DNA of 60,088 nucleotides from Candidatus Woesearchaeota archaeon (GTDB lineage: Archaea; Nanobdellota; Nanobdellia; Pacearchaeales; GW2011-AR1). The stretch covers positions 1 through 60,088 of the forward strand of contig CAYORV010000002.1 in assembly GCA_964406515.1 (NCBI GenBank). Reading direction: 5' to 3'. Position numbers and translations under genes: made by a program. Within the stretch, counting starts at the first letter, position 1, and the number at the start of each line of letters is the position of its first letter. The notes under the pieces were generated by a model, which was not told where the DNA came from, made no database searches, and saw only the letters and a program-made list of their open reading frames with translations. Shown here piece after piece: positions 1 to 60,088 of this stretch.

Positions 1-495
1 ACGTTGATAGAGCTCTTGTGTAAGATAGAAGCTTCGGCGACTATTTCAGCATAGAGCTACTAAAAGCTTTACTTATAGAATCTAAAGGGCGTGGAAATTC
101 TCCTAATGCTTGGGTTGATAATATATAATTCTATACGATAATTTTAGTATAATAATTCTTAAAAACAAATAAATTATTTTAATAATATGAATAAGGAAAA
201 TAAACCAGTGTATAAATTAATTGGAAAGGATGCTATACCTTTTGTTGGGTGGGAAAAATATCTAAAAAGAACGAAAAACGAATCAGAGGCTGCAAGAAAT
301 TTTGATGAATATTAGTTTGGAAATATTGTTCCAAGAATCTCTTTGCTAACACTTTATAACACAGTGGTTTGTACTGGAATAATTGGTGGAATGACGAAAG
401 GAATAGAAGCTTTGTTTGAGAAGGTTCTTTGAGAATTAAAAAACTTTATAAACAATTCTCCCCTCGATAAATTATAAAAGGAGGTTAAAAAATTA

Positions 496-891
496 ATGGT
501 ATTTACATCAGTGGAAATCATTGCCTTGATTTTGATTGCTGTTGTGGCGGTTAAGATGTTGGTCTTGATTGTGAAACCCATGTCGTGGATAAAATTTACA
601 AAAGTTATTTACAAGAAACCAAATGTGACTAAGTTTATTGGAGCAATCTTGGCAGGAGTTATTCTTTATTACTTGATTAATTCAGGTATGACTATTGTGC
701 AGATTTTAGCAGTATCTTTGTTCATGGCTATGATGTTCATAATTGGACTTGCAGGAGACATTGGACCTTTTCTCAAAAAGTATGATACTCAAATTAAAGC
801 AGGGAAGATATGGCAGAAACATTGGTTCTACACACTACTTTGGATTGCATTGTTAGTCTGGGGAGCTTTGGTTTTATTTGAAGTTATTTAA
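496..891 (+). CDS. hypothetical multi-pass membrane protein
   Basis: 131-aa ORF with several hydrophobic helices (VEIIALILIAVVAVKMLVLIV, ILAGVILYYLI, LLWIALLVWGALVLF). An aaggagg SD-like motif lies about 10 nt upstream. Confidence 0.5.
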   Translation: MVFTSVEIIALILIAVVAVKMLVLIVKPMSWIKFTKVIYKKPNVTKFIGAILAGVILYYLINSGMTIVQILAVSLFMAMMFIIGLAGDIGPFLKKYDTQIKAGKIWQKHWFYTLLWIALLVWGALVLFEVI

Positions 892-960
892 CTTTTTTTT
901 ATTTTTCTAATTCTTTTTTATTTTATAGTATGGTTGGAACTCTGAAAGATTTCTTAGAAA

Positions 961-1500
961 TTAGAATCTATAACCTGCATTAACACCCATTCTCATACCA
1001 ATGGTATCAGCAGGGATTTCAATAGGAATTACCAAACCAAACTCTGCACCAACATAAAATCCTTTTGGTTGTTTTCCTAATTCTACTCCAGCACCAAAAT
1101 TAACTCCAAATGTTGGCGACTCTGGTTCACCAATACTTTTTATCCAAGGGGTCATTGTCATCCCGCCCAAAAAACCATAAAGATTTACATTTTTTAGATT
1201 ATGTTTTGTATATCTTAATCTCATATCTGCTGTTATAAAAAATGGGCTTATATCAACTTGACATCCAACTTTTTTGTCCCATCCATAAACAAATCTTAAT
1301 GAAACAAGATGGGGAAGTCCTAATGTCGCGCCAACTTGCATTGAATTGTGTGTGGGTGTTGGAGTTGGTTGAGCCCCATGAAGGTCTAATTTTTGTTCTA
1401 ATCCCTTACTAGGAACAGATACTGCAGCAAGTAAAGCCAATGAAAGAACACCTGCTCCCACTGTTTTGGGAATAGATTTAACATAATCTACAAGTCTCAT
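961..1500 (-). CDS. secreted beta-barrel protein resembling small bacterial outer-membrane proteins (OMP_b-brl/OmpW-like)
   Basis: N-terminal signal-like segment (GAGVLSLALLAAVSVPSKG). Alternating hydrophobic/polar strands rich in G/Y/F (FGVNFGAGVELG, GFYVGAEFGLVI). The C-terminus is ...GVNAGYRF, like an OMP terminal beta-signal. Confidence 0.55.
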   Translation of the reverse strand: MRLVDYVKSIPKTVGAGVLSLALLAAVSVPSKGLEQKLDLHGAQPTPTPTHNSMQVGATLGLPHLVSLRFVYGWDKKVGCQVDISPFFITADMRLRYTKHNLKNVNLYGFLGGMTMTPWIKSIGEPESPTFGVNFGAGVELGKQPKGFYVGAEFGLVIPIEIPADTIGMRMGVNAGYRF

Positions 1501-1600
1501 TTTATTAAAGATAAATTTATGTTTATATATTTTTATGTGATTTAGTTTTCTTTGTGAATATTCTTGAAAGATTTATAAAACATTTTTCCTTTATTGAATT

Positions 1601-1879
1601 ATGAACAAAAGAAGTGAGGCACTATTTAGAAGATTGCGGCATGATGCAATTTTTATTGGTGCGGCGTTGATTGTATTTTTTCTCGTGGATTTTTTTACAG
1701 AACTTTTTACTAAACAAATTCTTAGAATAGTTATATTTATGGCTGGAGGTATTTTGCTTATTTCTGGTTCTCAAAAATATCTTGAAGAACATCCAAAAAT
1801 GAGAAAGATTTTAATTTGGATTCTTGCAGGATTACTGCTTTTAGGACTTGTAATATTTTTTATTGTGAATGCGCTTTGA
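1601..1879 (+). CDS. hypothetical membrane protein
   Basis: 92-aa ORF with three hydrophobic helices. No recognisable family. Confidence 0.45.
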   Translation: MNKRSEALFRRLRHDAIFIGAALIVFFLVDFFTELFTKQILRIVIFMAGGILLISGSQKYLEEHPKMRKILIWILAGLLLLGLVIFFIVNAL

Positions 1880-2011
1880 TTAATTTTTAAGATTCCTTTT
1901 CTTCCCTTTAATTATTCGTCTGGCTAAAAGCACTCCCCCCATAACTAAAAAGATTGTTAGAATCCAATCAAACCAACCCATACTTTGGCTAATAAAATCA
2001 ATGAAGTTCAT
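1880..2011 (-). CDS. possible small membrane protein (43 aa, below ORF-track cutoff)
   Basis: Hand translation gives MNFIDFISQSMGWFDWILTIFLVMGGVLLARRIIKGKKRNLKN: one TM helix plus a basic tail. Confidence 0.3.
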   Translation of the reverse strand: MNFIDFISQSMGWFDWILTIFLVMGGVLLARRIIKGKKRNLKN

Positions 2012-2042
2012 AACTGAAATAATGAAAATTAGTTTTTAAGAA

Positions 2043-2198
2043 TTATTGTTCTTTATTTTTCTTCCTCAATTCTTTTTGATTCAAGATCATTAGAATAATT
2101 GCAGGGATTAGAAAAAGCCAATCTATGAAAAAGGCCATGGCGATAAATCCTAATGCAATTAGAGAATATATCACAACTCGTGGAGATTTTATTTTCAT
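2043..2198 (-). CDS. possible small membrane protein (51 aa, below ORF-track cutoff)
   Basis: Hand translation gives MKIKSPRVVIYSLIALGFIAMAFFIDWLFLIPAIILMILNQKELRKKNKEQ: two TM segments plus a basic tail, the same architecture as the neighbouring small ORF. Confidence 0.3.
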   Translation of the reverse strand: MKIKSPRVVIYSLIALGFIAMAFFIDWLFLIPAIILMILNQKELRKKNKEQ

Positions 2199-2310
2199 GA
2201 TAAATGTAAGGGGGATGGGAATTTAAATGTTGGGATTAGAATTAATATTTATGTGATTTATTGAAGACCATAATTTTTATAAGAGGATTATTTGTATCAT
2301 TTTTATTAAA

Positions 2311-3219
2311 ATGGCAAAATATCTTGAAACAGAAGAAAGATTTGTTGAAAAAAACAGTTTAAGCATTTATTATAAGGAAGTAGGCAAAACTCCTTTATTA
2401 AAAAAGGCGGGGAAAAAATATTATGGAAAAAGACTTATTGAAGGAGATAAAAAAGCTAAAGATGAAGCTAAAGATATATTTGTTAAAACAAATTTAAGAT
2501 ATGTTGTTAGTGAAGCAAAAAAATATCAGAACCAAGGTCTTCCATTAATAGATTTAATAAGTGAAGGAAATATTGGTTTAATGACGGCTGTAGAAAAATT
2601 TAATCCAAAGAAAGGCGAGCTAACTACTTATTCTCAATATTGGATAAGGCAGGCTATTAGGAGGGCCATAGCAAATAAGTCTAGGACTATTCGAATACCC
2701 TTTAAGAGAATAGAAGACTTATGTCACATACAAAAAGAAATGAATTATTTAGAACAAGAAGGTATAGAGTTGGATTTAGAGTTTATAGCCAAGAATTTAA
2801 ACATGTCTGTTAAAAAGGTAACAGAAACATTAAGAGTTGGTCTAAATACTACGTCTCTAGATGCACCTGTAAATGGTGATGATGAAAATTACTTTGTTAA
2901 AGACAGAATTTCTGATAGAAAAATAAATCTAGAAAAAGATGTGATTTATGATAAAGGCTCAGACGTAGAAGAAGAAGCATTTTATACGACTTTAAAAAAA
3001 GACATTAATTCTATCATGAAAATTCTCACTAATCAAGAAGCCGAGATTATAAGATACAGATGTGGTTTAAATGAACATCCTCAATTGTCATTAAGAGAGG
3101 TTGGAAAGATATATGATTTTACAGGAGAGAGAGTAAGGCAAATTGAGAAAAGGGCTTTAAAGAAATTAAGAGAATCACCTAAAGCAGCATGTTTAAGGGA
3201 ATATTTTGAGGTTGAGTGA
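2311..3219 (+). CDS. sigma-70 family RNA polymerase sigma factor (RpoD-like, no region 1.1)
   Basis: Region 2: NLRYVVSEAKKYQNQGLPLIDLISEGNIGLMTAVEKFNPKKGELTTYSQYWIRQAIRRAI. RpoD-like SRTIRIP segment. Region 4.2 HTH: LSLREVGKIYDFTGERVRQIEKRALKKLRE. Confidence 0.85.
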   Translation: MAKYLETEERFVEKNSLSIYYKEVGKTPLLKKAGKKYYGKRLIEGDKKAKDEAKDIFVKTNLRYVVSEAKKYQNQGLPLIDLISEGNIGLMTAVEKFNPKKGELTTYSQYWIRQAIRRAIANKSRTIRIPFKRIEDLCHIQKEMNYLEQEGIELDLEFIAKNLNMSVKKVTETLRVGLNTTSLDAPVNGDDENYFVKDRISDRKINLEKDVIYDKGSDVEEEAFYTTLKKDINSIMKILTNQEAEIIRYRCGLNEHPQLSLREVGKIYDFTGERVRQIEKRALKKLRESPKAACLREYFEVE

Positions 3220-3263
3220 ATAAGTACAATAATCTTTAAAAATAGGTGATTAATGTGTCTGTT

Positions 3264-3683
3264 ATGAAAAAAAAGCTTATGGGACATAAAAAACCTCAAC
3301 ATACCAGAGTTTTTTCTAAAGGAAGGGCAGTGTCAGCACAATATGATTCGGAAAATGATGTGATAAGAACCTATTTTTTAAGGCCCATGATACAAGAAAT
3401 AAAGGATGGTGAATCTATTTCAGAATTCAACAAGAAAAATTATACTAATTTTATTTTAAGTAAAAGTGAACAATCATTAATAACCCCATTAGTACTTTCC
3501 CCAAATTCTATTTATGCTCTCAGGAAAGTATTGAAAAAATCTCTTTCTGATTATCGAAAAGAAATGAGGGGTAAGGCATATAAGATTTGGAGAAGGAAGG
3601 AGGTTGAAGATATTTCATCACTTGTTCAATATCTCGCGCGGGCAGAGAGAGAATTAGAAGGTAAATTTGAAGATTATAAATAA
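3264..3683 (+). CDS. hypothetical protein (basic, no recognised domain)
   Basis: ORF track starts at GTG 3246. The first ATG is at 3264, with aggtga upstream. Co-oriented with and 45 nt downstream of the sigma gene. Confidence 0.45.
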   Translation: MKKKLMGHKKPQHTRVFSKGRAVSAQYDSENDVIRTYFLRPMIQEIKDGESISEFNKKNYTNFILSKSEQSLITPLVLSPNSIYALRKVLKKSLSDYRKEMRGKAYKIWRRKEVEDISSLVQYLARAERELEGKFEDYK

Positions 3684-3896
3684 AATGGAACATTATGTAT
3701 TATATGATAATAAAGAAGAACCTTATGCTGTGTTAGAGTTGGATTCTGCTAATGGAGTTGGTAAGGTTTTGAATGATATTTATTTTGAAGGACAGGGAAA
3801 AGTAAAAAAATTTTAGAAACTATTTTCTCATTATAAGTTTCTTCGTTAATCTCATTTCCCATTTCTTTTTCATATTTTTGGGGTTTATAGGGGTTT

Positions 3897-4142
3897 CTAC
3901 TTAATTTTCTCTATCTCTTCATAGAAATCTTTTAGGTTTTGACTTTCCCATAATTCTTTAAGATGATTATCTGATTCCACTAATTCCCCACCTTTCTTTG
4001 TTAAATTCCACTTGTAAGTATAAGCCCCATGTTCTTTTGTTCTCTCTTGTGCAATTATCCCAAGATTTTCTAATTTGTAAAGATAAACTTTTTGTTTTCT
4101 TCCTTCATCATCTGGAATTACTGTAAAATATTCTCCGCCCAT
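3897..4142 (-). CDS. hypothetical small protein (possibly winged-helix-like)
   Basis: 81-aa ORF lying 2 nt downstream of ORF 4145..4498 on the same strand, so a likely two-gene operon. Confidence 0.45.
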   Translation of the reverse strand: MGGEYFTVIPDDEGRKQKVYLYKLENLGIIAQERTKEHGAYTYKWNLTKKGGELVESDNHLKELWESQNLKDFYEEIEKIK

Positions 4143-4144
4143 TT

Positions 4145-4498
4145 TTATTTTATATTGTGAAACTTACACCAATCTTCACCCATTTGCTGTAAAACAGTTT
4201 TTTCTTCTTTATTCAAATTTATTAGTTTTCCGGCGTTTGAGCCATCAGATTGATTCACATAACTAAATCCTGATTCATTTGAAAATCTTTTGTAACTGTT
4301 AATGATTGTTGTATTGCCAGGAGTTTTAATAGTTAAACCTTTATTTAAAAAATTAGTCTGAGGTAGTTCGACATTATAATCGCTACTCCCAACAACATTC
4401 TTAGAATCACCATACATCGGTAACTTATTTACGTCATCGAAAAAAACACTAACTCCAAGTATTGCCATTAAATTCATATTATTTGTACCTCCTTTCAT
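4145..4498 (-). CDS. hypothetical protein
   Basis: 117-aa ORF with aggagg upstream of the start. No recognisable motif. Confidence 0.4.
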   Translation of the reverse strand: MKGGTNNMNLMAILGVSVFFDDVNKLPMYGDSKNVVGSSDYNVELPQTNFLNKGLTIKTPGNTTIINSYKRFSNESGFSYVNQSDGSNAGKLINLNKEEKTVLQQMGEDWCKFHNIK

Positions 4499-4616
4499 CG
4501 GTATTCATTATGAATTTTACCATGTAAATCTATTATTTCACAAGGGCTCAAACTATTTAAGAATTATTGTGCCCCCAACATTTAAAACTCATCCTTTCTT
4601 CTTTCTTTCATAAAAG

Positions 4617-4838
4617 ATGGTGAATGTAGAAGCAATAATATTTTATGGGATGGCCTTTGAGGTCATCATGGCGAATATCTTGGCATGGTTTGTACCGGGT
4701 TTTGATAAATGGTATGGAAAAACAATGCCTCGACTTTCTAAACGTCTCCCACTCACAAAAGCATGGGCTATTGTATATTTCGGACTTGCTGTTTGGGTAG
4801 GTTCTGGTTTATATCGGGCTGGAATTCTGCCTTGGTGA
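4617..4838 (+). CDS. hypothetical small membrane protein
   Basis: 73-aa ORF with two hydrophobic helices. Confidence 0.4.
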   Translation: MVNVEAIIFYGMAFEVIMANILAWFVPGFDKWYGKTMPRLSKRLPLTKAWAIVYFGLAVWVGSGLYRAGILPW

Positions 4839-4860
4839 TGTTGAAGTTTCTATTTATTCA

Positions 4861-5226
4861 TCACATAATCAAAATATAATCTTTAAGAATTTTTGCTAAA
4901 TCAAATTTTGGCATTAGGTCTTTTTCTGCTCCTTTTCCACGTTCAAAAGTTGCTAGATATAAACAATTAGGTGAGCTTTCAAAATGTGAACCATTAGCGA
5001 TTACTCCTACAGGCAAGCTTGTAGTTAACAATTCTTCCTCGTCAATAAAACCACCATATATCTCAAAACCTTTTTCTCTTAAATGAATCTTAGTCTGTTC
5101 ATTAGAGTCTAATTTATTCAACATTTTCATAAGTCCTCCCGCATATAATTGAGAAAGAGAAGTTATTTTTTGTGATTGGATATTTCTATCAACAGCAAAC
5201 TTTTTTTCTATGTATTCTGTTTCCAT
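4861..5226 (-). CDS. hypothetical protein
   Basis: 121-aa ORF with no recognised motif. Confidence 0.45.
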   Translation of the reverse strand: METEYIEKKFAVDRNIQSQKITSLSQLYAGGLMKMLNKLDSNEQTKIHLREKGFEIYGGFIDEEELLTTSLPVGVIANGSHFESSPNCLYLATFERGKGAEKDLMPKFDLAKILKDYILIM

Positions 5227-5271
5227 GTTTTTTGAATATAACTTTAGTTTAAAAGAATTATTGTGATTGGA

Positions 5272-5733
5272 TTATTCAACAACGCTTGCCTTAATTATTG
5301 TGGCATCTTCGATAGGTTTGTCTTGTGCATTTTTTGGGAGTTTTGCGATTTTGTCAACGACATCCATTCCTTCAACTACTTTTCCGAATACAGGATGCTT
5401 TCCGTCTAAGAAATTATTATCAACTAAATTTATGAAGAACTGGCTTCGTGCTGTGTTTGGTCCTGCATTTGCCATTGAGATTGTTCCTCTGCTGTTTTCA
5501 TCTAAAGATGTTTGTGTGAATTCGTCCTGGATAATCGGAATACTTGAATCGCCCATTCCTGTTCCTGTTGGATCTCCGCCTTGAATCATGAATTCGTCGA
5601 TAATTCTGTGGAAAATTACTCCATTATAAGTTCCTTGCTCTGCCAAGTTCTTGAAATTGCCTGCAGTAATTGGCATTTCCTTGTAGAGTTCTATAATTAT
5701 GTCTCCGTGATTTGTTTCTAGCTTCACTTTCAT
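5272..5733 (-). CDS. cyclophilin-type peptidyl-prolyl cis-trans isomerase
   Basis: Cyclophilin motifs: FHRIIDEFMIQGGDPTGTG, GTISMANAGPNTARSQFFI, HPVFGKVVEGMDVV. Confidence 0.95.
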   Translation of the reverse strand: MKVKLETNHGDIIIELYKEMPITAGNFKNLAEQGTYNGVIFHRIIDEFMIQGGDPTGTGMGDSSIPIIQDEFTQTSLDENSRGTISMANAGPNTARSQFFINLVDNNFLDGKHPVFGKVVEGMDVVDKIAKLPKNAQDKPIEDATIIKASVVE

Positions 5734-5792
5734 ATTTAAAATAAATAAGAAGAGTTTATATTGATTTATGTAAAAGAGAGGATTGTATTAAA

Positions 5793-6155
5793 CTAATTTA
5801 TTCCAATGAGTTTTAATTTGAAATTTAAAGTTTCTCCTGCAAGGGCATGAGTTAATCCCGAACCTGCCTCTCCATAAGCATCTTTTGGTAGGATGGAGAC
5901 TTCTTTTTCCTCTCCAATTCTCATTCCAATCACTGCTTCATCAAAACCTTTAATTACCTGACCAGAACCTATTTCAAATTCAATGGTTGAAGCATCAATA
6001 ACTTTTCCGTCATCTAATCTTAATTCATATTCCACATTAATCACATCTCCAATTTTTGCCTTAAAATCTTCTGTTGTATTTCCTGTCATTTTGATTGTTA
6101 AAAAACTTGCAAGAAAAACGACACCTATGATCATCATTATTCCTGCCTTTTTCAT
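5793..6155 (-). CDS. FKBP-type peptidyl-prolyl isomerase with N-terminal membrane anchor or signal
   Basis: N-terminal hydrophobic helix, then an FKBP core (V.VEYELRLDDGKVIDAS, GSGQVIKGFDEAVIGMRIGEEK). Confidence 0.85.
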   Translation of the reverse strand: MKKAGIMMIIGVVFLASFLTIKMTGNTTEDFKAKIGDVINVEYELRLDDGKVIDASTIEFEIGSGQVIKGFDEAVIGMRIGEEKEVSILPKDAYGEAGSGLTHALAGETLNFKLKLIGIN

Positions 6156-6189
6156 ATTAGAAAAAAGAAAAAGTTATTTTTAAAGTTTC

Positions 6190-6540
6190 TTATTCGCAAT
6201 CACCATCAACCCAGTATTCTACTTCTTCTTCCATGCATGCGAAACAAGAATTGCTATATGTTTCTTCTTCGGGATAACCACAAACAGGTTCGTATAGTGT
6301 GATGCAGGCATCTACTTGTCTTGATTCTGGTGCGCAGTAGTTTTTGTTTTCATCGACGTCAGGACATGCCTCAAACTCACAATCTGGAGGAATTCTTACA
6401 ACACTTGTTCCATCAGAACACAATCGTGCGTCCTCTGTACATACGACTGGCTTTTTTTGGACAGAGTAGTAAATTGAAAATCCAACAACAATTAATACAA
6501 TTATTATTGCAATTACATCTCGTTGATTCAACTTTTTCAT
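6190..6540 (-). CDS. secreted/anchored Cys-rich protein with Kazal-like domain
   Basis: N-terminal TM or signal segment. C-terminal pattern C..6..C.TLYEPVCGYPEEETYSNSCFAC...C matches the Kazal inhibitor signature (PVCG...TY.N.C). Confidence 0.6.
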   Translation of the reverse strand: MKKLNQRDVIAIIIVLIVVGFSIYYSVQKKPVVCTEDARLCSDGTSVVRIPPDCEFEACPDVDENKNYCAPESRQVDACITLYEPVCGYPEEETYSNSCFACMEEEVEYWVDGDCE

Positions 6541-6690
6541 ATAATATTAAAACAAGCGGATATTTAATATTTTCTCTTGGAGTGGGACGCGATTTCTGAG
6601 TTTAGAGCTAACACTATATCCTAAAAAATAAAAACACCCCTAATGAAACAAATAAATAAAAAATAAAAAAATTATGATTCTAAATTTTAC

Positions 6691-6975
6691 TTAGAATCTT
6701 CTTCTTTGTTGGAAGTCCCTTCTTGGGGGTCTATCTTCCATTGGCTTTGCTTCAGAAACCTTAAGCTCTCGACCGTCAACGTCTTTCCCGTTGAATTCTT
6801 CAATTGCTTTTTTTGCGGCTTCATCGTCTGAAATTGTTACAAAACCAAAACCTTTTGATCTACCTGAAAACTTATCTTTGATAAGAGTAACTTCTTCAGT
6901 TTCATATCCTGAAAAAAGTGCTTTAAACCCTTCTTCATCGACACTAAAAGGTAAATTACCTACATATATCTTCAT
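6691..6975 (-). CDS. RRM-domain RNA-binding protein
   Basis: RNP2 motif IYVGNL and RNP1 motif KGFGFVTI, with an R-rich C-terminal tail. Confidence 0.9.
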   Translation of the reverse strand: MKIYVGNLPFSVDEEGFKALFSGYETEEVTLIKDKFSGRSKGFGFVTISDDEAAKKAIEEFNGKDVDGRELKVSEAKPMEDRPPRRDFQQRRRF

Positions 6976-7090
6976 TTTATCCTCCTTACACTTGTTGATT
7001 AGAACTAGCTCCTATTACTAGACTGTGTTTACATTTAACTAACATAAATATGCTTAATGAAAGAGGTTTTTAAAGGTTTTGGGTGATTAA

Positions 7091-7363
7091 TCACAACCCA
7101 AAATTCTCAATTAAATTCTCTATAACTCGATATTCTTGTAAAAAATCTTGACCTTTTTTTGTGAGTGAGAAAGTTTTCTTTTCTTTGGCGTCTATTTCTA
7201 ATTTGATAAAGTCCTTGGTGATTAATTCATTAATATATTCCTTGAACATTTGAGGCGAAAGATTTGAAGCGTAAAGCAACCTAGTTGGTTTGATGTTTCT
7301 ATTTGACCGAATTGATTCAAGTACATCCTTGATAACTTCTAATCTTTCTCGTTTTCTTACCAT
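7091..7363 (-). CDS. winged-helix DNA-binding protein
   Basis: 90-aa ORF resembling small archaeal wHTH proteins (KPTRLLYASNLSPQMFKEYINELITKDFI). Lies 1 nt downstream of ORF 7365..8024. Confidence 0.55.
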   Translation of the reverse strand: MVRKRERLEVIKDVLESIRSNRNIKPTRLLYASNLSPQMFKEYINELITKDFIKLEIDAKEKKTFSLTKKGQDFLQEYRVIENLIENFGL

Positions 7364-7364
7364 T

Positions 7365-8024
7365 TTATTTTTTTGTGACTTTCATAACACCATATAAGAA
7401 CAATAAAAAGATGGCGGTATTTATCATGTAAACCCCTGTTACAAATCTCAATCTCCATAAGTATAATGCTGCGAAAGCATTCAACGACCAGGCCCCTAAA
7501 CTCAATAACATTGCTGCAAAATAAAATTTAAGGAATTTGTGTTTTTTTCCATTATTTTTATAGTTCTTGAAAGATATAATTGATGCCAAAATAAAGAGAG
7601 CAATCTGAGAGAAAAACATAAAGATATATGTTCCCAAAAGATTATCTATTAATGCTATTATTAAAGCCATAGAATAAAACAAGAAAATCCTTGGATTGAA
7701 TAACGAACTATTGTAATTTTTAGAAGATGTTTCAAGGCGTTTCCATAAAAGACTATATAGTAAGAAAAAACCTGCCATTATCAAGAAAAATTCAAAGAAT
7801 ATATTCAAAAATTTAAAGGGAAGGGCGGGTATTTCTAATAAACTCCTTATTACAAAGCCCACTCCGTAAAATAAAAAAGCATTTCGCAAATATCTTATTC
7901 CTTTGTGCGAGCTTAAATTAAAAAGCCTGTCTGTTTTTACCACAATAATTGCGCAAACTAAAGCTATTACAAATGTATAGAAAAACTTTAATAATTCTTT
8001 GTTCTCGACCATCCATTCAAACAT
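7365..8024 (-). CDS. hypothetical polytopic membrane protein
   Basis: 219-aa ORF with about 6-7 hydrophobic helices. Confidence 0.55.
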   Translation of the reverse strand: MFEWMVENKELLKFFYTFVIALVCAIIVVKTDRLFNLSSHKGIRYLRNAFLFYGVGFVIRSLLEIPALPFKFLNIFFEFFLIMAGFFLLYSLLWKRLETSSKNYNSSLFNPRIFLFYSMALIIALIDNLLGTYIFMFFSQIALFILASIISFKNYKNNGKKHKFLKFYFAAMLLSLGAWSLNAFAALYLWRLRFVTGVYMINTAIFLLFLYGVMKVTKK

Positions 8025-8173
8025 AAAAATCCAATCGTTTTTGGTTATTTAAAGTTTTATGTATTAGGGATATAGGATGAATATATATTCTTGCTTCTGA
8101 CGCTTTATAAGTAAGTTTTCTGTCATAAGATTGTAAAAAAGTCATATTTTAATATAACTTTTTAACCTCTATA

Positions 8174-8260
8174 AAACCCCGGGAACAAGGGCGTGATAAG
8201 GCAATATGATGGCTGACTTGTCAAAAATCTTGCCAATCCAAACCCTTGTTCTCAAACCCC
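8174..8260. repeat. 11-bp inverted repeat (gggaacaaggg / cccttgttctc) flanked by 7-bp direct repeat aaacccc; MITE-like element or structured small RNA
   Basis: Read directly: aaacccc 8174-8180, IR-L 8181-8191, IR-R 8243-8253, aaacccc 8254-8260. An inner palindrome tgacttgtca is present. The element sits in an unusually long 406-bp intergenic gap. Confidence 0.4.
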
Positions 8261-8430
8261 TATTCAACTAAAAGAGATGAAAAAATGGAAAAAGAAGAAC
8301 CACCCTAACACACATTGAATTTATTTAAGATAAAATTGATATATTTCAATTAAAAAGTCTTAACATTAACTATTGTAATATTACCAATTAAAATCAATCA
8401 TAATCTCGCCATTCTTTTGCCCATAAAAAT

Positions 8431-9606
8431 TTAACAATCTATTAAAATTAAAGGGACAATCATTTCTTTCTTGCTAATTCCTCCATGATGTCCGATACTT
8501 TGTTTCTTCTTTTTCTTTTTTCTGGGAATTTCATCCTTGATTATATAATTTTCCTTGAATACTAAAATATAGTCACCAACTCTGTCAAAAAGTTTGGGAT
8601 TTGGTTTAAATAATCCAAAATAATTTTTGTCAATTAGTTCTTGGCTTTTGAAGATATAGCAGTATTTTGATAATTTTGTTTTTACATAAGTTTCAAATTG
8701 CTTGGCTTTTGCTGGACGGACATAACAATAAGCAACTCTTCCTTCCCCACAGAGAGGAAGAGTTAAACAATCTTTCATTTTTGGATGGTCTTCTAATTTG
8801 ATTATTTTTTCAAGAGATGTATCAATAAATCCATGGTCAGCAGTTATAATCAAAAGTGTATTTGTTCCTTTTAAATTTTTAACAAAGCTCTTCAATCTTT
8901 TATCGATTTCCTTGAAGTGTTTTTTTAGTTTATTGTGTTCTGTCCCATATTCATGACTTAATGAATCAAACTCTGGCCAGTATGCATAGATGTATTTTTT
9001 TCTATTGCTTGAATTAATTGCTTTTTTTATTTGCCTGAAAAATCCGTCGAGAGTTTCATATCCTAATGATTTTGCATTTTTTGACATTACACGTGAAAAA
9101 TCTGATTGCAATATTTTTTTATGACTAACAGAAAAATTTTGTGCTTTTATCTTGCTTGAAAATGCTGGTTGGTCTAGGAAATTTTCTATTCCTATACCGC
9201 AAGTGCTGAAAGTCGGACCACCAAATCTTGGGGAGAAAGGCAAAATTTCAGAAACTACTCCAATCTCCTTAAGATGCATATTCCATCCGGTAAATGCGTG
9301 TTGTTGAGGCGCTACACCTGTCTGGAAAGTTGTTATTGCGGCTGCTGTTGTTGGAAGGAAGACAGATGTCATTGGACCAACCAAATGATTACGTAAAATC
9401 GAAAGGTCTTGTTGTTTTTTTAGATATTCAAATCCTAATCCATCAATAATTATTAAAACTATATTTTTTGAATTTTTTATTCTACTCGGAGGAAGAATTT
9501 TTAGAATAGGATATGGTGTTTTTGCTCCAAAAGATTGGGCGATAGAACTCATTAGATTCACAATGCTTCCACCACGGTAATCAGGTAAACTAAATTGGGG
9601 TGTCAT
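8431..9606 (-). CDS. alkaline-phosphatase superfamily protein (type I phosphodiesterase/nucleotide pyrophosphatase-like)
   Basis: Metal-site motifs IIDGLGFEYL, ITADHGF and HGG near the C-terminus. Confidence 0.75.
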   Translation of the reverse strand: MTPQFSLPDYRGGSIVNLMSSIAQSFGAKTPYPILKILPPSRIKNSKNIVLIIIDGLGFEYLKKQQDLSILRNHLVGPMTSVFLPTTAAAITTFQTGVAPQQHAFTGWNMHLKEIGVVSEILPFSPRFGGPTFSTCGIGIENFLDQPAFSSKIKAQNFSVSHKKILQSDFSRVMSKNAKSLGYETLDGFFRQIKKAINSSNRKKYIYAYWPEFDSLSHEYGTEHNKLKKHFKEIDKRLKSFVKNLKGTNTLLIITADHGFIDTSLEKIIKLEDHPKMKDCLTLPLCGEGRVAYCYVRPAKAKQFETYVKTKLSKYCYIFKSQELIDKNYFGLFKPNPKLFDRVGDYILVFKENYIIKDEIPRKKKKKKQSIGHHGGISKKEMIVPLILIDC

Positions 9607-9630
9607 GGGTTAAGAAAGATTGTTTGACTT

Positions 9631-12309
9631 TTAATCTTTTTTATTTCGATATCTAACGAATTTGTAAAGCTCTCCAAATATGAAAACACTTGAAGTTATC
9701 AAAATAATTAATCCTAATTCTCCAATTGTCAATGGGACAAAACTAAAGACATCTGAAATTCCTGGTAAGAAAATTACTCCTAACATTAAGAGGAATGATG
9801 CGCCCAAACCTAGAAGGACCCATTTATTTGAACTGATTCCGATTTTAAACAGAGATTTTTTGAGTGAACGCATGTTGAGAACGTTGAATAATTGGAACAT
9901 GGACATTGCTGCAAATGCAACTGTTCTTGCTTTGTCGATTCCTTGAGGAAGAAAATGTTTGAATAAGGGAATTGTCCCTGCAACCATTAACCCGGCCATT
10001 AAGATTAGGAAAGGAATTAATTCTTTATTGAGGATTCTTTCTTTTTTGTTCCTTGGTTTTTGGTTAAGAACATCGTGGTGTCCAGGTTCCATTGACAATG
10101 CAATTCCTGGAAAGGTATCTGTGACTAGATTCAAATATAAAAGTTGGATTGGCAATAATGGTAATGTGAGACCCATTGCTAATGAAGAGACAATTGTGAC
10201 ATCTTCTGCAACGTTTGTTGTTATGAGAAAGAAACTTGTTTGTCGGACGTTTTGGAAAACAATTCTACCTTCTTCAATTGCATTTACAATTGATGCAAAA
10301 TTGTCGTCTGCTAAGACAATTTCACTGGATTCTCGCGCGACATCTGTTCCAATAATTCCCATGGCAATTCCTATATCTGCTTTTTTTAATGCAGGAGCAT
10401 CGTTAACTCCGTCGCCAGTCATAGCAACAATTTCCCCTTGTTCTTGTAATTCCATTACAATCTTTGCTTTCATTTTTGGAGTTACTCTTGAAAAAACATT
10501 TACTTTTTTCACTGCTTCTCTAAATTGAACCTTGTCCATTTTCTCAAGTTCTGTTTGAGTGAGGGCTTTTGCTCCAGCGTCTGTGAGACCTATTTCATTA
10601 GCGATTGCAATTGCTGTTTCTTTATGGTCGCCGGTTTTCAGGATAACTCTAATTCCTGCGTTTCTTGCTTTTGCTATTGCTTCTTTAATTTCTTTTCTCG
10701 GAGGATCTTTCATTCCGACTAAACCTAAAAAAATCATATTACTAACTGATTCTTTTGAAACAGAATTTATCTCTGATGGCACGCTCTTGTATGCAAGAGC
10801 TAAAACTCGCATTCCTTTTTTCGCTAATGACTCTGCTTTTTCTAAAAATTCTTTTTTCGTATTTTGGTCAAATCTTAATTTTCGATTTGATTTTGAGATG
10901 TAATCTGATTTGTTGATTATTGTTTCAAATGCCCCCACAGAACAGATGTATTTTCCTGTTTTTCCTTCTACGAGGCTCGCGCGGAATTTTAATTCTGAAC
11001 TAAATGGAAAATCATCAAGGACTTTGTCATCTAATTTTTGTTTTTCCATTCCTGCTTTTTTTCCTAAAACCAAGAGTGAAACTTCTGTTGGGTCGCCCAC
11101 AATTTCATAATCTCCATCTTTTCTTAAGATGTTCCCCCTATTACATAAGGTAGAAATTGTAAGTATTTTTTTGAGTATTGGAGATTTTAATGGATGGAGG
11201 GGTGTTTTGTTTGAGAAGAATTTTCCTATTGGTTGCCAACCATCACCTGTTACAGAAAATTCTCCATCAGCTGTTGATATTTTTTCAACAGTTATTGAAT
11301 TCTGTGTCAGTGTTCCTGTTTTGTCTGTTGCTATAATTGTTGCGACCCCAAGTGTTTCAACTGCAGGTAAGTGCCTGATGACTGCGTTTCGTCTTGCCAT
11401 TCTTCGCGCACCGACTGCCAGCACAATAATCAAAATCGCAGGCAATCCCTCAGGAATTCCTGAAACCAAGGACGCAATTGTAAAAAGAAATATGTCAAAG
11501 AATGCTAATTTGTTTATGAAGAAACCTATGAGGAATGTTAATGCCGCTCCAATAGTGGCGAATATAACCATTTGGATTGCGAGTTGTTTGACTTTATCAT
11601 TAAAATGCAATCGAGGACGTGTAATTTCTTGGATTGATACAGCGACTTTTCCGATTTGAGTTTTGTTTGCTGTTGCAACAACAACAGCTTTTGCTTGCCC
11701 AGAAACAACCAATGTACTCATGAAAACCATATTAACTCTGTCGCCCAAAGGAACAGATTCACCCAAAACTTTCAAACTTTTTTCAGTTGGAAATGATTCT
11801 CCTGTCAAAGATGATTCTTGTGTTTTGAAATTTTTTATTTCTATCAAACGCGCGTCAGCCGGGACTTTGTCGCCTTCTTCTAACATTATAATGTCTCCTG
11901 GAACAAGGGCTCGTGATGGGACTTTTATTATTTCGTTGTTTCTATAAACTTTGGCGTAAGATACGATTAATTTTTGCAGGGCTGCGATTGCTTTTTCTGC
12001 TTTTCTTTCTTGAATAAAACCTACAGTTGCATTGATTAATATAACTGATAGAATAACATAAGCATCCACTCGATGATGAAATATGAATGAAATAATCATT
12101 GCAACAATCAAGATATATATCAAGGGGCTGTTGAATTGTTTTAGGAATATTAAAATCAGGGGGTTTTTCTTTTGTTTTGATATCTCATTGGCGCCGTTTT
12201 GTGCCAATCTTTTCGCAGATTCTTCTTTTGTTAGTCCTTTTTCAGAAGTATTGAACTCTTGAAAAATAGTTTCAATGTTCTTTGCATGAAAATGATTCAC
12301 CTCTTGCAT
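9631..12309 (-). CDS. P-type cation-transporting ATPase (type II, Ca2+/cation pump-like)
   Basis: Motifs TGES, phosphorylation site DKTGTLT and hinge TGDGVNDAPALKKADIG, with about 10 TM helices. Confidence 0.95.
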   Translation of the reverse strand: MQEVNHFHAKNIETIFQEFNTSEKGLTKEESAKRLAQNGANEISKQKKNPLILIFLKQFNSPLIYILIVAMIISFIFHHRVDAYVILSVILINATVGFIQERKAEKAIAALQKLIVSYAKVYRNNEIIKVPSRALVPGDIIMLEEGDKVPADARLIEIKNFKTQESSLTGESFPTEKSLKVLGESVPLGDRVNMVFMSTLVVSGQAKAVVVATANKTQIGKVAVSIQEITRPRLHFNDKVKQLAIQMVIFATIGAALTFLIGFFINKLAFFDIFLFTIASLVSGIPEGLPAILIIVLAVGARRMARRNAVIRHLPAVETLGVATIIATDKTGTLTQNSITVEKISTADGEFSVTGDGWQPIGKFFSNKTPLHPLKSPILKKILTISTLCNRGNILRKDGDYEIVGDPTEVSLLVLGKKAGMEKQKLDDKVLDDFPFSSELKFRASLVEGKTGKYICSVGAFETIINKSDYISKSNRKLRFDQNTKKEFLEKAESLAKKGMRVLALAYKSVPSEINSVSKESVSNMIFLGLVGMKDPPRKEIKEAIAKARNAGIRVILKTGDHKETAIAIANEIGLTDAGAKALTQTELEKMDKVQFREAVKKVNVFSRVTPKMKAKIVMELQEQGEIVAMTGDGVNDAPALKKADIGIAMGIIGTDVARESSEIVLADDNFASIVNAIEEGRIVFQNVRQTSFFLITTNVAEDVTIVSSLAMGLTLPLLPIQLLYLNLVTDTFPGIALSMEPGHHDVLNQKPRNKKERILNKELIPFLILMAGLMVAGTIPLFKHFLPQGIDKARTVAFAAMSMFQLFNVLNMRSLKKSLFKIGISSNKWVLLGLGASFLLMLGVIFLPGISDVFSFVPLTIGELGLIILITSSVFIFGELYKFVRYRNKKD

Positions 12310-12331
12310 GTTATATTAAGGATTAAAGCAT

Positions 12332-12922
12332 TTATAAAATTTTTAGGGCGATTAATAAACTAAGCAGGATTAATCCAATGACAGTGATTTCTTTTTTGTA
12401 TTTGATTCTTGAGAATTTCTTTGCGAAGTAGATTATTGCTGTTAATTGGAGGATTGTTCCTGTGAAAAACCCAAAAATAATAGGAGTTACGTTTGAAGCT
12501 TGTGAGACAAACAATCCAGAATATGCGATTGTGTCGTCTATAACTGTTACAAATGCTGTGATAAATCCTAATGAGATTAATTTGAAAAATCTTTTTGTTG
12601 AAACTCTTTTTATATGGGAGAGTTTTTTTCTTATTTCTTTTTTTGGTCTTTCTGTGAATAAATTAAACTGGATTGACATTGCTAAGAGAAAAATTAATCC
12701 TGCTGAGATGAAGTTTACATAAGGAATTGATTTTATTATTGATGCAAAAGTATATGCTATGAAAATTGCTAAAGAGACTGCGATGAAGATTCCAATGGCA
12801 AAGGCATATCGTCCTTTTTTGGTTTTGGTCATGTTTGACATTATCGGAATTCGCGTCATTGTATCGTCGAATCCTGCAAGAAGTTTTACAAATAAACCTG
12901 AGAGGAAGTATTTTATCACCAT
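12332..12922 (-). CDS. hypothetical polytopic membrane protein
   Basis: 196-aa hydrophobic ORF. Family not recognised. Confidence 0.5.
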   Translation of the reverse strand: MVIKYFLSGLFVKLLAGFDDTMTRIPIMSNMTKTKKGRYAFAIGIFIAVSLAIFIAYTFASIIKSIPYVNFISAGLIFLLAMSIQFNLFTERPKKEIRKKLSHIKRVSTKRFFKLISLGFITAFVTVIDDTIAYSGLFVSQASNVTPIIFGFFTGTILQLTAIIYFAKKFSRIKYKKEITVIGLILLSLLIALKIL

Positions 12923-12973
12923 GGAGGAAAGAGGGGAGGGGGATTTAATAAATTATTGAAAAGTGAAATTAGA

Positions 12974-13186
12974 TTAAATAACAATAACTGAAATTATTTG
13001 GATGATATAACCAGATATAATGAAAGTCCAACCCATATTCCTTAAAAAAGGATTTTCATATTTCAAGGAAATCGCTGGTTTACCACTCATAAAAACTCCA
13101 TTCGCTTTTTGTGTTTGAAAACCAATAGCCAAGAAAATTACGCCAAGAAAATTTAATATTAATCCAAATAGTAAAATTAAGTCCAT
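12974..13186 (-). CDS. hypothetical small membrane protein
   Basis: 70-aa ORF with two TM helices. Confidence 0.35.
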   Translation of the reverse strand: MDLILLFGLILNFLGVIFLAIGFQTQKANGVFMSGKPAISLKYENPFLRNMGWTFIISGYIIQIISVIVI

Positions 13187-13260
13187 ATTAATTATTTTAT
13201 TTTGAATATTAAAAAACCTACCGAATAAGTGGTTGGAGTTGATTAAGATTTCTTCATAGT

Positions 13261-13539
13261 TTAATCTGAATAATCATCAATACAATCCGTCCAATCCATC
13301 CATAGAATACTTGGTCTTTTTATACATCCCATCATACATTCTCTTGTGATAATATTTTTATAACAAGCGAAGATTTGACAGGTCCCAATCTCTGGATTTC
13401 CAGAATGTCTCGCATCATGGATTATTTTACAAGGAGAAAATTTAAAATATAAAATACATGAGGTTAATAAAAGAAGAATTAAAATTATACTTATCAATAG
13501 TTTTTTATTTTTATTCATAAATCTGTCAAGAATTACCAC
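13261..13539 (-). CDS. hypothetical small Cys-rich anchored protein
   Basis: 92-aa ORF with an N-terminal TM helix, then 8 Cys. Confidence 0.35.
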   Translation of the reverse strand: MVILDRFMNKNKKLLISIILILLLLTSCILYFKFSPCKIIHDARHSGNPEIGTCQIFACYKNIITRECMMGCIKRPSILWMDWTDCIDDYSD

Positions 13540-13568
13540 TCTTTTAAACCTTACTAAAAGGAAAGTCC

Positions 13569-13931
13569 CTAAGACTTAACAATACACTTCTTAGATTTTA
13601 TTTTTCCCACTATCCAACCAATAAAAGCACCAATTAGGAAATAGACTAGTAAACCAAAGGAGAAAATTAATAGGTTACTGCTTATGTATCCCATTGCTAA
13701 ACCTTTAACTTCTAATCCGACTAAAACCAAAAGAGCTGTGGCTATCATAAATGGAAAAAGGATTAAAATTCTAATAGGAGATGGTGTTTCGATTACTGCT
13801 GCAAATATAAATCCTTTCTTCGTAGATTCAAACCATAATTGATATAAATAATTCCCTAAAAAAGTTAATATTCCTATTATAATTCCAATAATTCCGCATT
13901 TCAACCAAGCTGGAAAATCTTTCCATTTCAT
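13569..13931 (-). CDS. hypothetical membrane protein
   Basis: 120-aa ORF with four hydrophobic helices. Confidence 0.45.
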   Translation of the reverse strand: MKWKDFPAWLKCGIIGIIIGILTFLGNYLYQLWFESTKKGFIFAAVIETPSPIRILILFPFMIATALLVLVGLEVKGLAMGYISSNLLIFSFGLLVYFLIGAFIGWIVGKIKSKKCIVKS

Positions 13932-13982
13932 ACTTTTTTATAGATAACAAACCTTAAAAACTCTTTTTTTCTGGTATTTTTG

Positions 13983-14346
13983 TAAGTCAGGTAGTTAACT
14001 TCGGGACTAGCTTTTGAATAAGCAAACTTCGTATATCGAAATTAGTTCTGAGGAAGGTCCGCCCACCAATGTAAGGAACCAAGGTTCCTTGACAGTCAAC
14101 CTCTTTTAAGGATGGTTCATGACTGATTAAAGTTGTCGTTGAAAAACGATTGTCGTGAGGCAAAGCTCTGGTAAAGAAACGCCACAGTTCCTGTTGAGCA
14201 ATGAACTCTTGGAGGAAGCTAAGAGACAGGAGATTTGATGAAACGAGCATCTCAACTGGTGCAAGGCTATATGCCGCATAGTGGAATGTTAACACGTTCT
14301 GTTCGCTTCGGCGAAGAACGACAGAAGGTGGCCTATTCCTGACTTA
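13983..14346 (+). ncRNA. rnpB: RNase P RNA (archaeal; ends approximate)
   Basis: CR-I/P4 5' strand gaggaaggtccgccc (consensus GAGGAAAGUCC) near 14050. CR-V/P4 3' strand acagaaggtggcctattcc (consensus ACAGAAnnnGGCUUA) near 14321. P1 pairs 5' taagtcagg (13983-13991) with 3' cctgactta (14338-14346). A UUCG-capped helix gttcgcttcggcgaac and a ggtaaagaaacgcc CR-II/III-like segment are also present. Confidence 0.75.
14071..14103 (+). repeat. hairpin-plus-tail motif, copy A (inside RNase P RNA)
   Basis: Sequence gtaaggaaccaaggttccttgac + agtcaacctc. It contains the 8-bp palindrome AAGGAACC/GGTTCCTT. Confidence 0.8.
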
Positions 14347-14348
14347 TG

Positions 14349-14384
14349 AGGGGAACCAATGGTTCCCCTTACAGTAACCTCTCC
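14349..14384 (+). repeat. hairpin-plus-tail motif, copy C (immediately 3' of RNase P RNA)
   Basis: Sequence aggggaaccaatggttcccct + tacagtaacctctcc. Same architecture as copy A, with a related tail ACAGT(C)AACCTC. Confidence 0.7.
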
Positions 14385-14406
14385 TTTGAGTTAGAGTCAA
14401 GCCTGA

Positions 14407-14594
14407 TTACACCTTCTCATGAAGGTGGCAACTCGTTGATTCAAAAGCTCTCATGAATAAGAATATTTGTGACTGTTGAATTAACTCGCTATTCCAAAAC
14501 TTACACCTTCTCATGAAGGTGGCAACTCGTTGATTCAAAAGCTCTCATGAATAGGAATATTTGTGATTGTTGAATCAACTCGCTATTCCTGACT
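14407..14594. repeat. tandem direct repeat, 2 x 94 bp (about 93% identical), each unit with the hairpin caccttc-tcat-gaaggtg
   Basis: Unit 1 is 14407-14500 and unit 2 is 14501-14594. They differ at 3 internal positions and in the last about 6 nt. Confidence 0.9.
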
Positions 14595-14990
14595 TACTTC
14601 TCTATTAAAAAATTTCCAAAGATCGTTTATGGTTTTGCACTCGCGAATTTGATTTAATCCTTGTATAGATAGTTTTTCTAAATAACCTCTGACATATTCT
14701 TCTGTATGGGGCGTTCCACAATCACTACAATCCCAGATTTTGCCTTCTGGCAAATCTCTATGATAAAACCATTTTCCCTGAGGGTTATCTATTTTGCATC
14801 CTCCTTCAAGATTATTTGGACTTCTGTCGTATTCTGGGCATACACACAAAAGACATATCATTTCATAATCGCTTGTATCATTATGGCATCTTGTTCCATT
14901 ATAACACGGGCAAGAATTCTCATCTGCTTTTTTTCTGTTTATTAATCTATTCTCATCTATTATCTTCTCTATTAATTCTACCTTGTTCAT
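14583..14990 (-). CDS. cysteine-rich small-domain (zf-like, COG2158/PF04071-type) protein
   Basis: Pattern CPCY..RCH....ICLLCVCPEYD....GGC........DCSDCGTPH matches the C.LFCYCPLY...CGG...DCS.C..PH signature. Confidence 0.65.
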   Translation of the reverse strand: MNKVELIEKIIDENRLINRKKADENSCPCYNGTRCHNDTSDYEMICLLCVCPEYDRSPNNLEGGCKIDNPQGKWFYHRDLPEGKIWDCSDCGTPHTEEYVRGYLEKLSIQGLNQIRECKTINDLWKFFNREVSQE

Positions 14991-15039
14991 AGATTCTTTT
15001 GCAAAAATGTGCTTAAAAGAATTTATAGCTTATACCAAC

Positions 15040-15049
15040 ATATTTAAAA
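15040..15049 (+). promoter_or_regulatory. TATA-like box upstream of the tRNA-Phe locus
   Basis: atatttaaaa lies about 26-30 nt upstream of the first (partial) GGGAATG copy at 15075. This is positional inference only. Confidence 0.3.
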
Positions 15050-15089
15050 GTTAAGAGGAGTATTTATTTTCAATGGGAATGTAGCTCAC

Positions 15090-15123
15090 GTAAGGAACCA
15101 AGGTTCCTTGACGTTCAACCTCC
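15090..15123 (+). repeat. hairpin-plus-tail motif, copy B (in tRNA-Phe 5' leader)
   Basis: Sequence gtaaggaaccaaggttccttgac + gttcaacctcc. The first 23 nt are identical to copy A in RNase P RNA. Confidence 0.8.
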
Positions 15124-15168
15124 TATATTAGTCCTCGCGGGGCGGATTCGCTACAACTCAAATCCTAT

Positions 15169-15240
15169 GGGAATGTAGCTCAGCGGGAGAGCACATGACT
15201 GAAGATCATGGTGTCCGGGGTTCGACTCCCCGCATTCCCA
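15169..15240 (+). tRNA. tRNA-Phe (anticodon GAA), no encoded CCA, no intron within the mature sequence
   Basis: Hand-folded cloverleaf: acceptor GGGAATG/CATTCCC, D arm GCTC-AGCGGGA-GAGC, anticodon arm CATGA-CTGAAGA-TCATG, variable GTGTC, T arm CGGGG-TTCGACT-CCCCG, discriminator A. Confidence 0.95.
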
Positions 15241-15274
15241 TAACTTTTATAAATAAGGTTTGTTTAATTTGATT

Positions 15275-15553
15275 ATGACAGAAGAAAAAAAAGAGAAAGA
15301 AAGATGGGGTAATGAACTAGGGGTTTCTGGGTTCACATTAGGAATCGTAAGTATTGTTCTTGCCGGATGGATTGGGTTAATATTTGCTACTCTTAGTATA
15401 ATTTTTTGTCTTATTCAACAAAGAAAAAAGAAAATAAAACTTGCAAGAATAGGACTAATCCTTGGAGTGATCGGATTTATTTTAAGTATTTCTTGGATAC
15501 TTTTAGGTCCAATATTGATTGAAAGATTGGCGGCAAGTTTCCCTGTTACATAA
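15275..15553 (+). CDS. hypothetical small membrane protein
   Basis: The ORF track starts at TTG 15260 and the first ATG is at 15275 (MTEEKKEKERW...). Three hydrophobic helices. Confidence 0.45.
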   Translation: MTEEKKEKERWGNELGVSGFTLGIVSIVLAGWIGLIFATLSIIFCLIQQRKKKIKLARIGLILGVIGFILSISWILLGPILIERLAASFPVT

Positions 15554-15554
15554 A

Positions 15555-16106
15555 ATGGCAATGAAAAAAAGAGGTGCGATGGAAATGTCTGTAGGAACAA
15601 TAGTTACAATAGTTCTTCTCATGGCGGTTTTAGTTCTAGGAATTTTTTTGGTTCAGAGGATTTTTAAGAGCGCCACAGGAGCAATTGATTTAACAGATGA
15701 TCAATTAAAAAATGAAATAAACAAATTATTTGGAGAGGATAATGAGTTGGTTATTTATCCTGGTTCTAGGATGGTTGAGATAAAACAAGAAGAAAATGAT
15801 GGAGTTGGTGTTGGAATAAAAAATTTATTGCAAGGTGTTTCAGGAACAAAAACATTTTCTTATAATGTCGTGGTTGCTGATGCTTCTGATTGTGCAGAAT
15901 CTGTAGAGGAAATTGAAGAATGGTTTACTGTTGGAAGAAGCGAAAGTGATATTCCTATTGCTGTGGGAGAATCGGCAATTCAAAAAGTTTTATTTAGAAT
16001 TCCTTCTGGTACTTCATTATGTACTGCAAGATTTAGAATTAATGTAGATGCTGAAGGTGAAGCATATGCTACTGATTTTTTTGATATAACTATAGAAGCT
16101 AAATAA
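15555..16106 (+). CDS. class III (prepilin-like) signal-peptide protein, putative archaeal pilin-like protein
   Basis: The ATG at 15555 follows the upstream stop via a TAAAATG junction. N-terminus MAMKKRGA/MEMSVGTIVTIVLLMAVLVLGIF has a basic-G/A motif followed by a hydrophobic helix. Confidence 0.55.
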   Translation: MAMKKRGAMEMSVGTIVTIVLLMAVLVLGIFLVQRIFKSATGAIDLTDDQLKNEINKLFGEDNELVIYPGSRMVEIKQEENDGVGVGIKNLLQGVSGTKTFSYNVVVADASDCAESVEEIEEWFTVGRSESDIPIAVGESAIQKVLFRIPSGTSLCTARFRINVDAEGEAYATDFFDITIEAK

Positions 16107-16157
16107 TAAAAAGAACCAAATAAAACATTTTAAAAATTCTATTTACTTATTTCAATT

Positions 16158-17552
16158 ATGTCGATAAAACTTTACAACACTATGTCTAGAAAGAAAGAGG
16201 TTTTTGTCCCGATTAAAAAAGGGCATGTTGGAATTTATGCGTGCGGGCCGACTGTTTATTGGTATCAGCATATTGGGAACATGAGGACTTTTATTTCTAA
16301 TGATTTAATTCGTAGGGTTTTTTTATATAATGATTTTAAAGTTAAGGAAGTGATAAATGTAACAGATGTGGGGCATTTGACTTCTGATGCAGATACTGGT
16401 GAGGATAAAATGGAGCGGGCGGCGAAAAAAGAGGGAAAAAAAGCTTCTGATATTGCAGAGTATTATTTTGATGTTTTCAAGAAAGATTTGCAAAAGTTGA
16501 ATGTTCTTGAACCTGATATTTGGCCAAAGGCAAGCGAGCATATTAAAGAACAAATTGATTTAATAAAAATTTTAGAGAAAAAAGGATATACTTATGAGAC
16601 AAAAGATGGAATTTATTTTGATACTTCTAAGTTAGAAGATTATGGGAAGTTGGCTAGGTTAAATGTTGAGGAATTGAAAGCTGAAAAAAGAATTGCATTG
16701 AAAGAAAAGAAAAGTAAAACCGATTTTGCTTTGTGGAAATTTTCAGAAGAGCCAGGGAAGAGACAGCAAGAATGGAAGTCGCCTTGGGGTGTTGGGTTTC
16801 CTGGATGGCATATTGAATGTTCGGCTATGTCTTCGAAATATTTGGGAAAACAATTTGATATTCACACAGGAGGGCAAGAGCATATTCCTGTTCATCATAC
16901 AAATGAAATCGCTCAGAGTGAAACTGCGTTTGGGAAAAAGCCGTGGGTGAAATACTGGATTCATTTTGCTTGGTTATTATTTAAGGGCGAGAAAGTCAGC
17001 AAGAGCAAGGGGGGACTGTATACTCTTTCTGAATTAGAAGAAAAAGGTTATGGTGCTTTGGCATTTAGATTTTTTTGCCTTTTGAAAAGTTATAACAAAC
17101 CTTTGAATTTTACAATTGAAGGTTTGAATGCTTCAATGAAATCTTACAAAAGATTAAAGGATTTGCTTTCTGAATTAAAGAAAAGTAAAGATAAAAAGAA
17201 TCAAAAAAATATTGAAGGAGCGAAAAAACAATTTTTAGAAATTATTAATGATGATTTTAATTCTCCAAAGGCTGTTGCGTTTATGTGGGATATTTTAAGG
17301 GATAATCGATTGAATGATTCTGAGAAATATGAACTTGCATTAGATTTTGATAGAGTTTTTGGGTTGGACTTAGATAAAGAGGATGAAGAAGTTAAGATTC
17401 CTGGGAAAGTGAAAAAGTTAGTTGATGAAAGAGAGAAAGCGAGGGAGAAAAAAGATTGGAAAATGGCAGATGAGTTGAGGAAGAAAATTAATAAAGAGGG
17501 ATATTCTGTTAATGATACAAAAGATGGTGCTGTTGTAAAAAAAGATGGTTGA
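16158..17552 (+). CDS. cysS: cysteinyl-tRNA synthetase
   Basis: Class I motifs HIGN (HIGH) and KVSKS (KMSKS), plus the PGWHIECS zinc/Cys-binding segment. Confidence 0.95.
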   Translation: MSIKLYNTMSRKKEVFVPIKKGHVGIYACGPTVYWYQHIGNMRTFISNDLIRRVFLYNDFKVKEVINVTDVGHLTSDADTGEDKMERAAKKEGKKASDIAEYYFDVFKKDLQKLNVLEPDIWPKASEHIKEQIDLIKILEKKGYTYETKDGIYFDTSKLEDYGKLARLNVEELKAEKRIALKEKKSKTDFALWKFSEEPGKRQQEWKSPWGVGFPGWHIECSAMSSKYLGKQFDIHTGGQEHIPVHHTNEIAQSETAFGKKPWVKYWIHFAWLLFKGEKVSKSKGGLYTLSELEEKGYGALAFRFFCLLKSYNKPLNFTIEGLNASMKSYKRLKDLLSELKKSKDKKNQKNIEGAKKQFLEIINDDFNSPKAVAFMWDILRDNRLNDSEKYELALDFDRVFGLDLDKEDEEVKIPGKVKKLVDEREKAREKKDWKMADELRKKINKEGYSVNDTKDGAVVKKDG

Positions 17553-18801
17553 GAAATTTGATTTTATAGATTTAGGATATAAACCAAAAAATGATTTGGT
17601 CTGTTTGTTTAGAATTACTCCTAATAGAATTTCTATGAAAAAGGCTGCGAATACTGTGGCTCTTGAGAGTAGTGTTGGTACATGGACAAAAGTTGGGAGT
17701 ACCAAAGATTATGTTGAGAAATTAAGAGCGCGAGTTTTTTCTATTCAGGGTAAAAATGTGAAGATTGCTTATCCACGAGAATTGTTTGAGTCTGATAATG
17801 TTCCGAACATATTATCTTCTGTTGCGGGGAATATTTTTGGGATGAAGGCTGTTAAAACAATTAGGTTAGAAGATGTTTCTTTTCCCCAGAGTATTTTAAA
17901 AAGTTACAAGGGACCAAAATATGGAATTAAAGGAATAAGGAAACTTTTGAAAGTTAAAAATCGGCCGTTAGTTGGAACAATTATAAAACCGAAGCTGGGT
18001 TTGAAAACAAAAGACCATGCGCAATCTGCTTATGAATCTTGGATTGGGGGTTGTGATATTGTTAAGGATGATGAGAACCTTGCTTCGCAAAAGTTTAATG
18101 TTTTTGAAGAGAGGATTGCTAGGACTTTGGAAAAAGCGCATAAATCTGAGGAAGAAACAGGGGAGAAAAAAGCGTATCTTGTTAATGTTACTGCTGAGAC
18201 AAAGGAGATGATGAAGCGCGCGCAGATTGTTGAAGATTTGGGAGGCAAGTATGTTATGGTGGATATTATTACTGCTGGTTGGGCGGCGTTGCAAACTTTG
18301 AGAGAGGGTGGTTTTAAAATGGCAATTCATGCGCATAGAGCAATGCACGCTGCTTTTGACAGAAACCCAGAACATGGAATTAGTATGATGGTGCTTGCTG
18401 ATTTTGCTAGAATCATCGGAGTTGATCAAATTCATATTGGAACTGGAATTGGAAAATTAGAAGGAGATATTGGGGATGTGGAGGATATTGCAGAGGAAAT
18501 TTCAATGAAAGATGTTAAGGCGACTCAAAATAGGCTCGCGCAAAAATGGGGCAAGATAAAGTCTGTTTTACCTGTTTCTTCTGGAGGGTTGCATCCAGGA
18601 CATGTTCCTTTCTTAATGAAACATCTTGGGAAAGATTTGGTTATACAAGCTGGTGGGGGAATTCACGGACATCCTCAAGGAACTAAGGCAGGAGCAATGG
18701 CAATGAGGCAAGCTGTTGATGCTGTGATGAAAAAGAAAACATTGAAAGAATATTCTAAGACGCATGGGGAATTAGGAGAAGCGTTGGGGAAGTGGAGATA
18801 A
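17545..18801 (+). CDS. rbcL: ribulose-1,5-bisphosphate carboxylase large subunit, form III-like
   Basis: Active-site segments GTIIKPKLGL, GGCDIVKDDENL, HAHRAMHAA, SSGGLHPG and QAGGGIHGHP. About 418 aa with no small subunit nearby. The start overlaps the cysS stop (ATGGTTGA). Confidence 0.92.
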   Translation: MVEKFDFIDLGYKPKNDLVCLFRITPNRISMKKAANTVALESSVGTWTKVGSTKDYVEKLRARVFSIQGKNVKIAYPRELFESDNVPNILSSVAGNIFGMKAVKTIRLEDVSFPQSILKSYKGPKYGIKGIRKLLKVKNRPLVGTIIKPKLGLKTKDHAQSAYESWIGGCDIVKDDENLASQKFNVFEERIARTLEKAHKSEEETGEKKAYLVNVTAETKEMMKRAQIVEDLGGKYVMVDIITAGWAALQTLREGGFKMAIHAHRAMHAAFDRNPEHGISMMVLADFARIIGVDQIHIGTGIGKLEGDIGDVEDIAEEISMKDVKATQNRLAQKWGKIKSVLPVSSGGLHPGHVPFLMKHLGKDLVIQAGGGIHGHPQGTKAGAMAMRQAVDAVMKKKTLKEYSKTHGELGEALGKWR

Positions 18802-18831
18802 ATTTAAAATACCAAGTTACTTTTGTTCTTT

Positions 18832-19200
18832 ATGAAATTCAGGGAGATTGAAACCACATCTGGTGTGAAGATTGTGTTGGGCAAGGATGCGAAGAGTAAT
18901 GAAGAACTTGTGAAAGAATTTAAGGGCAAGCCAAATGTTATTCTGCATACAGCTTCTCCGGGAAGTCCTTTTTGTGTGATTAAGGAATTAGGTCCATCAA
19001 AAAAAGACATTGCAACAAGTGGAGCTATTTGTGCGAGGTATAGTCAGGCTTGGAGAGATAATAATGAAAATGTAGAAATTAATGTTTTTACTGGAAAAGA
19101 TGTTTACAAAAGAAAAGGAATGAAGGTTGGGACTTTTGGTGTGAAGAAGTCAAAGAAGATTAAGATTAAGAGGGGGAAGATTGAGAAATTTAAGAAATAA
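18832..19200 (+). CDS. NFACT-R/DUF814 domain RNA-binding protein
   Basis: Motif VLGKDAKSNEELV....H....PGSPFCVI is typical of DUF814. ATG at 18832; the ORF track uses TTG at 18823. Confidence 0.7.
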   Translation: MKFREIETTSGVKIVLGKDAKSNEELVKEFKGKPNVILHTASPGSPFCVIKELGPSKKDIATSGAICARYSQAWRDNNENVEINVFTGKDVYKRKGMKVGTFGVKKSKKIKIKRGKIEKFKK

Positions 19201-19230
19201 CTTTTTAAAGAATGTTTTGTTTTAGAAGAT

Positions 19231-20196
19231 ATGAAAAAGGGGTTGTTAATGGGAATTATTGTAGGAGTTTTAATATTGGGAGTTGTTGGTTTTTTCTTAT
19301 TAAGGCCAAGTCCAGGAGAAAACGATATTGGAGGATTATCTGATTCTGTAGAATCTCCTGAGGTAACTCAACTTACTTCTTTTGAAAATGCTATTGACCC
19401 TGATTGGAGTCCTAATGGGAATCAAATTGTTTTTTGTCGTATGCAAGGGCAGACTCAAACTCTATATTTAATCAATGGTGATGGAACTGGGCTCACGGAA
19501 ATCGGTTCAGGTTTTGACCCTTCTTGGAGTCCTGTAGAAAACAAAATAGCATACGAGTTGAACAATCAAATTTACACTATGAACTCTAATGGAGAAGATA
19601 ATGCTCAATTGACAACCGAACCCAGCAATTCCCAACCTGCTTGGAATCCAGATGGAACTAAAATTGCGTATACTCATTATGAATCTGGAAGCCCATCGAT
19701 TTGGATAATGAATCCTGACGGGACAGGAAAAGTTCAGATTACTACAGAAGAAGATGGGTCATGTTCTTGGCAGTCTTTCAGTTATGATGGCTCAAAAATT
19801 GTTTATGTGAAAGGACAGGTATGGTATCCTAGTTCTGAACAATCACCCCAAGAACCAAATGAAATATGGGTTATGAGTAGTGATGGCTCAAACAAGCATC
19901 AAATATATGCGCCAGAAGATACTTATCAATGGATATTCCAGCGAGCATGGAATGAAAATGATGAGATTATATTTGGAACATCTCCACTTCAGGAAATAGA
20001 GATTCCAGAAATTGGGATTATAGATAGTGATGGCAACAATCTTAGATTTATACTTAATCCTCCAATGGATTCTTTAGGTATGCCTGAATGTATTTATGGT
20101 GATTCTGTTTGGGATAATTCTGGGACTAAAATAGCACTTACCAAAAAAATGATAGACGGACCAATCAATATTGGAATAGTTTCTTGGGAAGAATAA
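19231..20196 (+). CDS. membrane-anchored TolB-like beta-propeller (PD40 repeat) protein
   Basis: N-terminal TM helix, then repeated PD40 motifs DPDWSPNGNQIVF, DPSWSPVENKIAY and QPAWNPDGTKIAY. Confidence 0.8.
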   Translation: MKKGLLMGIIVGVLILGVVGFFLLRPSPGENDIGGLSDSVESPEVTQLTSFENAIDPDWSPNGNQIVFCRMQGQTQTLYLINGDGTGLTEIGSGFDPSWSPVENKIAYELNNQIYTMNSNGEDNAQLTTEPSNSQPAWNPDGTKIAYTHYESGSPSIWIMNPDGTGKVQITTEEDGSCSWQSFSYDGSKIVYVKGQVWYPSSEQSPQEPNEIWVMSSDGSNKHQIYAPEDTYQWIFQRAWNENDEIIFGTSPLQEIEIPEIGIIDSDGNNLRFILNPPMDSLGMPECIYGDSVWDNSGTKIALTKKMIDGPINIGIVSWEE

Positions 20197-20251
20197 TAAT
20201 CATCCAAAATTTTTTCTAAAAATATAAAAACTATCTTTGGTTTAGATAAAA

Positions 20252-20494
20252 ATGCCAATAAGTAATCTACAATTAGGGAAGCAAGGCTTGACTGATAATT
20301 TTATTCAGACATTGAAAGGTCATTTTCAGAAGCATGATAATGTGAAGGTTCGTGTTTTGGCATCTGCAGGTCATGAGAAAGCAAAAGTGAAAGAATATTC
20401 TGAGGAAATTTTAAAGAAGCTTGGAGAACATTATACTGCGCGGGTTATTGGGTTCACGATTTTTGTTAAGAAGTGGCGTAAACCTGTGAGGTAG
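20252..20494 (+). CDS. CRS1/YhbY-like RNA-binding protein
   Basis: 80-aa ORF. LQLGKQGLTDNFIQTLKGHFQKHDNVKVRVL resembles the YhbY signature. Confidence 0.7.
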   Translation: MPISNLQLGKQGLTDNFIQTLKGHFQKHDNVKVRVLASAGHEKAKVKEYSEEILKKLGEHYTARVIGFTIFVKKWRKPVR

Positions 20495-20578
20495 GAATGA
20501 TTTATTAAATAAGTTCCTTCCTTCAAGGTAGTAAAAATTAAACAGCAAGCTTTAAAATGCTATTCTCTTGTCTGTAAT

Positions 20579-22822
20579 ATGGACGAATCAGAGCCATTTA
20601 AACATTCGAATATATGTTTTCTAAGCAATTTTCCTCCAAAAGAGTGTGGTATTGCTACTTTCACAAAAGACTTGGTTTCAGCTATGAATAAAAGGTTTAA
20701 TCCCGAACTTAAGAGCAGGGTAATAGCATTAAATGAAGATGCTTACATGTATAATTATGATGAAAGAGTAATAATGCAGATTAATAAAGATGATATTGAG
20801 GATTATATTAATATAGCAAGAAAAATAAATCTTAATAAAAAAATTAAATTGATTTGTATACAACATGAATTTGGAATATTTGGAGGAGAATATGGGAACC
20901 ATTTAATTCCTTTTTTAGAATTAATTGAAAAACCGATTGTAGTAACGTTTCATAGTATTTTGCCGAATCCAGATGTAGCAAAAAAAAGAATTGTCCAATC
21001 TATTTGTAATAAATCTTCAGCAATAGTTGTAATGACAAAAAAAGCGATTGAAATTCTTAGAGATGAATATGGAATAGATGAGACTAAAATACATGTGATT
21101 CATCATGGGATTCCAAATGTAATTTTTACAACCCAAGAAAAACATAAAAAAAGATTAGGATTAAATGGAAGAATAGTTCTTTCAACTTTTGGTTTGCTAA
21201 GTAGAGGGAAAGGAATAGAATATGTAATAAGAGCCATACCAAATCTATTAAAAAAGTATCCTAATTTGCTTTACCTTGTAATTGGCGAAACTCACCCGAA
21301 TATAAGAAAAAAAGAAGGAGAAGTATACAGAAACGAGCTTTTTAATGAAGTTGAAAAATTAGGACTCAAGAATCATGTAAAGTTTTATGATAAATATCTT
21401 ACAAATAAAGAAATTATTTCTTATTTGCAGGCTTCTGATGTATATCTTTGCACTAATTTAGACACAAACCAAATAGTTTCTGGAACACTTTCGTATGCTC
21501 TGGGATGCGGAAGAACAGTAATCTCAACGCCAATTGCCTATGCTAAAGAAATCTTAGACAACAATTTTGGGATTGTGCTTAAAGAAACAAAAAATCCAGA
21601 AGAATATTCAAAAGCGATAGATTCTCTCCTGTCAAATCCAGAATTAAAATCAAAAATTGAAAGAAATGCCTACTTGTTTAGTAGGGCAATGATATGGTCT
21701 AATGTAGCTTCTAAATACCTGAATATTTTTAATAAAGTTGTTGAGTTAAAGAAAGAAATAACTGAAAAATATCCTTATATAAAACTAAGTCATTTAGTCA
21801 ATTTAACAGATGAATGCGGGGTAGTTCAATTTGCAAAGCATTCTATTCCAGATAAAAATTCAGGTTACACACTTGATGATAATTCAAGGGCATTAGTTAC
21901 TGGAGTTTTGCATAATAAATTATTTAATTCTCAAAGTTCATTAAAATTGTCTGAAATCTATTTAGGATTTTTAGAAAAGGCGCAAGATGAAACAGGAAAT
22001 TTTAAAAATAATTTTGAAAATGAAAATGAAATTTTAGATGGTTATAGTGAAGATTCTTTTGGGAGAGCTATCTGGGCGTTAGGATTTACAATAAACAAAA
22101 CAAATAATTTAGAACTAAAAGAAAAAGCAAAAAAATTATTTGATAATTCATATAATCTGATTGAAGGTATTTCTTCTCCAAGAGCAAAAGCTTTTTTGTT
22201 GATTGGGCTTTCTCATTACTACAGAGAACATTTTGACAGCAAAATTTTATCAAAAATAAAAAGTATGGCAAATTCCCTGATTGAATTATATGAAAAACAA
22301 TCTTCTGAGAATTGGCAGTGGTTTGAACCTTATCTTACTTATTCAAATGCGAAACTTCCTGAAGCATTATTTTTAACATATGAAATTACTCAGGAAGAAA
22401 AATATCTTGAAATTGCCGAGAAGACTTTAAAGTTTTTGTCAGAACTTTTAATTGTGGATGGGAAACTTTCCCCTATAGGGCATAATGGATGGTTTAATAG
22501 AGACGGGGAAAGAGCTTTTTTTGACCAGCAACCAGTAGATGCTTCTGCAATGGTGCTTTCTTATTTGACTGCATATTCAATAACAAAAAAGAAAGAGTAT
22601 TATAATAATGCGGTTCTTTCTTTTAACTGGTTTTTAGGAAAAAATCATATAAAGCAAATGATTTATGATGAAGTGACTGGAGGGTGTTTTGATGGATTAA
22701 ATCATAATTCTGTAAACCTAAATCAGGGTGCAGAATCAACAATTTCTTATTTGATGGCGAGGCTTTATTTTGAAGAAATGAAAAAAGAAAAACCTAAAAC
22801 CAAACAATTAATTTTGAATTGA
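20579..22822 (+). CDS. GT4-family glycosyltransferase fused to a C-terminal alpha-helical (alpha/alpha toroid-like) domain
   Basis: The N-terminal about 390 aa has a GT-B/GT4 pattern (TFGLLSRGKGIEYVIRAI...LVIGETHP...SGTLSYALGCGRTVIST). The C-terminal about 350 aa is helical repeat-like. Confidence 0.8.
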   Translation: MDESEPFKHSNICFLSNFPPKECGIATFTKDLVSAMNKRFNPELKSRVIALNEDAYMYNYDERVIMQINKDDIEDYINIARKINLNKKIKLICIQHEFGIFGGEYGNHLIPFLELIEKPIVVTFHSILPNPDVAKKRIVQSICNKSSAIVVMTKKAIEILRDEYGIDETKIHVIHHGIPNVIFTTQEKHKKRLGLNGRIVLSTFGLLSRGKGIEYVIRAIPNLLKKYPNLLYLVIGETHPNIRKKEGEVYRNELFNEVEKLGLKNHVKFYDKYLTNKEIISYLQASDVYLCTNLDTNQIVSGTLSYALGCGRTVISTPIAYAKEILDNNFGIVLKETKNPEEYSKAIDSLLSNPELKSKIERNAYLFSRAMIWSNVASKYLNIFNKVVELKKEITEKYPYIKLSHLVNLTDECGVVQFAKHSIPDKNSGYTLDDNSRALVTGVLHNKLFNSQSSLKLSEIYLGFLEKAQDETGNFKNNFENENEILDGYSEDSFGRAIWALGFTINKTNNLELKEKAKKLFDNSYNLIEGISSPRAKAFLLIGLSHYYREHFDSKILSKIKSMANSLIELYEKQSSENWQWFEPYLTYSNAKLPEALFLTYEITQEEKYLEIAEKTLKFLSELLIVDGKLSPIGHNGWFNRDGERAFFDQQPVDASAMVLSYLTAYSITKKKEYYNNAVLSFNWFLGKNHIKQMIYDEVTGGCFDGLNHNSVNLNQGAESTISYLMARLYFEEMKKEKPKTKQLILN

Positions 22823-22825
22823 GGT

Positions 22826-23890
22826 TTATTTATTATTTTCTGATTTGAATTCTTTCATTAATTTTTTAAAATTTGTTTCTGCAAGTCCAATCACACTATC
22901 TGAAGCACCATAATAAATTTTTAATTTGTCTTTTTCAAGAATAGTTCCCTCTGGAAAAACTACATTTTTAATATGGCCTTTTTTTTCCCATTCAAGTTCT
23001 GGTTTAAATAAAGGTTTGCTTAATCTTTCAATTTCTCTTTCAGGATGTTTAAGTTCTAAAAGTGCAACTCCAACACTGTACTCTCTCTGCTTTTTTAAAA
23101 AGTTTAATTTTCTAAACAAATTATGAATAGAATTTGGCAAAAATTTACTGGGCATAAGACCAACTCCATGATAAATAAAAAGCCATCCTTGTTTTGTTTT
23201 TATTGGAACCGCCCCACCCCCAATAAATTCAGATTCCCATGTATGTTTTCTTCGCATAATTACATGGTCTTCTAAATTTTTAATATAATTTTTCCAAAAA
23301 GAATCATTTTGAAGTTCTGAAAAATCTTTAAATTTTACAATTTGTATATCTGGTGCAAGTCTATGAATCATTACATATTCTCCCCTTATTTTTTCAGGCA
23401 ATAAGATTGCATCTTTGTCCCAAAGATAAGCAGAAGAATGAAAGAGGTTTCTTTTAGCCCATATATCTTTGTATTTTTTAATCTTAACTAATTTTATTGC
23501 TTCTTTAGTAAGAATCTGTGGACTGATTATTCCCTTTTTTTCCCAATCCTTTAAATTTTTTGAAACTGCATAAGCGATTCTTGCAGTTTTTCCATCATAA
23601 GCAGTATATAATAAATAATATGTATTTCCTATCTTTGTTAAACGCGGGTCTTCTATTCCAGAAATCTCATAATTTTTTGTTGGTAAAATCAGTGGATTAT
23701 CTTTTCTTTCTATTTTATTGGCTTTTATTTTAGCATAACCTAAATATGAAATTGTTTTGGAACTTACTGCTCTATAAATCATATGTATTGTTTGTTTTTC
23801 TTTTATAACTGTAGGATTAAAAACCGCACGAGATTCCCATTCATTTTCAGTTGGTTTTAAGAATATCTTTTTTTTGATTTTTAGAACCAT
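22826..23890 (-). CDS. GH130-family glycoside phosphorylase/hydrolase (beta-mannoside phosphorylase-like)
   Basis: Motifs WESRAVFNPTVI, GIEDPRLTKIGNTYYLLYTAYDG, DKDAILLPEKIRGEYVMIHR and GGGAVPI. Confidence 0.85.
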   Translation of the reverse strand: MVLKIKKKIFLKPTENEWESRAVFNPTVIKEKQTIHMIYRAVSSKTISYLGYAKIKANKIERKDNPLILPTKNYEISGIEDPRLTKIGNTYYLLYTAYDGKTARIAYAVSKNLKDWEKKGIISPQILTKEAIKLVKIKKYKDIWAKRNLFHSSAYLWDKDAILLPEKIRGEYVMIHRLAPDIQIVKFKDFSELQNDSFWKNYIKNLEDHVIMRRKHTWESEFIGGGAVPIKTKQGWLFIYHGVGLMPSKFLPNSIHNLFRKLNFLKKQREYSVGVALLELKHPEREIERLSKPLFKPELEWEKKGHIKNVVFPEGTILEKDKLKIYYGASDSVIGLAETNFKKLMKEFKSENNK

Positions 23891-24771
23891 TTCAATCCTT
23901 TAAAATCAAATTTAAAATCAATAACCTTGCCCCTGAATTTTTTAACAAGTTTCTTTTTATTTCCAAAAAATAAAACACTTCCTCCTCCACCAGCACCGCA
24001 AATTTTTGCTCCTATTGCTCCATTTTTTAATCCAACCCCAATAATTTTTTCTATTTTCAAGGGAATGATTGATTTGTGCAGTAATCTTCTTTCTTCTGTT
24101 TCTTTGTTCATTAAATCTGCAAACTGTTCTAAATCTTTTTTCATCAAAGCATTTTTCATTTCTTTTGCAATATTTTTTATTCTGATTAAATTCTTTACAT
24201 TTTTTCCTTTTCGTAAATTATCTATCATGGATTTATTTGAATCTCCTGAAAAATGGGATTTTCCGGTGTAGACCAATACAAGATTATTTTCGAATTTTCT
24301 TATAAAATCTTTATTAAGATTTAATTTTGTTACTTCAACTTTATTTCTTTTAAATTCTAAAAAATTTATTCCTCCAAGGGCTGAGGCATATTGGTCCTGC
24401 TTTCCCCCAACCAATCCCATTGCTTGTTCTAATGAATAAACTTTATCTGCTAATTCAAGCTTATTTTTTGTTTGAGAAATTAGGGCAAACCAAACAAGAT
24501 TCATTACTCCAGATGTTCCAAGACCAGAAGAAGTCGGGATGTTTCCAGTATATTCTAGGTGCACTTTCTCATTTGTTCTAATTATTTTTCCAGTAATATA
24601 TCTGTTGATAGCAGCATTTAAAACAGCCCCGCCGTATTTTGAGGCAAATGGTTCTATATCTGTAGTCCCTCCTCCAAAATCAATTCTTACTGGAGCTATT
24701 ACTTTCTTTATCCTCTCCTCTTTCATTAATACAAATGCAAAGTTTATTTTAAATATTCTTTGTTTATTCAA
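23881..24771 (-). CDS. GHMP-family sugar kinase (heptose/fucose-kinase-like)
   Basis: Motifs APVRIDFGGGTTDIEPF, GHMP motif PTSSGLGTSGV and CGAGGGGS. The true start may be the internal Met at 24726. Confidence 0.8.
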   Translation of the reverse strand: MNKQRIFKINFAFVLMKEERIKKVIAPVRIDFGGGTTDIEPFASKYGGAVLNAAINRYITGKIIRTNEKVHLEYTGNIPTSSGLGTSGVMNLVWFALISQTKNKLELADKVYSLEQAMGLVGGKQDQYASALGGINFLEFKRNKVEVTKLNLNKDFIRKFENNLVLVYTGKSHFSGDSNKSMIDNLRKGKNVKNLIRIKNIAKEMKNALMKKDLEQFADLMNKETEERRLLHKSIIPLKIEKIIGVGLKNGAIGAKICGAGGGGSVLFFGNKKKLVKKFRGKVIDFKFDFKGLKWF

Positions 24772-24828
24772 TAAGATTTATAGAAACTTTTAAATAATAG
24801 ATTCGTTTTTTAATGAAAAGAGGAGAAA

Positions 24829-25578
24829 ATGTTTAATTTAATAGGGCAAACAGCTATTGTTACTGGTTCTGCGAGGGGAATTGGGCAATCTATTGCTGTG
24901 GAGTTGGCGAGGCAGGGAGCTGACGTGGTTGTTGCCGATATTATTCAGGGTAATGCAACTGTCAATAAAATTAAAGCATTAAAAAGAAAATCTTTTTTTG
25001 TTAAAGTAGATGTTTCTAAGAAAGAGGAGATTGAGAATGTTGTTATGGAGACAATTAAGAAATTCAAAAAAATTGATATCCTTGTGAACAATGCGGGAAT
25101 TTTCCAGCTAAACCCAAGTGAAACTTTAAAAGAGGAAGATTGGGAAAGAACAATTAACATAAATTTGAAGGGTTATTTTTTATTTGCACAATGTGTTGGC
25201 AGACATATGCTAAAGAGAAAAAAAGGAAGTATAATTAATATTTCTTCTGTTGCCGGGATAAGAGGGTATTCTCAAGCAGTAGCTTATTGTTCAAGCAAGG
25301 GTGGGATAAATTTATTAACAAAATCATTAGCAGCAGATTGGTCCCCTCACGGAATTAGGATTAATAATATCTGCCCAGGGGTAATAGAAACAGCGATGAC
25401 AAAAGACATTCTTGCAAATAAAAAAACAAAACAAGGAATGCTGATGAAAATTCCGTTAAAGAGAACAGGCAAACCAATAGACATTGCTGGAGGGGCAGTT
25501 TTTTTGGCATCAGATGCTTCATCATATATAACAGGACAAGAATTAATCATAGATGGTGGTTGGAGTTCTGTTTTATGA
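24829..25578 (+). CDS. short-chain dehydrogenase/reductase (FabG/glucose dehydrogenase-like)
   Basis: Motifs TGSARGIGQSIA, NNAG and catalytic YCSSKGG. Confidence 0.9.
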   Translation: MFNLIGQTAIVTGSARGIGQSIAVELARQGADVVVADIIQGNATVNKIKALKRKSFFVKVDVSKKEEIENVVMETIKKFKKIDILVNNAGIFQLNPSETLKEEDWERTININLKGYFLFAQCVGRHMLKRKKGSIINISSVAGIRGYSQAVAYCSSKGGINLLTKSLAADWSPHGIRINNICPGVIETAMTKDILANKKTKQGMLMKIPLKRTGKPIDIAGGAVFLASDASSYITGQELIIDGGWSSVL

Positions 25579-26202
25579 ATTTAAAAATTCTTTTAATTTT
25601 TTCCCAGGATTTTTAGCTTTTGTTATTGCAGAACTTATTGCAATTCCAGATGCTCCTAGTTTCATAGCGACTTTGACATCTTCCTTTGTATGAATTCCTG
25701 CTCCAACAATGAATTTTGTTTTTAATTCTTTAGAAATTTTTTCAATTAAATCTGGCTTGGCTTTAGAAACTGAAATTTTTCCTCCAACTAATTCAGGCGG
25801 TTCAATTATGAGATAGTTTGGTTTTAGTTTTTGTATCTTTTTGGCTTCCTTTAAATCCTTTGCAAAAACTGCGGTTTTAAGGCTAAGTTTTTTGCATCTT
25901 TTAATTGTTTTTTTGAGGATTGAAAATTTTAATGGGTGCTCTGAATGATTTAGGAATGTTCCTTTAGCCCCATCTTTTTTTATAGCTTCTGGTAAGATAT
26001 ATCCAGTATGCCTTCCTGGTCTGAAGAAATCAATATGCTGGCTATAAACTTTTAGTTTAGTTGCTTTTGCAATTTCATAAATGTCAGATGCTTGCACACC
26101 AATAAGAATATTCTTATTCACTCTCTCTATTTTCTTAGCTAATTCAATAGATTTCTTACCTTGTTGATATGTTTTAAAATTTATTATAACAAGAGGTTTC
26201 AT
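25573..26202 (-). CDS. tpiA: triosephosphate isomerase (short archaeal type)
   Basis: Motifs INFKTY, NHSEH, EPPELVG and GAGI, in a protein of about 209 aa. Confidence 0.9.
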   Translation of the reverse strand: MKPLVIINFKTYQQGKKSIELAKKIERVNKNILIGVQASDIYEIAKATKLKVYSQHIDFFRPGRHTGYILPEAIKKDGAKGTFLNHSEHPLKFSILKKTIKRCKKLSLKTAVFAKDLKEAKKIQKLKPNYLIIEPPELVGGKISVSKAKPDLIEKISKELKTKFIVGAGIHTKEDVKVAMKLGASGIAISSAITKAKNPGKKLKEFLNS

Positions 26203-26203
26203 A

Positions 26204-26950
26204 TTATTTCCAAATAATCTTTTTGATTTTGTTTGTGATTTTTAATGGCTCCTTGCTTTGCCAAATATTTCTTCCGATTGCTAATCCAATTGCTCCTGTT
26301 TTCATAATTTCTTTTACTTGTTTTAGTAAAATTTTCTCGCCTTTTTTTATTCCTCCGGCAATAATAATCTTTGTCTTACCAGCAGATTTAACTGCCCAAT
26401 TCAAATCTCTTGGGTTTCCAGAATAATTTATTTTTATCATATCTGCACCAATTTCAAGTCCTACTCTTGCAGCATATGCCATTAATTTTTTGCTTGATTT
26501 TCCTTTTACTGCTTTTCCTCTTGGGTAAATCCAGGCAATTGTAGGAAGATTTTGTTTGTGAGCCTGTCTTTGTATTTTTTCAAATTCTTGCATCATAATT
26601 GTTTCGTGTTGGCTTCCAAGGTAGATTGTATAACCAACTGCTGCAGCCCCAAGTTTAACAGCTTCTTGGATGGTACATAATTGTCTTGATATTGGTTCTC
26701 CTTTTACAAGATTTGTCTTTCCGTTTAATTTGATTATCAAAGGAATTTTGCTATTCTTTATTTCTTTTTTATATTTTTTTGCGATTCCTTTTTGAAGAAT
26801 AATTCCTGTGTATTTGCATTTTTTTGCAATATTGATTATGTAATTAGGGTCAACATTTTTATCATTAAAATCTGTTGGACCGTGTTCTAAACCCTGATCA
26901 TAGGCCAAGAAAAGAGCTTTTCCTTTTCGTAAAATTTTGTTTAAATTCAT
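26204..26950 (-). CDS. fba: class I fructose-bisphosphate aldolase (archaeal DhnA/FbaB type)
   Basis: LAYDQGLEHGP plus a TIM-barrel pattern. Sits between tpiA and the PfkB kinase. Confidence 0.85.
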   Translation of the reverse strand: MNLNKILRKGKALFLAYDQGLEHGPTDFNDKNVDPNYIINIAKKCKYTGIILQKGIAKKYKKEIKNSKIPLIIKLNGKTNLVKGEPISRQLCTIQEAVKLGAAAVGYTIYLGSQHETIMMQEFEKIQRQAHKQNLPTIAWIYPRGKAVKGKSSKKLMAYAARVGLEIGADMIKINYSGNPRDLNWAVKSAGKTKIIIAGGIKKGEKILLKQVKEIMKTGAIGLAIGRNIWQSKEPLKITNKIKKIIWK

Positions 26951-27837
26951 TTTAACCTCATTTTTAATAAATTATTTTTAGCTCCAAAGTGTCTTATGAC
27001 AGATTCTGATTCTTTAAGAGCGAGAACCAAACTTTGTTGAATTGTTTTATTAGCTATTTGTCCGGCAACAAATCCAGAAGCAAACGCATCTCCTGCACCT
27101 GTTCGTTCTACTACTTTTATTTTGTGCGGCATGAGCGAATATTTTTTCTTTCCGTCATAAGCTTGAATTTTTTTATCTTTATCTGTAACAACCACAATTC
27201 CTTTAGTAAGTTTATGCAACTCTGTAAGAAGATTTTGTTTTTTCTTTGTGAGCATTTGTGCTTCTTGTTTATTTAAAATTAAGATGTCTGACAATTTTAA
27301 TAATGGCAATATATTTTTTGATTTAATCAGATAACTGCTTGGATTAAATGCAAGTTTTGCTCCTTGTTTTTTTAAGGAGTTAGCGAGTTTTATCTGAGTC
27401 TGAAAACTTTGGCCAAGTAATGAAGAATAATAAAGCCATTTTGTTTTAAACTTTTCAGTATCATCTAAACTTATTTCGTCGTTGATTCCTTTGTATGTCA
27501 ATATTGTCCTGCTTTTTTCCTTGCTGTCAAGAATGATTGAGTATCCTGATTTTTCTTTTTCTTGTTTTCCAAGAAATATTACCTTTTCTTTTTTTAATAA
27601 TTTTAAAATATCATTTTCCTGCTCACCACTTCCGATTTTACAAATGCAGCCTGTTCTCAAGCTAAATCTTGAAAACGCAACAGCTGTATTGGTTCCTCCT
27701 CCGCCAATATCAAATTTCAAATCTTTTATTAAAATTTTAGCTCCAACTGGATAACTGATAAAATTCTTTTTTTCGGAAAGGTCTGTGCCTACAAAAATAT
27801 CTATAACTGCTGAACCAAAACTAACTACATCAAACAT
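26947..27837 (-). CDS. PfkB-family sugar kinase (candidate phosphofructokinase by context)
   Basis: GGGGTN and TGAGDAF PfkB signatures. The 4-bp overlap with fba suggests co-translation. Confidence 0.85.
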   Translation of the reverse strand: MFDVVSFGSAVIDIFVGTDLSEKKNFISYPVGAKILIKDLKFDIGGGGTNTAVAFSRFSLRTGCICKIGSGEQENDILKLLKKEKVIFLGKQEKEKSGYSIILDSKEKSRTILTYKGINDEISLDDTEKFKTKWLYYSSLLGQSFQTQIKLANSLKKQGAKLAFNPSSYLIKSKNILPLLKLSDILILNKQEAQMLTKKKQNLLTELHKLTKGIVVVTDKDKKIQAYDGKKKYSLMPHKIKVVERTGAGDAFASGFVAGQIANKTIQQSLVLALKESESVIRHFGAKNNLLKMRLK

Positions 27838-27891
27838 TTTATCACCTTTTTTTGTTTAAAGACAAAAAAACAGAGAAGATTATAAATGTTA

Positions 27892-29025
27892 TTATTTCAA
27901 AACTTCTAAACCTGGGAGTTTTTTCCCGGCGATATAATTTAGAAGTGCTCCACCAGATAGACTTATGTGGTTGAATTTAATTTTTGGAATTTTTGATTTT
28001 TCAATTGCATCACTAAGATGCCCTCCACCAATAATTGAATATCCTTTATTTTGCGCAATTGTTTTTAGAATTTCAAAAGTGCCTTTTGCAAATTGCTTGT
28101 CTGAAGAAAAACCTGCAGGTCCTTTCATATAAATTGTTCTTGCTTTTCTTATCTCTTTTTTGAAAAGCTCTTGAGTTTTTTCTCCAATATCAAATATTTC
28201 ATATTTGCTTGGAAATTGTTCAAGTAGAATTTCTTTTCTTTTGCCTTTAACCTTAACTGCAAAATCCAAAGGAGTTTGTACATTCTTTAATTTATTTTTT
28301 AATTTCTTTAAAACATTGGAATAATTTTTGATTTCCTTTTTTAGATATTTATTTTGCGCTCCTAAGTTTTTCCCTTTTGCAATAGTGCAAAGTTGTCCAA
28401 ATAAACCACAAGCAAGAACTTTATTCTTTTTTAATAATATTAAATTGTCTTCGGGTTTTGCTCCTCCCAAGATGTAAAGACATCTTTTTAATTGAACTTT
28501 TTTTAAGGCAGTGATTTCTTTTTCCAAAAGTCTACCAGCACAATTTGGCATATATTTTGGGAAACTGACAATTGATGTTTGTTTTCTATGGCAAATAGAA
28601 AATGCATCATTAACATAAGTTATGTCATTAAAATTAAGAAAAAATTTGACTAACTTGTTTTTTCCAGGATGAAATTCTTCTTTTAAGAATCTCAAATTTT
28701 CTAACAAAATTGCATTTCCTGATTTTAAGTTTTGAATGGCTTTTTTTGCTTTTTCTCCGACGGTATCTGGGATGAATTTTATTTTTGTATATTTATTTAG
28801 TATTTTAGCATGTTGTTTAAGGGAAAGAAAATCACTTTTGCCAGGTCTTCCCTGGTGGGCTATTACAATAATCTTTGCTTTTTTTCTTTTAAGTTCTAAG
28901 ATTGTTTGTGCAGATTTTTCAATTCTTTCAGAAGGGAGAACTTTTCCATTTACAACATTTGAATTTAAATCAGTCCGCAAAAGAACTATTTTATTTTTAA
29001 AATTAAAATCCGAGAGAGTTTTCAT
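27892..29025 (-). CDS. pgk: phosphoglycerate kinase
   Basis: N-terminal VLLRTDLNSNV, plus AHQGRPG and GGG..SD segments. Confidence 0.9.
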   Translation of the reverse strand: MKTLSDFNFKNKIVLLRTDLNSNVVNGKVLPSERIEKSAQTILELKRKKAKIIVIAHQGRPGKSDFLSLKQHAKILNKYTKIKFIPDTVGEKAKKAIQNLKSGNAILLENLRFLKEEFHPGKNKLVKFFLNFNDITYVNDAFSICHRKQTSIVSFPKYMPNCAGRLLEKEITALKKVQLKRCLYILGGAKPEDNLILLKKNKVLACGLFGQLCTIAKGKNLGAQNKYLKKEIKNYSNVLKKLKNKLKNVQTPLDFAVKVKGKRKEILLEQFPSKYEIFDIGEKTQELFKKEIRKARTIYMKGPAGFSSDKQFAKGTFEILKTIAQNKGYSIIGGGHLSDAIEKSKIPKIKFNHISLSGGALLNYIAGKKLPGLEVLK

Positions 29026-29037
29026 TTTTCCTTGAGT

Positions 29038-30018
29038 TTATTTCAACATTTTTAGTAATTCAATCATTCTACAGCTGTATCCATATTCATTATCATACCA
29101 ACTTAAAACTTTGGCTGTATTTCCTATAACTTGAGTTGAAGAGCCGTCGACAATTGAACTATTAGAATTCCTGATAATATCTGAAGAAACAATTTCATCT
29201 TCTGTATATTGTAGAATTCCTTTCATTTTTCCTGATGCTGCTTTTTTGAATGTATTATTTATTTGTTTTGCTGAGGGTTTTTTATTAAGTTCAACAACAA
29301 AATCCACAATGCTTCCGCATGCAATTGGGACTCGCATGGCTAATCCATTTATTTTTCCTTTTAAAGATGGAAGAACCTTTGATGTTGCTGTTGTGGCTCC
29401 AGATGTTGTTGGAATTATATTCACTGCAGCAGCTCTTCCTCTTCTTAATTTTTCATGAGGAACATCCAAAATTTTTTGGTCATTTGTGTAGGCGTGAACA
29501 GTTGTCATGAATCCTTTCTTAATTCCAAAAGAATCATTTAAAACCTTGGCAAGAGGAGCCAAGCAGTTAGTAGTGCAGGAAGACATTGAAATAATTTTAT
29601 CTGTTTTTTTTAGTTTATTTTCATTTACCCCTAAAATTATCATGTTATCTGCGTCGTCACTATTGGCTGAAATGATTACTTTTTTTGCTCCAGCGTTTAA
29701 ATGCAATGCTGCTTTTTCTCTATCACAGAAAAATCCTGTTGATTCCACCACTACATCTACTCCTAATTCTTTCCAAGGGAGATTTTCAGGGTTTTCTTCT
29801 GAGAGTACTTTTATTTTTTTCCCTGCTATTTTGATGAAATCTTTTCCAGCTTCAACTTTCTTATCATAATTTCCATAAACAGAATCATATTTTATCAAAT
29901 ATGCAAGAGTTTTTGGATTAGTTAAATCATTTATGGCCACAAAATTTATTCCTTTTTCAAGACCAATTTTTAAAACCAATCTTCCAATTCTGCCTAAACC
30001 ATTAATAGCTATCTTCAT
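29038..30018 (-). CDS. gap: glyceraldehyde-3-phosphate dehydrogenase, class I (bacterial/eukaryal type)
   Basis: Motifs INGLGRIGRLV, catalytic SCTTNCLAP and WYDNEYGYS. Confidence 0.95.
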   Translation of the reverse strand: MKIAINGLGRIGRLVLKIGLEKGINFVAINDLTNPKTLAYLIKYDSVYGNYDKKVEAGKDFIKIAGKKIKVLSEENPENLPWKELGVDVVVESTGFFCDREKAALHLNAGAKKVIISANSDDADNMIILGVNENKLKKTDKIISMSSCTTNCLAPLAKVLNDSFGIKKGFMTTVHAYTNDQKILDVPHEKLRRGRAAAVNIIPTTSGATTATSKVLPSLKGKINGLAMRVPIACGSIVDFVVELNKKPSAKQINNTFKKAASGKMKGILQYTEDEIVSSDIIRNSNSSIVDGSSTQVIGNTAKVLSWYDNEYGYSCRMIELLKMLK

Positions 30019-30086
30019 TTTATCCTCTTTTATAATTTTAATAACGAGAATGATTTAATAAAGTTTTCTAAACAAGTTATTTTAAA

Positions 30087-30902
30087 TTAATTGATTAAGA
30101 GAGCTGCTCCAAGAATTCCTGGATGTTCTAAAGTTGTCCATTTAATTTCAGGTTTCTCTGGAATTATAATATATTTTATTGCTTGTTTTTTTACCATATT
30201 CAAAAAAATACTACCAGTTTCTTTTACTCCTCCAGATAATACAACAATTTCTGGGTCAAAAATATTTATAAGGGAAGCTATGCCTCGTCCAAGACAAACA
30301 CTAAGTTCTTTTAAGAATTTTTTAGCTTTGGGATTTTTCATTTTCAATAAATCTTTAATCAAAATTTTCTCGCCAAATGCTTTTCTATATCTCTTTCTTA
30401 TATCTTGCCAAACATCTTCAAAATCTCTTTTTTTATCAAGGTGAATGTGACCCAATTCTCCCCCATATCCTTCACCCATTTCAAGTTTGCCGTCAAGTAT
30501 TATCCCTCCACCAATACCTGTGCCTAATGTTAGCACCAAAAAATTATTCTTCTTGCAACCTAATTTTGCTTCTGCTAATGCAACACAACCGGCATCATTT
30601 TCTACTTCTACTCTTTTCTTAAATTTCTTTTTAAGAATCTTTTTTAGATTAAGGGTTTTAAATGGCAGGTTTGGGGGATTTTTAATTATCCCATTTTTCA
30701 AGGGGCCGGCACTTGCAACACCAATTGCCTTTACATCTTTTGTCATTAATGATTCAATTGAAGATAATAATTCTTTTACTATGGCTTTTTTATTTTTTGG
30801 AGTTTCTTTTTTTATATATTTTATTATTTTATTATTTTTTACAATCCCTGTTCTCAAAAATGTTCCTCCCAAATCTACTGTAATAATTTTATTTCCGGCC
30901 AT
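30087..30902 (-). CDS. ROK-family glucokinase
   Basis: Motifs DLGGT, LGTGIGGGIILDGKL and GHIHLD. Confidence 0.85.
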   Translation of the reverse strand: MAGNKIITVDLGGTFLRTGIVKNNKIIKYIKKETPKNKKAIVKELLSSIESLMTKDVKAIGVASAGPLKNGIIKNPPNLPFKTLNLKKILKKKFKKRVEVENDAGCVALAEAKLGCKKNNFLVLTLGTGIGGGIILDGKLEMGEGYGGELGHIHLDKKRDFEDVWQDIRKRYRKAFGEKILIKDLLKMKNPKAKKFLKELSVCLGRGIASLINIFDPEIVVLSGGVKETGSIFLNMVKKQAIKYIIIPEKPEIKWTTLEHPGILGAALLIN

Positions 30903-31221
30903 ACTTGTCCTCCAGCCTAGTCACATCTTTTTCACTAAACTGTCCTTCTGAAATTTCTAGAACTTCTACCTTTTTTTTCTCGGCAAATAATCTGTGTGCA
31001 ACATTTTTGTTAATCTGGACTAATTCTCCTTTCTTAACTTTGGTTTTCTTTTTACCAACTTGGACATATCCTGGAGTTAAAAAAAACCATGTCTCTTTTC
31101 TTTTTTTATGTTTTTGCAAACTTAATTTTTGATTAGGATTAACTTCTAGAATTTTCACGGTGCATTTTTTATTGAGGACAAATCGTCTAAAAAGTCCCCA
31201 AGGTTTTTTTACTGTTTTCAT
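30889..31221 (-). CDS. cupin-type mannose-6-phosphate isomerase domain protein (type II PMI C-terminal-like)
   Basis: Motif KPWG....VK.LEV.P.QKLSLQKH..R.E.W........V....HRL......LEIS.G...E.D..RLEDKYGR. Confidence 0.8.
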   Translation of the reverse strand: MKTVKKPWGLFRRFVLNKKCTVKILEVNPNQKLSLQKHKKRKETWFFLTPGYVQVGKKKTKVKKGELVQINKNVAHRLFAEKKKVEVLEISEGQFSEKDVTRLEDKYGRK

Positions 31222-31449
31222 TTGGAATTTTTTGCAATTTTTTTTCTAATATGCTTGTCTCTATAACCTCTGGTAATCCCCCTCTTTTTCATATTAAGAA
31301 AATAAAACTAAACATATTTATAAAATCTTTCATAAGAAACTTTTATGCACGGAAAAAAAGAGTGTGTTCGATAATTTTATAAACCCTTTTTAGCAACTAA
31401 TTTTAGTTAAATGGTGAAAACTAATCTAACGCCGAAAGGTGTGACTAAC

Positions 31450-31881
31450 ATGGAAACAAATCCAATTTATGACTTAAATGCGCAAGAATATAACCTTAAA
31501 TTAGCTGAGGCTTTGAAAGGGCTTCCGGAGTTTGAGCAACCAGAATGGGCAGCATTTGTAAAATCTTCTCCAAGTAAAGAAAGACCAATAGATGACGAGG
31601 ATTTTTGGCATAAGCGAGCGGCAAGTATTTTGAGACAAGTTTATCTTAGAGGATTTACTGGTGTTAATAGATTAAGAACAAGATATGGAAGTAAAAAAAA
31701 TAGGGGATATGCACCTGAGAAATTTATGAAAGCTGGTAAGAAAATTATTCGGACTATTTTACAGCAAGCAGATAAAGCTGATTTTACTGAAATATTTATT
31801 CCTGCAAGGGGCGTTAAGAGTCAAAAGCCAGGTAGGAGATTAACTCCAAAAGGTAAGGAATTCATGGAGGGAATTAAATAA
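31450..31881 (+). CDS. rps19e: 30S ribosomal protein S19e
   Basis: Motifs LAEALKG....P.WAAFVKSS..KERP, FWHKRAASILRQVYL and YGSKKNRG..PEKF. ATG 31450 is preferred because aggtg lies upstream; the ORF track starts at 31411. Confidence 0.9.
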   Translation: METNPIYDLNAQEYNLKLAEALKGLPEFEQPEWAAFVKSSPSKERPIDDEDFWHKRAASILRQVYLRGFTGVNRLRTRYGSKKNRGYAPEKFMKAGKKIIRTILQQADKADFTEIFIPARGVKSQKPGRRLTPKGKEFMEGIK

Positions 31882-31882
31882 A

Positions 31883-32071
31883 ATGGGATGGATACTTGAA
31901 AGTAATCAGGAAAATGGGAAAGTGGATCATAAACTTACCGGTCCAGGGGGAATTGAAATTGATGTGAATAGAATTCCTTTATTAGGAAATGGATTAGAAC
32001 TAAAAAGAAGGGAACATTGTTATAGATTTATGGGTGATTCAAAATTAAATTATATCTGTGAGAAAATATAA
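31883..32071 (+). CDS. hypothetical small protein in ribosomal-protein operon
   Basis: 62-aa ORF joined to rps19e by a TAAAATG junction. No recognised family. Confidence 0.4.
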   Translation: MGWILESNQENGKVDHKLTGPGGIEIDVNRIPLLGNGLELKRREHCYRFMGDSKLNYICEKI

Positions 32072-32072
32072 A

Positions 32073-32273
32073 ATGGCCTGGACAGTTATAAGCAAATACA
32101 ATGGGGCAGATAAAGGAACAGAAAATCATGTTTATAGCATTGTAGGTCGAGAAATGGATGTAATGGGTGCTCAAAGATTTCATCCAAAAGTTTCTAAGAA
32201 AATAAGAGAACATAGAACAAGGTTGGAAAATGATTATGAATTAAAAAAAATTATTTCGAGGGTTGAAATATAA
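32073..32273 (+). CDS. hypothetical small protein in ribosomal-protein operon
   Basis: 66 aa from ATG 32073 (MAWTVISKY...), preceded by a TAAAATG junction. No recognised family. Confidence 0.4.
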   Translation: MAWTVISKYNGADKGTENHVYSIVGREMDVMGAQRFHPKVSKKIREHRTRLENDYELKKIISRVEI

Positions 32274-32274
32274 A

Positions 32275-32478
32275 ATGGGAATAAAAAATCCACAGAAAAA
32301 GGAAAAGCTCGCGAATGCAGGCAAGAGAACTAAGTGGGCTCCTGTTTGGGTTGTTTTGAAAAAATATGGAATGGGAAAACGAGTTCATCCTTCTGCAATC
32401 ACACGACATAGAAGAAGTTGGAGAAGGACAAAATTACATATCACACCAAGAAAACAAAGGAAATCGCACTTCGGATAA
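32275..32478 (+). CDS. rpl39e: 50S ribosomal protein L39e
   Basis: MGIKNPQKKEKLANAGKRTKWAPVWVVLKK....HP....RHRRSWRRTKL matches the L39e pattern. ATG 32275 follows a TAAAATG junction. Confidence 0.85.
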   Translation: MGIKNPQKKEKLANAGKRTKWAPVWVVLKKYGMGKRVHPSAITRHRRSWRRTKLHITPRKQRKSHFG

Positions 32479-32479
32479 A

Positions 32480-32767
32480 ATGGAAAAACAATATCATGTT
32501 GGGAGTTGTATGGAAGCTTCATTATCTTTAGAAGAATATCGAAATTTGGAATTTCCTAATTTAAAAAAAGTGAAATGGACTACATCTGCAGAAGGAGATA
32601 TACGTCAAATCTTTTTTACACCGGACACCATGATCACACTTACAAATTCCTCTTCCGAAGGAACATTGGCTAAAATAAAAGGAAATATAGATAATATAGA
32701 ATCTTCTCGTCAATTATGGGAAAAAATATTGGGAGGAAAATTCGAAGAAATTGAAAATGGCAACTAA
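32480..32767 (+). CDS. hypothetical small protein in ribosomal-protein operon
   Basis: 96 aa from ATG 32480 (MEKQYHVGSC...), the in-frame internal start of track ORF 32366..32767. Preceded by a TAAAATG junction. Confidence 0.4.
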   Translation: MEKQYHVGSCMEASLSLEEYRNLEFPNLKKVKWTTSAEGDIRQIFFTPDTMITLTNSSSEGTLAKIKGNIDNIESSRQLWEKILGGKFEEIENGN

Positions 32768-33401
32768 AAAACCAGAACCTAAAACAGAGAAGATTGAAAG
32801 AGAATATGTTATCCCACTTAGAGAAAAGGTTCGGGTTGTGCCGAGATATAAGAAAACAAACAAGGCAGTTAAAACGGTTAAGGAATTTTTGGTTAGGCAT
32901 ATGAAAGTTTATGATAGGGATTTGAATAAGATTAAAATTGATAAATATTTGAATGAGGCTTTGTGGTTTAGAGGGATAAGAAAGCCACCTCATAAGATTA
33001 AAGTTAAAGCTATTAAAGAAGGCGACATTGTTCGAGTTGAATTGGCTGAACTTCCTACTAAATTGAAATTTAAGAAAGCAAGAGAAGAGAAAGTTTTGAA
33101 AAAGGCTAAAGACATCTTGGAAGGAAAAAAGACAAAGATGGCTAAGGTAAAGGAAGGTATGCAGGGAGGAGACGTGACACCAAAAGAAGGTGAGGCAGAA
33201 AAAGCGACGGCACCCAAGGGGGGTGTACCTTCTGACGAAGGCAAAGATAAAAAAGCCGAAGAAAAAGAAAAGAAGTCTGCGGTTGTTGAAGCAGGCGCGC
33301 AAATGGAAAAGGCGGCTGCGCAAAAAGAAAAGCACGCAACGCAAGCAGCAGGAAAACAAACTAAGCAAAAGCACCAAGTTAGAAAAGCTTTGGCGAAATA
33401 G
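32751..33401 (+). CDS. rpl31e: 50S ribosomal protein L31e with about 115-aa Lys/Glu/Ala-rich C-terminal extension
   Basis: L31e core: REYVIPLREKVRVVPRYKKTNKAVKTVKEFLVRHMKV...LNEALWFRGIRKPPHKIKV. The low-complexity tail is visibly more GC-rich. Confidence 0.8.
   Translation: MKMATKKPEPKTEKIEREYVIPLREKVRVVPRYKKTNKAVKTVKEFLVRHMKVYDRDLNKIKIDKYLNEALWFRGIRKPPHKIKVKAIKEGDIVRVELAELPTKLKFKKAREEKVLKKAKDILEGKKTKMAKVKEGMQGGDVTPKEGEAEKATAPKGGVPSDEGKDKKAEEKEKKSAVVEAGAQMEKAAAQKEKHATQAAGKQTKQKHQVRKALAK
33297..33401 (+). repeat. rpl31e 3'-end segment, copy 1 (in-gene) of a 105-bp diverged direct repeat
   Basis: Aligns codon for codon with 34301..34405. By hand count there are 35 codons with about 16 synonymous and about 6 nonsynonymous differences. 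Confidence 0.85.
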
Positions 33402-33448
33402 AATTCTACAACAATAATATTTAAATAGGGAGAAAAAAGACTTTTGAA

Positions 33449-34171
33449 ATGATAGATAACTTGATATTCATAGGAACGGTCCATTCAGATTCTAAATTAA
33501 AAAAACGTTTGGAAAAGTTATTGAGCTATCTAAACCCTGATATTATAACTGTAGAGTATACTAATGGAAGAGAAAGGGAGGAAAAAAAATTTTATCAATC
33601 TATACTTAATATATTAAAGAAAAAAGGTATTGGGGAAGAGGTGATTAAAGAATACATTCCGAAGATAGAAAATGAATCAACCATTTGTATGGATTATGCT
33701 CAAGAAAAAGAAATCTCTTGTTTTTTTATAGATAAGAGTACCGTCGCTGTAAAGAATCTGCTTTTCTTAACAGAGATGAAAACATTAAGAAAAATAACAC
33801 AGATGAAAATATCAAGAAAAATGGGGAAAAAATCTAAGGATAAAATGGAGAGAGTGATGAAAAGGGAGCCTAAAACTGGAAAATTAATGCAAAAGATCTT
33901 CGATTCAGTATTTTATAATGAGCGTAACGTATCAAGAGAGAATAAATATATACTTCAAAGAGTATATGGAGATGATTTTATTGGGAAAAGAGATGAATAT
34001 ATGGCGGAATCCTTAAATACTCTCTCAGAATTTTATCCTAATAAAAAAATTGTTCATGTTGGGGGATTTTCACATCTCGCGAATCATGATTCTGATACTA
34101 CTGTTGTAAATTTAGGGAAATTATTTCCAGAAAGTGAAAAATACTTATTACCTCAAGCAGATTCTTTATAA
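33449..34171 (+). CDS. TraB/GumN-family protein
   Basis: N-terminal IFIGTVHSDS....LNPDIITVEY and C-terminal VHVGGFSHL resemble TraB motifs (GTAHVS...PD.V.VEL...GAGHL). Confidence 0.6.
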   Translation: MIDNLIFIGTVHSDSKLKKRLEKLLSYLNPDIITVEYTNGREREEKKFYQSILNILKKKGIGEEVIKEYIPKIENESTICMDYAQEKEISCFFIDKSTVAVKNLLFLTEMKTLRKITQMKISRKMGKKSKDKMERVMKREPKTGKLMQKIFDSVFYNERNVSRENKYILQRVYGDDFIGKRDEYMAESLNTLSEFYPNKKIVHVGGFSHLANHDSDTTVVNLGKLFPESEKYLLPQADSL

Positions 34172-34300
34172 TTTCTTATCAAATCTATTAATATCTCTCT
34201 GACATCTTTTAGAAATTGTTTCTTTCCAAGATTTATTTAAATCAACATTATGAGAATTTGCTAAACAAACTAGGGCAAACATGATATCACAAATTTCCTC
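34166..34300 (-). pseudogene. C-terminal fragment of a MazG-like nucleotide pyrophosphohydrolase (N-terminal half missing)
   Basis: Hand translation gives ...EEICDIMFALVCLANSHNVDLNKSWKETISKRCQRDINRFDKKL*, which matches the EE..D...L..LAN...iDL....K..RD..R MazG C-terminal pattern. Homology stops at the repeat boundary near 34300. Confidence 0.45.
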
Positions 34301-34405
34301 GCACAAATGGAGAAAGCATCTGCACAAAAGGAAAAGAAATCAACCAAAACTGCTGGAAAAATGACCAAACAGAAACATCAAGTAAGAAAGGCTTTGGCTA
34401 AATAG
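34301..34405 (+). pseudogene. orphan duplicate of the rpl31e 3' end (copy 2)
   Basis: Encodes AQMEKASAQKEKKSTKTAGKMTKQKHQVRKALAK*, against AQMEKAAAQKEKHATQAAGKQTKQKHQVRKALAK* in rpl31e. Similarity continues about 25-30 bp past the stop codon. Confidence 0.7.
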
Positions 34406-34455
34406 TTGTTTTAAATCACAGTAATATTTTTAAAGGAATTTTTTATATTATTTTA

Positions 34456-35484
34456 ATGGGCAGACAAACTCGTATTGCAATTGTCGGTTATGGAAATATA
34501 GGAAGAGGTGTTCATAAAGCAATTGGAAGAAATCTAGATATGAGTCTTGTGGGAATTATATCAAGAGATCCTGAAAGAGTAGAAAGAGAGATTAATAATG
34601 TTGATGTTTTTAATGCTAATAATGAGGACAAATGGAGCGGATTACTAGTTGATGTTGCTATGTTGTGTGGTGGTTCAGCAAAAGATCTTCCTGTGCAAGG
34701 ACCTTGTTTTGCGAAATTTTTTAATACAGTAGATAGTTTTGACAATCATAAACACATAGGACCATATGCTAATGAAGAAACTGGAGAACTTATGCCTGGA
34801 TATTATCAGGATATGGATGCTTCTGCAAGAAAAGGGAAGCATACTTCAATTATTTCAATAGGTTGGGACCCTGGAACATTTTCTATGGAAAGAATTTTAG
34901 CAGATTCTTTTTTCCCAGGAACAAAAGCTTATGGGTTTTATGGACTAAGTGAAAAAGGTGGATTAAGTATGGGTCATTCTGATGCAATAAGACGAGTTGA
35001 AGGTGTTAAAGATGCAAGACAATACACGCATGCAATTCCTGAGGCTATGGAAAGAGTAAAATCTGGTGAAAATCCTGATTTAAAACCAGGAGAAATGCAT
35101 TGGAGAGAATGTTTTGTTGTTGCTGAAGAAGAATATGATATTGGAAAGATAGAAGAAGAAATAAAAAAAATGCCTAATTATTTTGAACCATATAGAACAG
35201 AAGTCTATTTTGTTAGTGATGAAGAAATGAAAAGAGACCATTCTGATATGCCACATGATGGGGTTGTAATAGCTGCTTCAGAGACTGGAGATAGAAATAA
35301 AATTTTAATTGAACATCAAAATACATGGGATAGTAATCCAGAAGCTACTGCTAGTATTATGGTTGCTTATGCAAGAGCTACTTATAGGTTAAATCAAAAA
35401 GGAGATTATGGAGCAAAGACAATACTTGATATTGCACCTGCTCTTATTAGTCCACATTCTAAAGAAGAATTAATAAAAGTTTAA
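34456..35484 (+). CDS. ddh: meso-diaminopimelate D-dehydrogenase
   Basis: Close pattern match to Corynebacterium-type Ddh: RIAIVGYGNIGRGV, GWDPGTFS, LSMGHSDAIRRVEGVKDARQYT and MPHDG. Confidence 0.85.
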   Translation: MGRQTRIAIVGYGNIGRGVHKAIGRNLDMSLVGIISRDPERVEREINNVDVFNANNEDKWSGLLVDVAMLCGGSAKDLPVQGPCFAKFFNTVDSFDNHKHIGPYANEETGELMPGYYQDMDASARKGKHTSIISIGWDPGTFSMERILADSFFPGTKAYGFYGLSEKGGLSMGHSDAIRRVEGVKDARQYTHAIPEAMERVKSGENPDLKPGEMHWRECFVVAEEEYDIGKIEEEIKKMPNYFEPYRTEVYFVSDEEMKRDHSDMPHDGVVIAASETGDRNKILIEHQNTWDSNPEATASIMVAYARATYRLNQKGDYGAKTILDIAPALISPHSKEELIKV

Positions 35485-35485
35485 G

Positions 35486-36775
35486 ATGGAAGATGCTTCT
35501 GGTTTAGAACCTTTAAGTTCTGTTGTGAGTGAAGACCAAGTAAGAGAAATTGCTGAAGAGTTTGGGACACCTGTTTATGCTTATTCTGAGAGACTTTTAG
35601 AACAACAGGCAGATAAAGCTTTGGCATTTCCAAATGCTTTTGGGTTGACTGTTCGATATGCTATGAAAGCAAATTCAAATATTAATATTTTGAAAATATT
35701 TAATAGAAAGGGGCTGGATATTGATGCCTCTTCTGGAGAAGAAGCTGAAAGGGCTATGGCGGCTGAGATAAATCCTGCACAGATTTTACTGACTTCTCAG
35801 AAGGTTCCAAAAAATTTGAAAACCCTTATAGCTAAAGGTGTTGAATATAATGCATGTTCATTTCATCAGTTAAGAGAGTATGGGAAGTTAGGATTAAATT
35901 CAGAAGTTTCTGTGAGGATAAATCCAGGGTTGGGTTCTGGTGGAACAAATAGAACAAATACTGGCGGGCCTGCTTCTAGTTTTGGGATTTGGCATGAACA
36001 AATTCCAGAAATTTTAAGGATTGCAGGAGATTATAAATTGAATATAAGAAGAATTCATACTCATATTGGTTCTGGAAGTGATCCTGAAGTTTGGAAAAAA
36101 GTTGCTGGAATGAGTTTAGATATTGTTGAAAAATTTCTTGATGGGGGGCATCTTGTTCAGATATTAAATCTTGGTGGAGGTTATAAAGTCGGAAGAATGG
36201 ATTATGAGAAATCTACTGATTTACAAGAGTGTGGAGAACCTGTTAAAGAATCATTTATGGATTTTAAAAGGAAGAATGGAAACGAATTAAAATTAGAAAT
36301 TGAACCCGGAACTTTTCTTGTTGCTAATGCTGGTTGTTTGATTGCAAAAGTTGAGGATATTAAATCTACTCCAAATTATAATTTTTTAATAACAGATTCT
36401 GGAATGACCGAAGTTACTCGGCCATCTTTATATGGGGCGCAGCACCCTATTTCTGTTGTTCCTGGGAGAAACTCTTCTGATGAAGGTAAAAAGATTGTAG
36501 AATATATCGTTTCTGGAAAGTGTTGTGAATCGGGGGATATTTTGAGTCCTGCTGAAGGAGATTCTGAAGCATTAAAACCCAGAGAGTTGTTAGAAGCAAG
36601 TATAGGGGATTTAGCTGTTGTTGGGGGAACTGGTGCATATTGCTCGTCAATGAGTACTGCGGGATATAATTCTTATCCTAGAGCTGCAGAAGTTTTGATT
36701 AGAGAAAAACCTCAGTTAATAAGAGCCAGAGGTACCCTCGAGGATCTTACTCGTAATGAACTCAAAGTTGTATAA
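35486..36775 (+). CDS. lysA: diaminopimelate decarboxylase
   Basis: Fold-III PLP decarboxylase motifs YAMKAN, HTHIGSG, LGGGY, EPGTFLV and CESGD. Adjacent to ddh. Confidence 0.88.
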   Translation: MEDASGLEPLSSVVSEDQVREIAEEFGTPVYAYSERLLEQQADKALAFPNAFGLTVRYAMKANSNINILKIFNRKGLDIDASSGEEAERAMAAEINPAQILLTSQKVPKNLKTLIAKGVEYNACSFHQLREYGKLGLNSEVSVRINPGLGSGGTNRTNTGGPASSFGIWHEQIPEILRIAGDYKLNIRRIHTHIGSGSDPEVWKKVAGMSLDIVEKFLDGGHLVQILNLGGGYKVGRMDYEKSTDLQECGEPVKESFMDFKRKNGNELKLEIEPGTFLVANAGCLIAKVEDIKSTPNYNFLITDSGMTEVTRPSLYGAQHPISVVPGRNSSDEGKKIVEYIVSGKCCESGDILSPAEGDSEALKPRELLEASIGDLAVVGGTGAYCSSMSTAGYNSYPRAAEVLIREKPQLIRARGTLEDLTRNELKVV

Positions 36776-36821
36776 TTAAGCAATTGCAGAGATTTTTATA
36801 TTAAATAATTCTCTAAATAAA

Positions 36822-37547
36822 ATGTTGAATCAATTGAGAAAAGAACTTCGAGAATCTGGAAATTCTGAAAGGGCTATTGCGTGTCAGAGATTTTTTAAAA
36901 CAGGTAAGGGACAATATGGTGAGGGCGATGTTTTTCTTGGAATAAAAGTTCCTGTTCAAAGAGCAATTGCGAAAAAATATGATTTGAGTTTTGAAGAGAT
37001 TCAAGAATTGTTGAATTCTGAAATCCATGAAGAGAGATTAATTGGTTTGTTGATTTTAATTAGGAATAAAAATAAGAAAGGTGCTTTTAAATTTTATTTG
37101 AAAAATACAAAAAGGATTAATAATTGGGATTTGGTTGATTTGACTGCTCATAAAATTGTTGGGGATTTTTTGTTGGATAAGGATAAGGCACTCCGGGGTG
37201 TACCCCGAGACATTTCTGGGGAAATGTCTACAAGGGGCATATTATATGATCTTGCTAAATCTGAAAATTTATGGGAAAAAAGAATTGCAATTATTTCAAC
37301 ATTTGCATTTATTCGGAATAATCAATTTGAAGATACTTTAGCGATTGCAGAGATTTTGTTGAATGATTCTCATGACTTGATTCACAAGGCAGTTGGTTGG
37401 ATGTTAAGGGAAGTTGGTAAGAAAAACCAAGAAGTTGAAGAAGAATTTTTAAAGAAACATTACAAAGATATGCCAAGGACAATGTTAAGATATGCAATTG
37501 AGAGATTTGAAGAAGAGAAGAGACAGAAATATTTGAGGGGGAAATAA
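36822..37547 (+). CDS. DNA alkylation repair protein (AlkD-like HEAT-repeat family)
   Basis: Motifs RAIACQRFFKTGKGQYGEGDVFLGIKVP..R, NWDLVD and AVGWMLRE. Confidence 0.8.
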   Translation: MLNQLRKELRESGNSERAIACQRFFKTGKGQYGEGDVFLGIKVPVQRAIAKKYDLSFEEIQELLNSEIHEERLIGLLILIRNKNKKGAFKFYLKNTKRINNWDLVDLTAHKIVGDFLLDKDKALRGVPRDISGEMSTRGILYDLAKSENLWEKRIAIISTFAFIRNNQFEDTLAIAEILLNDSHDLIHKAVGWMLREVGKKNQEVEEEFLKKHYKDMPRTMLRYAIERFEEEKRQKYLRGK

Positions 37548-37548
37548 A

Positions 37549-38379
37549 ATGAAAAAACCCATCAAAGAACTCCTAGAATTTGGAATTATTAATGTTGATA
37601 AGCCGGCAGGTTGCACTAGCTTTGATGTTGTTGCTAAGATTCGGGACATGTTGAAATTACGGAAGGCGTCGCATTTTGGAACACTTGATCCAATGGTGAC
37701 TGGGGTTTTGCCAATTGCATTAAATCGCGCTTGTAAACTTACTGGATTTTTTATAAGACACGACAAGGAATATGTTGGAGAGATGAGGATTCATGAAGAT
37801 GTTGAGTTGGATAAGATTGAGAAAATGATCAAGGAGAAATTTTTAGGGAAGATTATTCAGTTGCCTCCTGTAAAATCAAGAGTTAAACGGCAGGAAAGGG
37901 AACGGGAAATTATGAAATTTGAAATTTTGGAGAAAGATGGGAAGAACCTCAAATTTCATTCAGAAGTTGAAGGGGGAACTTACATAAGAAAATTGGTTCA
38001 TGATTTGGGGCAAGCATTAGGAATTGTAGCGCATATGACTGGATTGAGAAGAACAAGAGCAGGAATTTTCAAAGAAAAAGATTCTATCAAGTTAGAAGAT
38101 TTAGAAAAAATGAATGAAGATGATTTGAAAAAAATAATAATTCCTGCTGAAGAAGCGATAAAAAAAGTTTATCCTGTTGTACAAATTAAAAAAGCTAATT
38201 TAGAAAAGATTTTTACTGGAAAACCGATTCATAAAGAAGATTTGATGGAGATAGAGGAATATGATAAGGAACAAATTGTTTGTATTTTTGAGGAAGATAA
38301 TTTTATTGGAATGTATAAAATTGTAAATGAAGAGGATGTTTTTGCTAAATCTATGTTTGTTATGCAGGAGATTAGGTAA
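37549..38379 (+). CDS. cbf5: tRNA/rRNA pseudouridine synthase Cbf5 (TruB family) with PUA-like C-terminus
   Basis: Motifs INVDKPAGCTS and catalytic HFGTLDPMVTGVLPI, plus a C-terminal PUA-like region. Confidence 0.9.
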   Translation: MKKPIKELLEFGIINVDKPAGCTSFDVVAKIRDMLKLRKASHFGTLDPMVTGVLPIALNRACKLTGFFIRHDKEYVGEMRIHEDVELDKIEKMIKEKFLGKIIQLPPVKSRVKRQEREREIMKFEILEKDGKNLKFHSEVEGGTYIRKLVHDLGQALGIVAHMTGLRRTRAGIFKEKDSIKLEDLEKMNEDDLKKIIIPAEEAIKKVYPVVQIKKANLEKIFTGKPIHKEDLMEIEEYDKEQIVCIFEEDNFIGMYKIVNEEDVFAKSMFVMQEIR

Positions 38380-38419
38380 ATACACAAAAATTTAATAACA
38401 AACTCGCTTTCTTTTCTTT

Positions 38420-38695
38420 ATGAAAAAAGCACTTCGACTTTATATTACTGGAACTGTGCAGGGGATATTTTTTAGGGCGTTTGTAAAGGAAAATGCAGAG
38501 AGGTATAATGTTAAAGGATTTGTTAGGAATCTTGAAGATGGGAGGATTGAGATTTTTTTAGAGGGAGATGCTAATAATGTAAATAAGATGATAGAATTAT
38601 GCGGAAAAGGACCGCGCCATTCTCAAATAAAAAAAGTGGATATGAAACCAGAAAGGTTTCAGGATTTCAAGACATTTAAGGTATTGCATATATGA
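38420..38695 (+). CDS. acyP: acylphosphatase
   Basis: 91-aa ORF with GTVQGIFFRAFV.......GFVRNLEDGRIEIFLEG. Confidence 0.85.
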   Translation: MKKALRLYITGTVQGIFFRAFVKENAERYNVKGFVRNLEDGRIEIFLEGDANNVNKMIELCGKGPRHSQIKKVDMKPERFQDFKTFKVLHI

Positions 38696-39114
38696 TATTC
38701 ACAAATTCTGATGGCGGCTCTAGGGGTAATCCTGGACCAGGGGCAATTGGAGTGATAGTTAGGAAAGAGGGAGAGATTCTTACAAAATATAGTTCTAAAA
38801 TTGGAAAATTTGTGACAAATAATATTGCAGAATATGAGGCTCTGATAAAGGCCCTAGAATTAGCTTCAAAATGCACAAAAGGTGAAATTACATGTTGTCT
38901 TGATTCTGAATTGGTTGTGAAACAGCTTTTGGGAGAATATCGTGTTAGGAATCCTAAACTCTTAGAATTATTTTTGAAAGTGCAGAAACTTCAGGAAAAT
39001 TTTGAAAAAATAATCTACAAACATGTTTCACGTTGGGATGATTTCCAACAAATCTGCGATGAACTTTTGAACGACGAATTAGATGCGGCAGGATATAAAA
39101 GATATAGGAAATAG
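38692..39114 (+). CDS. rnhA: ribonuclease HI (type 1 RNase H)
   Basis: Motifs DGGSRGNPGPGAIGVIV, NNIAEYEALIKALELA and DSELVVKQ. Confidence 0.85.
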   Translation: MIFTNSDGGSRGNPGPGAIGVIVRKEGEILTKYSSKIGKFVTNNIAEYEALIKALELASKCTKGEITCCLDSELVVKQLLGEYRVRNPKLLELFLKVQKLQENFEKIIYKHVSRWDDFQQICDELLNDELDAAGYKRYRK

Positions 39115-39321
39115 TTACATTCCTAACAATTTATAGATAGCAAACACAGGCCAGACAATAGCTTTCAAAATTCCAAGAACTCCGTTCCAGAACGAAGTTG
39201 ATGTTTGAAGGTAATAAATTACTGCCCCGATAAAACCAAGGAAATAAAATCCCCCTGTACATTCTTTTGTTCCATACTTACAATTTGTAGACAACTCTTT
39301 TTTTGTATTCCTCTTTTTCAT
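39115..39321 (-). CDS. hypothetical small membrane protein
   Basis: 68-aa ORF with two hydrophobic helices. Confidence 0.4.
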   Translation of the reverse strand: MKKRNTKKELSTNCKYGTKECTGGFYFLGFIGAVIYYLQTSTSFWNGVLGILKAIVWPVFAIYKLLGM

Positions 39322-39393
39322 TTTTAATTAAGGAATTTTTCATTTTTAAATCTTGCGAGTTAAATATATAAAACAAAAACTCTATTGAGTATT

Positions 39394-40872
39394 ATGGAAA
39401 AGTTTTTTTGGGCAGACGCGATTGCAGATGACATAATCAAGCGAAAAAAGAAAAAAGAATATGTTTGTGCTTCTGGAATTACTCCTTCTGGGACTATTCA
39501 TGTTGGAAATTTTAGAGAAGTTATAACAACTGATTTGGTTGTGAGAGCTCTACGAGATAAAGGAAAAAAAGTTCGGTTTATTTATTCTTGGGATGATTAT
39601 GATAGATTTAGAAAAGTTCCTTCAAATGTTCCTAAGGAATTTGAAGAATATTTAGGAATGCCTGTAAGTGAAGTGCCTTCTCCTTTTGGAGGTAAAAATT
39701 ATGCTCAATATTTTGAAAATGAATTTGAAAAATCTCTTAAAAAAGTGGGAATTAAACCAGAATTTATTCGGCAAAATTTAATGCATAAAAAATGTGCATA
39801 TGCTCCTTTAATAAAAAAAGCGTTAGATGAACTTCCCAAAATTAAAAAAATTTTGAATAAATACAGAAAAGAACCTTTAGGGAAAGATTGGCTGCCGTTA
39901 GAAGTTTTTTGTGAGAAATGTAAAAAAGATTCTACTAAAATTTTGGATATTAAGGGATATAAAATTGAATATGAATGTGTTTGTGGACACAAGGATATTT
40001 TTGATTATCGTGAGAAAGGGCTTGTGAAGTTGAAGTGGCGTGTTGATTGGCCTGCTCGTTGGAAATATGAAAAAGTTGATTTTGAGCCAGGAGGAATTGA
40101 TCATAGTGTTCATGGTGGAAGTTATATGACTGGAAAAGAAATTGTGAAGATATTTGATTATGAAGCTCCAATTTATCAATTATACGAGTGGATAAGAATT
40201 AAGGGAGGAACAGAGTTTTCTAGTTCAAAAGGAAACACAGTTACCTTGGATGAAGTTGAAGAAATTTATGAGCCAGAAATTCTTCGTTATTTATTTGTTG
40301 GGACAAGACCAAATAAGGGTTTTCAAATTAGTTTTGATGCTGATGTAATAAAGACTTATGATGAATATGATATGCTTGAAGAAAAATATTTTGATAAAAC
40401 CGCGACACCTCAAGAAAGGAGAATTTACGAACTTTCTCAAATTGAGAAAAGCAAGGGCAGAAAAGAGAAACTTGGATTTAGACATCTTGTGACTTTTATT
40501 CAAACAGGGAAAATTCAAGAATTAAATGCTGAATCTAAAAAGCGAGCTGAAAAAGTTAAGAATTGGTTAAACAAATATGCTCCTGAAGATTTTAAATTTG
40601 AAGTTCAGGACAAGATTATGGTTAAGTTAGACAAGAAACAAAAGCAAGCTTTGAAAGCATTGAAAGAATCTTTGGCTGTTAAGGATTTTACAGAAGACGA
40701 GTTATTTGGTGAATTTTATAATATTTGTCAAGCAGTGGATATTCCTAACAAGGAATTTTTTGATGGAGCCTATGGAGTTATTATCAATAAAGCTCGTGGG
40801 CCAAGATTAGCTGCATTGATTCTTGCAATTGGGAAAGGGAAAGTTATTGAGTTGTTGGAGAAGATTAAATGA
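39394..40872 (+). CDS. lysK: lysyl-tRNA synthetase, class I
   Basis: ITPSGTIHVGNFREV (HIGH-like) and a class I LysRS zinc-knuckle region (CEKC....C.CGH). ATG at 39394; the ORF track uses TTG at 39385. Confidence 0.9.
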   Translation: MEKFFWADAIADDIIKRKKKKEYVCASGITPSGTIHVGNFREVITTDLVVRALRDKGKKVRFIYSWDDYDRFRKVPSNVPKEFEEYLGMPVSEVPSPFGGKNYAQYFENEFEKSLKKVGIKPEFIRQNLMHKKCAYAPLIKKALDELPKIKKILNKYRKEPLGKDWLPLEVFCEKCKKDSTKILDIKGYKIEYECVCGHKDIFDYREKGLVKLKWRVDWPARWKYEKVDFEPGGIDHSVHGGSYMTGKEIVKIFDYEAPIYQLYEWIRIKGGTEFSSSKGNTVTLDEVEEIYEPEILRYLFVGTRPNKGFQISFDADVIKTYDEYDMLEEKYFDKTATPQERRIYELSQIEKSKGRKEKLGFRHLVTFIQTGKIQELNAESKKRAEKVKNWLNKYAPEDFKFEVQDKIMVKLDKKQKQALKALKESLAVKDFTEDELFGEFYNICQAVDIPNKEFFDGAYGVIINKARGPRLAALILAIGKGKVIELLEKIK

Positions 40873-41060
40873 TTAATGCAGAATTTTTTGATATTTTTGG
40901 TTTCTTTGGATTTGTGATAATTACAATCCTAGGAATATTAATTTTAAAACGCTATCATAAAGTGCCAGACTGGATTGGAGGTTTGTTATTGCTTATAGGT
41001 ATTGCAGGTGCTTTAATCGATGGAACAATAGTAATTAAAACGTTTTTCTTAGGTGGTTGA
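40869..41060 (+). CDS. hypothetical small membrane protein
   Basis: 63-aa ORF with two TM helices. The start overlaps the lysK stop. Confidence 0.4.
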   Translation: MINAEFFDIFGFFGFVIITILGILILKRYHKVPDWIGGLLLLIGIAGALIDGTIVIKTFFLGG

Positions 41061-41091
41061 AATAGTCAAGACAATAAATTTTTTTTAGGCT

Positions 41092-41751
41092 TTAGCCTTT
41101 CCCATAAATCTCAGTTCGCTCATCAACCAATCGTTCATCTAAAGTTCTTCTAGTTAAAAATTTTGGAAACAAAGATTTTGTTTCTTTTTTTCTTACACAA
41201 TCATTTGAATAAACTATCCCATATCGGATATTACTTTTTGTCAATGAACCATTTATTTCTAAAAAACTTTCTCTAAGATTTTCCCATACCCCTTGGGAAA
41301 CAGTGTGCATACCATCCCAATTATACCAATGTTTGTTGTGATGAAGATAGCCATATAGTTGAATTGCTAAATTTTGTAAACAAGCTTCACCAAAAAAACA
41401 ACCATGAATTCTAATTTCATTTGGATTTTCATTCATAATTTGAATTAACGATTCCCAATCTGCACAATTAATATGTCCATGGGGATCAAATCTAGAATTA
41501 TTGAAAACACCATTAGATTTCAGTCTTCTTTTTGGATTAACTAATTCTTTTCCATATAATTTCCAAAAAATCTCTTCACTAAAATCTCCCTCTGGCTTTG
41601 GAAATGCTTCGCTCATCACAACATAAGTATTTTCATTTTGGGCTATGTCTACAATTCTGTTAGCATATTTCCCAATAGATACTTTGTCTGTTGATAAAAT
41701 GGCGAACTCTGGATGCACAATAAAATTGATTAATTTCATAAAGATATGCAT
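41092..41751 (-). CDS. hypothetical protein
   Basis: 219-aa soluble ORF. No confident family assignment. Confidence 0.5.
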   Translation of the reverse strand: MHIFMKLINFIVHPEFAILSTDKVSIGKYANRIVDIAQNENTYVVMSEAFPKPEGDFSEEIFWKLYGKELVNPKRRLKSNGVFNNSRFDPHGHINCADWESLIQIMNENPNEIRIHGCFFGEACLQNLAIQLYGYLHHNKHWYNWDGMHTVSQGVWENLRESFLEINGSLTKSNIRYGIVYSNDCVRKKETKSLFPKFLTRRTLDERLVDERTEIYGKG

Positions 41752-41834
41752 TCTAATTCCCTATAAATGTCTTTGGGAAATTAAGTTTCTCCGAATCTAA
41801 CAAAATATAAAAACTCCCTTCCCCTTATTTTAAT

Positions 41835-42020
41835 ATGGCATTAATTGTAAAAAACAATATACGAAAAGTTGTGAAAGAACTTGACAAAGAAAATTCTGTT
41901 TCTTCTGTTGCCGACGAAGTAGGAATTGCTCTTGAAAAAAAAGTTGAGGAGATTTTGGCAAACGCGATTGACAGGGCTAAGGCGAATGGGAGAAGAACTT
42001 TACAGGGAAGGGACTTGTAA
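41835..42020 (+). CDS. histone-fold DNA-binding protein (archaeal histone/DUF1931-like)
   Basis: 61-aa ORF. The pattern ...VSSVADEVGIALEKKVEEILANAIDRAKANGRRTLQGRDL resembles the histone-fold a2-L2-a3 region (A...GRKT....D). Confidence 0.6.
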   Translation: MALIVKNNIRKVVKELDKENSVSSVADEVGIALEKKVEEILANAIDRAKANGRRTLQGRDL

Positions 42021-42023
42021 AAA

Positions 42024-42215
42024 ATGTACATATGTGAAAATAAAATTTATATTGAGAAACAAAAAGAAATAAAATCACGAGAAGAGTTAAAATTAGATAT
42101 ACGTGCTGGGTGTTTAAATTGTGATGGTTATCGTTTTGATTGTGCAGATAGGATAGATGTTGATGAGAATGGTGAACGAAAAAAAGTTTTGAGTGAATTT
42201 GTAAAATTTAAATAG
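42024..42215 (+). CDS. hypothetical small protein with CxxC...C motif
   Basis: 63-aa ORF lying 3 nt after the histone-fold gene. Confidence 0.35.
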   Translation: MYICENKIYIEKQKEIKSREELKLDIRAGCLNCDGYRFDCADRIDVDENGERKKVLSEFVKFK

Positions 42216-42235
42216 TTCTAGAGATTTATTTTAAG

Positions 42236-42775
42236 ATGGAAAAGGTTGATAAAGAACATAAAGAAGAAATTATGAAAAGAATTGAAGAGGCGGGAAATCC
42301 AGATAATTATGAAACTTCTTGGGAAGGGGGAGTTCCAAAGTCTAAGAAAAAATCAGAGGTGAAAAAGGGTCGTACTTCTAAAGCTCGAGGGGCGAGATTT
42401 GAGTTAAAAGTTCGGAGAGACCTTGAAGATAAAGGAAGAGTTGTGGATAAGTGGAATAATAATGTTGATTTGGTTGAAGACAAGTTGGTTATTGCAAAGC
42501 GAAAGTATAATCCATATTCAAGAGCCATGACAATCGGTACTGGTTTTCCTGATTTTATTTCAATCAAATATATTCATGAAGGAGTTTATAGTGTTATTGG
42601 GGTGGAAGTGAAAATGAATGGAACTCTTTCAAAAATAGAAAAAGAAAAGTGTTCATGGTATTTACAGAAAAAGATTTTTTCAGCTATCTGGATTGCTAAG
42701 AAGGGCGAGGCTCGGGGACAAATCGTTTATGATGATTTTTCTGAGAAGTATGGAGACAAGTACAATAAAAGTTGA
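42236..42775 (+). CDS. Hjc-like PD-(D/E)xK nuclease (Holliday junction resolvase family) with about 50-aa N-terminal extension
   Basis: Motifs GARFELKVRRDLEDKG and FPDFISIK....IGVEVK (D...E.K nuclease motif). Confidence 0.55.
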   Translation: MEKVDKEHKEEIMKRIEEAGNPDNYETSWEGGVPKSKKKSEVKKGRTSKARGARFELKVRRDLEDKGRVVDKWNNNVDLVEDKLVIAKRKYNPYSRAMTIGTGFPDFISIKYIHEGVYSVIGVEVKMNGTLSKIEKEKCSWYLQKKIFSAIWIAKKGEARGQIVYDDFSEKYGDKYNKS

Positions 42776-42776
42776 A

Positions 42777-43292
42777 TCACTTCTTTGTTTTGATATGGAT
42801 AAAAGAGAAAATCAAACCGCAAACAAAACATACTACTCCTGCCCAACGAGTGAGGTTTTGAGCTTCTCCTACAGCATATCCTGTTAAATTAAAAGATACC
42901 AGAATTAATGCGCCAGCAAGGAATATGATTGACATTCCTGGGGAGAATTGTTTTACCAAACTTCCAAGAGTTCTTCCTTTATCTAATTTTTGCATTTCCT
43001 CTTTAGCTTTTTGCATTATTCCTTTTTGTTCATATCCATGCCTTCCTACTAAATTAAATTTTTGGTATGCGTCGTCAAGTTTTCCCTGTCTTTTATATAT
43101 TATTCCTGCTTGATAAGCATTTGTAACTAATTTCTTTCGTGCTTTTTCTCCTTTTTCTCCATGTGCTCGAACATCTCTGTAAGCTACCCTTATACCTTGC
43201 AATGTCCTGTCTAATTCTTTTTCTCCTTCATAGTTTACTAATGTCTTACTTATTCTTTTTTCTGTTCTAATTGATTTTTTCTTTGGAGGCAT
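42777..43292 (-). CDS. hypothetical protein with helical repeat N-domain and two C-terminal TM helices
   Basis: 171-aa ORF, TPR-like AYQAGIIYKRQGKLDDAYQKF. Confidence 0.45.
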   Translation of the reverse strand: MPPKKKSIRTEKRISKTLVNYEGEKELDRTLQGIRVAYRDVRAHGEKGEKARKKLVTNAYQAGIIYKRQGKLDDAYQKFNLVGRHGYEQKGIMQKAKEEMQKLDKGRTLGSLVKQFSPGMSIIFLAGALILVSFNLTGYAVGEAQNLTRWAGVVCFVCGLIFSFIHIKTKK

Positions 43293-43366
43293 ATAATATT
43301 AAATTAAACTTCATTTAAATATTTTAGTATAATAAAACTTAAATTAGGGTTTGTATTTAATTGTGT

Positions 43367-43861
43367 ATGAAATTAACAATTTTAATTGTAATTTTATTTA
43401 TGATTTCGTTTATTTCTGCATTGTGTGAAGATGGACAGATTGATATTAATACTGCATCTTTAGAAGAACTTGATGAACTGTCTGGAATTGGACCAGTTAA
43501 AAGTCAGGCGATAATTGACGCCCAACCTTTTAATTCTGTAGATGATTTAATAGATGTTTATGGGATTGGGCCAGCTACATTAGAGAAAATAATTAAACAG
43601 GGATTAGCTTGTGTTAAAGGAGAAATTATGGAGGAGGAAATTGTTAAGGAAGATATCCAAGAAGTTGTAGCAGTTGCAGAAGTTGAAAAAGGCAAAGATG
43701 AAGAAATTGAATTAATTATATTAACGACACAAACTATAAAAAGCCCGGATAATAAGGAAAACAAAAGCAATTACGCGCTATACGGGTTTGTGGGTTTTTG
43801 TTTTGTGTTAGGGATTTTATTCATGTTGCGGAGAAAAAAATATAAAAATGAATTCAGATGA
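43367..43861 (+). CDS. ComEA-like helix-hairpin-helix DNA-binding protein with signal peptide and C-terminal TM anchor
   Basis: INTASLEELDELSGIGPVKSQAIIDAQPFNSVDDLIDVYGIGPATLEKI gives two HhH motifs (ComEA pattern). N-terminal signal. The C-terminal TM helix ends in RRKKYKNEFR. Confidence 0.75.
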   Translation: MKLTILIVILFMISFISALCEDGQIDINTASLEELDELSGIGPVKSQAIIDAQPFNSVDDLIDVYGIGPATLEKIIKQGLACVKGEIMEEEIVKEDIQEVVAVAEVEKGKDEEIELIILTTQTIKSPDNKENKSNYALYGFVGFCFVLGILFMLRRKKYKNEFR

Positions 43862-44333
43862 AACAAAAAATATAAAGGTATTAATGATACTTGAAGTTCT
43901 TGGAAGACCTCCAGAACATTTAACCGAAACTCTTGAGAATCTAATAAAGCAAATTGATGAAGAGAAAGGAGTGAGTGTTAAGAAAAAAGAAATAAAAGAA
44001 CCTTTACCAATGAAGAACAAAATAGATTCTCTTGAAAAAGGGGGCAGTGAAAAAATAAAAACTGAGGATTTTTATACAAGTTTTGCAGAAATTGAATTAG
44101 AAGTAGAAGAGATTATGTATCTTGCTATGTTAATGTTCAAATATATGCCGGCCCATATTGAAATTATTTCTCCTGAATTAATTACTCTAACAAATAATGG
44201 ATGGAATGAAATACTCAATGAATTAACTAGGAGACTTCATGGTTATGATGAAGTTGCGAGAGTGATACAAGTTGAAAAAGGAATTTTAGAAAGAAAGCTT
44301 AAGGAATTAACAGGGGGACAAGAGAATAAATGA
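43848..44333 (+). CDS. hypothetical protein
   Basis: 161-aa acidic ORF overlapping the comEA-like stop. Confidence 0.45.
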   Translation: MNSDETKNIKVLMILEVLGRPPEHLTETLENLIKQIDEEKGVSVKKKEIKEPLPMKNKIDSLEKGGSEKIKTEDFYTSFAEIELEVEEIMYLAMLMFKYMPAHIEIISPELITLTNNGWNEILNELTRRLHGYDEVARVIQVEKGILERKLKELTGGQENK

Positions 44334-44551
44334 TAAGTGGAAATTTGTCTATTATGGCTTCTGAAACAGGATATTGCCATGTTCCAATTAGGCGAAGTTT
44401 GGATGCTGGAAAAATTAATCCTGAAAAAGAAAAGATTATCGTAAGCGAAAAATTAGAAAATGAAAGAAAAAAAGTTCAACCGATTTATAATGCTCAAGGA
44501 GAAATAGTAGAGTATGATAAATATGGGAGACACTTAGATATTATTGATTGA
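44330..44551 (+). CDS. hypothetical small protein
   Basis: 73-aa ORF with a 4-bp overlap with the upstream ORF. Confidence 0.4.
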   Translation: MISGNLSIMASETGYCHVPIRRSLDAGKINPEKEKIIVSEKLENERKKVQPIYNAQGEIVEYDKYGRHLDIID

Positions 44552-45796
44552 TTATTTTTTCTTGCCTTTTGCAATTTTCAAAAGATTAACTGGTTTTTTT
44601 GCGCCCTTATATTTTTTCTTGAAAAACCAGATTAGAAAACCAATTGCAACTATTAAAATTAAAATCCCAATTATTTTTCCGGTTGAACTAGGTTCTTCTT
44701 TTTCCTGACAAGTTCCTACACAGCAGATATTATCTTTTGCACGAATTATTTCTTCACTACTGCACACTTCATCTCTAGAACAAATTGGATATCCTCTTTC
44801 TGCACAAGTCTGAGTTGTATATTCAGGTTGGGGCACTTCTGAAGGCGTATAATTTGTTAAAAATTTTACAGAAATTTGTGAATAAATTATTTGAGTTCCT
44901 TGTTTTGCTTTTATATGCCCTTCAACTTCAAACTCTTCTTCAGATGTGAAAGTCAATTCTATTGGAAGATTTGAATTAGGATCAAGTTTGTTTATATTTT
45001 CTTCTGACACTGTTACATAATTTTTTAATGAATTGGACAATGAGAGAGTGATATCTTTTATTGCTTCATCTCCTGTGTTATAAAGATAAATTGTTCTCCT
45101 TGTTTCTGAATCGGTTGGAACAGAAACAATTACTTTTTGTGGTTCAAATTTAAAGATTTCTTGTTCTTGAATTTCTATTGCTGGAATATCAGCAGGAATA
45201 TTGTAAATTAAATCAGCTGTGCTTAACTCAATTATTTTGAATTCTGATTCTTGTAATTCAAAAAGGAAATCTATTTCTTGTTTTTGACCTGATTTTAGAA
45301 TTATTGAATCTTTGTAAGTTTCTCCAGAAGCATTTGCATTTTCTTTTGTTTTTATTTCAATTGTTATTTCTCTATCTTGTAAATTTTGGACCTCTATTGA
45401 AAATTCATTATCATTTGCAAAACCAGGATTTACTGAAAAGTCTGCTGTTTTATTGTTTATTGTAAAATCTCTTTTTATATCTTCTTCACTTATTTCACTT
45501 CCTTTCATGTATTTTATATTTTCTAAAGCAATAGAATAATTATTTGATTCTTTTCCTGAAAGTAAAGCATAAATGTAATATTCATCATTGATTTTTCTTA
45601 TATCATATTCGAGGGGGATTCTTACATGTGTTCTGTAAAAAAATACATTTTCTTTTTGGAGGGGCTGGAGGAAATTGCCAGCAACTTTTGCAATCAAAGT
45701 TTCTCCTTGACTGAATTCTTCTTTTACATCAAATTCTACTGCAGAAATTATTGGGAAGATTAAAAGAAATAAAAGTAAGAATGCAAATGTTTTCAT
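44552..45796 (-). CDS. surface protein: signal peptide, beta-rich ectodomain, Cys module, C-terminal TM anchor
   Basis: N-terminal signal MKTFAFLLLFLLIFPIISA. Cys module CAERGYPICSRDEVCSSEEIIRAKDNICCVGTC. TM helix plus a K-rich tail. Confidence 0.65.
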   Translation of the reverse strand: MKTFAFLLLFLLIFPIISAVEFDVKEEFSQGETLIAKVAGNFLQPLQKENVFFYRTHVRIPLEYDIRKINDEYYIYALLSGKESNNYSIALENIKYMKGSEISEEDIKRDFTINNKTADFSVNPGFANDNEFSIEVQNLQDREITIEIKTKENANASGETYKDSIILKSGQKQEIDFLFELQESEFKIIELSTADLIYNIPADIPAIEIQEQEIFKFEPQKVIVSVPTDSETRRTIYLYNTGDEAIKDITLSLSNSLKNYVTVSEENINKLDPNSNLPIELTFTSEEEFEVEGHIKAKQGTQIIYSQISVKFLTNYTPSEVPQPEYTTQTCAERGYPICSRDEVCSSEEIIRAKDNICCVGTCQEKEEPSSTGKIIGILILIVAIGFLIWFFKKKYKGAKKPVNLLKIAKGKKK

Positions 45797-45797
45797 T

Positions 45798-47546
45798 TTA
45801 TTTTCCCATCTCTTTTAGTTTTTTTAGAACATTATCTAATTCACCTTTTGGCTTATGGGCAGAAGCTGGTCTTCTTGCTGGTCTCTGGGTTGGGGGAAAA
45901 ACTCTTCTTTGAGTTGGTCTTTGTCCTATTGCTGAAGAAGGTCCTGGGGGGAATCTAGGTGGACCTCTCGAACTTGGACCAGATTTTCCTCTCTTGAATT
46001 TAGATTTTATCTTAAACCAGAATTTTCTCAATTTATCTCTGAATATAATTCCTATTGCTAATAAGAGTATTAAAATTCCTAAGACCAAGATTAATACATA
46101 ATTTGTTTCTTTAGTTTCTTTGATACAACATAAATCAAAAGAAGGACAATCATCAGAGGTTGTTTCTTCATTATTGGAACATGTGGTTTTACATTCTCCT
46201 CCTCTTGCTTCACATTCTGATACATCGTCGTCCTGAACAACGCATTCTCCTTTTACGCAACATCTTTCAGAATCAGCAGCATCTGTAAATGTTCCTCCTA
46301 AACAAATCTCATCAGATGCGCATTTTTCGCCATCTTGAATAGAACAACTTTCTAAAAGTCTTTGTGTATCACAGCAAACATTAGCAAAACAACCAGAATA
46401 ATCTAACTCTTTTCCTCCTGCTTTATTGCAGGCTGAACTTGACATACAATAATTTCCTTCTTCCTCACAATCAAGATCTGACTCATCTACAAAAAATGTT
46501 TTTTTAGGCCAAACAGAAAATAATATGAAAGCTGTATTTTGGATGTTTCCTTGCCAACACCCGTCTGTTCCTTGAACTTCTTCAAGCCAAGTTTTTGCAT
46601 TTGTTTTTTGTTCGAGTTCTTCGCTTTGTAAAGAATACAGGGCAACAGCAGTATCATAAAATTTATCTCCTGATTCAGACCAATACTCATTTTCTTTTTG
46701 CTTCAATAAAAGTTCATCTTTGAAATTATTGGTTAAAGAATACAAAAAAGATTCTGGAACAAACTCTTGATTTTCTTCTGCCATTGTTATTAGATAGGGC
46801 AAGTAAGGAGAAATATTATGACCTCTGAATTTTAAAATAAGTGCTGCCCAGAGAGTGGCTTCATAATTACATGCTGTTCCTTGCTTGAAACAAAATGAAT
46901 TTATTTTTTCAATTGTTGTTCCTTCTGCTGAAGCAGAGTTTAATGTTTTTGAAATGTAAAAAATTCCTGAGTCTTTCTTTTTGTATAATAAACTTGTAGA
47001 AAAAGTTTCATCACAAGATATGGTGAATTCTTCTTCATAACATGAAGGAGAAACTTTTAACCAGTAATCATCTTCATAACGCTTTAAACAACTACCTGCA
47101 TCTCGATTTATTTTTTTGTCTTCGCTAATTGAAATTTCATGTGAATCTCCTTGATAAATTATTGAACAATCTGATGGGTTTGTTGGGTCTATTTGCAAGA
47201 GCCAATCAACATCTGGAGGATTTATTTTTTGGCCTAACAACCAGTTCTCTGATTCATCTGTGTTAACTCCGACAGAATTTAATGCGAGAATTGCTTGAGC
47301 TGTTGTTTTTACTTTGCATCCAGAATCAGGCCAGCATTCTTCATCAGTTGCATCATTTAGAACTTCTGTCTTACATCTATCTATTGTTAATAAGGAAAAT
47401 ATTTTTTCTTCTGAAGAAAGAGACGAACATTTTCCAGTTACTTTGTCTTCAAGACAAGCATAACCTTTTTCAGAAACTGTTGCATCTTGTGCTACCACCA
47501 AGGAAATCATCAAGAGAAAAATAAATAATATCACACCTATTTTCAT
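45798..47546 (-). CDS. surface protein with prenyltransferase/terpene-cyclase-like alpha/alpha repeat domain, three Cys modules, TM anchor and Pro/Arg-rich cytoplasmic tail
   Basis: Signal peptide. QW-like motif QGTDGCWQG and helical repeats. Cys modules of the form C..G.C....C...CC...C, three times. TM helix, then a tail GPSSRGPPRFPPGPSS...PTQRPARRPAS. Confidence 0.65.
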   Translation of the reverse strand: MKIGVILFIFLLMISLVVAQDATVSEKGYACLEDKVTGKCSSLSSEEKIFSLLTIDRCKTEVLNDATDEECWPDSGCKVKTTAQAILALNSVGVNTDESENWLLGQKINPPDVDWLLQIDPTNPSDCSIIYQGDSHEISISEDKKINRDAGSCLKRYEDDYWLKVSPSCYEEEFTISCDETFSTSLLYKKKDSGIFYISKTLNSASAEGTTIEKINSFCFKQGTACNYEATLWAALILKFRGHNISPYLPYLITMAEENQEFVPESFLYSLTNNFKDELLLKQKENEYWSESGDKFYDTAVALYSLQSEELEQKTNAKTWLEEVQGTDGCWQGNIQNTAFILFSVWPKKTFFVDESDLDCEEEGNYCMSSSACNKAGGKELDYSGCFANVCCDTQRLLESCSIQDGEKCASDEICLGGTFTDAADSERCCVKGECVVQDDDVSECEARGGECKTTCSNNEETTSDDCPSFDLCCIKETKETNYVLILVLGILILLLAIGIIFRDKLRKFWFKIKSKFKRGKSGPSSRGPPRFPPGPSSAIGQRPTQRRVFPPTQRPARRPASAHKPKGELDNVLKKLKEMGK

Positions 47547-47557
47547 TTGATTATAAG

Positions 47558-48841
47558 TTAAGTGTTATTTTTAAAAGTTGTCTTGTTTGATTTCTTCTTT
47601 GGTTTATTATTCTGAAAACTCTTTCTAACAACATAATTAACAGGATTTTTTATTAATTTACAAAGATTGTCTGGCTCGCAAACCCCAATTCCTTTATAAA
47701 ATTCTTGACAATTCGGAGGCATGATTGATTTTTTTCTAAAACTCCAGGAAAATTGTGATTTAATATAACCTTGCTTGAGAGGAGGTTTGTTTTTTTTATT
47801 CCATTCTTCAATTTGTTTTTCAATTTCATCTTTGTCCATACCAACAGAACGGAACAAATTGAGCAAAACAAATAGGGCTCTTTTTTTTCCATCTATAATT
47901 CCTTGTAGAATTTTTTTTACACAAGGAGGAAAGTTTTGTTCAGAAAGATTTGAAATTTGAATTGGTTTGAATTCTCTTTTGTTATCTTCTTGTTTTTCTG
48001 GATTATCTTCTTTATACCAATCAAGTGCTTGCATCAAGAGTTCGCTAGCTTCATTTTCTTGAGAATCTGGCATAAAATTCTTAACTTTGACCTTAAATGG
48101 ATCTGCATCTCTTGGATGAAAATCTGCAACATTTTCTGGCACAAGAACAACACTTGCTAAGGCTGTTTTTTCATGTAAAGAATATGGCATCCGAAATAAA
48201 TGTCTTGGAGAAACTAAAACTAAATCTGGCATAACTTCTTTTGGAGCTTCAAAATCTTTAACATATTTATTTGGTTTTGACAAATCACTGACCCTCTCTA
48301 TTAATTTTTCCTCAATTGTATGCATTATATATTTTGTTATTATTCTTGGCCATTCTGGAAACATGTCTGAAGTTTTCACATTATTGATTTCTTTAGGAAA
48401 TGCTTTCCACGGAATAATTAAATGAAAACCCTTACTTCCAGAAAATTTAACTCCTATGTTTTTTATTCCATGAAACTTTAACATTTCTATTATTATTTCT
48501 GCCATAATTTTGCTATAATCTAAATATTTGCTATCAATATCTAAAAGTAAATCCCATCCCACCCTTAATTCATCAAGTTGTTTCTCATTCATATCTGTTG
48601 AAAGTTCTAAAGGGTCTCTCCAAAGTTCCTCTGAACCATGAAGAGATGTGGCTCCTTTTTTTACTAATTCAAACATGTCTCCGGAATATTGAAATGTATC
48701 TGGGCGTTTTCCAAAACCATCAAAATAACGTGGAGAAATTTCTCTATTTTCTGAAAATTCAAATATTGCTTTTTGTATTTCTGGCTTGGAATAATATAAT
48801 TGGGTTATGTTTCTTATTCTTTGTTCGTTGACATTTGGCAT
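47558..48841 (-). CDS. DNA primase, fused PriS (catalytic AEP) and PriL C-terminal-like domain
   Basis: AEP motifs LLLDID and SGSKGFHLIIPW. The C-terminal part has the PriL-CTD pattern FPPCVKKIL..., PPNCQEFY..GVCEPD..C and IKNPVNY. ATG 48841 (MPNVNEQ...) is preferred over the track start at 48880. Confidence 0.8.
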   Translation of the reverse strand: MPNVNEQRIRNITQLYYSKPEIQKAIFEFSENREISPRYFDGFGKRPDTFQYSGDMFELVKKGATSLHGSEELWRDPLELSTDMNEKQLDELRVGWDLLLDIDSKYLDYSKIMAEIIIEMLKFHGIKNIGVKFSGSKGFHLIIPWKAFPKEINNVKTSDMFPEWPRIITKYIMHTIEEKLIERVSDLSKPNKYVKDFEAPKEVMPDLVLVSPRHLFRMPYSLHEKTALASVVLVPENVADFHPRDADPFKVKVKNFMPDSQENEASELLMQALDWYKEDNPEKQEDNKREFKPIQISNLSEQNFPPCVKKILQGIIDGKKRALFVLLNLFRSVGMDKDEIEKQIEEWNKKNKPPLKQGYIKSQFSWSFRKKSIMPPNCQEFYKGIGVCEPDNLCKLIKNPVNYVVRKSFQNNKPKKKSNKTTFKNNT

Positions 48842-48925
48842 AAGGAAAAAAACCGTCAAAAGTTTAAATAAATACCTCATCTAAACTATAACAATACTTA
48901 AAAAATAAATCCTACTTTAAATTAG

Positions 48926-49651
48926 ATGTTAGTTAAATTAGATAATCCTTTGCTTCTTTCAAAGGTGATTGATATTCTCTCTGAACTTGTAACAGAAGTC
49001 AGGATAAAATTTAATGAATTTGGACTTAGCATAGGAGCGATTGATCCTGCTAATGTAGCATTGGTCAGCTTTAAATTACCAAAAAGTTCTTTTAGCCAAT
49101 TTGAAACTGGAGAAGAAGTATTGGGGATTAATCTTGATGATTTAAAGAGGATTTTGAAAAGATGTGGGGGTGGAAGTTCATTGATTTTAGAAAAAAAAGA
49201 AAACTTTTTGAATATTCTAATTCAAGATAAAATCAAACGAAATTTTAGTTTAAATTTGATTGAAGTTGAAGCTGAAGAAAAAGAAATTCCAGAATTAGAA
49301 TATACTGCGCGGGTAGAAATAAGTTCTTCAGATTTAATTGATTCTGTTGAAGATTGCTTGGTTGTTGCAGATGCTTGTTCATTTATTGTGCAAGAGGGAA
49401 AATTTATTATTGAAGCTAAAGGAATAAATTCTGCAATGTCTGAGTTTTCTGGAGATGAAGCAAAAATTGAGGCAGAAAATTGCAAGGTGAGATATAGTTT
49501 AGAATATTTGCAAAAATTTATGAAGGGAGCAAAACTTGTTGAAAAAACAATTTTGAATTTTGCAGAGGACCACCCATTGAAATTGGACATCAAATCAGAA
49601 CACATGGAACTCAATTTTTTGTTGGCTCCTAGGGTGGAAAATGAAGATTGA
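48926..49651 (+). CDS. pcn: DNA polymerase sliding clamp (PCNA)
   Basis: 241-aa ORF with a PCNA-like two-domain pattern (LSELVTEVRIKFNEFGLSIGAIDPANVALVSFKL...). Divergent from the primase gene. Confidence 0.88.
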   Translation: MLVKLDNPLLLSKVIDILSELVTEVRIKFNEFGLSIGAIDPANVALVSFKLPKSSFSQFETGEEVLGINLDDLKRILKRCGGGSSLILEKKENFLNILIQDKIKRNFSLNLIEVEAEEKEIPELEYTARVEISSSDLIDSVEDCLVVADACSFIVQEGKFIIEAKGINSAMSEFSGDEAKIEAENCKVRYSLEYLQKFMKGAKLVEKTILNFAEDHPLKLDIKSEHMELNFLLAPRVENED

Positions 49652-50103
49652 TGATAATCGATGAAGAAAATATTCAAAGGAATATTGAACGAATAATTAA
49701 AGCTGAAAAAGTTGGTTCTTACAATCTTATTAATGAAATACTCTCTAAAAAAAGAATTAACTGGTATGAACAAAACAAATCTAAACTTAATCTTATGGGG
49801 TCAGATCCAAGAAAAGCATATCAAATGATTCTTTTAGAATATATGGGGCTTAATCCTAATGAAGTCCCTGTTGTTTTTGAAAATAAAAAAAGAATAACCT
49901 GGAATTCTTATAATTGGTGTCCTGTTTTAGAAGCTTGCAAAAGATTAAATTTAGACACAAGAAAAATCTGCAAAGCAGGCTGGGAAAATTCTGTTCAAGA
50001 AATGGTCGAATTAATAAATCCTAAATTAGAATTTTCCAGAAATTATAATATTCTACGACCTCATGGAGATTACTGTGAAGAAACAATAGAGTTATTAAAT
50101 TAA
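49651..50103 (+). CDS. hypothetical protein (ATC-hydrolase-like Cys motif family, tentative)
   Basis: Pattern WCPVLEACKRLNLDTRKICK......INP.LEFSR......HGDYCEE. The ATG overlaps the PCNA stop. Confidence 0.4.
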   Translation: MIIDEENIQRNIERIIKAEKVGSYNLINEILSKKRINWYEQNKSKLNLMGSDPRKAYQMILLEYMGLNPNEVPVVFENKKRITWNSYNWCPVLEACKRLNLDTRKICKAGWENSVQEMVELINPKLEFSRNYNILRPHGDYCEETIELLN

Positions 50104-50155
50104 CATTCGTTAAAATTTTCTTAAAGTTTATAAATAAGAATATCGTAAAACAGAT

Positions 50156-50917
50156 ATGGAAAAAAAGGGGCAAGTAACTATTTTTATTATCATTGCCATA
50201 ATAATTGTTGCTGCAGGAGTTTTAGTTTATTCATTTTATCCGCAAATTAAATCTAGTTTGGGTGGAGGCATAAAAAATCCGCAAGCATTTATCCAAGAAT
50301 GTATTGAAGATGAGCTTGAAGAAACAGTAGAATTAGTTTCTTTGCAAGGCGGGGATTTTAATCCAAAATTTTTCAGCACCTTTGATGGTATAAAAATAAA
50401 AAATTTATGTTACACTGCACAATATTGTGCGCTATGCTCTGTTCAAGAACCACAATTAAAACCATATATTGAAAGAGAAATTAAAGAGAATATTAAAGAT
50501 ACAGCTGATGCTTGTTTTAATTCTTTGAAAAAGAGTTATGAAAAAAAAGGATATAATGCTGTTTTGAAACCAGGAACAATAGATATTGAACTTTTACCAA
50601 AGAGGATTGTTTCTGTTTTTAATTATTCATTGACATTAACAAAAGGGGGCGACAGTGAAAGATATGATTCCTTCTCAGCAGTCTTGAACAATAATCTTTA
50701 TGAACTTATTGCAATTGCCAATAGCATACTCGAATGGGAAAGAAATTACGGGAAGACTGATGTGACAATATATATGGATTTATATCCTAATTTAAAGGTC
50801 GGACAAAAACTTTTAAGTGATGGAACAAAAATTTATATTATAACAGATAGGAATATTGGAAATAAATTTCAATTTGCTTCAAGGAGTCTTGTACTTTCAC
50901 CAAGTGGATATTGTTAA
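50156..50917 (+). CDS. class III signal-peptide (prepilin-like) protein 1
   Basis: N-terminus MEKKGQ/VTIFIIIAIIIVAAGVLVY has the archaeal prepilin KKGQ motif followed by a hydrophobic helix. Confidence 0.6.
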   Translation: MEKKGQVTIFIIIAIIIVAAGVLVYSFYPQIKSSLGGGIKNPQAFIQECIEDELEETVELVSLQGGDFNPKFFSTFDGIKIKNLCYTAQYCALCSVQEPQLKPYIEREIKENIKDTADACFNSLKKSYEKKGYNAVLKPGTIDIELLPKRIVSVFNYSLTLTKGGDSERYDSFSAVLNNNLYELIAIANSILEWERNYGKTDVTIYMDLYPNLKVGQKLLSDGTKIYIITDRNIGNKFQFASRSLVLSPSGYC

Positions 50918-50918
50918 A

Positions 50919-52652
50919 ATGAAAAGAATAAAAATTATCTTTGGTTTGTTTTTAATGATTTTCTTAGTTGGCTTTGTCAGTGCTGTTTGTTGCGAGAGAA
51001 CAGTAGATGAGGGCGTTTGCGTGGATGTTGGAGACGAGCAATATTGTGATGATACATATAGGATAGATGACACAGCATGTGAATCCACTCAATATTGTTC
51101 AACAGGAACTTGTGTAAATAATGCAGAGGGGATATGTATGACTTCTTCATCATCAGCATGTGATCCTAATTTAGGGGGATATTGGTATGCTGATATTGCA
51201 GATAACATTGCAGAATGTAAACCTGGTTGTTGCTTTATTGGAGAAGGCACGTCTTTTATTCCAAAAACAACATGTAATAAAAGGTCTGCAGACATAGGAA
51301 TTTCTCCAGATTTCAGGCAAGATATGGCTGAAGAACAGTGTTTATTGAGTGCAGGACCAACCACAAAAGGAGCATGTGTTTTTGACACAGATGACGGGAA
51401 AAAATGTACAATTGAAAAGAACGAAGATTGTGAGGAGGGGGTAGGCAAGTCTTTTCACGCAGGACTTTTATGTAGTGCTCCGAAATTAGGAACAACTTGT
51501 ACAATGACGGAGAGAACAAAATGTGCTGAAGGCAGGCATGAAGTTGTTTTTGAAGACAACTGTGGTAATGAAGCGAATGTTTATGATGAAAATAAAGTTG
51601 ACAATATTGATTACTGGACTTATATGAAAGATTTTACGTCGAGCGAGATTTGTGGATATGGAGAAGCAAATACAAATTCAGCAGACTGTGGAAATTGTAA
51701 TTATCTTGCTGGAAGCACTTGCGGTTCTACGAGAGGAACAGGAGTAACTCCAGACTCTGGAAATTATGTTTGTCGAGATTTGAGCTGTACTTATAAGGGA
51801 GAAAAAATAGCACACAGAAGTGCTTGGTGTTCTCAACCCTTATCTGATTTTGAAGTTGCAAAGCCAGGAGATTTGTCCTATAGACTCTATTGTTATAATG
51901 GGGAAGTTGATTGGAAATTATGTGATAATCAAAGAAATGAATTGTGTAAAGAAGAGGTTCCCGGGCAAGCTAATTGTGTTCCAAATAGATGGCAAACCTG
52001 TATATTCCAAAATAGTTCAAAAGATTGTTTGAACACAGACCAAAGAGATTGTAAGATCTTGGAAGAAGTAAGCAGAAAGAATGCAGAGGGAGAAGATATA
52101 TTATTCTTGGATTATACATACACCTATGATGATAATGGAACTATAACAAGTGAGTCTAGGGAATTTATAAAAGCAGTTTGTGTTCCTCGTTATACTCCTG
52201 GATTTGATTTCTTGAATCCTGATGATCCCATACTAGGGGTTTCTCCCCAAATAACTCCTACAGATGTTTGTAGTGGTGCCAGTGTAAGTTCTGTTGCAGG
52301 ATATCGCAAGGGAGTATTAAGTAATTGGGAGGCTAAAGACGGCAAATGTTTTGGAGAATGTGTGAAAGATTGTGAAGGTGCTCTTTTAGTGCCTGAATGT
52401 CAGCAAATTTGTTTTAATAAATGTCCTGCTTCTGAGTCTTTTATGGATAAATCTGGTTCTGGATTATTAGCAGGTATTGTAGACTTAAACAATGATTGGG
52501 CAACAAATCTAGAAGGGTTTTGTGTTTCTCTTGGGGATTGTGGAGTAAAGGCAAACTATATTCAAAAAAATAGTTATTATTCGTGGAAAGAACTTTTTAT
52601 AGGAGATAATATTAGTAAAACAAGCATACCTAATGCAGATAGTTATCAATAA
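50919..52652 (+). CDS. large secreted cysteine-dense protein
   Basis: Start at ATG 50919 after a TAAAATG junction. Sec-type signal MKRIKIIFGLFLMIFLVGFVSA. About 45 Cys by hand count. Confidence 0.65.
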   Translation: MKRIKIIFGLFLMIFLVGFVSAVCCERTVDEGVCVDVGDEQYCDDTYRIDDTACESTQYCSTGTCVNNAEGICMTSSSSACDPNLGGYWYADIADNIAECKPGCCFIGEGTSFIPKTTCNKRSADIGISPDFRQDMAEEQCLLSAGPTTKGACVFDTDDGKKCTIEKNEDCEEGVGKSFHAGLLCSAPKLGTTCTMTERTKCAEGRHEVVFEDNCGNEANVYDENKVDNIDYWTYMKDFTSSEICGYGEANTNSADCGNCNYLAGSTCGSTRGTGVTPDSGNYVCRDLSCTYKGEKIAHRSAWCSQPLSDFEVAKPGDLSYRLYCYNGEVDWKLCDNQRNELCKEEVPGQANCVPNRWQTCIFQNSSKDCLNTDQRDCKILEEVSRKNAEGEDILFLDYTYTYDDNGTITSESREFIKAVCVPRYTPGFDFLNPDDPILGVSPQITPTDVCSGASVSSVAGYRKGVLSNWEAKDGKCFGECVKDCEGALLVPECQQICFNKCPASESFMDKSGSGLLAGIVDLNNDWATNLEGFCVSLGDCGVKANYIQKNSYYSWKELFIGDNISKTSIPNADSYQ

Positions 52653-52653
52653 A

Positions 52654-54681
52654 ATGGGTGAGAAAAAAACAACAAAGAACCTCCTGGCGCTTGTGCAGAT
52701 TTCTATTTTGCTAATTGGTATTCTCGCTTTTACAAACATTATTTCTGCACAGCCATCAAGTGCACCTCTATCTACAAGTGTTATGAAAAAAGTTGTGATT
52801 AAATCCAATGAATCTTATCAAGAATCAAACAATAATATTGGGCCAACTGGTCAAGCTACATGGGTTCCTGTTCCTGTAGCATTACAAATGGGTGAAGCAG
52901 TTGGGAATTTTTTGCAAGGACTTATTGGAAAAATTAGTGTAAGTTCTTCAATTATTAGTAGTGGGCTTTTTTGGACTGCTGTTGTTTGGGCAGGTACTTT
53001 TGCAATGATATGGGTTTTTGGTGGACAAGAAGTAGATGAAGCCCTTTTTTGGGCAAACGCATTTGGAGCTTCTCTTGGTCTTGGATTTACTACTGGAAGT
53101 CTTTCAGGAGGATTAGCAGCAGGATTAGGAGCAACAGGAACATTAGTCCCTGGTATAGGTTGGACTATTGGAATAATAACAGCATTATATAGTTTATGGC
53201 GTATGACATTAAGAGTAGACGATAGGGCAGTTGTATTTGATTGCAAAACCTGGCAACCCCAAACAGGCGGAAATGATTGTAGAAAATGTAATGATGGTGA
53301 ATTCCCCTGTACAGCCTATAAATGTAGTAGTCTAGGGCAGAAATGTGAATTAGAAAATGAAGGGGATAATGCAAGATGTATATATAAAGACCCAACAGAT
53401 AACACTCCCCCTACGATAATCCAAAGACAAGATTCACTATCCTCTACAGATTATTCTTATGAATCAATATCTACAGAAGGGGTTGAAATAAAATATAAGG
53501 GAGGTTGTTTGCCTTCTTTTGAATCATTTACTTTTGGAATTGAATTGGATAAAGAAGGCAGATGTATGATGGAAAATCATTTGGCAGAATTCTCAGAAAT
53601 GGTACTTAGTTTTGGAAGTGATGACTTGGAAATAAATCACACACAGATGCTATCTTTTCCTGTGGGAGGAAATTATGAATACTATGTAAGTTGTGAAAGT
53701 GCTAATGGATATGCTAATGTCGGTGCTTTTTTATTCAAATTCTGTATCGAGCAAGAAGATGATTCAACTCAACCAAATATACAAGGATTTAATTTATTGG
53801 ATAGTACACCAATAAGTTATTTCGATGAAGAGGAAGAACATGAAACAGATGTAATAATTTATGTTAATGAACCATTATTTAACGTCGAAAATGGATGTAA
53901 ATGGAGTCACTCTGATAAAGAATATGATGATATGAAAGGGAGTATGGCTTCTTGTTCAGATGACCCTGCTAAATTTACTACATTTAATATGCAGATAAGC
54001 TATTCCTGTTCTGGAACATTGACAGGATTAGAAAATGGAAAAGAAAACAAGTTTTATTTCAGATGTAAGGATGCAACTGGGAATGTGAATACGTTTTCTA
54101 AGGACTTAACATTAATAGGCTCTCGTCCTTTGATAATAGATTCTGTTGGTCCCGAGGGAATAATAAAGGGAGCTTCTCAACTTGTTGAAGTTACTTTAGA
54201 AGCAGAAACTTCTGAAGGATATAAAGATGGAATAGCAGATTGTTATTATAGTGATACTGGAAATTATGATGATTACACAAGATTTACAGATACGCGCTCT
54301 AACAAACACTCTACTAAAATTGACATTCCAGAAGAAACTTACAAATATTATATTCAATGTATTGACATGGCAGGAAATGTCGATATTGAAACAATTTCAT
54401 TTGAAGTTGAAACAGATTTTGAGGCCCCATTGGTGATAAGAGCATATTATGAAGGGGGGGATTTGAATTTAATTACAAATGAATTGGCGGAGTGTGTTTA
54501 TTCTACTGATTCTTGTAGTTATAATTTTATAGATGGGGTTAGCATAATAAGTAGTGATGATATTCTTCACTCTGTTACATGGAATACAAACAATAATTTA
54601 TATGTGAAGTGTCGGGATGAATATGGAAATCAACCGAATAATGGATGTAGCATAAGTGTACGACCATTTGAATTTTTCTGA
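52654..54681 (+). CDS. large surface/membrane protein with Gly-rich hydrophobic block and beta-rich ectodomain
   Basis: Start at ATG 52654 after a TAAAATG junction. Signal or anchor LLALVQISILLIGILAFTNIISA. A roughly 100-aa G/A/L/T-rich hydrophobic block is followed by Cys-containing domains. Confidence 0.65.
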   Translation: MGEKKTTKNLLALVQISILLIGILAFTNIISAQPSSAPLSTSVMKKVVIKSNESYQESNNNIGPTGQATWVPVPVALQMGEAVGNFLQGLIGKISVSSSIISSGLFWTAVVWAGTFAMIWVFGGQEVDEALFWANAFGASLGLGFTTGSLSGGLAAGLGATGTLVPGIGWTIGIITALYSLWRMTLRVDDRAVVFDCKTWQPQTGGNDCRKCNDGEFPCTAYKCSSLGQKCELENEGDNARCIYKDPTDNTPPTIIQRQDSLSSTDYSYESISTEGVEIKYKGGCLPSFESFTFGIELDKEGRCMMENHLAEFSEMVLSFGSDDLEINHTQMLSFPVGGNYEYYVSCESANGYANVGAFLFKFCIEQEDDSTQPNIQGFNLLDSTPISYFDEEEEHETDVIIYVNEPLFNVENGCKWSHSDKEYDDMKGSMASCSDDPAKFTTFNMQISYSCSGTLTGLENGKENKFYFRCKDATGNVNTFSKDLTLIGSRPLIIDSVGPEGIIKGASQLVEVTLEAETSEGYKDGIADCYYSDTGNYDDYTRFTDTRSNKHSTKIDIPEETYKYYIQCIDMAGNVDIETISFEVETDFEAPLVIRAYYEGGDLNLITNELAECVYSTDSCSYNFIDGVSIISSDDILHSVTWNTNNNLYVKCRDEYGNQPNNGCSISVRPFEFF

Positions 54682-54722
54682 TTGTTAAAAAAGTTTATAA
54701 GTTATGGGTGTTATTTTTAGAT

Positions 54723-55184
54723 ATGAAAAAAAGGGGTACTTGCGCTTTGACATTGCGGATTAGAAAAAATATTTGTCCAACGTCAAAACGCGCGCAAATG
54801 AAGTTATCTTTTGGAATGATTTTTTCTATTTTTCTTATAATTATATTTATTGCTTTTGCGGTTTATGCGATAATCAAATTAATTGATATGCAACACACAA
54901 TTCAGATTGAAACATTCAAAAATGATTTGCAAGGGGATCTTGATGCAATTTGGCAGAGTTCTGGAGAATATAGTCAAGAATTTGAATATTATTTGCCTAA
55001 TAAGATAGATTCTGTTTGTTTTGATGAAAATAATTATATGTATTTTGAAAGTGAAGAAATTCTTGTAGGGGAAACTATTGAACACATCAATGTTAATGCT
55101 TTTTGTGTAGATAATATTGACGGAAAAGTAAGTATGACTCTTGTTAAAGATTATGGAGAAATCTTGGTGACAATAACAGAATGA
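54723..55184 (+). CDS. class III signal-peptide (prepilin-like) protein 2, with basic N-terminal extension
   Basis: ...TSKRAQ/MKLSFGMIFSIFLIIIFIAFAVYAI. First ATG at 54723; the ORF track uses GTG at 54708. Confidence 0.5.
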   Translation: MKKRGTCALTLRIRKNICPTSKRAQMKLSFGMIFSIFLIIIFIAFAVYAIIKLIDMQHTIQIETFKNDLQGDLDAIWQSSGEYSQEFEYYLPNKIDSVCFDENNYMYFESEEILVGETIEHINVNAFCVDNIDGKVSMTLVKDYGEILVTITE

Positions 55185-56113
55185 AAAAAGGCGCGTTACA
55201 GATATCTTTTGGTTGGCTTTTTGCGATTATTGTAGGAGCGTTTATAATTTTCCTTGCGATTTATGGAGTTACAAAATTTATGGGCACAGAACAAGAAACT
55301 ATCGACGCTAAAACAAGTAATGAAATTGGAATCCTTCTTAATCCATTAGAAACTAGTTTTGAATCTGCAAAAACTACTTCTTTTTCACTTCCAGCAGAAT
55401 CGCGAATTAGTAATGGTTGTAATGATAGGGGAAATTTTGGTAAACAATTAATTTCTGTTTCGCAAAAAAGTTTTAACAAATGGACAGAAACAAATCTTGA
55501 AGCGAGTTTTCTAAACAAATATATTTTCTCGCGCGAAACTGTTGAAGGAAAGAATTTTTATATTTTTTCAAAGCCATTTGATTTTCCTTTTAAGGTTTCT
55601 GATTTAATTTATATGACCTCTTCAAAAGAAACATATTGTTTTGTTGATGCTCCAGAAGATATTGAAGATGAAATCAAAACAATTAATCAAGCAAATCTTT
55701 TAACAGAAGATTGTTCAGAGAATAGTATTAATGTTTGTTTTTCTGGAACTTGCGATATTAATGTTAATTATAATCAAAATTATGTGAAAAAAGAGAAGGA
55801 GCTATTGTATTTTGTTTCTGATTCTTTGATGTATGCTGCGATTTTTGCAGACCCAGATGTTTATGAATGCCAGTTGAAAAGACTTATGCAAAGAGTAAAA
55901 GAACTTTCATCAATATATCTTGATAAAGCAATCTCTGTTAATGAAAGAGGTTGTAACTTGGATATAAATACTGATTTAATTGAATTTAACAGGCTTGCGG
56001 GAAATTTTGTAGATTCAAAAGATAGTGATTCGGGAAATATTTTGGGATTCAGCAGTATTGTTGAAGATCTTGAAAATAAAAACGATGCGGGAGGTGCGTG
56101 CGGATTATGGTAA
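55181..56113 (+). CDS. class III signal-peptide (prepilin-like) protein 3
   Basis: MKKGA/LQISFGWLFAIIVGAFIIFLAIYG. ATGA overlap with the upstream gene. Confidence 0.6.
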   Translation: MKKGALQISFGWLFAIIVGAFIIFLAIYGVTKFMGTEQETIDAKTSNEIGILLNPLETSFESAKTTSFSLPAESRISNGCNDRGNFGKQLISVSQKSFNKWTETNLEASFLNKYIFSRETVEGKNFYIFSKPFDFPFKVSDLIYMTSSKETYCFVDAPEDIEDEIKTINQANLLTEDCSENSINVCFSGTCDINVNYNQNYVKKEKELLYFVSDSLMYAAIFADPDVYECQLKRLMQRVKELSSIYLDKAISVNERGCNLDINTDLIEFNRLAGNFVDSKDSDSGNILGFSSIVEDLENKNDAGGACGLW

Positions 56114-56118
56114 TAAAA

Positions 56119-56694
56119 ATGAAACCCACCGACGGGTTTTCTATCCTACGTCCCAATAGAAAATTGAAAATAATTCTGAACAAAGGAGGGCAAATGAAAA
56201 TTCAGCAGACAGCATTTATGCTCATAGCAGTTACATTGTTTTTCATACTTGCTGGATTGTTTGTGTTTGTATTGAGATTTTCTAATATAAAAGAAGCTTC
56301 AAGAATAATTGAAGAAGAAAATGCTATGCTTCTTGTAATTAAATTGGCTAATTCTCCTGAATTTGCGTGTGGAAATTCATTTGGGAATAGTCGGACAAAT
56401 TGTGTTGATGGAGATAAGATTATGATGTTAAAAGAACATATAACAGATTATTCTGGATTTTGGGGTGTTGCTGAAATAGAAATAAGAAAAGTTTATCCTG
56501 ATTCAGAAAGTACTTTGTGCACTTTGGGAAATTATCCTGATTGTGGGATTATTGAAATTTACTCAAAAAATGTGAATAAATTACCTGCTTCATCAAATTT
56601 TGTTTCTTTATGTTGGAAACAAGATTCAGATATGGGAGTTTATGCTAAATGCGAGCTTGCTAGATTAATGGTGAGTGCAGAGGATAAAACATGA
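56119..56694 (+). CDS. class III signal-peptide (prepilin-like) protein 4, with basic N-terminal extension
   Basis: ...LNKGGQ/MKIQQTAFMLIAVTLFFILAGLFVFVL. ATG 56119 is the first start after the upstream stop; the ORF track uses GTG at 56098. Confidence 0.5.
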   Translation: MKPTDGFSILRPNRKLKIILNKGGQMKIQQTAFMLIAVTLFFILAGLFVFVLRFSNIKEASRIIEEENAMLLVIKLANSPEFACGNSFGNSRTNCVDGDKIMMLKEHITDYSGFWGVAEIEIRKVYPDSESTLCTLGNYPDCGIIEIYSKNVNKLPASSNFVSLCWKQDSDMGVYAKCELARLMVSAEDKT

Positions 56695-57173
56695 AATCAA
56701 AACGCGCGCAAGAAGAGATGGTTGGATTTGCATTAATTATTATAATAGTATCTGTGATTTTGCTTGTTTTCCTTGGTTTTTTCTTACGAAATTCAAATAA
56801 TGTAGAAATTAAAAGTTACGAAGTCGAGAGTTTTATTCAATCGGTTTTGCAAACTACAAGTGATTGCGAGGATGCTGGAGGATTTTTATCTGTTCAAAAG
56901 TTAATTTTCAGTTGTGAGTCTCTGGAAGAATGTCTGAACGGCAAAAGTGCTTGTGAGATTTTGAATTCCACATTAGAAAAGATTAGTGAAGAAAGTTGGA
57001 ATGTGGGGGAAGATGCGCCCATAAAAAGTTATGAATTAAAAATTCTTTCTGAAAATACAGAAATTTTCCTGTTTAAAGAAGGCAATATAACTAAGAATTA
57101 TAGGGGAGCTTCGCAACCATTTACTAGAAGAGGCAAAGATTATGAGATGTCTTTTAATCTATATTATGACTAA
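56691..57173 (+). CDS. class III signal-peptide (prepilin-like) protein 5
   Basis: MKSKRAQ/EEMVGFALIIIIVSVILLVFLGFF. ATGA overlap with the upstream gene. Confidence 0.6.
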   Translation: MKSKRAQEEMVGFALIIIIVSVILLVFLGFFLRNSNNVEIKSYEVESFIQSVLQTTSDCEDAGGFLSVQKLIFSCESLEECLNGKSACEILNSTLEKISEESWNVGEDAPIKSYELKILSENTEIFLFKEGNITKNYRGASQPFTRRGKDYEMSFNLYYD

Positions 57174-57511
57174 ATCTTCACATTAATTGAAATTGTATCT
57201 ACTAAAATCACTGGCCTATGTCTTACTCTGTTTTTGGTTTTTTCTTCTTTTAATTCTATAAAACCAAATCTTTCCAAAAGTTTAACATCATCATTTACTG
57301 CCTTAAATCCCCTACCTAATTTCTTAGCTAATTCATAGATTGATTGGGGTTTTTGGTTCTTAATTACATGTAAAATTCGTGCTTTTTCGTTGCTCAAAAG
57401 CTGTCTTAAGGCCAAAATACTGGAAAAATCATAGTCTTCTTTAGCAGAATCTTTTTTAAAAATAGAAAATGCTCCCTTCTCTCTCTTTAGTGTAATTTCT
57501 CTTAATACCAT
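57170..57511 (-). CDS. winged-helix (ArsR/MarR-like) transcriptional regulator
   Basis: ARILHVIKNQKPQSIYELAKKLGRGFKAVNDDVKLLERFGFIEL is a wHTH pattern. Convergent with the pilin-like operon and divergent from the S-layer gene. Confidence 0.65.
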   Translation of the reverse strand: MVLREITLKREKGAFSIFKKDSAKEDYDFSSILALRQLLSNEKARILHVIKNQKPQSIYELAKKLGRGFKAVNDDVKLLERFGFIELKEEKTKNRVRHRPVILVDTISINVKI

Positions 57512-57905
57512 TCTCGACGGTAAATCATATGGTTAATTTCTGAACATATATATGTAAAAGATATGTCACAGATATATGTTTTTTCATATAATATATTATA
57601 ATAATATACCCTATGTTAATAAACCTTTCTTTTTTGAATTTTATGAAAAGGGCGTTACAATACACAAGTGACAACGCAAACCTTATAAGCAAAAATAATA
57701 GAAAATAAACCTTTTTGTATTGGAGGCCTGAATTTAACAACAACCTTTTTAAACAAAAACTCTTGAAAATCATACACTCTTCGGAGTGATCTATGGGGGT
57801 TAATATTCATCTCGGCATGATGGCTACCCTATACCATCAAGTTGAGGCGAAGTTGTCATCGACAACATGTTATATAGAGTTGAAAGGAGGTTAAAAAGAA
57901 AAAAT

Positions 57906-60088
57906 ATGAAAAATACTTTTAAGAAAATATCTGCCGTAATTGGTAGTGTATTAATGGTTGGAATGACTATGGGTGTTGCTGCTGCTGCAAACTATCCCGC
58001 ACCTTTCGTGGTTGGGGGAAGCGCAGACGCTGCAATTGTTTATGGTACTGGAGTTGGTGTAAACCCTTCAGATTTAGTCCAAGCAGGATATGTACAAACA
58101 AACTTAGCATCTGTTACAAGCTCTTCAGGAGGAACTCCTACAGGAGATAATATCCAAATTGCTAAATCCACTGATAAGTTTAATCTTATGAACAATCTAA
58201 GTGCATTTTATTCTAAGATTGATGAAGGAGAATTGACTACAGTCTTAGCAAAAGGCGTGTATAGTAATAATGATCATGACGATTTTAAGTATGAACAAGA
58301 TATTGTTTTCCAATCAGGTAATCAATTGACACACTTTTTAGATAGTAAATTTAATGGTGATAAACCTGTATTTGGTTTTGAAATGTCTAGTGGAACAAAG
58401 ATATTAAACTATACCTTGAAATTTACTCCGGATGATGCAGAAGGAACTGATGTTTCATGGAGTGGAATAGTAGATAGTGAATTACCTTTATTCAGTACTC
58501 CGTATTATGTGTTAGCAATGACTAATACAACTGCTACAAATCATAAGATAACTCTTCTTAATTCTGCAGCATCTGCTACATTGAATGACGGCGAATCTAT
58601 AACCTTAACAACTGATACTGGCTCATATACTGTTTCTGTCTCTTATCTTGATACTAATAGTGTTAAGTTAACTATTAATTCAGAGATAACTGATAGTTTG
58701 GCAGCAGGTCAAACTCAGAAATTAAGTGATGGATCTTATGTGGGAATTAAAAGTTTGGATTCACAAGGATATGCTGGTGGAGTAGCTTATGTTGAATTTA
58801 GCATTGGTAATGGAAAACTTGTTTTAGAAAATACTAAAGAAGTAGAGATAAACAATGAGAAAATTAGTAAAACAAACTACCCTATTACTGGTTCTGATGA
58901 AACTATTAGTTATAAGATAACTTCTTATATTACTACATCTGGAACAAATATAGATAGTATTGTTTTGGACTGGGAAACAGATGATGAAACTTGGTTTGCT
59001 CCTGGAAATGATTTGACGTTACCGGGATTTGAAACAGTTAAATTAAGCATGAATGAATTCGTTACAGGCGTAGGAGAAGTAACAAAGCTAGAAGGAGATA
59101 GTAGCAAATTAGAACTTGTCACAACTATAACTGATGGACCAATTACCTTGCCTATCTTTTACTTAAATTCTAGTACAACTGGAATTGATGGAATTGGTAA
59201 AGATGCTACACATATAATGGCAACAGGTAATGGAAGTTCAGGTGGAGTAGGAGCAGGTCTTGGAATTATGCTAGAACTTAATGAAACTCTAAATAGTTAT
59301 TTTGTTGTTACATGGATTAGTGGAGATGAAGCAGAAACCTATGCATATGAGTTAGAGAGTGTTGATGAAGATGATAATAATAAAACAGTATTAACAAATC
59401 TTGTTTCAGGCGGAAGTGACATAACTCTTGATGAAGATGGAGAATCTGACACTGATGGAAATGTTAAATTTACATTGGATTTTGCACATGAAAAATATTC
59501 AACTGATGAATATGTTAGATTAAACATTAGCGCTGCAAGTAGTGGAACAGTTTATACAGACAGAATTGTAACTGCTGATGGACTTATGATATCATTGCCA
59601 GTAGAACACTCTAGTAAGACTGGTGCTGCTATTTATAGCACAACAATGGCTACTATAGTCGCATCAATTGGAAATGGATTCCTAAATACATCAACAATAG
59701 TTGGTGATGATAATGATCCAACTACATGGACTATGAATGTTACTGAAGAAGATAAAGATGACAATATTGCTGGTGGAGGACATTCTGTCGAGGTTGTAAT
59801 TTCAACTTCAAGTACAGATGGTCTTGAAGTGTCTTCAATTGCAAATGGTCTTACAGCTACAACAATGCTTGAGACTGAAGATGGTTCTAAAGTTTATGAA
59901 GGATATGTGCGAAGTGATATGAGTACAAAATTCGTTCATAGTAAGCCTTCGAGTGGTCTTAATGATTTGGAGATAACATACTTCCCTGGTGAAACTTATG
60001 CAGAAATATTCCTTACTGAAGCAGGTTCTGTATTGACTGGTGGTTCTTCATTAGGAGAAATCCTTGTGAAAGATACTGAGGTAAGTTC
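57906..60088 (+). CDS. S-layer protein (Methanococcales-type S_layer_MJ-like), 3'-truncated by window end
   Basis: Not in the ORF track because it has no stop. I read the frame from ATG 57906 to the window end without finding a stop codon. ggaggt lies 12 nt upstream. Signal MKNTFKKISAVIGSVLMVGMTMGVAAA is followed by ANYPAPFVVGGSADAAIVYG, the S-layer N-terminal signature. Later motifs are EEDKDDNI and ILVKDTEVS. Confidence 0.85.
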   Translation, partial: MKNTFKKISAVIGSVLMVGMTMGVAAAANYPAPFVVGGSADAAIVYGTGVGVNPSDLVQAGYVQTNLASVTSSSGGTPTGDNIQIAKSTDKFNLMNNLSAFYSKIDEGELTTVLAKGVYSNNDHDDFKYEQDIVFQSGNQLTHFLDSKFNGDKPVFGFEMSSGTKILNYTLKFTPDDAEGTDVSWSGIVDSELPLFSTPYYVLAMTNTTATNHKITLLNSAASATLNDGESITLTTDTGSYTVSVSYLDTNSVKLTINSEITDSLAAGQTQKLSDGSYVGIKSLDSQGYAGGVAYVEFSIGNGKLVLENTKEVEINNEKISKTNYPITGSDETISYKITSYITTSGTNIDSIVLDWETDDETWFAPGNDLTLPGFETVKLSMNEFVTGVGEVTKLEGDSSKLELVTTITDGPITLPIFYLNSSTTGIDGIGKDATHIMATGNGSSGGVGAGLGIMLELNETLNSYFVVTWISGDEAETYAYELESVDEDDNNKTVLTNLVSGGSDITLDEDGESDTDGNVKFTLDFAHEKYSTDEYVRLNISAASSGTVYTDRIVTADGLMISLPVEHSSKTGAAIYSTTMATIVASIGNGFLNTSTIVGDDNDPTTWTMNVTEEDKDDNIAGGGHSVEVVISTSSTDGLEVSSIANGLTATTMLETEDGSKVYEGYVRSDMSTKFVHSKPSSGLNDLEITYFPGETYAEIFLTEAGSVLTGGSSLGEILVKDTEVS

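Follow-up and report, generated by a model that had tools for sequence, protein, structure and literature searches.

A divergent sigma-70 factor gene on a DPANN archaeal contig, read as a putative domesticated transcription regulator

Transcription in archaea starts with TBP, TFB and TFE, and to our knowledge sigma factors have no use there, so that an archaeon in which selection maintains a sigma gene presents a real puzzle as to function. This question is an old one, in print since 2013 and surveyed in 2021. The first to note that DPANN archaea carry sigma-70 genes were Rinke et al. (2013; as cited in PMC6126073). Castelle et al. (2021; PMC8204110) described them as fam00359, prevalent in Woesearchaeota, excluded mis-binning as their source and detected no anti-sigma factor in DPANN. 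The novelty implied by our first-pass annotation of the present locus was therefore overstated. In this study, we have explored a window of 60,088 nt (the whole stretch of DNA analysed), which carries one such gene. Like the fam00359 sigmas and those of Rinke et al., to which we liken it by description and not by sequence, the window sigma sits on a DPANN-type contig with verified linkage and without a detectable anti-sigma factor. A further likeness, again by description, is to the rpoS-like genes reported from viruses of DPANN archaea and from a DPANN prophage (PMC12647753), which are also divergent RpoS-like sigmas tied to DPANN. Unlike those genes, the window sigma has no viral hallmarks or PHROG matches around it, and in IMG/VR we found no contig with the motif of its clade and no viral relative.

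Among bacteria, the best matches (43-45% identity) are short alternative sigmas of Spirochaetota, of about 290 aa and annotated as RpoD/SigA. Examples occur in Sphaerochaetaceae, Alkalispirochaeta and Rectinema. These proteins and the window sigma are similar in length, share the arrangement r1.2-2-3-4 without region 1.1, and have in common an AKKYQNQGLPLxDLISEGNIGLM block that includes the equivalent of Q406S. There are, however, clear differences. The Spirochaetota genes stand in a bacterial synteny (Cpn10 - x - sigma - PPDK) at 45-52% GC and have Shine-Dalgarno sites (GGAGG), unlike the window gene; their products retain Y425, F427 and W433 and carry Lys in place of R584, all of which sets them apart from the window sigma, and they lack its 11-aa linker insertion. 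E. coli RpoS (PDB 5ipl) has the same domain architecture and aligns end to end at E 1e-41, but unlike RpoS and group 2 sigmas, the window sigma scores below equivalog level, has no bacterial core RNAP encoded with it in the window, and comes without -10/-35 enrichment. We also considered MzaA of the MZA anti-phage system, whose sigma-70 C-terminal domains match (204 bits with NCBIfam, 128 bits with PADLOC). This identity was rejected, as the 204 bits stand against a cutoff of 800 and come from the generic sigma portion alone (positions 471-716 of the 726 in the profile); no other Mza components lie near the sigma gene, and its neighbours have no PADLOC matches.

The sigma gene and its archaeal setting

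The features of the locus are as follows (L009 is the locus that carries the sister allele of the sigma gene):

2274..2282, plus strand: archaeal-type TATA box of the sigma gene, TTTTTATAA, with CATAA just before it, 35-37 nt ahead of the ATG
2311..3219, plus strand: sigma-70 family gene, 302 aa, ATG start, regions 1.2-2-3-4 without region 1.1
2356..2451, plus strand: region 1.2 (residues 16-47), a weak Pfam match that aligns with region 1.2 of SigA and RpoS
2482..2688, plus strand: sigma-2 domain (residues 58-126; Pfam)
2725..2886, plus strand: sigma-3 domain (residues 139-192; Pfam), with a diverged region 3.2 and the linker after it
3016..3174, plus strand: sigma-4 domain including the 4.2 HTH (residues 236-288; Pfam)
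3235..3241, plus strand: TATA box of the ORFan, TTTAAAA, exactly 29 nt upstream of the start codon (ATG)
3264..3683, plus strand: basic ORFan, 139 aa, pI 9.8, beginning 45 nt past the sigma stop codon
3264..4571, no strand: strain-variable island directly downstream of the sigma gene, from comparison with L009
3685..3816, plus strand: mini-ORF of 43 aa and doubtful reality, with no dedicated promoter; the sister allele does not conserve it

ORF 2311-3219 encodes a true sigma-70 factor of group-2/RpoS-like architecture. Pfam identifies Sigma70_r2 (PF04542; E 4.6e-15, 55.6 bits against a cutoff of 24), Sigma70_r4 (PF04545; E 8.5e-13, 48.1 bits against 24.1) and Sigma70_r3 (PF04539; E 1.2e-6, 29 bits against 25.3), with a weak match to Sigma70_r1_2 that stays under its cutoff (18.9 bits against 22). 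The protein aligns end to end with the SigA, RpoD and RpoS chains of the PDB (E 1e-50 to 1e-38), the best alignment being with SigA (E 5.5e-51), and its KSRTIRIP segment falls inside the alignment with these solved chains. An AlphaFold model (pLDDT 76) gives the sigma-3 helices a high pLDDT and leaves residues 178-216 disordered; the best 50 PDB matches to this model in Foldseek are all SigA, RpoD or RpoS chains (E 5e-16 to 6e-13). Pfam, the PDB alignments and Foldseek thus agree with the first-pass annotation, which had called an intact RpoD/RpoS-like sigma factor.

We place the protein in the RpoS/group-2-like class because region 1.1 is absent, the protein starting about 15 residues ahead of region 1.2. 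It stays below the equivalog level of each profile compared, with 230 bits against 555 for the primary-sigma (group 1) profile NF004208, 214 against 354 for RpoD_Cterm (TIGR02393), and 201.7 against 378.7 for RpoS (TIGR02394). The identity as a group 1 primary sigma (RpoD/SigA) is ruled out by the missing region 1.1 together with these sub-equivalog scores. The pI of the protein is no discriminator, short bacterial sigmas being often basic as well.

The contig is archaeal and belongs to a DPANN cluster-2-type lineage. The window encodes an archaeal RNase P RNA (13982-14347), S19e, PCNA, Cbf5, class I LysRS and a fused PriS-PriL primase (one 440-aa protein with both domains), all of which uphold the archaeal setting proposed from the start; a RuBisCO large-subunit homologue is encoded as well. 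The PriS-PriL fusion has been described as a synapomorphy of Undinarchaeota and DPANN cluster 2 (PMC7414124). It had also been claimed that the window holds no bacterial RNAP core gene, and Pfam indeed finds no bacterial RNAP subunit among the plausibly coding window ORFs of at least 150 aa, a set that does not include ORF 49648-50103 or any ORF lying within an annotated gene or on the strand opposite to one. Archaeal rpo genes are likewise absent from the window.

The promoters are of the archaeal kind. A CATAA-N-TTTAWAW element at -29 to -26 precedes half of the window genes (32/64), which indicates leaderless transcripts, and promoters of this archaeal leaderless type also stand before the ORFan and the flanking genes. 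The sigma gene itself lies behind a predicted archaeal BRE/TATA promoter and has no Shine-Dalgarno motif before it. Matches to sigma-70-type promoters in positions 1-8000 occur at chance level (37 against 35.7 +/- 5.0 expected), and hence no regulon can be proposed. GC content is uniform along the contig. The RSCU of the sigma gene correlates with that of the rest of the window at 0.85, mid-range for window genes, which confirms the host-like codon usage seen at first sight; its GC3 is 0.20, and for the nearest bacterial homologue genes the correlation with the window is -0.13 to -0.57. The fully ameliorated composition of the sigma gene points to a long residence.

Relatives, retained residues and selection

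In an exhaustive HMMER search of 15 billion proteins clustered at 90%, the closest relatives of the window sigma are at most 47% identical, a ceiling that excepts the truncated sister allele, and the best-scoring of them, P0126, is 44% identical. Since no relative besides that allele lies above 47%, the window sigma is, on sequence comparison, at least a divergent branch. At least two clade-mates, P0126 and P0130 (about 42% identity to the window sigma), share with it the motif YDKGSDVEEEAFY in the linker after the sigma-3 domain. Both group with it in a neighbour-joining tree with a bootstrap of 32/60 (~53%), and both are found on low-GC metagenomic contigs with the archaeal promoter pattern. 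Based on this pattern, on composition and on one syntenic gene, and with contigs of 2-4 kb, we infer that P0126 and P0130 are probably archaeal. The gene that follows P0130 is a cyclophilin gene, 70% identical to the window gene at 5272-5733. One relative's contig carries a tandem duplicate.

A profile search with the clade alignment, run behind a word-index pre-filter, returned the Spirochaetota family again and did not list P0130. Scanning the GTDB species genomes with the sigma protein yielded only an unrelated Ferruginibacter sigma at 33% identity, and the JGI metagenomes yielded only high-GC bacterial primary sigmas at 40% along with the known fragment of the sister allele. Phage sigmas reach at most 39% identity to the window sigma, below the bacterial ones.

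Of the residues that are near-universal in sigma factors, taken as columns at least 90% conserved across 142 diverse representatives, the window sigma keeps 55/59; for the representatives themselves the median is 57 and the lowest count 49. The core-binding motif IDLISEGNIGLM (DLIxEGNxGLM pattern) is kept in the sigma-2 domain, and the region 2.2 core-binding residues D403, E407, N409 and M413 are preserved (E. coli numbering, here and below). The -10/melting region reads G-ELTTYSQYWIRQ, in which the Y425 equivalent is deleted, and has the further changes F427L, A431S and W433Y. In region 4.2, the equivalents of E585, R588 and Q589 are kept and a Gly occupies the R584 equivalent. The changes in the -10 melting residues and at the R584 equivalent make an altered promoter specificity of this sigma probable. 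Alternatively, the changes at the equivalents of Y425, F427, W433 and R584 could represent a loss of classical promoter melting and of -35 reading. Against the sister allele in L009, region 4 has a dN/dS of 0.13, a value based on one allele pair over residues 241-302 (62 codons; 7 synonymous and 4 non-synonymous). Purifying selection acts at least on region 4 of the sigma factor, as read from these 62 codons only.

Readings of the locus

The most likely reading of the window sigma is that of a putative domesticated transcription regulator. We give a probability of roughly 55% to a bacterial sigma-70 gene having been anciently acquired by an ancestor of DPANN cluster-2 type and being now a resident, selected chromosomal gene. 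The archaeal TBP/TFB machinery would express this gene, and the sigma-2 and sigma-4 surfaces of its product would still be used, in a sequence-specific DNA-binding transcription regulator inside the archaeal cell. The protein may also dock on the clamp coiled-coil of RNAP, an element conserved between bacterial beta-prime and archaeal Rpo1. The role of a repurposed regulator, which had been suggested early on, fits the evidence that the sequence provides. A more specific version, possible although doubtful, is that the sigma modulates TBP/TFB-dependent initiation, globally or under specific stress, through Rpo1 docking and/or TATA-box binding. The preserved region 2.2 surface would then sit on the Rpo1 clamp coiled-coil and, alternatively or additionally, the surface that reads the -10 element would contact the archaeal TATA boxes (TTTAWAW), which resemble TATAAT and stand before most genes of the window. 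If true, this would be a working hybrid of the transcription systems of both domains, retained in a DPANN lineage. The locus by itself leaves existing knowledge unchanged. It adds evidence of long residence (composition, archaeal promoter, purifying selection, and a position common with a distant relative) and a list of residues, with core binding and most of 2.4 and 4.2 kept and the melting residues and R584 equivalent changed. These points make the window sigma a sensible choice for testing binding to archaeal and to bacterial RNAP.

Other origins and functions have to be weighed against domestication. An integrated virus or mobile element is unlikely to carry the gene as cargo, whether to redirect transcription in infection or as an auxiliary gene of a DPANN provirus. 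The sigma gene does abut the island at 3264-4571, whose gene content varies between otherwise 100%-identical strains, its neighbours are mostly small ORFans, and there are reports of rpoS-like genes in DPANN viruses and a DPANN prophage (PMC12647753); with only about 2.3 kb of window upstream of the sigma gene, the left boundary of an element could lie beyond it. The neighbours nevertheless have no PHROG or PADLOC matches, Pfam and PHROG find no integrase in the neighbouring ORFs, and the only tRNA of the window (15168-15241) is about 12 kb away. Also against viral cargo are the low identity of phage sigmas and the absence of the clade motif from IMG/VR, the match of the sigma composition to the host, and the relative at about 42% identity that keeps its position beside the cyclophilin gene. 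The viral or mobile-element remnant that the first-pass annotation had envisaged thus gained no positive support, and neither did its proposal of an effector. A protein sent as an effector into a bacterial host or neighbour, whose RNAP it would hijack, would profit from the residues for bacterial core binding, which are largely intact, but we regard this role as very unlikely. By visual inspection, the N-terminus (MAKYLETEERF...) shows no hydrophobic stretch resembling a signal peptide, Pfam finds no domains beyond the sigma regions, and the melting residues that are key in bacterial holoenzymes are altered (Y425 equivalent deleted, F427L, W433Y). Furthermore, the known hosts of DPANN are archaea (PMC8204110).

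The sigma gene and the ORFan, co-oriented and 45 nt apart, could also form a functional pair, with the ORFan in the role of a rapidly evolving adaptor or anti-sigma-like protein. A small co-oriented ORF likewise follows the sigma gene by 34-48 nt in L017 and L018, and the ORFan behaves as a real gene (dN/dS 0.45, with the reading frame kept across indels). We nonetheless find such a pairing quite unlikely: the three downstream ORFs have no detectable homology to one another (BLASTP E 0.02-0.04; hhalign probability 0.3%), the ORFan is preceded by a separate TATA box at -29 and has no anti-sigma domain, Cys/His motif, Pfam or PDB match, its AlphaFold model from the single sequence is uninformative (pLDDT 50), and published surveys report no anti-sigma factors in DPANN (PMC8204110). 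Because sigma-70 is a bacterial hallmark, and given that the upstream gene at 961-1500 weakly matches a bacterial OMP beta-barrel (E 0.0017, below cutoff), one could suspect an artefact of assembly or binning in which the first 5 kb are bacterial and joined to an archaeal contig. This is barely credible. An identical sigma protein with the same neighbours, and thus the same join, is present on contigs of four assemblies (three from ENA and one Logan assembly from a different run) at 99.9-100% identity, one of these contigs reaching 13.2 kb, to a P-type ATPase, at 99.99% identity. The source samples are those of ENA assemblies ERZ27315476, ERZ27315773 and ERZ27315627 and of run SRR5458845. The uniform GC content, the host-like codon usage and the archaeal leaderless promoters before the sigma gene, the ORFan and the flanking genes argue in the same direction, so that the mis-join that the first-pass annotation had held out as a refutation is contradicted. 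Highly improbable, finally, is the view that the gene has no function and, left over from horizontal transfer, is on its way to loss through drift. An archaeon with no use for a sigma known to us, and a protein with several normally invariant residues changed, would suit this reading, but the reading frame of 302 aa is unbroken, the amelioration of its composition is complete, and both the 55/59 near-universal residues kept and the dN/dS over 62 codons speak against drift, as do the intact relatives at about 42% identity and the contig with the tandem duplicate.

The downstream ORFan and the variable island

An uncharacterised basic ORF after the sigma gene had been described at the outset. 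Its 45-nt distance from the sigma stop codon stands, whereas its length is 139 aa and not 140; the mini-ORF, placed before at 3686..3817, actually lies at 3685..3816. With its selection ratio, its conserved frame and 63% identity between strains, the ORFan is a real and fast-evolving gene. Searches of Pfam, NCBIfam, PHROGs, PADLOC and the PDB gave no match to a family or fold. Given the separate TATA box at -29, co-transcription of the ORFan with the sigma gene is not required, and we take it as a predicted separate transcription unit at the edge of the island, with no demonstrable partnership with the sigma. Within the island, window positions 3700-3805 are swapped for three other genes in L009, and 3898-4571, which holds an 81-aa wHTH-like gene and a 117-aa gene on the minus strand, is missing there. 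From 4572 onwards, the window and L009 are again 100% identical.

A sigma-70 gene of bacterial origin in an archaeal chromosome

Features at the sigma locus and archaeal landmarks
2311-3219, +: sigma-70 family gene, 302 aa (Pfam, NCBIfam, PDB alignment, fold search)
3235-3241: TTTAAAA box, exactly 29 nt before the ATG of the ORFan
3264-3683, +: ORFan, 139 aa, pI 9.8, one database homologue
3685-3816: mini-ORF, 43 aa, without a promoter of its own
13982-14347: archaeal RNase P RNA, on the same contig as the sigma gene
47558-48880, -: fused primase, PriS and PriL domains in a single 440-aa protein

The sigma-70 ORF recognised in the first-pass annotation was borne out by our searches. Its product matches Pfam Sigma70_r2 (E 4.6e-15), Sigma70_r4 (E 8.5e-13) and Sigma70_r3 (E 1.2e-6, exceeding the gathering score), with a weak region 1.2 match under the cutoff, and its nearest NCBIfam models are RpoD C-terminal (214 bits vs an equivalog cutoff of 354) and RpoS (202 bits vs 379). 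Solved SigA, RpoD and RpoS chains align with it from region 1.2 to the C-terminus (best 5.5e-51), covering the KSRTIRIP segment and the region 4.2 HTH. The AlphaFold model, for which 60 homologues served as input (pLDDT 76), comprises sigma-2, sigma-3, a disordered 3.2/linker stretch and sigma-4, and its best 50 PDB fold matches are all sigma chains. Region 1.1 is absent, which makes the architecture group-2/RpoS-like.

Archaeal markers on the same contig, besides the RNase P RNA, are S19e, PCNA, Cbf5, class I LysRS and a RuBisCO large-subunit homologue. The fused primase aids placement of the organism, as the PriS-PriL fusion is a synapomorphy of Undinarchaeota and DPANN cluster 2 (PMC7414124). 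No bacterial RNAP subunit was found among the plausibly coding window ORFs of at least 150 aa that were scanned with Pfam.

A TTTAWAW TATA box starts 26-29 nt 5' of the ATG in 32 of 64 genes, at exactly -29 in 18 of them, and is usually or often preceded by CATAA/CAATAAT; examples, by coordinate and strand, are 1500-, 1601+, 3264+, 6155-, 8024-, 12309-, 15275+, 16158+, 47546- and 50156+. A TATA box at -26 to -29 is characteristic of leaderless transcription in archaea and, together with the scarcity of Shine-Dalgarno-like motifs (10/64 genes), implies that most mRNAs of the window are leaderless; the sharp TATA-ATG spacing can also be used to verify start codons. The sigma gene has CATAA-TTTTTATAA at -37/-35 and lacks a Shine-Dalgarno site, whereas its Spirochaetota homologues carry GGAGG 6-8 nt before the ATG.

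The annotation had named a mis-join of bacterial DNA within the first 5 kb as a finding that would overturn its reading, and an assembly artefact is among the less well supported explanations. An identical sigma protein with the same neighbours occurs in three assemblies from ENA and an independent one from Logan, at 99.9-100% identity, and one matching contig spans 13.2 kb up to a P-type ATPase. GC is uniform along the window (about 30-32%), and the RSCU of the sigma gene correlates with that of the rest of the window (r 0.85, mid-range among the window's own genes), against -0.13 to -0.57 for the genes of the nearest bacterial homologues. Taken together with the archaeal promoter pattern, these data make a mis-join very unlikely. 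The locus is a sigma-70 family gene of bacterial origin resident in a DPANN-type archaeal chromosome, conserved and fully adapted to its host in composition and promoter.

Relatives, selection and residue state

Neither a word index of 5.8 billion clusters nor HMMER run exhaustively over 1.84 billion representatives returned a relative above 47% identity, other than the protein itself. Most best matches are sigma factors of ~290 aa with 43-45% identity, and the named organisms among them are all Spirochaetota. There the gene has a conserved bacterial neighbourhood (Cpn10 - x - sigma - PPDK) and adjoins PBPs, signal peptidase and histidine kinases. The block AKKYQNQGLPLxDLISEGNIGLM is common to the window protein and this family, but an 11-aa insertion in the linker-motif region is found only in the former.

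Two metagenomic proteins, P0126 (on the TARA scaffold L017) and P0130 (on the Logan contig L018), look like true clade-mates. They share with the window protein a clade-specific linker motif, YD..(S/T)D(V/I)E.E..Y..LK.DI, and P0126 also has the same one-residue deletion in region 2.3. An NJ tree groups all three with modest bootstrap (32/60), with short bacterial sigmas, the Spirochaetota family among them, as the sister group. Both contigs are low in GC with window-like codon usage (RSCU r 0.79 and 0.93), and their sigma genes and neighbours bear TATA or near-TATA elements ~28-29 nt before the ATG. On L018 a single small ORF lies between the sigma gene and, further downstream on the opposite strand, a cyclophilin gene; this shares 70% identity with window gene 5272-5733, whose relative position and orientation are the same. 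L017, from TARA Oceans, carries tandem sigma-70 genes of this clade (26-511 and 572-1423), a duplication of a putatively archaeal sigma. These observations suggest that an archaeal lineage has long passed the gene on vertically, the clade-mates being putatively archaeal on the evidence of short contigs.

A sister allele of the locus, present on four short contigs (L009-L012), differs from the window by 7 synonymous and 4 non-synonymous changes over 62 C-terminal sigma codons (dN/dS 0.13, dS 0.22, for this one allele pair). Across 59 columns conserved at >=90% in 142 diverse sigma representatives, the window protein retains 55; for the representatives the median is 57 and the lowest count 49.

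Residue state of the window protein (E. coli sigma-70 numbering, taken from PDB-chain and Spirochaetota alignments)
Region 2.2 (core binding): kept D403, E407, N409, M413; changed Q406 to Ser, as in the Spirochaetota family
Region 2.3/2.4 (-10 melting, reading): kept Y430, W434, R436, Q437, R441; Y425 equivalent deleted, F427L, A431S, W433Y, T440R
Region 3.0: kept E458; changed H455K
Region 4.2 (-35 reading): kept E585, R588, Q589; R584 equivalent is Gly (Lys in the Spirochaetota family)

Judged by these residues, the polymerase- and DNA-binding surfaces are largely intact, and the positions used to melt and read classical -10/-35 promoters are altered in part. Matches to sigma-70-type promoters in window 1-8000 are at chance level (37 found vs 35.7 +/- 5.0 expected).

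Downstream ORFs and the strain-variable island

The sole database homologue of the ORFan is its sister-allele version, P0125 (63% identity). Between the two, a pair of in-frame indels leaves the reading frame intact and dN/dS is 0.45 (dS 0.53), which makes the ORFan a real but weakly constrained gene. Its TATA box indicates a predicted leaderless promoter of its own, within the 45-nt spacer and the sigma-gene end. Family, defence, phage and PDB searches gave no match for the ORFan, and AlphaFold modelling of it was uninformative. Small co-oriented ORFs also lie 3' of the sigma genes in L017 and L018, with no detectable relation to it. The mini-ORF is not conserved in the sister allele.

Window compared with L009 by BLASTN (island: window 3264-4571, against L009 1-2603)
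3030-3699 (sigma end and ORFan): 80.5% identity
3700-3805: replaced in L009 by ~1.3 kb with three unrelated ORFans
3806-3897: 94.6% identity
3898-4571 (81-aa wHTH-like gene and 117-aa gene, both -): absent from L009
4572 onward: 100% identity

The sigma gene therefore borders a recombination-prone, strain-specific island. Two co-occurring strains carry different ORFan cassettes in it, and its 81-aa (weak MarR/BilQ match) and 117-aa genes belong to only the window strain.

Small proteins of bacterial or eukaryotic flavour cluster near the sigma gene at 6691-6975 (-), 5793-6155 (-) and 5272-5733 (-): an RRM-type RNA-binding protein with a glycine/arginine tail (NCBIfam Rbp_regulator, 3e-25), a membrane-anchored FKBP-type PPIase and the cyclophilin. 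Just upstream of the sigma gene, 961-1500 (-) encodes 179 aa that include a hydrophobic segment at the N-terminus and a PTPTPT linker. The product weakly matches a bacterial outer-membrane beta-barrel family (OMP_b-brl, E 0.0017, below cutoff), and the gene may be a further one derived from bacteria.

Possible roles and other features of the window

We infer that the archaeal machinery expresses the gene, and its product would act as a DNA-binding transcription regulator with its sigma-2 and sigma-4 surfaces still in use; a candidate partner could be the archaeal RNAP clamp. Other explanations are less well supported. Carriage as viral cargo has a precedent in the rpoS-like genes of DPANN viruses and a prophage (PMC12647753), but we found no viral or defence signature in the island (PHROGs and PADLOC negative), no integrase among the neighbours (Pfam and PHROG scans) and no occurrence of the clade linker motif in IMG/VR, and phage sigmas reach at most 39% identity; the only tRNA (15168-15241) is ~12 kb off. 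An effector aimed at bacterial RNAP, with the kept core-binding residues in its favour, is also less well supported, as is a decaying remnant, with the altered residues for it and the low dN/dS against it. The same grade applies to a functional pair of sigma and ORFan, which are co-oriented and adjacent, the latter with its own predicted promoter.

The sigma-70 gene on an archaeal contig that the annotation described is confirmed and its reading partly supported, but the locus is not of a new kind, since DPANN sigma-70 genes are already published. A 2018 review (PMC6126073) credits the first description of archaeal sigma factors to Rinke et al. 2013. Castelle et al. 2021 (PMC8204110) described a sigma-70 family, fam00359, particularly prevalent in Woesearchaeota; their study ruled out mis-binning, detected no anti-sigma factors and did not settle the mechanism. 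The present locus is therefore a rather divergent addition to a known, unexplained kind; our analysis adds evidence for its domestication and maps, residue by residue, the sigma features kept and lost. The role of a sigma factor in an archaeon is a real question, but one already raised, and taken by itself this locus gives no new way to test it.

Elsewhere in the window, 34456-36775 (+) holds adjoining lysine biosynthesis genes of bacterial type, for meso-diaminopimelate dehydrogenase and DAP decarboxylase, which may be a further gain from bacteria. Immediately 5' of the fused primase gene, on the same strand, 44552-47546 (-) carries ORFs of 414 and 582 aa, both large and without a Pfam match. 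Seven consecutive co-oriented ORFs at 50156-57173 (+), of 253, 598, 682, 158, 310, 198 and 160 aa, likewise have no Pfam match; several overlap by a few bases, giving an operon-like look. At 16158-18801 (+), the CysRS gene shares 8 nt (17545-17552) with the gene of the RuBisCO large-subunit homologue; the overlap suggests that these functionally unrelated genes are co-transcribed.

Follow-up and report, generated by a model that had tools for sequence, protein, structure and literature searches.

Rickettsia palindromic elements (RPEs) are short palindromes without genes that occupy a reduced genome, where they lie between genes or in frame within them, and that have spread in lineage-specific bursts (PMC1779305). 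A second group of related interest consists of transposed bulge-helix-bulge (BHB) tRNA introns in Thermoproteales (Fujishima et al. 2010), in which near-identical intervening sequences are found in different tRNA genes; a review in which they are summarized calls the transposition mechanism unknown and presumes action at the DNA level (PMC4090602).

The locus described here lies in a 60,088-nt stretch of DNA (the window), which is contig C2 of the 640-kb, roughly 80% complete genome of a DPANN archaeon (G000). It contains three copies of a hairpin motif, named A (14071–14103), B (15090–15123) and C (14349–14384), which very probably represent three insertions of one dispersed, gene-less, two-hairpin element of 56–62 nt found in Pacearchaeota-like DPANN archaea. 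The closest analogue of this element is the RPE. Like RPEs, it is a short palindromic repeat without genes, resides in a reduced genome, and occurs between genes as well as in frame inside topA; the hallmarks of a selfish repeat of the RPE type, i.e. many unrelated loci, presence or absence among relatives, and in-frame insertion (in topA), were all found. It differs from RPEs in being archaeal, in its unit length (56–62 nt vs 100–150 bp), in its ties to tRNA genes and introns, tRNA +1 positions, and start codons, with an orientation rule, and in the 14–23-nt target duplications and inverted target copy that sometimes accompany it. No sequence relation to RPEs was seen. Similarly to the Thermoproteales introns, near-identical units are located within different tRNA genes, but unlike those introns the element is also found outside introns (in leaders, RNase P RNA, and ORFs and at start codons), can occupy either strand with respect to the host gene, and in most places has no BHB. 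A literature search for a description of this family yielded none, and it apparently represents an archaeal variant, so far undescribed, of small palindromic selfish repeats.

Three copies of one motif in the window

The sequences of A, B, and C agree with the description given in an earlier sequence-only reading of the window. A 23-nt string is common to A and B, and these two copies share 89% identity over 38 nt (repeat family D2 of the window). The window holds three matches to the pattern GGAACC-N(1-5)-GGTTCC, where 0.01 would be expected by chance, and none of 100 shuffled sequences reached three. The two flanking direct repeats that had been linked to copies B and C exist, i.e. a 16-nt repeat at 15073/15167 and a 14-nt repeat at 14333/14583, respectively, but the 14-nt repeat belongs to an older nested duplication rather than to copy C, its right copy (14583–14596) lying within a block of 94-nt units. 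The coordinates of all features are listed in Table 1.

Independent contigs from several salt-lake metagenome runs reproduce the segments 13979–14436 and 14524–15198 without any difference, and thus the arrangement is not an assembly artefact. Local repeats are abundant in this region (a 94-nt tandem unit and 14–16-nt direct repeats), as would be expected if the resemblance of the three copies had arisen by chance, by purely local duplication, or in assembly. However, these explanations, the probability of which we regard as negligible, are refuted by the shuffle test, by further copies in 30 other genomes and on 13 or more additional contigs, and by the exact agreement of the independent contigs.

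Table 1. Positions of the element copies and neighbouring features in the window
Feature	Position	Strand	Basis
RNase P RNA gene (archaeal type)	13982..14347	+	Rfam RF00373, 100.4 bits
Copy A, full-length 59-nt element, inside the P5–P7 linker	14069..14127	+	R1 57.8 bits; fold
Copy C, full-length element, directly after the final base of RNase P RNA	14347..14409	+	R1 56.9 bits
Two tandem 94-nt units downstream of the RNase P gene	14407..14596	+	Repeat families D1, D6
TATA-like box of tRNA-Phe, ~24 nt upstream of the partial tRNA copy	15041..15049	+	Read from sequence
Left copy of the 16-nt target duplication (tRNA-Phe positions -2 to 14)	15073..15088	+	D5, 100% identical to 15167–15182
Copy B, full-length element, variant H2, terminus GGCGGATT	15089..15148	+	R1 59.5 bits; alignment
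18-nt spacer with GCTACA (15150–15155), an inverted copy of tRNA positions 6–11	15149..15166	+	
Intact tRNA-Phe(GAA), including the right copy of the duplication	15168..15241	+	

Structure and distribution of the element

Alignment of about 50 copies together with their downstream sequences revealed that the motif is the left half of the two-hairpin unit. The first hairpin (H1) is the palindrome recognized previously and consists of an 8-bp core and, beyond a single bulged base, an outer stem of 3 bp that covaries. What had been taken for a tail (AGUCAACCUC) pairs as the 5' strand with GGAUGGUUCAUGACU as the 3' strand in a second hairpin (H2), and H2 formed from this tail on folding. By inspection of the fold, H2 contains a 3-nt bulge (UCA) followed by the Watson-Crick pairing UGACU/AGUCA. 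A K-turn or L7Ae site was rejected at this position because the tandem sheared G.A pairs are missing and the bulge flanks Watson-Crick pairs.

The unit starts with TGTAAGG and terminates in CTGAT(T), and a weak GAACC is all that the two ends have in common; the element has neither terminal inverted repeats nor a fixed target duplication, and it lacks a clear target motif. The right-end motif was detected 13 times in G000 and 0 times with a reversed-pattern control. Pairing in H1 amounts to 95.3% across 48 copies, and double (compensatory) changes are present in 7 of its 10 pairs, which none of 500 shuffles equalled, in an alignment that was fitted to the model and therefore favours structure. 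Copy C belongs to a subfamily of the form TGAGGGG...CCTGAT; head-to-tail tandem arrays are built by a second subfamily.

A covariance model built from nine copies (R1) gave 24 matches at ~18 loci in G000, of which weak matches beside tRNAs may be inflated by a 5' flank trained partly on tRNA sequence. Matches were present in 31 of 61 genomes from the same family or order (0–39 per genome), and no element was found in 30 of the 60 relatives; within the genus, which includes G001, G002, G003, and G004, the search gave 1–12 matches per genome. A fuzzy search identified further copies in G000 upstream of tRNA-Arg(TCT) and tRNA-Thr(TGT), in a tRNA intron on contig C27, within a long ORF on C17 (two copies), and at a contig end on C16. 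The copy at tRNA-Arg and copy A are identical at 35 of 35 positions. Followed through the genome and its relatives in this manner, the motif proved to be a multi-copy family with a patchy distribution.

Copy A in RNase P RNA

The sequence-only reading had assigned A to a helix of the S domain and considered it an RNase P RNA helix duplicated in the leader of one of the enzyme's own substrates. In an alignment with 11 relatives, the 5' strand of P4/P5 (conserved CR-I) occupies 14050–14067 and the 5' strand of P7 begins at 14131, which places A not in the S domain but in the P5–P7 linker. Because of the inserted copy, cmscan misplaces the P4 strand. According to the fold, H1 and H2 of copy A span ~14070–14094 and ~14094–14124, respectively, and are followed by the terminus CTGAT.

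The J5/7 linker measures 63 nt in G000 (14068–14130) and ~8 nt in G001, G002, G004, and most other genera, and the distance from P5 to P9 is 87 nt in G000 vs 29–33 nt in G001, G002, G004, G005, G008, G010, and G011. The sister species G003 has retained the tail and H2 in its linker, with H1 gone. Across the 12 aligned RNase P RNAs, helix A is confined to G000 and, in part, G003, and is missing in three of the four congeners. Copy A shares 58 of 59 positions with the unit in a tRNA-Asp intron of G003 and 56 of 59 with a tRNA-intron unit from a different genus (G012). The short linkers of the congeners and the identity with the intron units indicate, at the level of sequence comparison, that helix A was inserted recently into a permissive linker and is not a native RNase P helix that was copied into a substrate leader.

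The P5–P7 linker also hosts unrelated inserts in other genera, and such inserts were detected at the same position in G012, G009, and G006. Copy A probably stays in the mature RNase P RNA as an extra arm; inspection of its borders for a BHB motif, i.e. a 4-bp helix between two 3-nt bulges, identified none. Type B bacterial RNase P RNA possesses an extra helix, P5.1, between P5 and P7, which is tolerated by the ribozyme. Copy A occupies the same place, but P5.1 is ancestral and conserved in its lineage, whereas copy A is a recent insert of a dispersed repeat.

Copy C and the 3' end of the RNase P RNA gene

An exact empty site for copy C is present in G004, where CTGACTTA is followed directly by CACCTTCTCAT; in G000, the 62-nt unit stands at this junction. 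Compared with this empty site, TTA at most has been duplicated. Each of the two 94-nt units located downstream is a pseudo-copy of the 3' end of RNase P RNA (GAAGGTGGC...CTATTCC) interrupted by a unique palindromic insert of 59–62 nt. The pseudo-copies cover the final 23 nt of RNase P RNA, and the unit is tandemly duplicated in G000 and single in G004. The insert was rejected as a second repeat family, as it occurs nowhere else in the genome. In G002, G009, and G010, different inserts bounded by 17–23-nt repeats of the RNase P 3' end were found; insertions have thus repeatedly landed at the 3' end of this gene.

Copy B and the tRNA leaders

The same layout was observed at tRNA-Phe, tRNA-Arg(TCT), and tRNA-Thr(TGT), i.e. 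a TATA-like box, a partial tRNA copy, the unit, a 17–20-nt spacer, and the whole tRNA. In these leaders, the partial tRNA copy stops at position 14 (...TGTAGCTCA), and the spacer holds an inverted copy of tRNA positions about 4–11. The target duplications at the three genes are 16, 14, and 16 nt long, respectively, and inverted target copies comparable to that at tRNA-Phe were seen at tRNA-Arg (8 nt), at tRNA-Thr (7 of 8 nt), and at the topA insertion described below (11 nt). The tRNA-Thr gene of G023 exhibits the same leader layout, with a 14-nt duplication. The tRNA-Phe genes of G003, G006, and G008 are located straight behind the TATA box and have no copy B, partial copy, or spacer; G008 and G003, both without the insertion, have the same spacing between the TATA box and tRNA +1. 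The TATA-like box upstream of copy B presumably acts as the promoter.

These observations are consistent with a scenario in which the unit entered the D-loop of tRNA-Phe at position 14/15, and a target duplication reaching back to the tRNA start kept a whole tRNA downstream, which would have removed the harm. Transcription would then begin at the partial tRNA copy, and RNase P would cut off a ~96-nt tRNA-Phe leader bearing the element that its own RNA also contains. Pairing of the two tRNA 5' copies through a palindromic AGCU helix was considered as well and was rejected because flanking helices are missing.

Other insertion contexts

The tRNA-Asp(GUC) gene on contig C27, which ARAGORN miscalls as Ser, contains a 71-nt intron at position 37/38 with the element inside. 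Its BHB is perfect, with a central helix CUGU/AUAG, bulges CGU and AAC, and an inner helix GAGG/CCUC. In the family as a whole, eight tRNA-Asp genes are intronless and eight have an intron, and a hairpin resembling H1 with its tail was identified in all eight introns. In G003, four matches lie in tRNA introns (Leu, Ser, Gly, and Asp), all in sense orientation, and in total seven apparently independent tRNA introns carry the element (Asp, Ser, Leu, two Gly, Tyr, and Glu), again all in sense. Six copies adjoin the +1 position of a tRNA exactly, and nine adjoin the start codon (read as CAT) of opposite-strand ORFs (122–563 aa); every one of these copies is antisense. In topA, two antisense units in frame account for 44 additional residues, and the insert is missing from all 12 relatives searched. 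One of the two topA units is flanked by a 22-nt imperfect duplication together with a perfect 11-nt inverted target copy.

In G000, 11 of the 18 loci have a tRNA or RNase P gene no more than 100 nt away, compared with 8.5% of the non-ORF DNA (p = 3e-8). The earlier suggestion that a mobile element targets structured-RNA genes is thus borne out as an enrichment but not as a rule, the element being found also at start codons and in frame in topA.

Mode of movement

Plain insertions (A, C, and the arrays) have precise ends with 0–3 nt duplicated, and others show the 14–23-nt duplications with an inverted target copy. The latter footprint looks like the product of snap-back or template-switch repair rather than of a fixed-length staggered cut. 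Because no transposase is linked to the element, we infer how it moves. A defined unit may be copied in the form of a folded single strand, which a trans-acting factor would insert where DNA is transiently single-stranded or broken, with template-switch repair sometimes adding the target duplication and the inverted copy. Given that the element is mobile, we put this single-strand DNA or template-switch route at somewhat below an even chance; an HUH (Y1) transposase supplied in trans is unlikely, and movement at the RNA level through splicing enzymes is slightly less likely still, the remaining share being left to other routes.

No match to Y1_Tnp, reverse transcriptase, or Cas1 was obtained in G000 or G003, and a casposon-like origin of the 14–16-nt duplications was rejected, as no Cas1 was found. 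In the high-copy genomes searched, none of Y1_Tnp, TnpB, reverse transcriptase, Cas1, DDE_Tnp_1, and tyrosine integrase tracks the element. The element is present in 10 of 15 genomes with Y1_Tnp and in 20 of 45 without it, and Y1_Tnp tracks its copy number poorly: a Y1 gene was not found in G000, G003, G012, G016, or G054 (61–98% complete) despite 10–24 element copies, and G019 and G035 have four and eight Y1 matches but zero and two element copies, respectively. R1 gave no match in the vicinity of the Y1_Tnp genes in G023 and G055, nor close to the G000 contig with TnpB. The single DDE gene was seen in two of five genomes checked (G000 and G003), and a search with the right-end motif found no long element bounded by both ends.

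Strand-related properties gave a mixed picture. Wobble pairs favour the sense strand in 38 cases and the antisense strand in nine, although the excess comes largely from one inherited pair in a model-fitted alignment, and minimum-free-energy folding revealed no difference between sense and antisense energies. The orientation of the element agrees with local GC skew on 12 of 13 contigs of G000 and for 8 of 11 matches on the 401-kb contig G003:C1, but this bias was not seen at single loci of other genera (12 of 25), the 3-kb windows used being weak indicators of replication direction. A strand lock to replication is backed by G000 and G003 only.

These features also distinguish the element from described classes. 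It shares with the IS200/IS605 PATEs and with REP/RAYT a hairpin near each end, the lack of terminal inverted repeats, little or no target duplication at plain insertions, and hints of strand bias and single-strand folding. It differs from them in that searches of G000, G003, and G012 identified no Y1 transposase, a conserved target tetranucleotide was likewise not found, long target duplications are not a feature of that family, and no R1-like hairpins flank the Y1 genes examined. Unlike a classical MITE, it lacks terminal inverted repeats, its duplications vary from 0–3 to 14–23 nt, and no related autonomous IS with the same ends was found (Y1 loci of G023 and G055; TnpB contig of G000). In contrast to an archaeal BHB intron, a BHB is present at the tRNA-Asp copy on C27 but was not found at A, B, or C. 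Membership of the classical MITEs, the IS200/IS605-derived elements, and the BHB introns thus fails at least one defining test in each case. As for RPEs, an insertion in an RNA gene was reportedly described by Ogata et al. in 2000.

Weighing of alternative explanations

Among the options raised in the sequence-only reading, that of a small mobile element is supported by its multiple copies, its patchy presence among relatives, and the empty sites of congeners at A, B, and C. Units that are nearly identical in different genera point to recent activity or transfer, or else to a strongly constrained sequence; as a counterpoint to mobility, such near-identity could also mean selection on function. 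If the motif were a functional signal common to RNase P RNA and its substrate, whether bound by L7Ae or an RNase P protein or serving as a decoy that links the levels of RNase P and tRNA-Phe, a hairpin conserved through covariation, near-identical units in different genera, and the strong enrichment at tRNA and RNase P genes would all be expected. We nevertheless consider this very unlikely, since helix A is missing from the RNase P RNA of G001, G002, and G004 and half-deleted in G003, the tRNA-Phe leaders of relatives have no B, the unit is also found in tandem arrays and, in antisense orientation, both in topA and at nine start codons, and it was not found in half of the relatives searched. 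The protein-binding and decoy options are accordingly unsupported, A being missing in three of four congeners and the unit occurring in unrelated contexts on either strand.

The element could also be an intron-like parasite that moves at the RNA level: the tRNA splicing endonuclease would excise it at a BHB, RtcB would ligate or mis-ligate it into other RNAs, reverse transcription or RNA-templated repair would fix it in DNA, and A would be spliced from RNase P RNA. The sense orientation of all tRNA intron copies in the seven apparently independent introns fits this proposal, as do the presence of the element in all eight intron-bearing tRNA-Asp genes (eight others being intronless) and the lean of the wobble pairs towards the sense strand. 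The junctions, moreover, coincide with RNA ends, i.e. tRNA +1, start codons of probably leaderless mRNAs, 5' splice sites, and the 3' termini of tRNA-Phe and RNase P RNA. It is improbable all the same: no BHB was seen by eye at the boundaries of A, B, and C, reverse transcriptase was not found in G000 or G003, copies that are antisense in topA and at gene starts are hard to derive from sense intron RNA, and tandem arrays do not fit. In the preferred reading, that of a dispersed DNA element, copies persist where harm is small, i.e. in BHB tRNA introns, leaders, and trailers, in frame in topA, and as an arm in the RNase P linker.

Implications for archaeal RNA genes

The element sits in introns, in leaders, in an essential ribozyme, and in an essential protein, and it can mislead annotation, as with the misplaced P4 strand in cmscan and the tRNA-Asp gene miscalled by ARAGORN. 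A 2026 preprint on Asgard tRNA genes leaves open the route by which introns arrive. It is conceivable, though doubtful at present, that insertion of the element is a visible route to archaeal BHB tRNA introns and to RNA expansion arms, the target duplication and inverted copy pre-forming the exon-intron helices. If so, a unit landing in an anticodon loop would yield a spliceable BHB intron, and elsewhere the same footprint would sequester a stray tRNA fragment or leave a new helix, e.g. in RNase P RNA. With a recently active, recognizable unit that can be traced between empty and filled sites, the arrival of archaeal tRNA introns becomes a testable question. Copy A probably represents a natural case of a catalytic RNA acquiring a peripheral helix from selfish DNA, with the ribozyme then left to process a substrate whose leader carries the same insert.

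RNase P RNA and its 3' flank

The Rfam cmscan alignment passes over the true 5' strand of P4/P5 (14050-14067 within window positions 14000-14135) and places it on a look-alike within the insertion, i.e. the copy of the element in the P5-P7 linker. RNase P RNA therefore scores lower in the source genome, at 100 bits, than in the insertion-free congeners G001, G002, and G004 (120-137 bits). The P5-P7 linker also carries unrelated inserts of ~15-55 nt in three other genera (G012 L058, G009 L051, and G006 L046), and further inserts are located in P12 of G001 and in P15 of G003 and G012. The lengths of the ribozymes compared range from 267 to 422 nt.

Each of the tandem units identified 3' of RNase P RNA is interrupted by a palindromic insert of 59-62 nt that is unique in the genome. 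One unit of the 94-nt type is present in G004, and G002, G009, and G010 contain different inserts whose borders are formed by repeats (17-23 nt) of the 3' end of RNase P RNA.

Features identified in the window and elsewhere in the source genome (G000)
Feature	Location	Strand	Remarks
Two tandem 94-nt units	window 14407-14596		both units are pseudo-copies of the 3' end of RNase P RNA
Small cysteine-rich ORF	window 14600-14990	-	between RNase P RNA and tRNA-Phe
44-residue in-frame topA insert	L010:765-906 (G000:C17:7764-7905)	- (gene)	
TnpB-like ORF	L069 (G000:C34:1297-1500)		376 aa; on a 2.7-kb contig
DDE_Tnp_1 ORF	G000:C5:24078-24602		358 aa

Element copies in tRNA and protein genes

RNase P RNA is directly followed by tRNA-Phe in G003, G006, and G008, and an ORF similar to the small cysteine-rich ORF of the window seems to be present in G002. 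In G004, tRNA-Phe lies on the other strand in the region downstream of RNase P RNA (locus L049); it is followed by the element and by a degenerate repeat (22 nt) of the tRNA-Phe 3' end. The element is also located immediately 3' of the tRNA-Phe end in G003, and these placements thus indicate that tRNA-Phe was struck independently in three congeners.

ARAGORN labels the gene at L008:380-525 (G000:C27:3779-3924) as tRNA Ser(aga) and assigns it an odd intron; on manual reading of its sequence, it is a tRNA-Asp(GUC) gene whose canonical intron is 71 nt long and whose bulge-helix-bulge motif is perfect. Among the tRNA-Asp genes of family f1 (loci L103-L119), eight contain an intron and eight do not; the hairpin element resides in all eight introns, and no element-free tRNA-Asp intron was seen in this family. 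In the tRNA-Asp gene of G003, the first 5 nt of the intron (CGGAT) are the same as the start of the 3' exon.

The topA insert, which is specific to the source genome, is composed of two antisense elements. At one of them, the target is duplicated imperfectly over 22 nt and is also present as a perfect inverted copy of 11 nt.

Transposon-type genes and possible expression signals

Only two transposon-type genes, the TnpB-like ORF and a single DDE_Tnp_1 ORF, were found in the source genome; G003 likewise contains a single DDE_Tnp_1 ORF.

Where the antisense copies lie at start codons, the sequence complementary to the tail (the 5' strand of the second hairpin, H2) reads GGAGGT, and the first hairpin, H1, is placed between GGAGGT and ATG. 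The H2 loop resembles an archaeal TATA box (TTTAAAAT, TTTAAGAT). Because this TATA-like loop is situated ~26-31 nt upstream of the ATG of the next gene in an orthologous intergenic copy (G000:C1:10333-10400; L034, G002:C9:7993-8043), the element might act as a portable promoter.

What the first reader, a model, noticed from the sequence alone, without database searches (positions are those of the whole stretch)
50156..57173. Seven-gene operon of five prepilin-like proteins plus two large surface proteins, with no assembly ATPase, platform or peptidase in the window
Five ORFs begin with, or contain shortly after a basic extension, a K/R-G/A-Q type motif followed directly by a 20-25 aa hydrophobic helix. 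The motifs are KKGQ/VTIF..., KRAQ/MKLSFG..., KKGA/LQISFG..., KGGQ/MKIQQTAF... and KRAQ/EEMVGF.... This is the class III (type IV prepilin-like) signal of archaeal pilins. A sixth stand-alone example lies at 15555. The genes are joined by TAAAATG or ATGA junctions to a 577-aa secreted protein with about 45 Cys. They are also joined to a 675-aa protein carrying a roughly 100-aa Gly-rich hydrophobic block. Two of the pilin-like ORFs have about 25-30-aa basic N-terminal extensions before the motif, which is atypical. The DNA encoding SKRAQ (tcaaaacgcgcgcaa) is identical in two of the genes. The set resembles a major/minor pilin set with tip adhesins. Its composition does not match characterised archaeal pili (Aap, Ups, Epd, archaellum) as far as I can recognise. 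In a putative episymbiont it is a candidate host-attachment or DNA-uptake filament.
Basis: partly seen in the sequence, partly recalled or inferred. Interest (0 to 1): 0.7.

Follow-up and report, generated by a model that had tools for sequence, protein, structure and literature searches.

The report
Conserved pilin-like surface gene cluster, DPANN archaea
These seven genes are a surface-protein cluster kept in the same order in several hundred species of tiny Woese-/Pacearchaeota archaea: five proteins carry a conserved type IV pilin-style signal and two are large cysteine-rich or Ig-repeat proteins, probably forming a filament-like surface structure whose assembly motor is encoded elsewhere.

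Summary
Seven + strand genes (50156-57173) exist with the stated junctions, 45 Cys in g2 and a Gly-rich membrane block in g3. No TFF ATPase, platform or peptidase is in the window.

The cluster is not a local oddity. Relatives of g3 occur in 229 species genomes of Woese-/Pacearchaeota. The order PCNA, g1-g7, wHTH regulator, S-layer-like gene is kept in about 60 fetched loci.

In orthologues of g1, g4, g6 and g7 the motif [KR][GAS]|Q plus a hydrophobic helix is nearly invariant, while leader length varies from 4 to more than 30 aa. g5 has KKG|x. Pilins next to a T2SSE ATPase and two T2SSF platforms in the same lineage use the same motif. No protein matches any known pilin family, and the g5 head has no PDB match. 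g3 has five helices, a Cys knot and about four Ig domains.

TATA boxes indicate two leaderless units, g1-g3 and g4-g7.

The "atypical" g4 leader is a 57-nt palindromic element inserted in frame between the -1 and +1 codons. This repeat recurs at prepilin cleavage sites across the lineage.

Verdict: a new variant of a type IV pilin-like system. A filament, processing, and machinery in the same genome are not shown.

The parts
50127..50134 (+). TATA-like box (TTTATAAA) about 22 nt upstream of the g1 ATG. Predicted promoter of a leaderless g1-g2-g3 unit.
   Evidence: Sequence read. A TATA-like box lies 26-34 nt upstream of an in-frame ATG in 54 of 73 g1 orthologues, against 1-5 in g5/g6/g7.
50156..50917 (+). 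g1: 253-aa pilin-like protein. Predicted class III signal MEKKG|QVTIFIIIAIIIV, with the +1 Gln codon at 50171. Six Cys.
   Evidence: ORF. [KR][GA]Q-(V/I)T(I/L)F(I/V)II is conserved in 83 orthologous ORFs with leaders of 5-47 aa. No Pfam or NCBIfam hit.
50919..52652 (+). g2: 577-aa secreted protein with an ordinary Sec-type signal (MKRIKIIFGLFLMIFLVGFVSA|V) and 45 Cys.
   Evidence: Orthologues found in 64 loci. In many relatives a g2-like Cys-rich region is fused into a g3-like protein of about 1250 aa.
52654..54681 (+). g3: 675-aa polytopic membrane protein. It has an N-terminal helix, four Gly-rich helices, a conserved Cys knot (WQxxTGGxDCxxCN...FPCTEYQCKSLGQxCEL) and about four Ig-like domains.
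   Evidence: Alignment A1. AlphaFold model with pLDDT 78.7, five helices, then beta-sandwich domains. Foldseek hits only generic Ig/FN3 arrays, adhesins and S-layer proteins. 36 protein homologues and 229 species genomes.
54694..54701 (+). TATA-like box (TTTATAAG) about 22 nt upstream of ATG 54723. Predicted promoter of a leaderless g4-g7 unit.
   Evidence: Sequence read. Conserved in 36 of 46 g4 orthologues.
54723..55184 (+). g4: 153-aa precursor of a small pilin-like protein. The mature part starts at Q (codon 54795): QMKLSFGMIFSIFLIIIF. SFGMI-S is invariant. Two Cys are conserved among orthologues; the window precursor has four.
   Evidence: alignment A3. Gene callers start it at 54798, but orthologues keep [KR][GA]Q upstream, and the TATA box fits ATG 54723.
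54738..54794 (+). 57-nt palindromic repeat element inserted in frame between the codon for the original -1 Gly (MKKRG) and the +1 Gln. It encodes TCALTLRIRKNICPTSKRA and regenerates a KRA|Q site.
   Evidence: Inverted repeat 54742-54755 / 54778-54791. Homologous elements lie at the same junction of g1, g4, g6 or g7 in other genomes. 55 copies were found in 50 metagenome contigs, read in two frames, sometimes in tandem, with a few intergenic.
55181..56113 (+). g5: 310-aa pilin-like protein, MKKG|ALQISFGWLFAIIVG. Eight Cys.
   Evidence: 1171 homologues, the top 120 at least 55% identical. 1626 representative clusters. AlphaFold model with pLDDT 84 and pTM 0.77: helix 10-59, beta-sheet 67-155, C-terminal helical bundle. 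No PDB fold or sequence match.
56107..56694 (+). g6: pilin-like protein of 195 aa from ATG 56107. Leader MVIK...NKGG|QMKIQQTAFMLIAVTLFF, with the +1 Gln codon at 56191. The leader carries an extra insert of about 60 nt (about 56119-56178) with small hairpins.
   Evidence: [KR][GAS]Q-(L/M)KIQQ is conserved in 63 orthologues. ATTATGGTAA, a start overlapping the g5 stop, is conserved. Close relatives L012 and L014 lack the insert.
56691..57173 (+). g7: 160-aa pilin-like protein, MKSKRA|QEEMVGFALIIIIV, with the +1 Gln codon at 56709.
   Evidence: [KRS][GAS]QEE(M/I)(V/I)GF is conserved in 63 orthologues. It carries the 3' arm sequence TCAAAACGCGCGCA without the 5' arm.
57170..57511 (-). Winged-helix regulator of the HVO_A0114 family. 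It converges on g7 and diverges from the S-layer-like gene.
   Evidence: PF25212, E = 2.7e-19. Present at this position in 59 loci, with mean pairwise identity 68%.
57906..60088 (+). 5' part (727 aa, runs off the window) of the predicted S-layer-like protein. Sec signal, 0 Cys, 10 N-glycosylation sequons.
   Evidence: Orthologues of 780-910 aa in 55 loci carry weak or faint PF05124 S_layer_C hits. The window fragment itself has no Pfam hit.
15555..16106 (+). Stand-alone pilin-like ORF, MAMKKRG|AMEMSVGTIVTIVLL. It shows N-terminal similarity to g4.
   Evidence: cross-hits with g4. Not analysed further.

Best explanation
The locus encodes the subunits of a lineage-specific surface structure related to type IV filaments (TFF) in Woese-/Pacearchaeota (GTDB Nanoarchaeota).

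Five proteins (g1, g4, g5, g6, g7) are made as precursors with a class III signal. The inferred steps are:
1. They enter the membrane through Sec.
2. A prepilin peptidase cuts them after [KR][GAS], leaving Gln (Ala in g5) at +1 of a roughly 20-residue hydrophobic helix.
3. These helices let them pack into a short heteromeric filament or pseudopilus-like stalk.
4. Assembly would be driven in trans by the conserved TFF ATPase and two platform proteins that this lineage encodes at another locus.

g2 is a Sec-secreted protein with 45 Cys. g3 has five membrane helices, a Cys knot and about four Ig domains. They are inferred to be the non-pilin partners, acting as a distal adhesin or as a membrane/S-layer collar.

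The genes are transcribed as two leaderless units (g1-g3 and g4-g7). They sit next to a wHTH regulator and the S-layer-like gene, so the structure is probably built together with, or through, the S-layer.

Shown: gene content, conservation, signal motif, synteny, promoters, folds of g3 and g5, and the existence of the TFF machinery in the lineage. Inferred: cleavage, assembly into a filament, use of that machinery, and the roles of g2 and g3.
For: 1. The motif [KR][GAS]|Q plus a hydrophobic helix is nearly invariant in 50-83 orthologous ORFs for each of g1, g4, g6 and g7 (g5: KKG|x). The leader varies from 4 to more than 30 aa. This is the pattern expected of a cleaved leader, not of a plain signal anchor.
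2. Pilins encoded directly next to a T2SSE ATPase (PF00437, E = 1e-30) and two T2SSF platforms in the same lineage use KRG|Q and K[RS][GS]|Q. One carries the same palindromic leader insert ending in KSKRS|Q.
3. That ATPase is 72-87% identical in the best 120 of more than 7800 hits. Of the roughly 15 that carry a name, nearly all are labelled Pacearchaeota, Nanoarchaeota or Nanoarchaeia. Its locus architecture is conserved.
4. The g5 model has a 50-residue N-terminal helix followed by an antiparallel sheet.
5. There are five pilin-like genes plus large partner proteins, in single copy and fixed order across about 60 loci. Mean pairwise identity is 43-52%, higher than the S-layer-like protein (35%). 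This suggests a fixed multi-subunit complex.
6. Complementary charges lie near the mature N-termini: K at +3 in g4 and g6, EE at +2/+3 in g7. These would allow inter-subunit pairing; this is inference.
7. Pilin loci apart from the ATPase, and ATPases serving several pilin sets, are documented for archaea (PMC4858521). Woesearchaeota strongly express archaellins, so a prepilin peptidase is expected in the lineage (PMC11606122).
Against: - None of the seven proteins hits Pfam, NCBIfam or PDB pilin families.
- Profile HMMs of g1 and g4-g7 do not hit the pilins of the lineage's own TFF locus at E <= 1.
- The g5 head domain has no Foldseek match, so a pilin fold is not confirmed.
- No TFF ATPase lies within about 10 kb of the cluster in any of the roughly 80 distinct related loci fetched by homology, including those on contigs of 100-650 kb.
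- The TFF locus already has about seven pilin genes of its own.
- I could not show that the ATPase, platform or peptidase occurs in the same genome as the cluster.
- Only g1 satisfies the strict FlaFind-type pattern; this is my own reading of the sequences. The others have K, E or Q within +2 to +5.
- The proteins are Cys-rich and almost free of N-glycosylation sequons, unlike the characterised archaeal pilins as I recall them.
Confidence: 0.55

Rival explanations
1. An S-layer-associated envelope complex rather than a filament. The five proteins, cleaved or not, stay anchored in the membrane by their N-terminal helices. Together with g2 and g3 they form a fixed complex that anchors, patterns or perforates the S-layer, or forms a host-contact or channel device. 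This would be comparable in logic to ArlF/ArlG, SlaB-type stalks or the Sulfolobus bindosome. No TFF ATPase would be needed.
For: - Adjacency to the S-layer-like gene and the wHTH regulator is invariant in 55-59 loci.
- The cluster is never next to a TFF ATPase.
- Conservation is uniform and fairly high, with single-copy genes, unlike fast-evolving major pilins.
- g3 is a polytopic membrane protein with Ig domains resembling S-layer and adhesin arrays.
- Class III signals also occur on non-filament proteins such as substrate-binding proteins (bioRxiv 10.64898/2026.04.22.720090).
Against: - Five different proteins all keep a prepilin-type cleavage motif. That is the hallmark of helix-packing TFF subunits.
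- Adjacency to the S-layer gene is only positional. The regulator is oriented towards the S-layer-like gene, not the cluster.
- No experimental data exist for either reading.
Confidence: 0.27
2. Ordinary bitopic membrane proteins. In this reading the K/R-G/A-Q motif is just a positive-inside N-terminus of uncleaved type II signal anchors, and the cluster is a set of unrelated extracellular proteins.
For: - Other window proteins have similar K/R-G/A plus TM N-termini: FKBP 5793-6155, PD40 protein 19231-20196 and TerC-like 12332-12922.
- There is no homology to known pilins.
Against: - The small residue at -1 and Gln at +1 are nearly invariant, while leader length and sequence drift freely. Leaders even tolerate 57-60-nt insertions and tandem copies. 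That is hard to explain unless the leader is removed.
- Bona fide TFF-linked pilins of the lineage use the same motif.
Confidence: 0.08
3. A variant of the arCOG01314-associated putative archaeal secretion or membrane-remodelling system (Makarova et al. 2015). That system combines membrane proteins with Ig-like ectodomains and S-layer-like proteins.
For: - General resemblance: membrane proteins with 2-5 TM helices and an extracellular Ig-like domain, next to S-layer-like proteins (PMC5898192).
- A DPANN-specific "secreted protein next to S-layer-like proteins" family (cls.004306, NEQ255) is listed as enigmatic (PMC6393860).
Against: None of the signature components is present in the window cluster or among the genes listed for the related loci: DUF4350/arCOG01314, MoxR AAA+ ATPase, vWA protein or DUF1616/pfam07760.
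Confidence: 0.05

Closest known systems
Epd-type ("system 1" / clade 1) type IV pili of Methanococcus maripaludis, with pilins processed by the dedicated peptidase EppA
   Same: - Several small pilin-like proteins carry a K/R-G|Q type class III signal. The +1 Gln preference of EppA is from my own knowledge of Szabo et al. 2007 and Ng et al. 2011, not tested here.
- Some pilin genes lie at a locus separate from the ATPase.
- The lineage's TFF locus has two platform genes, as system 1 does.
   Different: - No sequence similarity to Epd pilins or to any Pfam or NCBIfam pilin model.
- No EppA or ATPase gene is linked.
- The partners are a 45-Cys secreted protein and a five-helix Ig-repeat membrane protein.
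- Adjacency to the S-layer-like gene is fixed.
Minor-pilin or pseudopilin sets of bacterial T2SS and T4P (GspG-K; FimU-PilVWXE plus PilY1)
   Same: - Five pilin-like subunits of different sizes are encoded in tandem, with translational coupling.
- One large subunit (g5, 310 aa) has an extra helical domain.
- Large non-pilin partners may act as adhesins.
This comparison rests on my own knowledge and is an analogy only.
   Different: - Archaeal class III signal rather than G|F(M)TLIE.
- No homology.
- No linked secretin or ATPase.
Class III-signal proteins that do not form classical pili (Sulfolobus bindosome substrate-binding proteins; ArlF/ArlG)
   Same: A prepilin-type N-terminus on proteins that may stay at the cell envelope and interact with the S-layer.
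   Different: - No substrate-binding domain.
- No archaellum genes nearby.
- No homology detected.
arCOG01314-associated putative secretion system (Makarova, Galperin and Koonin 2015)
   Same: Membrane proteins with extracellular Ig-like domains encoded next to S-layer-like proteins.
   Different: - It lacks DUF4350, MoxR ATPase, vWA and DUF1616 components.
- It has five prepilin-like proteins instead.
Rickettsia palindromic elements (RPEs) that insert in frame into protein-coding genes (comparison for the leader insert only; my own knowledge)
   Same: A short palindromic repeat family found inside ORFs with the reading frame preserved. The same DNA is read in different frames in different copies.
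   Different: - About 57-60 nt rather than 100-150 nt.
- Archaeal.
- Targeted to one very specific place, the -1/+1 junction of class III signal peptides, where the encoded peptide is predicted to be cut off. It regenerates the cleavage motif.

Membership tests
Archaeal type IV pilin-like proteins (TFF subunits with a class III signal peptide) | N-terminal class III signal: short basic leader, K/R at -2 (or -3), small residue (G/A/S) at -1, followed directly by a hydrophobic helix of about 20 residues and no further TM segment. | tested here: met
   Present in g1, g4, g5, g6 and g7, and conserved in 40-83 orthologous ORFs per gene. Only g1 fits the strict FlaFind-like residue set at +1 to +4 (own reading).
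Archaeal type IV pilin-like proteins (TFF subunits with a class III signal peptide) | Processing by a prepilin peptidase (PibD/FlaK/EppA). | not testable with these tools
   No peptidase gene was found in the window. A crude GxGD motif search of about 1.7 Mb of held related sequence also found none. Proteomics is needed.
Archaeal type IV pilin-like proteins (TFF subunits with a class III signal peptide) | Pilin fold: extended N-terminal alpha-helix packed against a beta-sheet head. | tested here: inconclusive
   Only g5 was modelled. It has helix 10-59 followed by an antiparallel sheet and an extra helical bundle. No Foldseek match to any PDB pilin; best E = 0.6.
Archaeal type IV pilin-like proteins (TFF subunits with a class III signal peptide) | Sequence membership in a described pilin or archaellin family (Pfam Pilin_N PF07790, Class_IIIsignal PF04021, NCBIfam pilin models, PDB pilins). 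| tested here: not met
   No hit at E <= 1 apart from noise. No HMM hit to the pilins of the lineage's own TFF locus. Those bona fide TFF-linked pilins also mostly lack Pfam hits.
Archaeal type IV filament system (locus level) | Genomic linkage to a TFF ATPase (T2SSE) and a platform protein (T2SSF). | tested here: not met
   Absent from the window and from about +/-10 kb in the roughly 80 distinct related loci fetched by homology. Such machinery exists elsewhere in the lineage. Presence in the same genome is not shown.
Epd / system 1 pili | EppA-type signal with Gln at +1, and a dedicated 9-TM EppA peptidase in the genome. | tested here: inconclusive
   Gln at +1 is met for g1, g4, g6 and g7. 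The EppA gene could not be searched for in the source genome.
arCOG01314-associated putative secretion system | Presence of a DUF4350 (pfam14258) membrane protein, a MoxR-type AAA+ ATPase, a vWA protein and a DUF1616 (pfam07760) protein. | tested here: not met
   None of these Pfam families is hit by g1-g7, and none is listed for the called genes of syntenic loci.
Archaeal S-layer protein (downstream gene 57906-) | Match to an S-layer family model. | tested here: inconclusive
   Orthologues have weak or faint PF05124 S_layer_C hits. The 727-aa window fragment has none.

The most novel reading that the evidence does not exclude
The cluster encodes a previously unrecognised surface organelle specific to Woese-/Pacearchaeota. 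Five pilin-like subunits would form a stalk or conduit that passes through the S-layer. The five-helix Ig protein g3 would sit at its membrane base and the 45-Cys protein g2 at its tip. This would be the host-contact or uptake device of these reduced-genome archaea. It might be assembled without a dedicated ATPase, or by borrowing the single TFF motor.

In addition, the palindromic repeats that home to the prepilin cleavage-site codons might be a regulatory or variation device for its expression rather than merely selfish DNA.
Probability: 0.15. Interest if true: 0.85.

Novelty: new variant of a known kind. Interest (0 to 1): 0.55.

Why it matters
Woese- and Pacearchaeota are abundant, uncultivated archaea with reduced genomes (my own knowledge). 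How they contact other cells or surfaces is unknown.

This cluster is among the most strictly conserved blocks of unannotated genes at these loci. Relatives of g3 occur in 229 species genomes and g5 has about 1600 representative clusters. All seven products face the outside, and the cluster is locked next to the S-layer-like gene. If it builds a pilin-based surface structure, it is a prime candidate for attachment, host interaction or uptake in this clade.

It also defines five new pilin-like families that current pilin models miss.

The leader-targeted palindromic repeat is a separate curiosity. It is a repeat family that lives inside the part of a gene whose product is predicted to be thrown away. 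It gives independent genetic support that these leaders are dispensable, which fits cleavage.

Tried and rejected
1. I first read the KGGQ of g6 as an in-frame translation of a Shine-Dalgarno sequence (aaaGGAGGgcaaATG), because gene callers start g6 at 56194 and g4 at 54798. I rejected this. Orthologues keep [KR][GAS]Q with Leu, not Met, after it, and they share an MV start overlapping the g5 stop.
2. An exact look-up of g3 with my chosen start found nothing. g1 worked.
3. Foldseek and PDB profile searches of g5, g4 and g3 gave no specific relative.
4. I tried to prove that the TFF ATPase and the cluster occur in the same genome. First I matched the "longest_contig" values of ATPase hits against contigs carrying the cluster. 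Then I matched WGS accession prefixes. No match was found, so co-occurrence remains unproven.
5. A crude motif search for a prepilin peptidase (GxGD[VAILMF][KR] in a multi-TM ORF) and for T2SSE Walker A motifs in all held loci found nothing near the cluster.
6. The arCOG01314 "secretion system" was considered and rejected for lack of its signature genes.
7. I could not test whether the DPANN-specific family cls.004306 (NEQ255) of Makarova et al. 2019 corresponds to one of these genes. No sequence was available.
8. RNAalifold on 11 element copies shows a conserved 11-bp stem but few compensatory changes. That does not distinguish a functional RNA hairpin from a DNA inverted repeat.

Full report
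**Context.** The window is an archaeal chromosome of about 32% G+C. It carries archaeal RNase P RNA, tRNA-Phe, PCNA, a fused PriS/PriL primase, form III RuBisCO, a glycolytic gene block and class I Lys- and Cys-tRNA synthetases. The same locus, with identical g1, occurs on contigs of several metagenome assemblies. Relatives are labelled Woesearchaeota, Pacearchaeota or Nanoarchaeota.

Seven + strand genes fill 50156-57173.
- The junctions are TAAAATG (g1/g2 and g2/g3), ATGA (g4/g5 and g6/g7) and ATGGTAA (g5/g6).
- g2 has 45 Cys in 577 aa. g3 has a Gly-rich hydrophobic block of about 100 aa.
- The 15-mer encoding SKRAQ occurs exactly twice in the window, at the g4 and g7 leaders. The chance expectation is 0.01.
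- None of the seven proteins matches a Pfam or NCBIfam model.
- Every ORF of at least 110 aa that I scanned in the window lacks T2SSE, T2SSF and Peptidase_A24 domains. The absence of assembly genes from the window is therefore real.

**The cluster is a deeply conserved unit.**
- g3 has 36 full-length homologues in the protein collection. It has relatives in 229 species-level genomes, of which 78 loci were fetched.
- I searched the window proteins with phmmer against ORFs of 89 loci. The recurrent order is [414-aa secreted protein -][582-aa Cys-rich protein -][primase -][PCNA +] g1 g2 g3 g4 g5 g6 g7 [wHTH of the HVO_A0114 family -][S-layer-like protein +].
- g1-g7, the regulator and the S-layer-like gene are present in about 55-73 loci. 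Most of the missing cases are contig ends.
- The precomputed annotations of two distant loci agree and show weak PF05124 (S_layer_C) hits on the downstream protein of 814-893 aa.
- Many genomes carry an additional upstream module: a second g1 plus a protein of about 1250 aa that combines g2-like and g3-like parts.
- Mean pairwise identity of the seven proteins is 43-52%. The S-layer-like protein is at 35% and PCNA at 70%.
- g5 alone has 1171 homologues and 1626 representative clusters at E <= 0.001.

**The N-termini behave as class III signals.** In the orthologues the sequence at the start of the hydrophobic helix is almost invariant:
- g1: [KR][GA]Q-VTIFIII
- g4: [KR][GA]Q-(L/M)x(L/I)SFGMIFSI
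- g6: [KR][GAS]Q-(L/M)KIQQ(M/T)AFML
- g7: [KRS][GAS]Q-EE(M/I)(V/I)GF
- g5: KKG-xLQISF(G/A)WLFAIIVG

The segment before this point varies freely in sequence and in length, from 4 to more than 30 residues. A constant small residue at -1, a constant +1 and a free leader are what is expected if the leader is removed at that point.

I had first suspected that the KGGQ of g6 was only a translated Shine-Dalgarno sequence, because gene callers start g6 and g4 after the motif. The orthologues refute this. Most have Leu after the Gln, and they share an ATG that overlaps the g5 stop codon (ATTATGGTAA). That places the window start at 56107.

The motif alone is not specific. An FKBP, a PD40 propeller protein and a TerC-like protein in the window also begin with K/R-G/A plus a hydrophobic stretch. 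The argument rests on conservation, not on the pattern.

**Link to genuine TFF systems of the same lineage.** A metagenome contig found through the leader repeat (L135) carries a canonical TFF locus.
- It has a T2SSE ATPase (PF00437, E = 1e-30), two T2SSF platform proteins and about seven small pilin genes.
- Most of these pilin genes also lack Pfam hits.
- The pilin next to the ATPase reads ...KATRALTLKTNNKFLPKSKRS|QVWVETVIYTLIAL. This is the same leader insert and the same KRS|Q junction as in the cluster.

This ATPase is 72-87% identical in the best 120 of more than 7800 hits. Of the roughly 15 that carry a name, nearly all are labelled Pacearchaeota, Nanoarchaeota or Nanoarchaeia. Four further loci show the same architecture: five small pilin genes, the ATPase, a 55-aa gene, two platform genes and two more pilin-like genes, followed in two of them by archease and RtcB.

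Their pilins use KRG|QFYLIAA, K[RS][GS]|QVW(V/I)ET and KxG|VSPVIAT signals. The K/R-G/A/S|Q signal of the cluster is therefore the signal used by pilins that are genetically tied to a TFF motor in this clade.

However, profile HMMs of g1 and g4-g7 do not hit those pilins at E <= 1. The cluster is never within about 10 kb of an ATPase. I could not show that ATPase and cluster share a genome.

The literature supports the general situation.
- Pilin genes away from the machinery, and ATPases that serve several pilin sets, are common in archaea (PMC4858521).
- System 1 and 4A loci with two platform genes occur in DPANN (bioRxiv 10.64898/2026.04.22.720090).
- Woesearchaeota highly express archaellins (PMC11606122).

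**Structures.**
- g5 (alignment of 46 sequences) gives a confident model with pLDDT 84 and pTM 0.77. It has an N-terminal helix at residues 10-59, an antiparallel sheet at 67-155, a small alpha/beta part and a C-terminal helical bundle. The helix-plus-sheet beginning is pilin-like. Foldseek finds nothing in the PDB (best E = 0.6) and profile search of PDB sequences finds nothing.
- g3 (33 sequences, pLDDT 79) has an N-terminal helix, four further membrane helices, a Cys-rich knot carrying the invariant WQxxTGGxDCxxCN...FPCTEYQCKSLGQxCEL motif, and about four beta-sandwich domains. Its Foldseek matches are generic Ig/FN3 arrays, including adhesins and bacterial S-layer proteins.
- In more distant g3 homologues the N-terminus also reads [KR]G-[AS](I/M)A(I/L)SQI. 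This is class III-like. The window's clade lacks the Gly.
- g2 has an ordinary Sec signal.
- g1-g7 have many Cys and 0-3 N-glycosylation sequons each. The neighbouring S-layer-like protein fragment has no Cys and 10 sequons.

**Transcription.** A TATA-like box lies 26-34 nt upstream of an in-frame ATG in 54 of 73 g1 and 36 of 46 g4 orthologues. The figures are only 3 of 40, 5 of 59 and 1 of 61 for g5, g6 and g7. In the window the boxes are at 50127-50134 and 54694-54701, both about 22 nt before gatATG(g)aaaaaaagggg.
- This indicates two leaderless units, g1-g3 and g4-g7, with overlapping or abutting genes inside each.
- It also fixes the g4 start at 54723, so the long g4 leader is translated.

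**The "atypical" leaders are DNA insertions.** In g4, the 57 nt at 54738-54794 lie exactly between the codon of the original -1 Gly (MKKRG) and the +1 Gln. They form an inverted repeat.

Homologous elements have the consensus ACTCGCGCCTTGACTTYG - loop - CAAAGTCAAAACGCTCG. They sit at the same junction of g1, g4, g6 or g7 in other genomes. In 1.2 Mb of related loci the 3' arm motif occurs 12 times. All copies are on the coding strand, and all lie at these cleavage-site codons.

A metagenome scan found 55 copies on 50 contigs.
- At least 35 copies lie in frame directly before Gln plus a hydrophobic helix. These are in cluster genes and in other pilin-like genes.
- Some are in tandem arrays of two or three.
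- A few are intergenic.
- The 5' arm is read in two frames (TRALT... or NSRLDF...). The third frame contains TGA. Conservation is therefore at the DNA level.

Each copy ends in KSKR[SA], so it regenerates a K-R-small|Q site. g7 of the window carries only the 3' arm, which explains the identical 15-mer. The g6 leader of the window has a different insert of about 60 nt with small hairpins, which close relatives lack.

Leaders of at least 20 aa fold more stably than short ones, with mean MFE -11.8 against -6.8 kcal/mol. Covariation is too sparse to claim an RNA function. From my own knowledge, the closest analogy is the Rickettsia palindromic elements that insert in frame into genes. The tolerance of these leaders to insertions and tandem copies is itself indirect evidence that the leader is discarded.

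**Most likely mechanism (about 0.55).** g1 and g4-g7 are class III-signal pilin-like subunits. Each step below is inferred:
1. They are inserted through Sec.
2. They are trimmed by a prepilin peptidase to Gln at +1 (Ala in g5).
3. They are assembled through their N-terminal helices into a short heteromeric filament or stalk.
4. The lineage's single conserved TFF motor acts in trans.
5. g2 and g3 serve as adhesin or collar partners at the S-layer.

The fixed stoichiometric look of the set (single copy, fixed order, even conservation) fits a minor-pilin or pseudopilus-like complex better than a fast-evolving major pilin. So do the complementary K(+3) and EE(+2/+3) residues.

**Rivals.**
- The main rival (about 0.27) is a non-filament, S-layer-associated envelope complex that uses the pilin-like helices only as anchors.
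- Plain signal anchors (about 0.08) and the arCOG01314-type system (about 0.05; PMC5898192) are less likely.
- A DPANN-specific family flagged as an enigmatic "secreted protein next to S-layer-like proteins" (cls.004306, NEQ255; PMC6393860) may correspond to one of these genes. I could not test this.

**Novelty and verdict.** The kind of system is known: class III-signal pilin-like proteins encoded apart from the TFF motor. These five families, the g2 and g3 partners, the fixed pairing with the S-layer locus and the leader-homing palindromic repeat are not described in the literature I could search. I rate it a new variant of a known kind, of moderate to good interest (0.55). The decisive missing facts are processing, filament formation and the presence of the machinery in the same genomes.

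Noticed in passing
window 54738-54794; also L012, L018, L023, L034, L037, L042, L063, L069, L080 and 50 metagenome contigs (L090-L139): A family of palindromic repeats of about 57-60 nt is inserted in frame exactly at the -1/+1 junction of class III signal peptides. It regenerates KSKR[SA]|Q. It is read in two frames, sometimes occurs in tandem, and is occasionally intergenic. It resembles a REP/MITE or Rickettsia-RPE-type element specialised for prepilin leaders.
   Followed up: yes
window about 56119-56178 (g6 leader); L015 13441-14055: A second, unrelated small insert with hairpins (AAACCCACCGACGGGTTT; TTTTCTAT/ATAGAAAA) lengthens the g6 leader relative to close relatives L012 and L014. L015 has yet another insert at the same place. 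Leaders seem to be insertion hot spots.
   Followed up: partly
L010 2007-6492, L017, L018, L021, L022, L028, L032, L034, L037 and others: Many relatives have an extra module upstream of the cluster. It consists of a second g1 paralogue plus a protein of about 1250 aa with 60-70 Cys that combines g2-like and g3-like regions. This suggests that g1, g2 and g3 work together. The window lacks this module.
   Followed up: partly
L010/L011 7297-7918 and 9377-10008: Two MNT/HEPN (NTP_transf_2 / HepT-like) toxin-antitoxin pairs are inserted between cluster genes in one lineage. A MazE/ParE pair lies after the S-layer-like gene.
   Followed up: no
window 44552-45796 (-) and 45798-47546 (-): Two further secreted proteins have a Sec signal, a C-terminal TM anchor and a basic tail. 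One has 30 Cys and a Pro-rich tail. They are syntenic with primase and PCNA upstream of the cluster in 15-17 loci. The conserved surface-protein island may therefore be larger than seven genes.
   Followed up: partly
alignment A1 (g3 homologues P0022-P0034): In distant g3 homologues the N-terminus reads [KR]G-[AS](I/M)A(I/L)SQI. This is a class III-like motif on a protein that goes on to four more membrane helices. The window's clade has KN-LLALVQIS instead.
   Followed up: partly
window 2311-3219 (+) and 961-1500 (-): A sigma-70-type factor (regions 1.2, 2, 3 and 4 all hit) lies on an archaeal chromosome. An adjacent ORF has a weak outer-membrane beta-barrel hit. This could be horizontal transfer from bacteria or an assembly chimera at the window edge.
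   Followed up: no
window 43361-43861 (+): A ComEA-like secreted helix-hairpin-helix (HHH_3) protein with a signal peptide and a C-terminal anchor lies about 6 kb upstream of the cluster. It is a possible extracellular DNA receptor. It is not conserved next to the cluster in L008.
   Followed up: no
window 15555-16106 (+): A stand-alone pilin-like ORF (MAMKKRG|AMEMSVGTIVTIV) has N-terminal similarity to g4 and no family hit.
   Followed up: partly
L135 1514-10992; L140, L141, L143, L145: The canonical TFF locus of this lineage is conserved as five small pilin genes, an ATPase, a 55-aa ORF, two platform genes and two pilin-like genes, followed by archease and RtcB in L140 and L141 (archease also in L135). 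Almost none of its pilins is recognised by Pfam.
   Followed up: partly
window 47558-48880 (-): A single 440-aa protein hits both the primase small-subunit and large-subunit Pfam families, so it is a fused PriS-PriL primase.
   Followed up: no
literature: PMC6393860, Table 1: [quoted passage not shown] S-layer-like proteins" and is present in 43 of 67 DPANN genomes. It may be one of the cluster genes. If so, the cluster extends beyond Woese-/Pacearchaeota.
   Followed up: no
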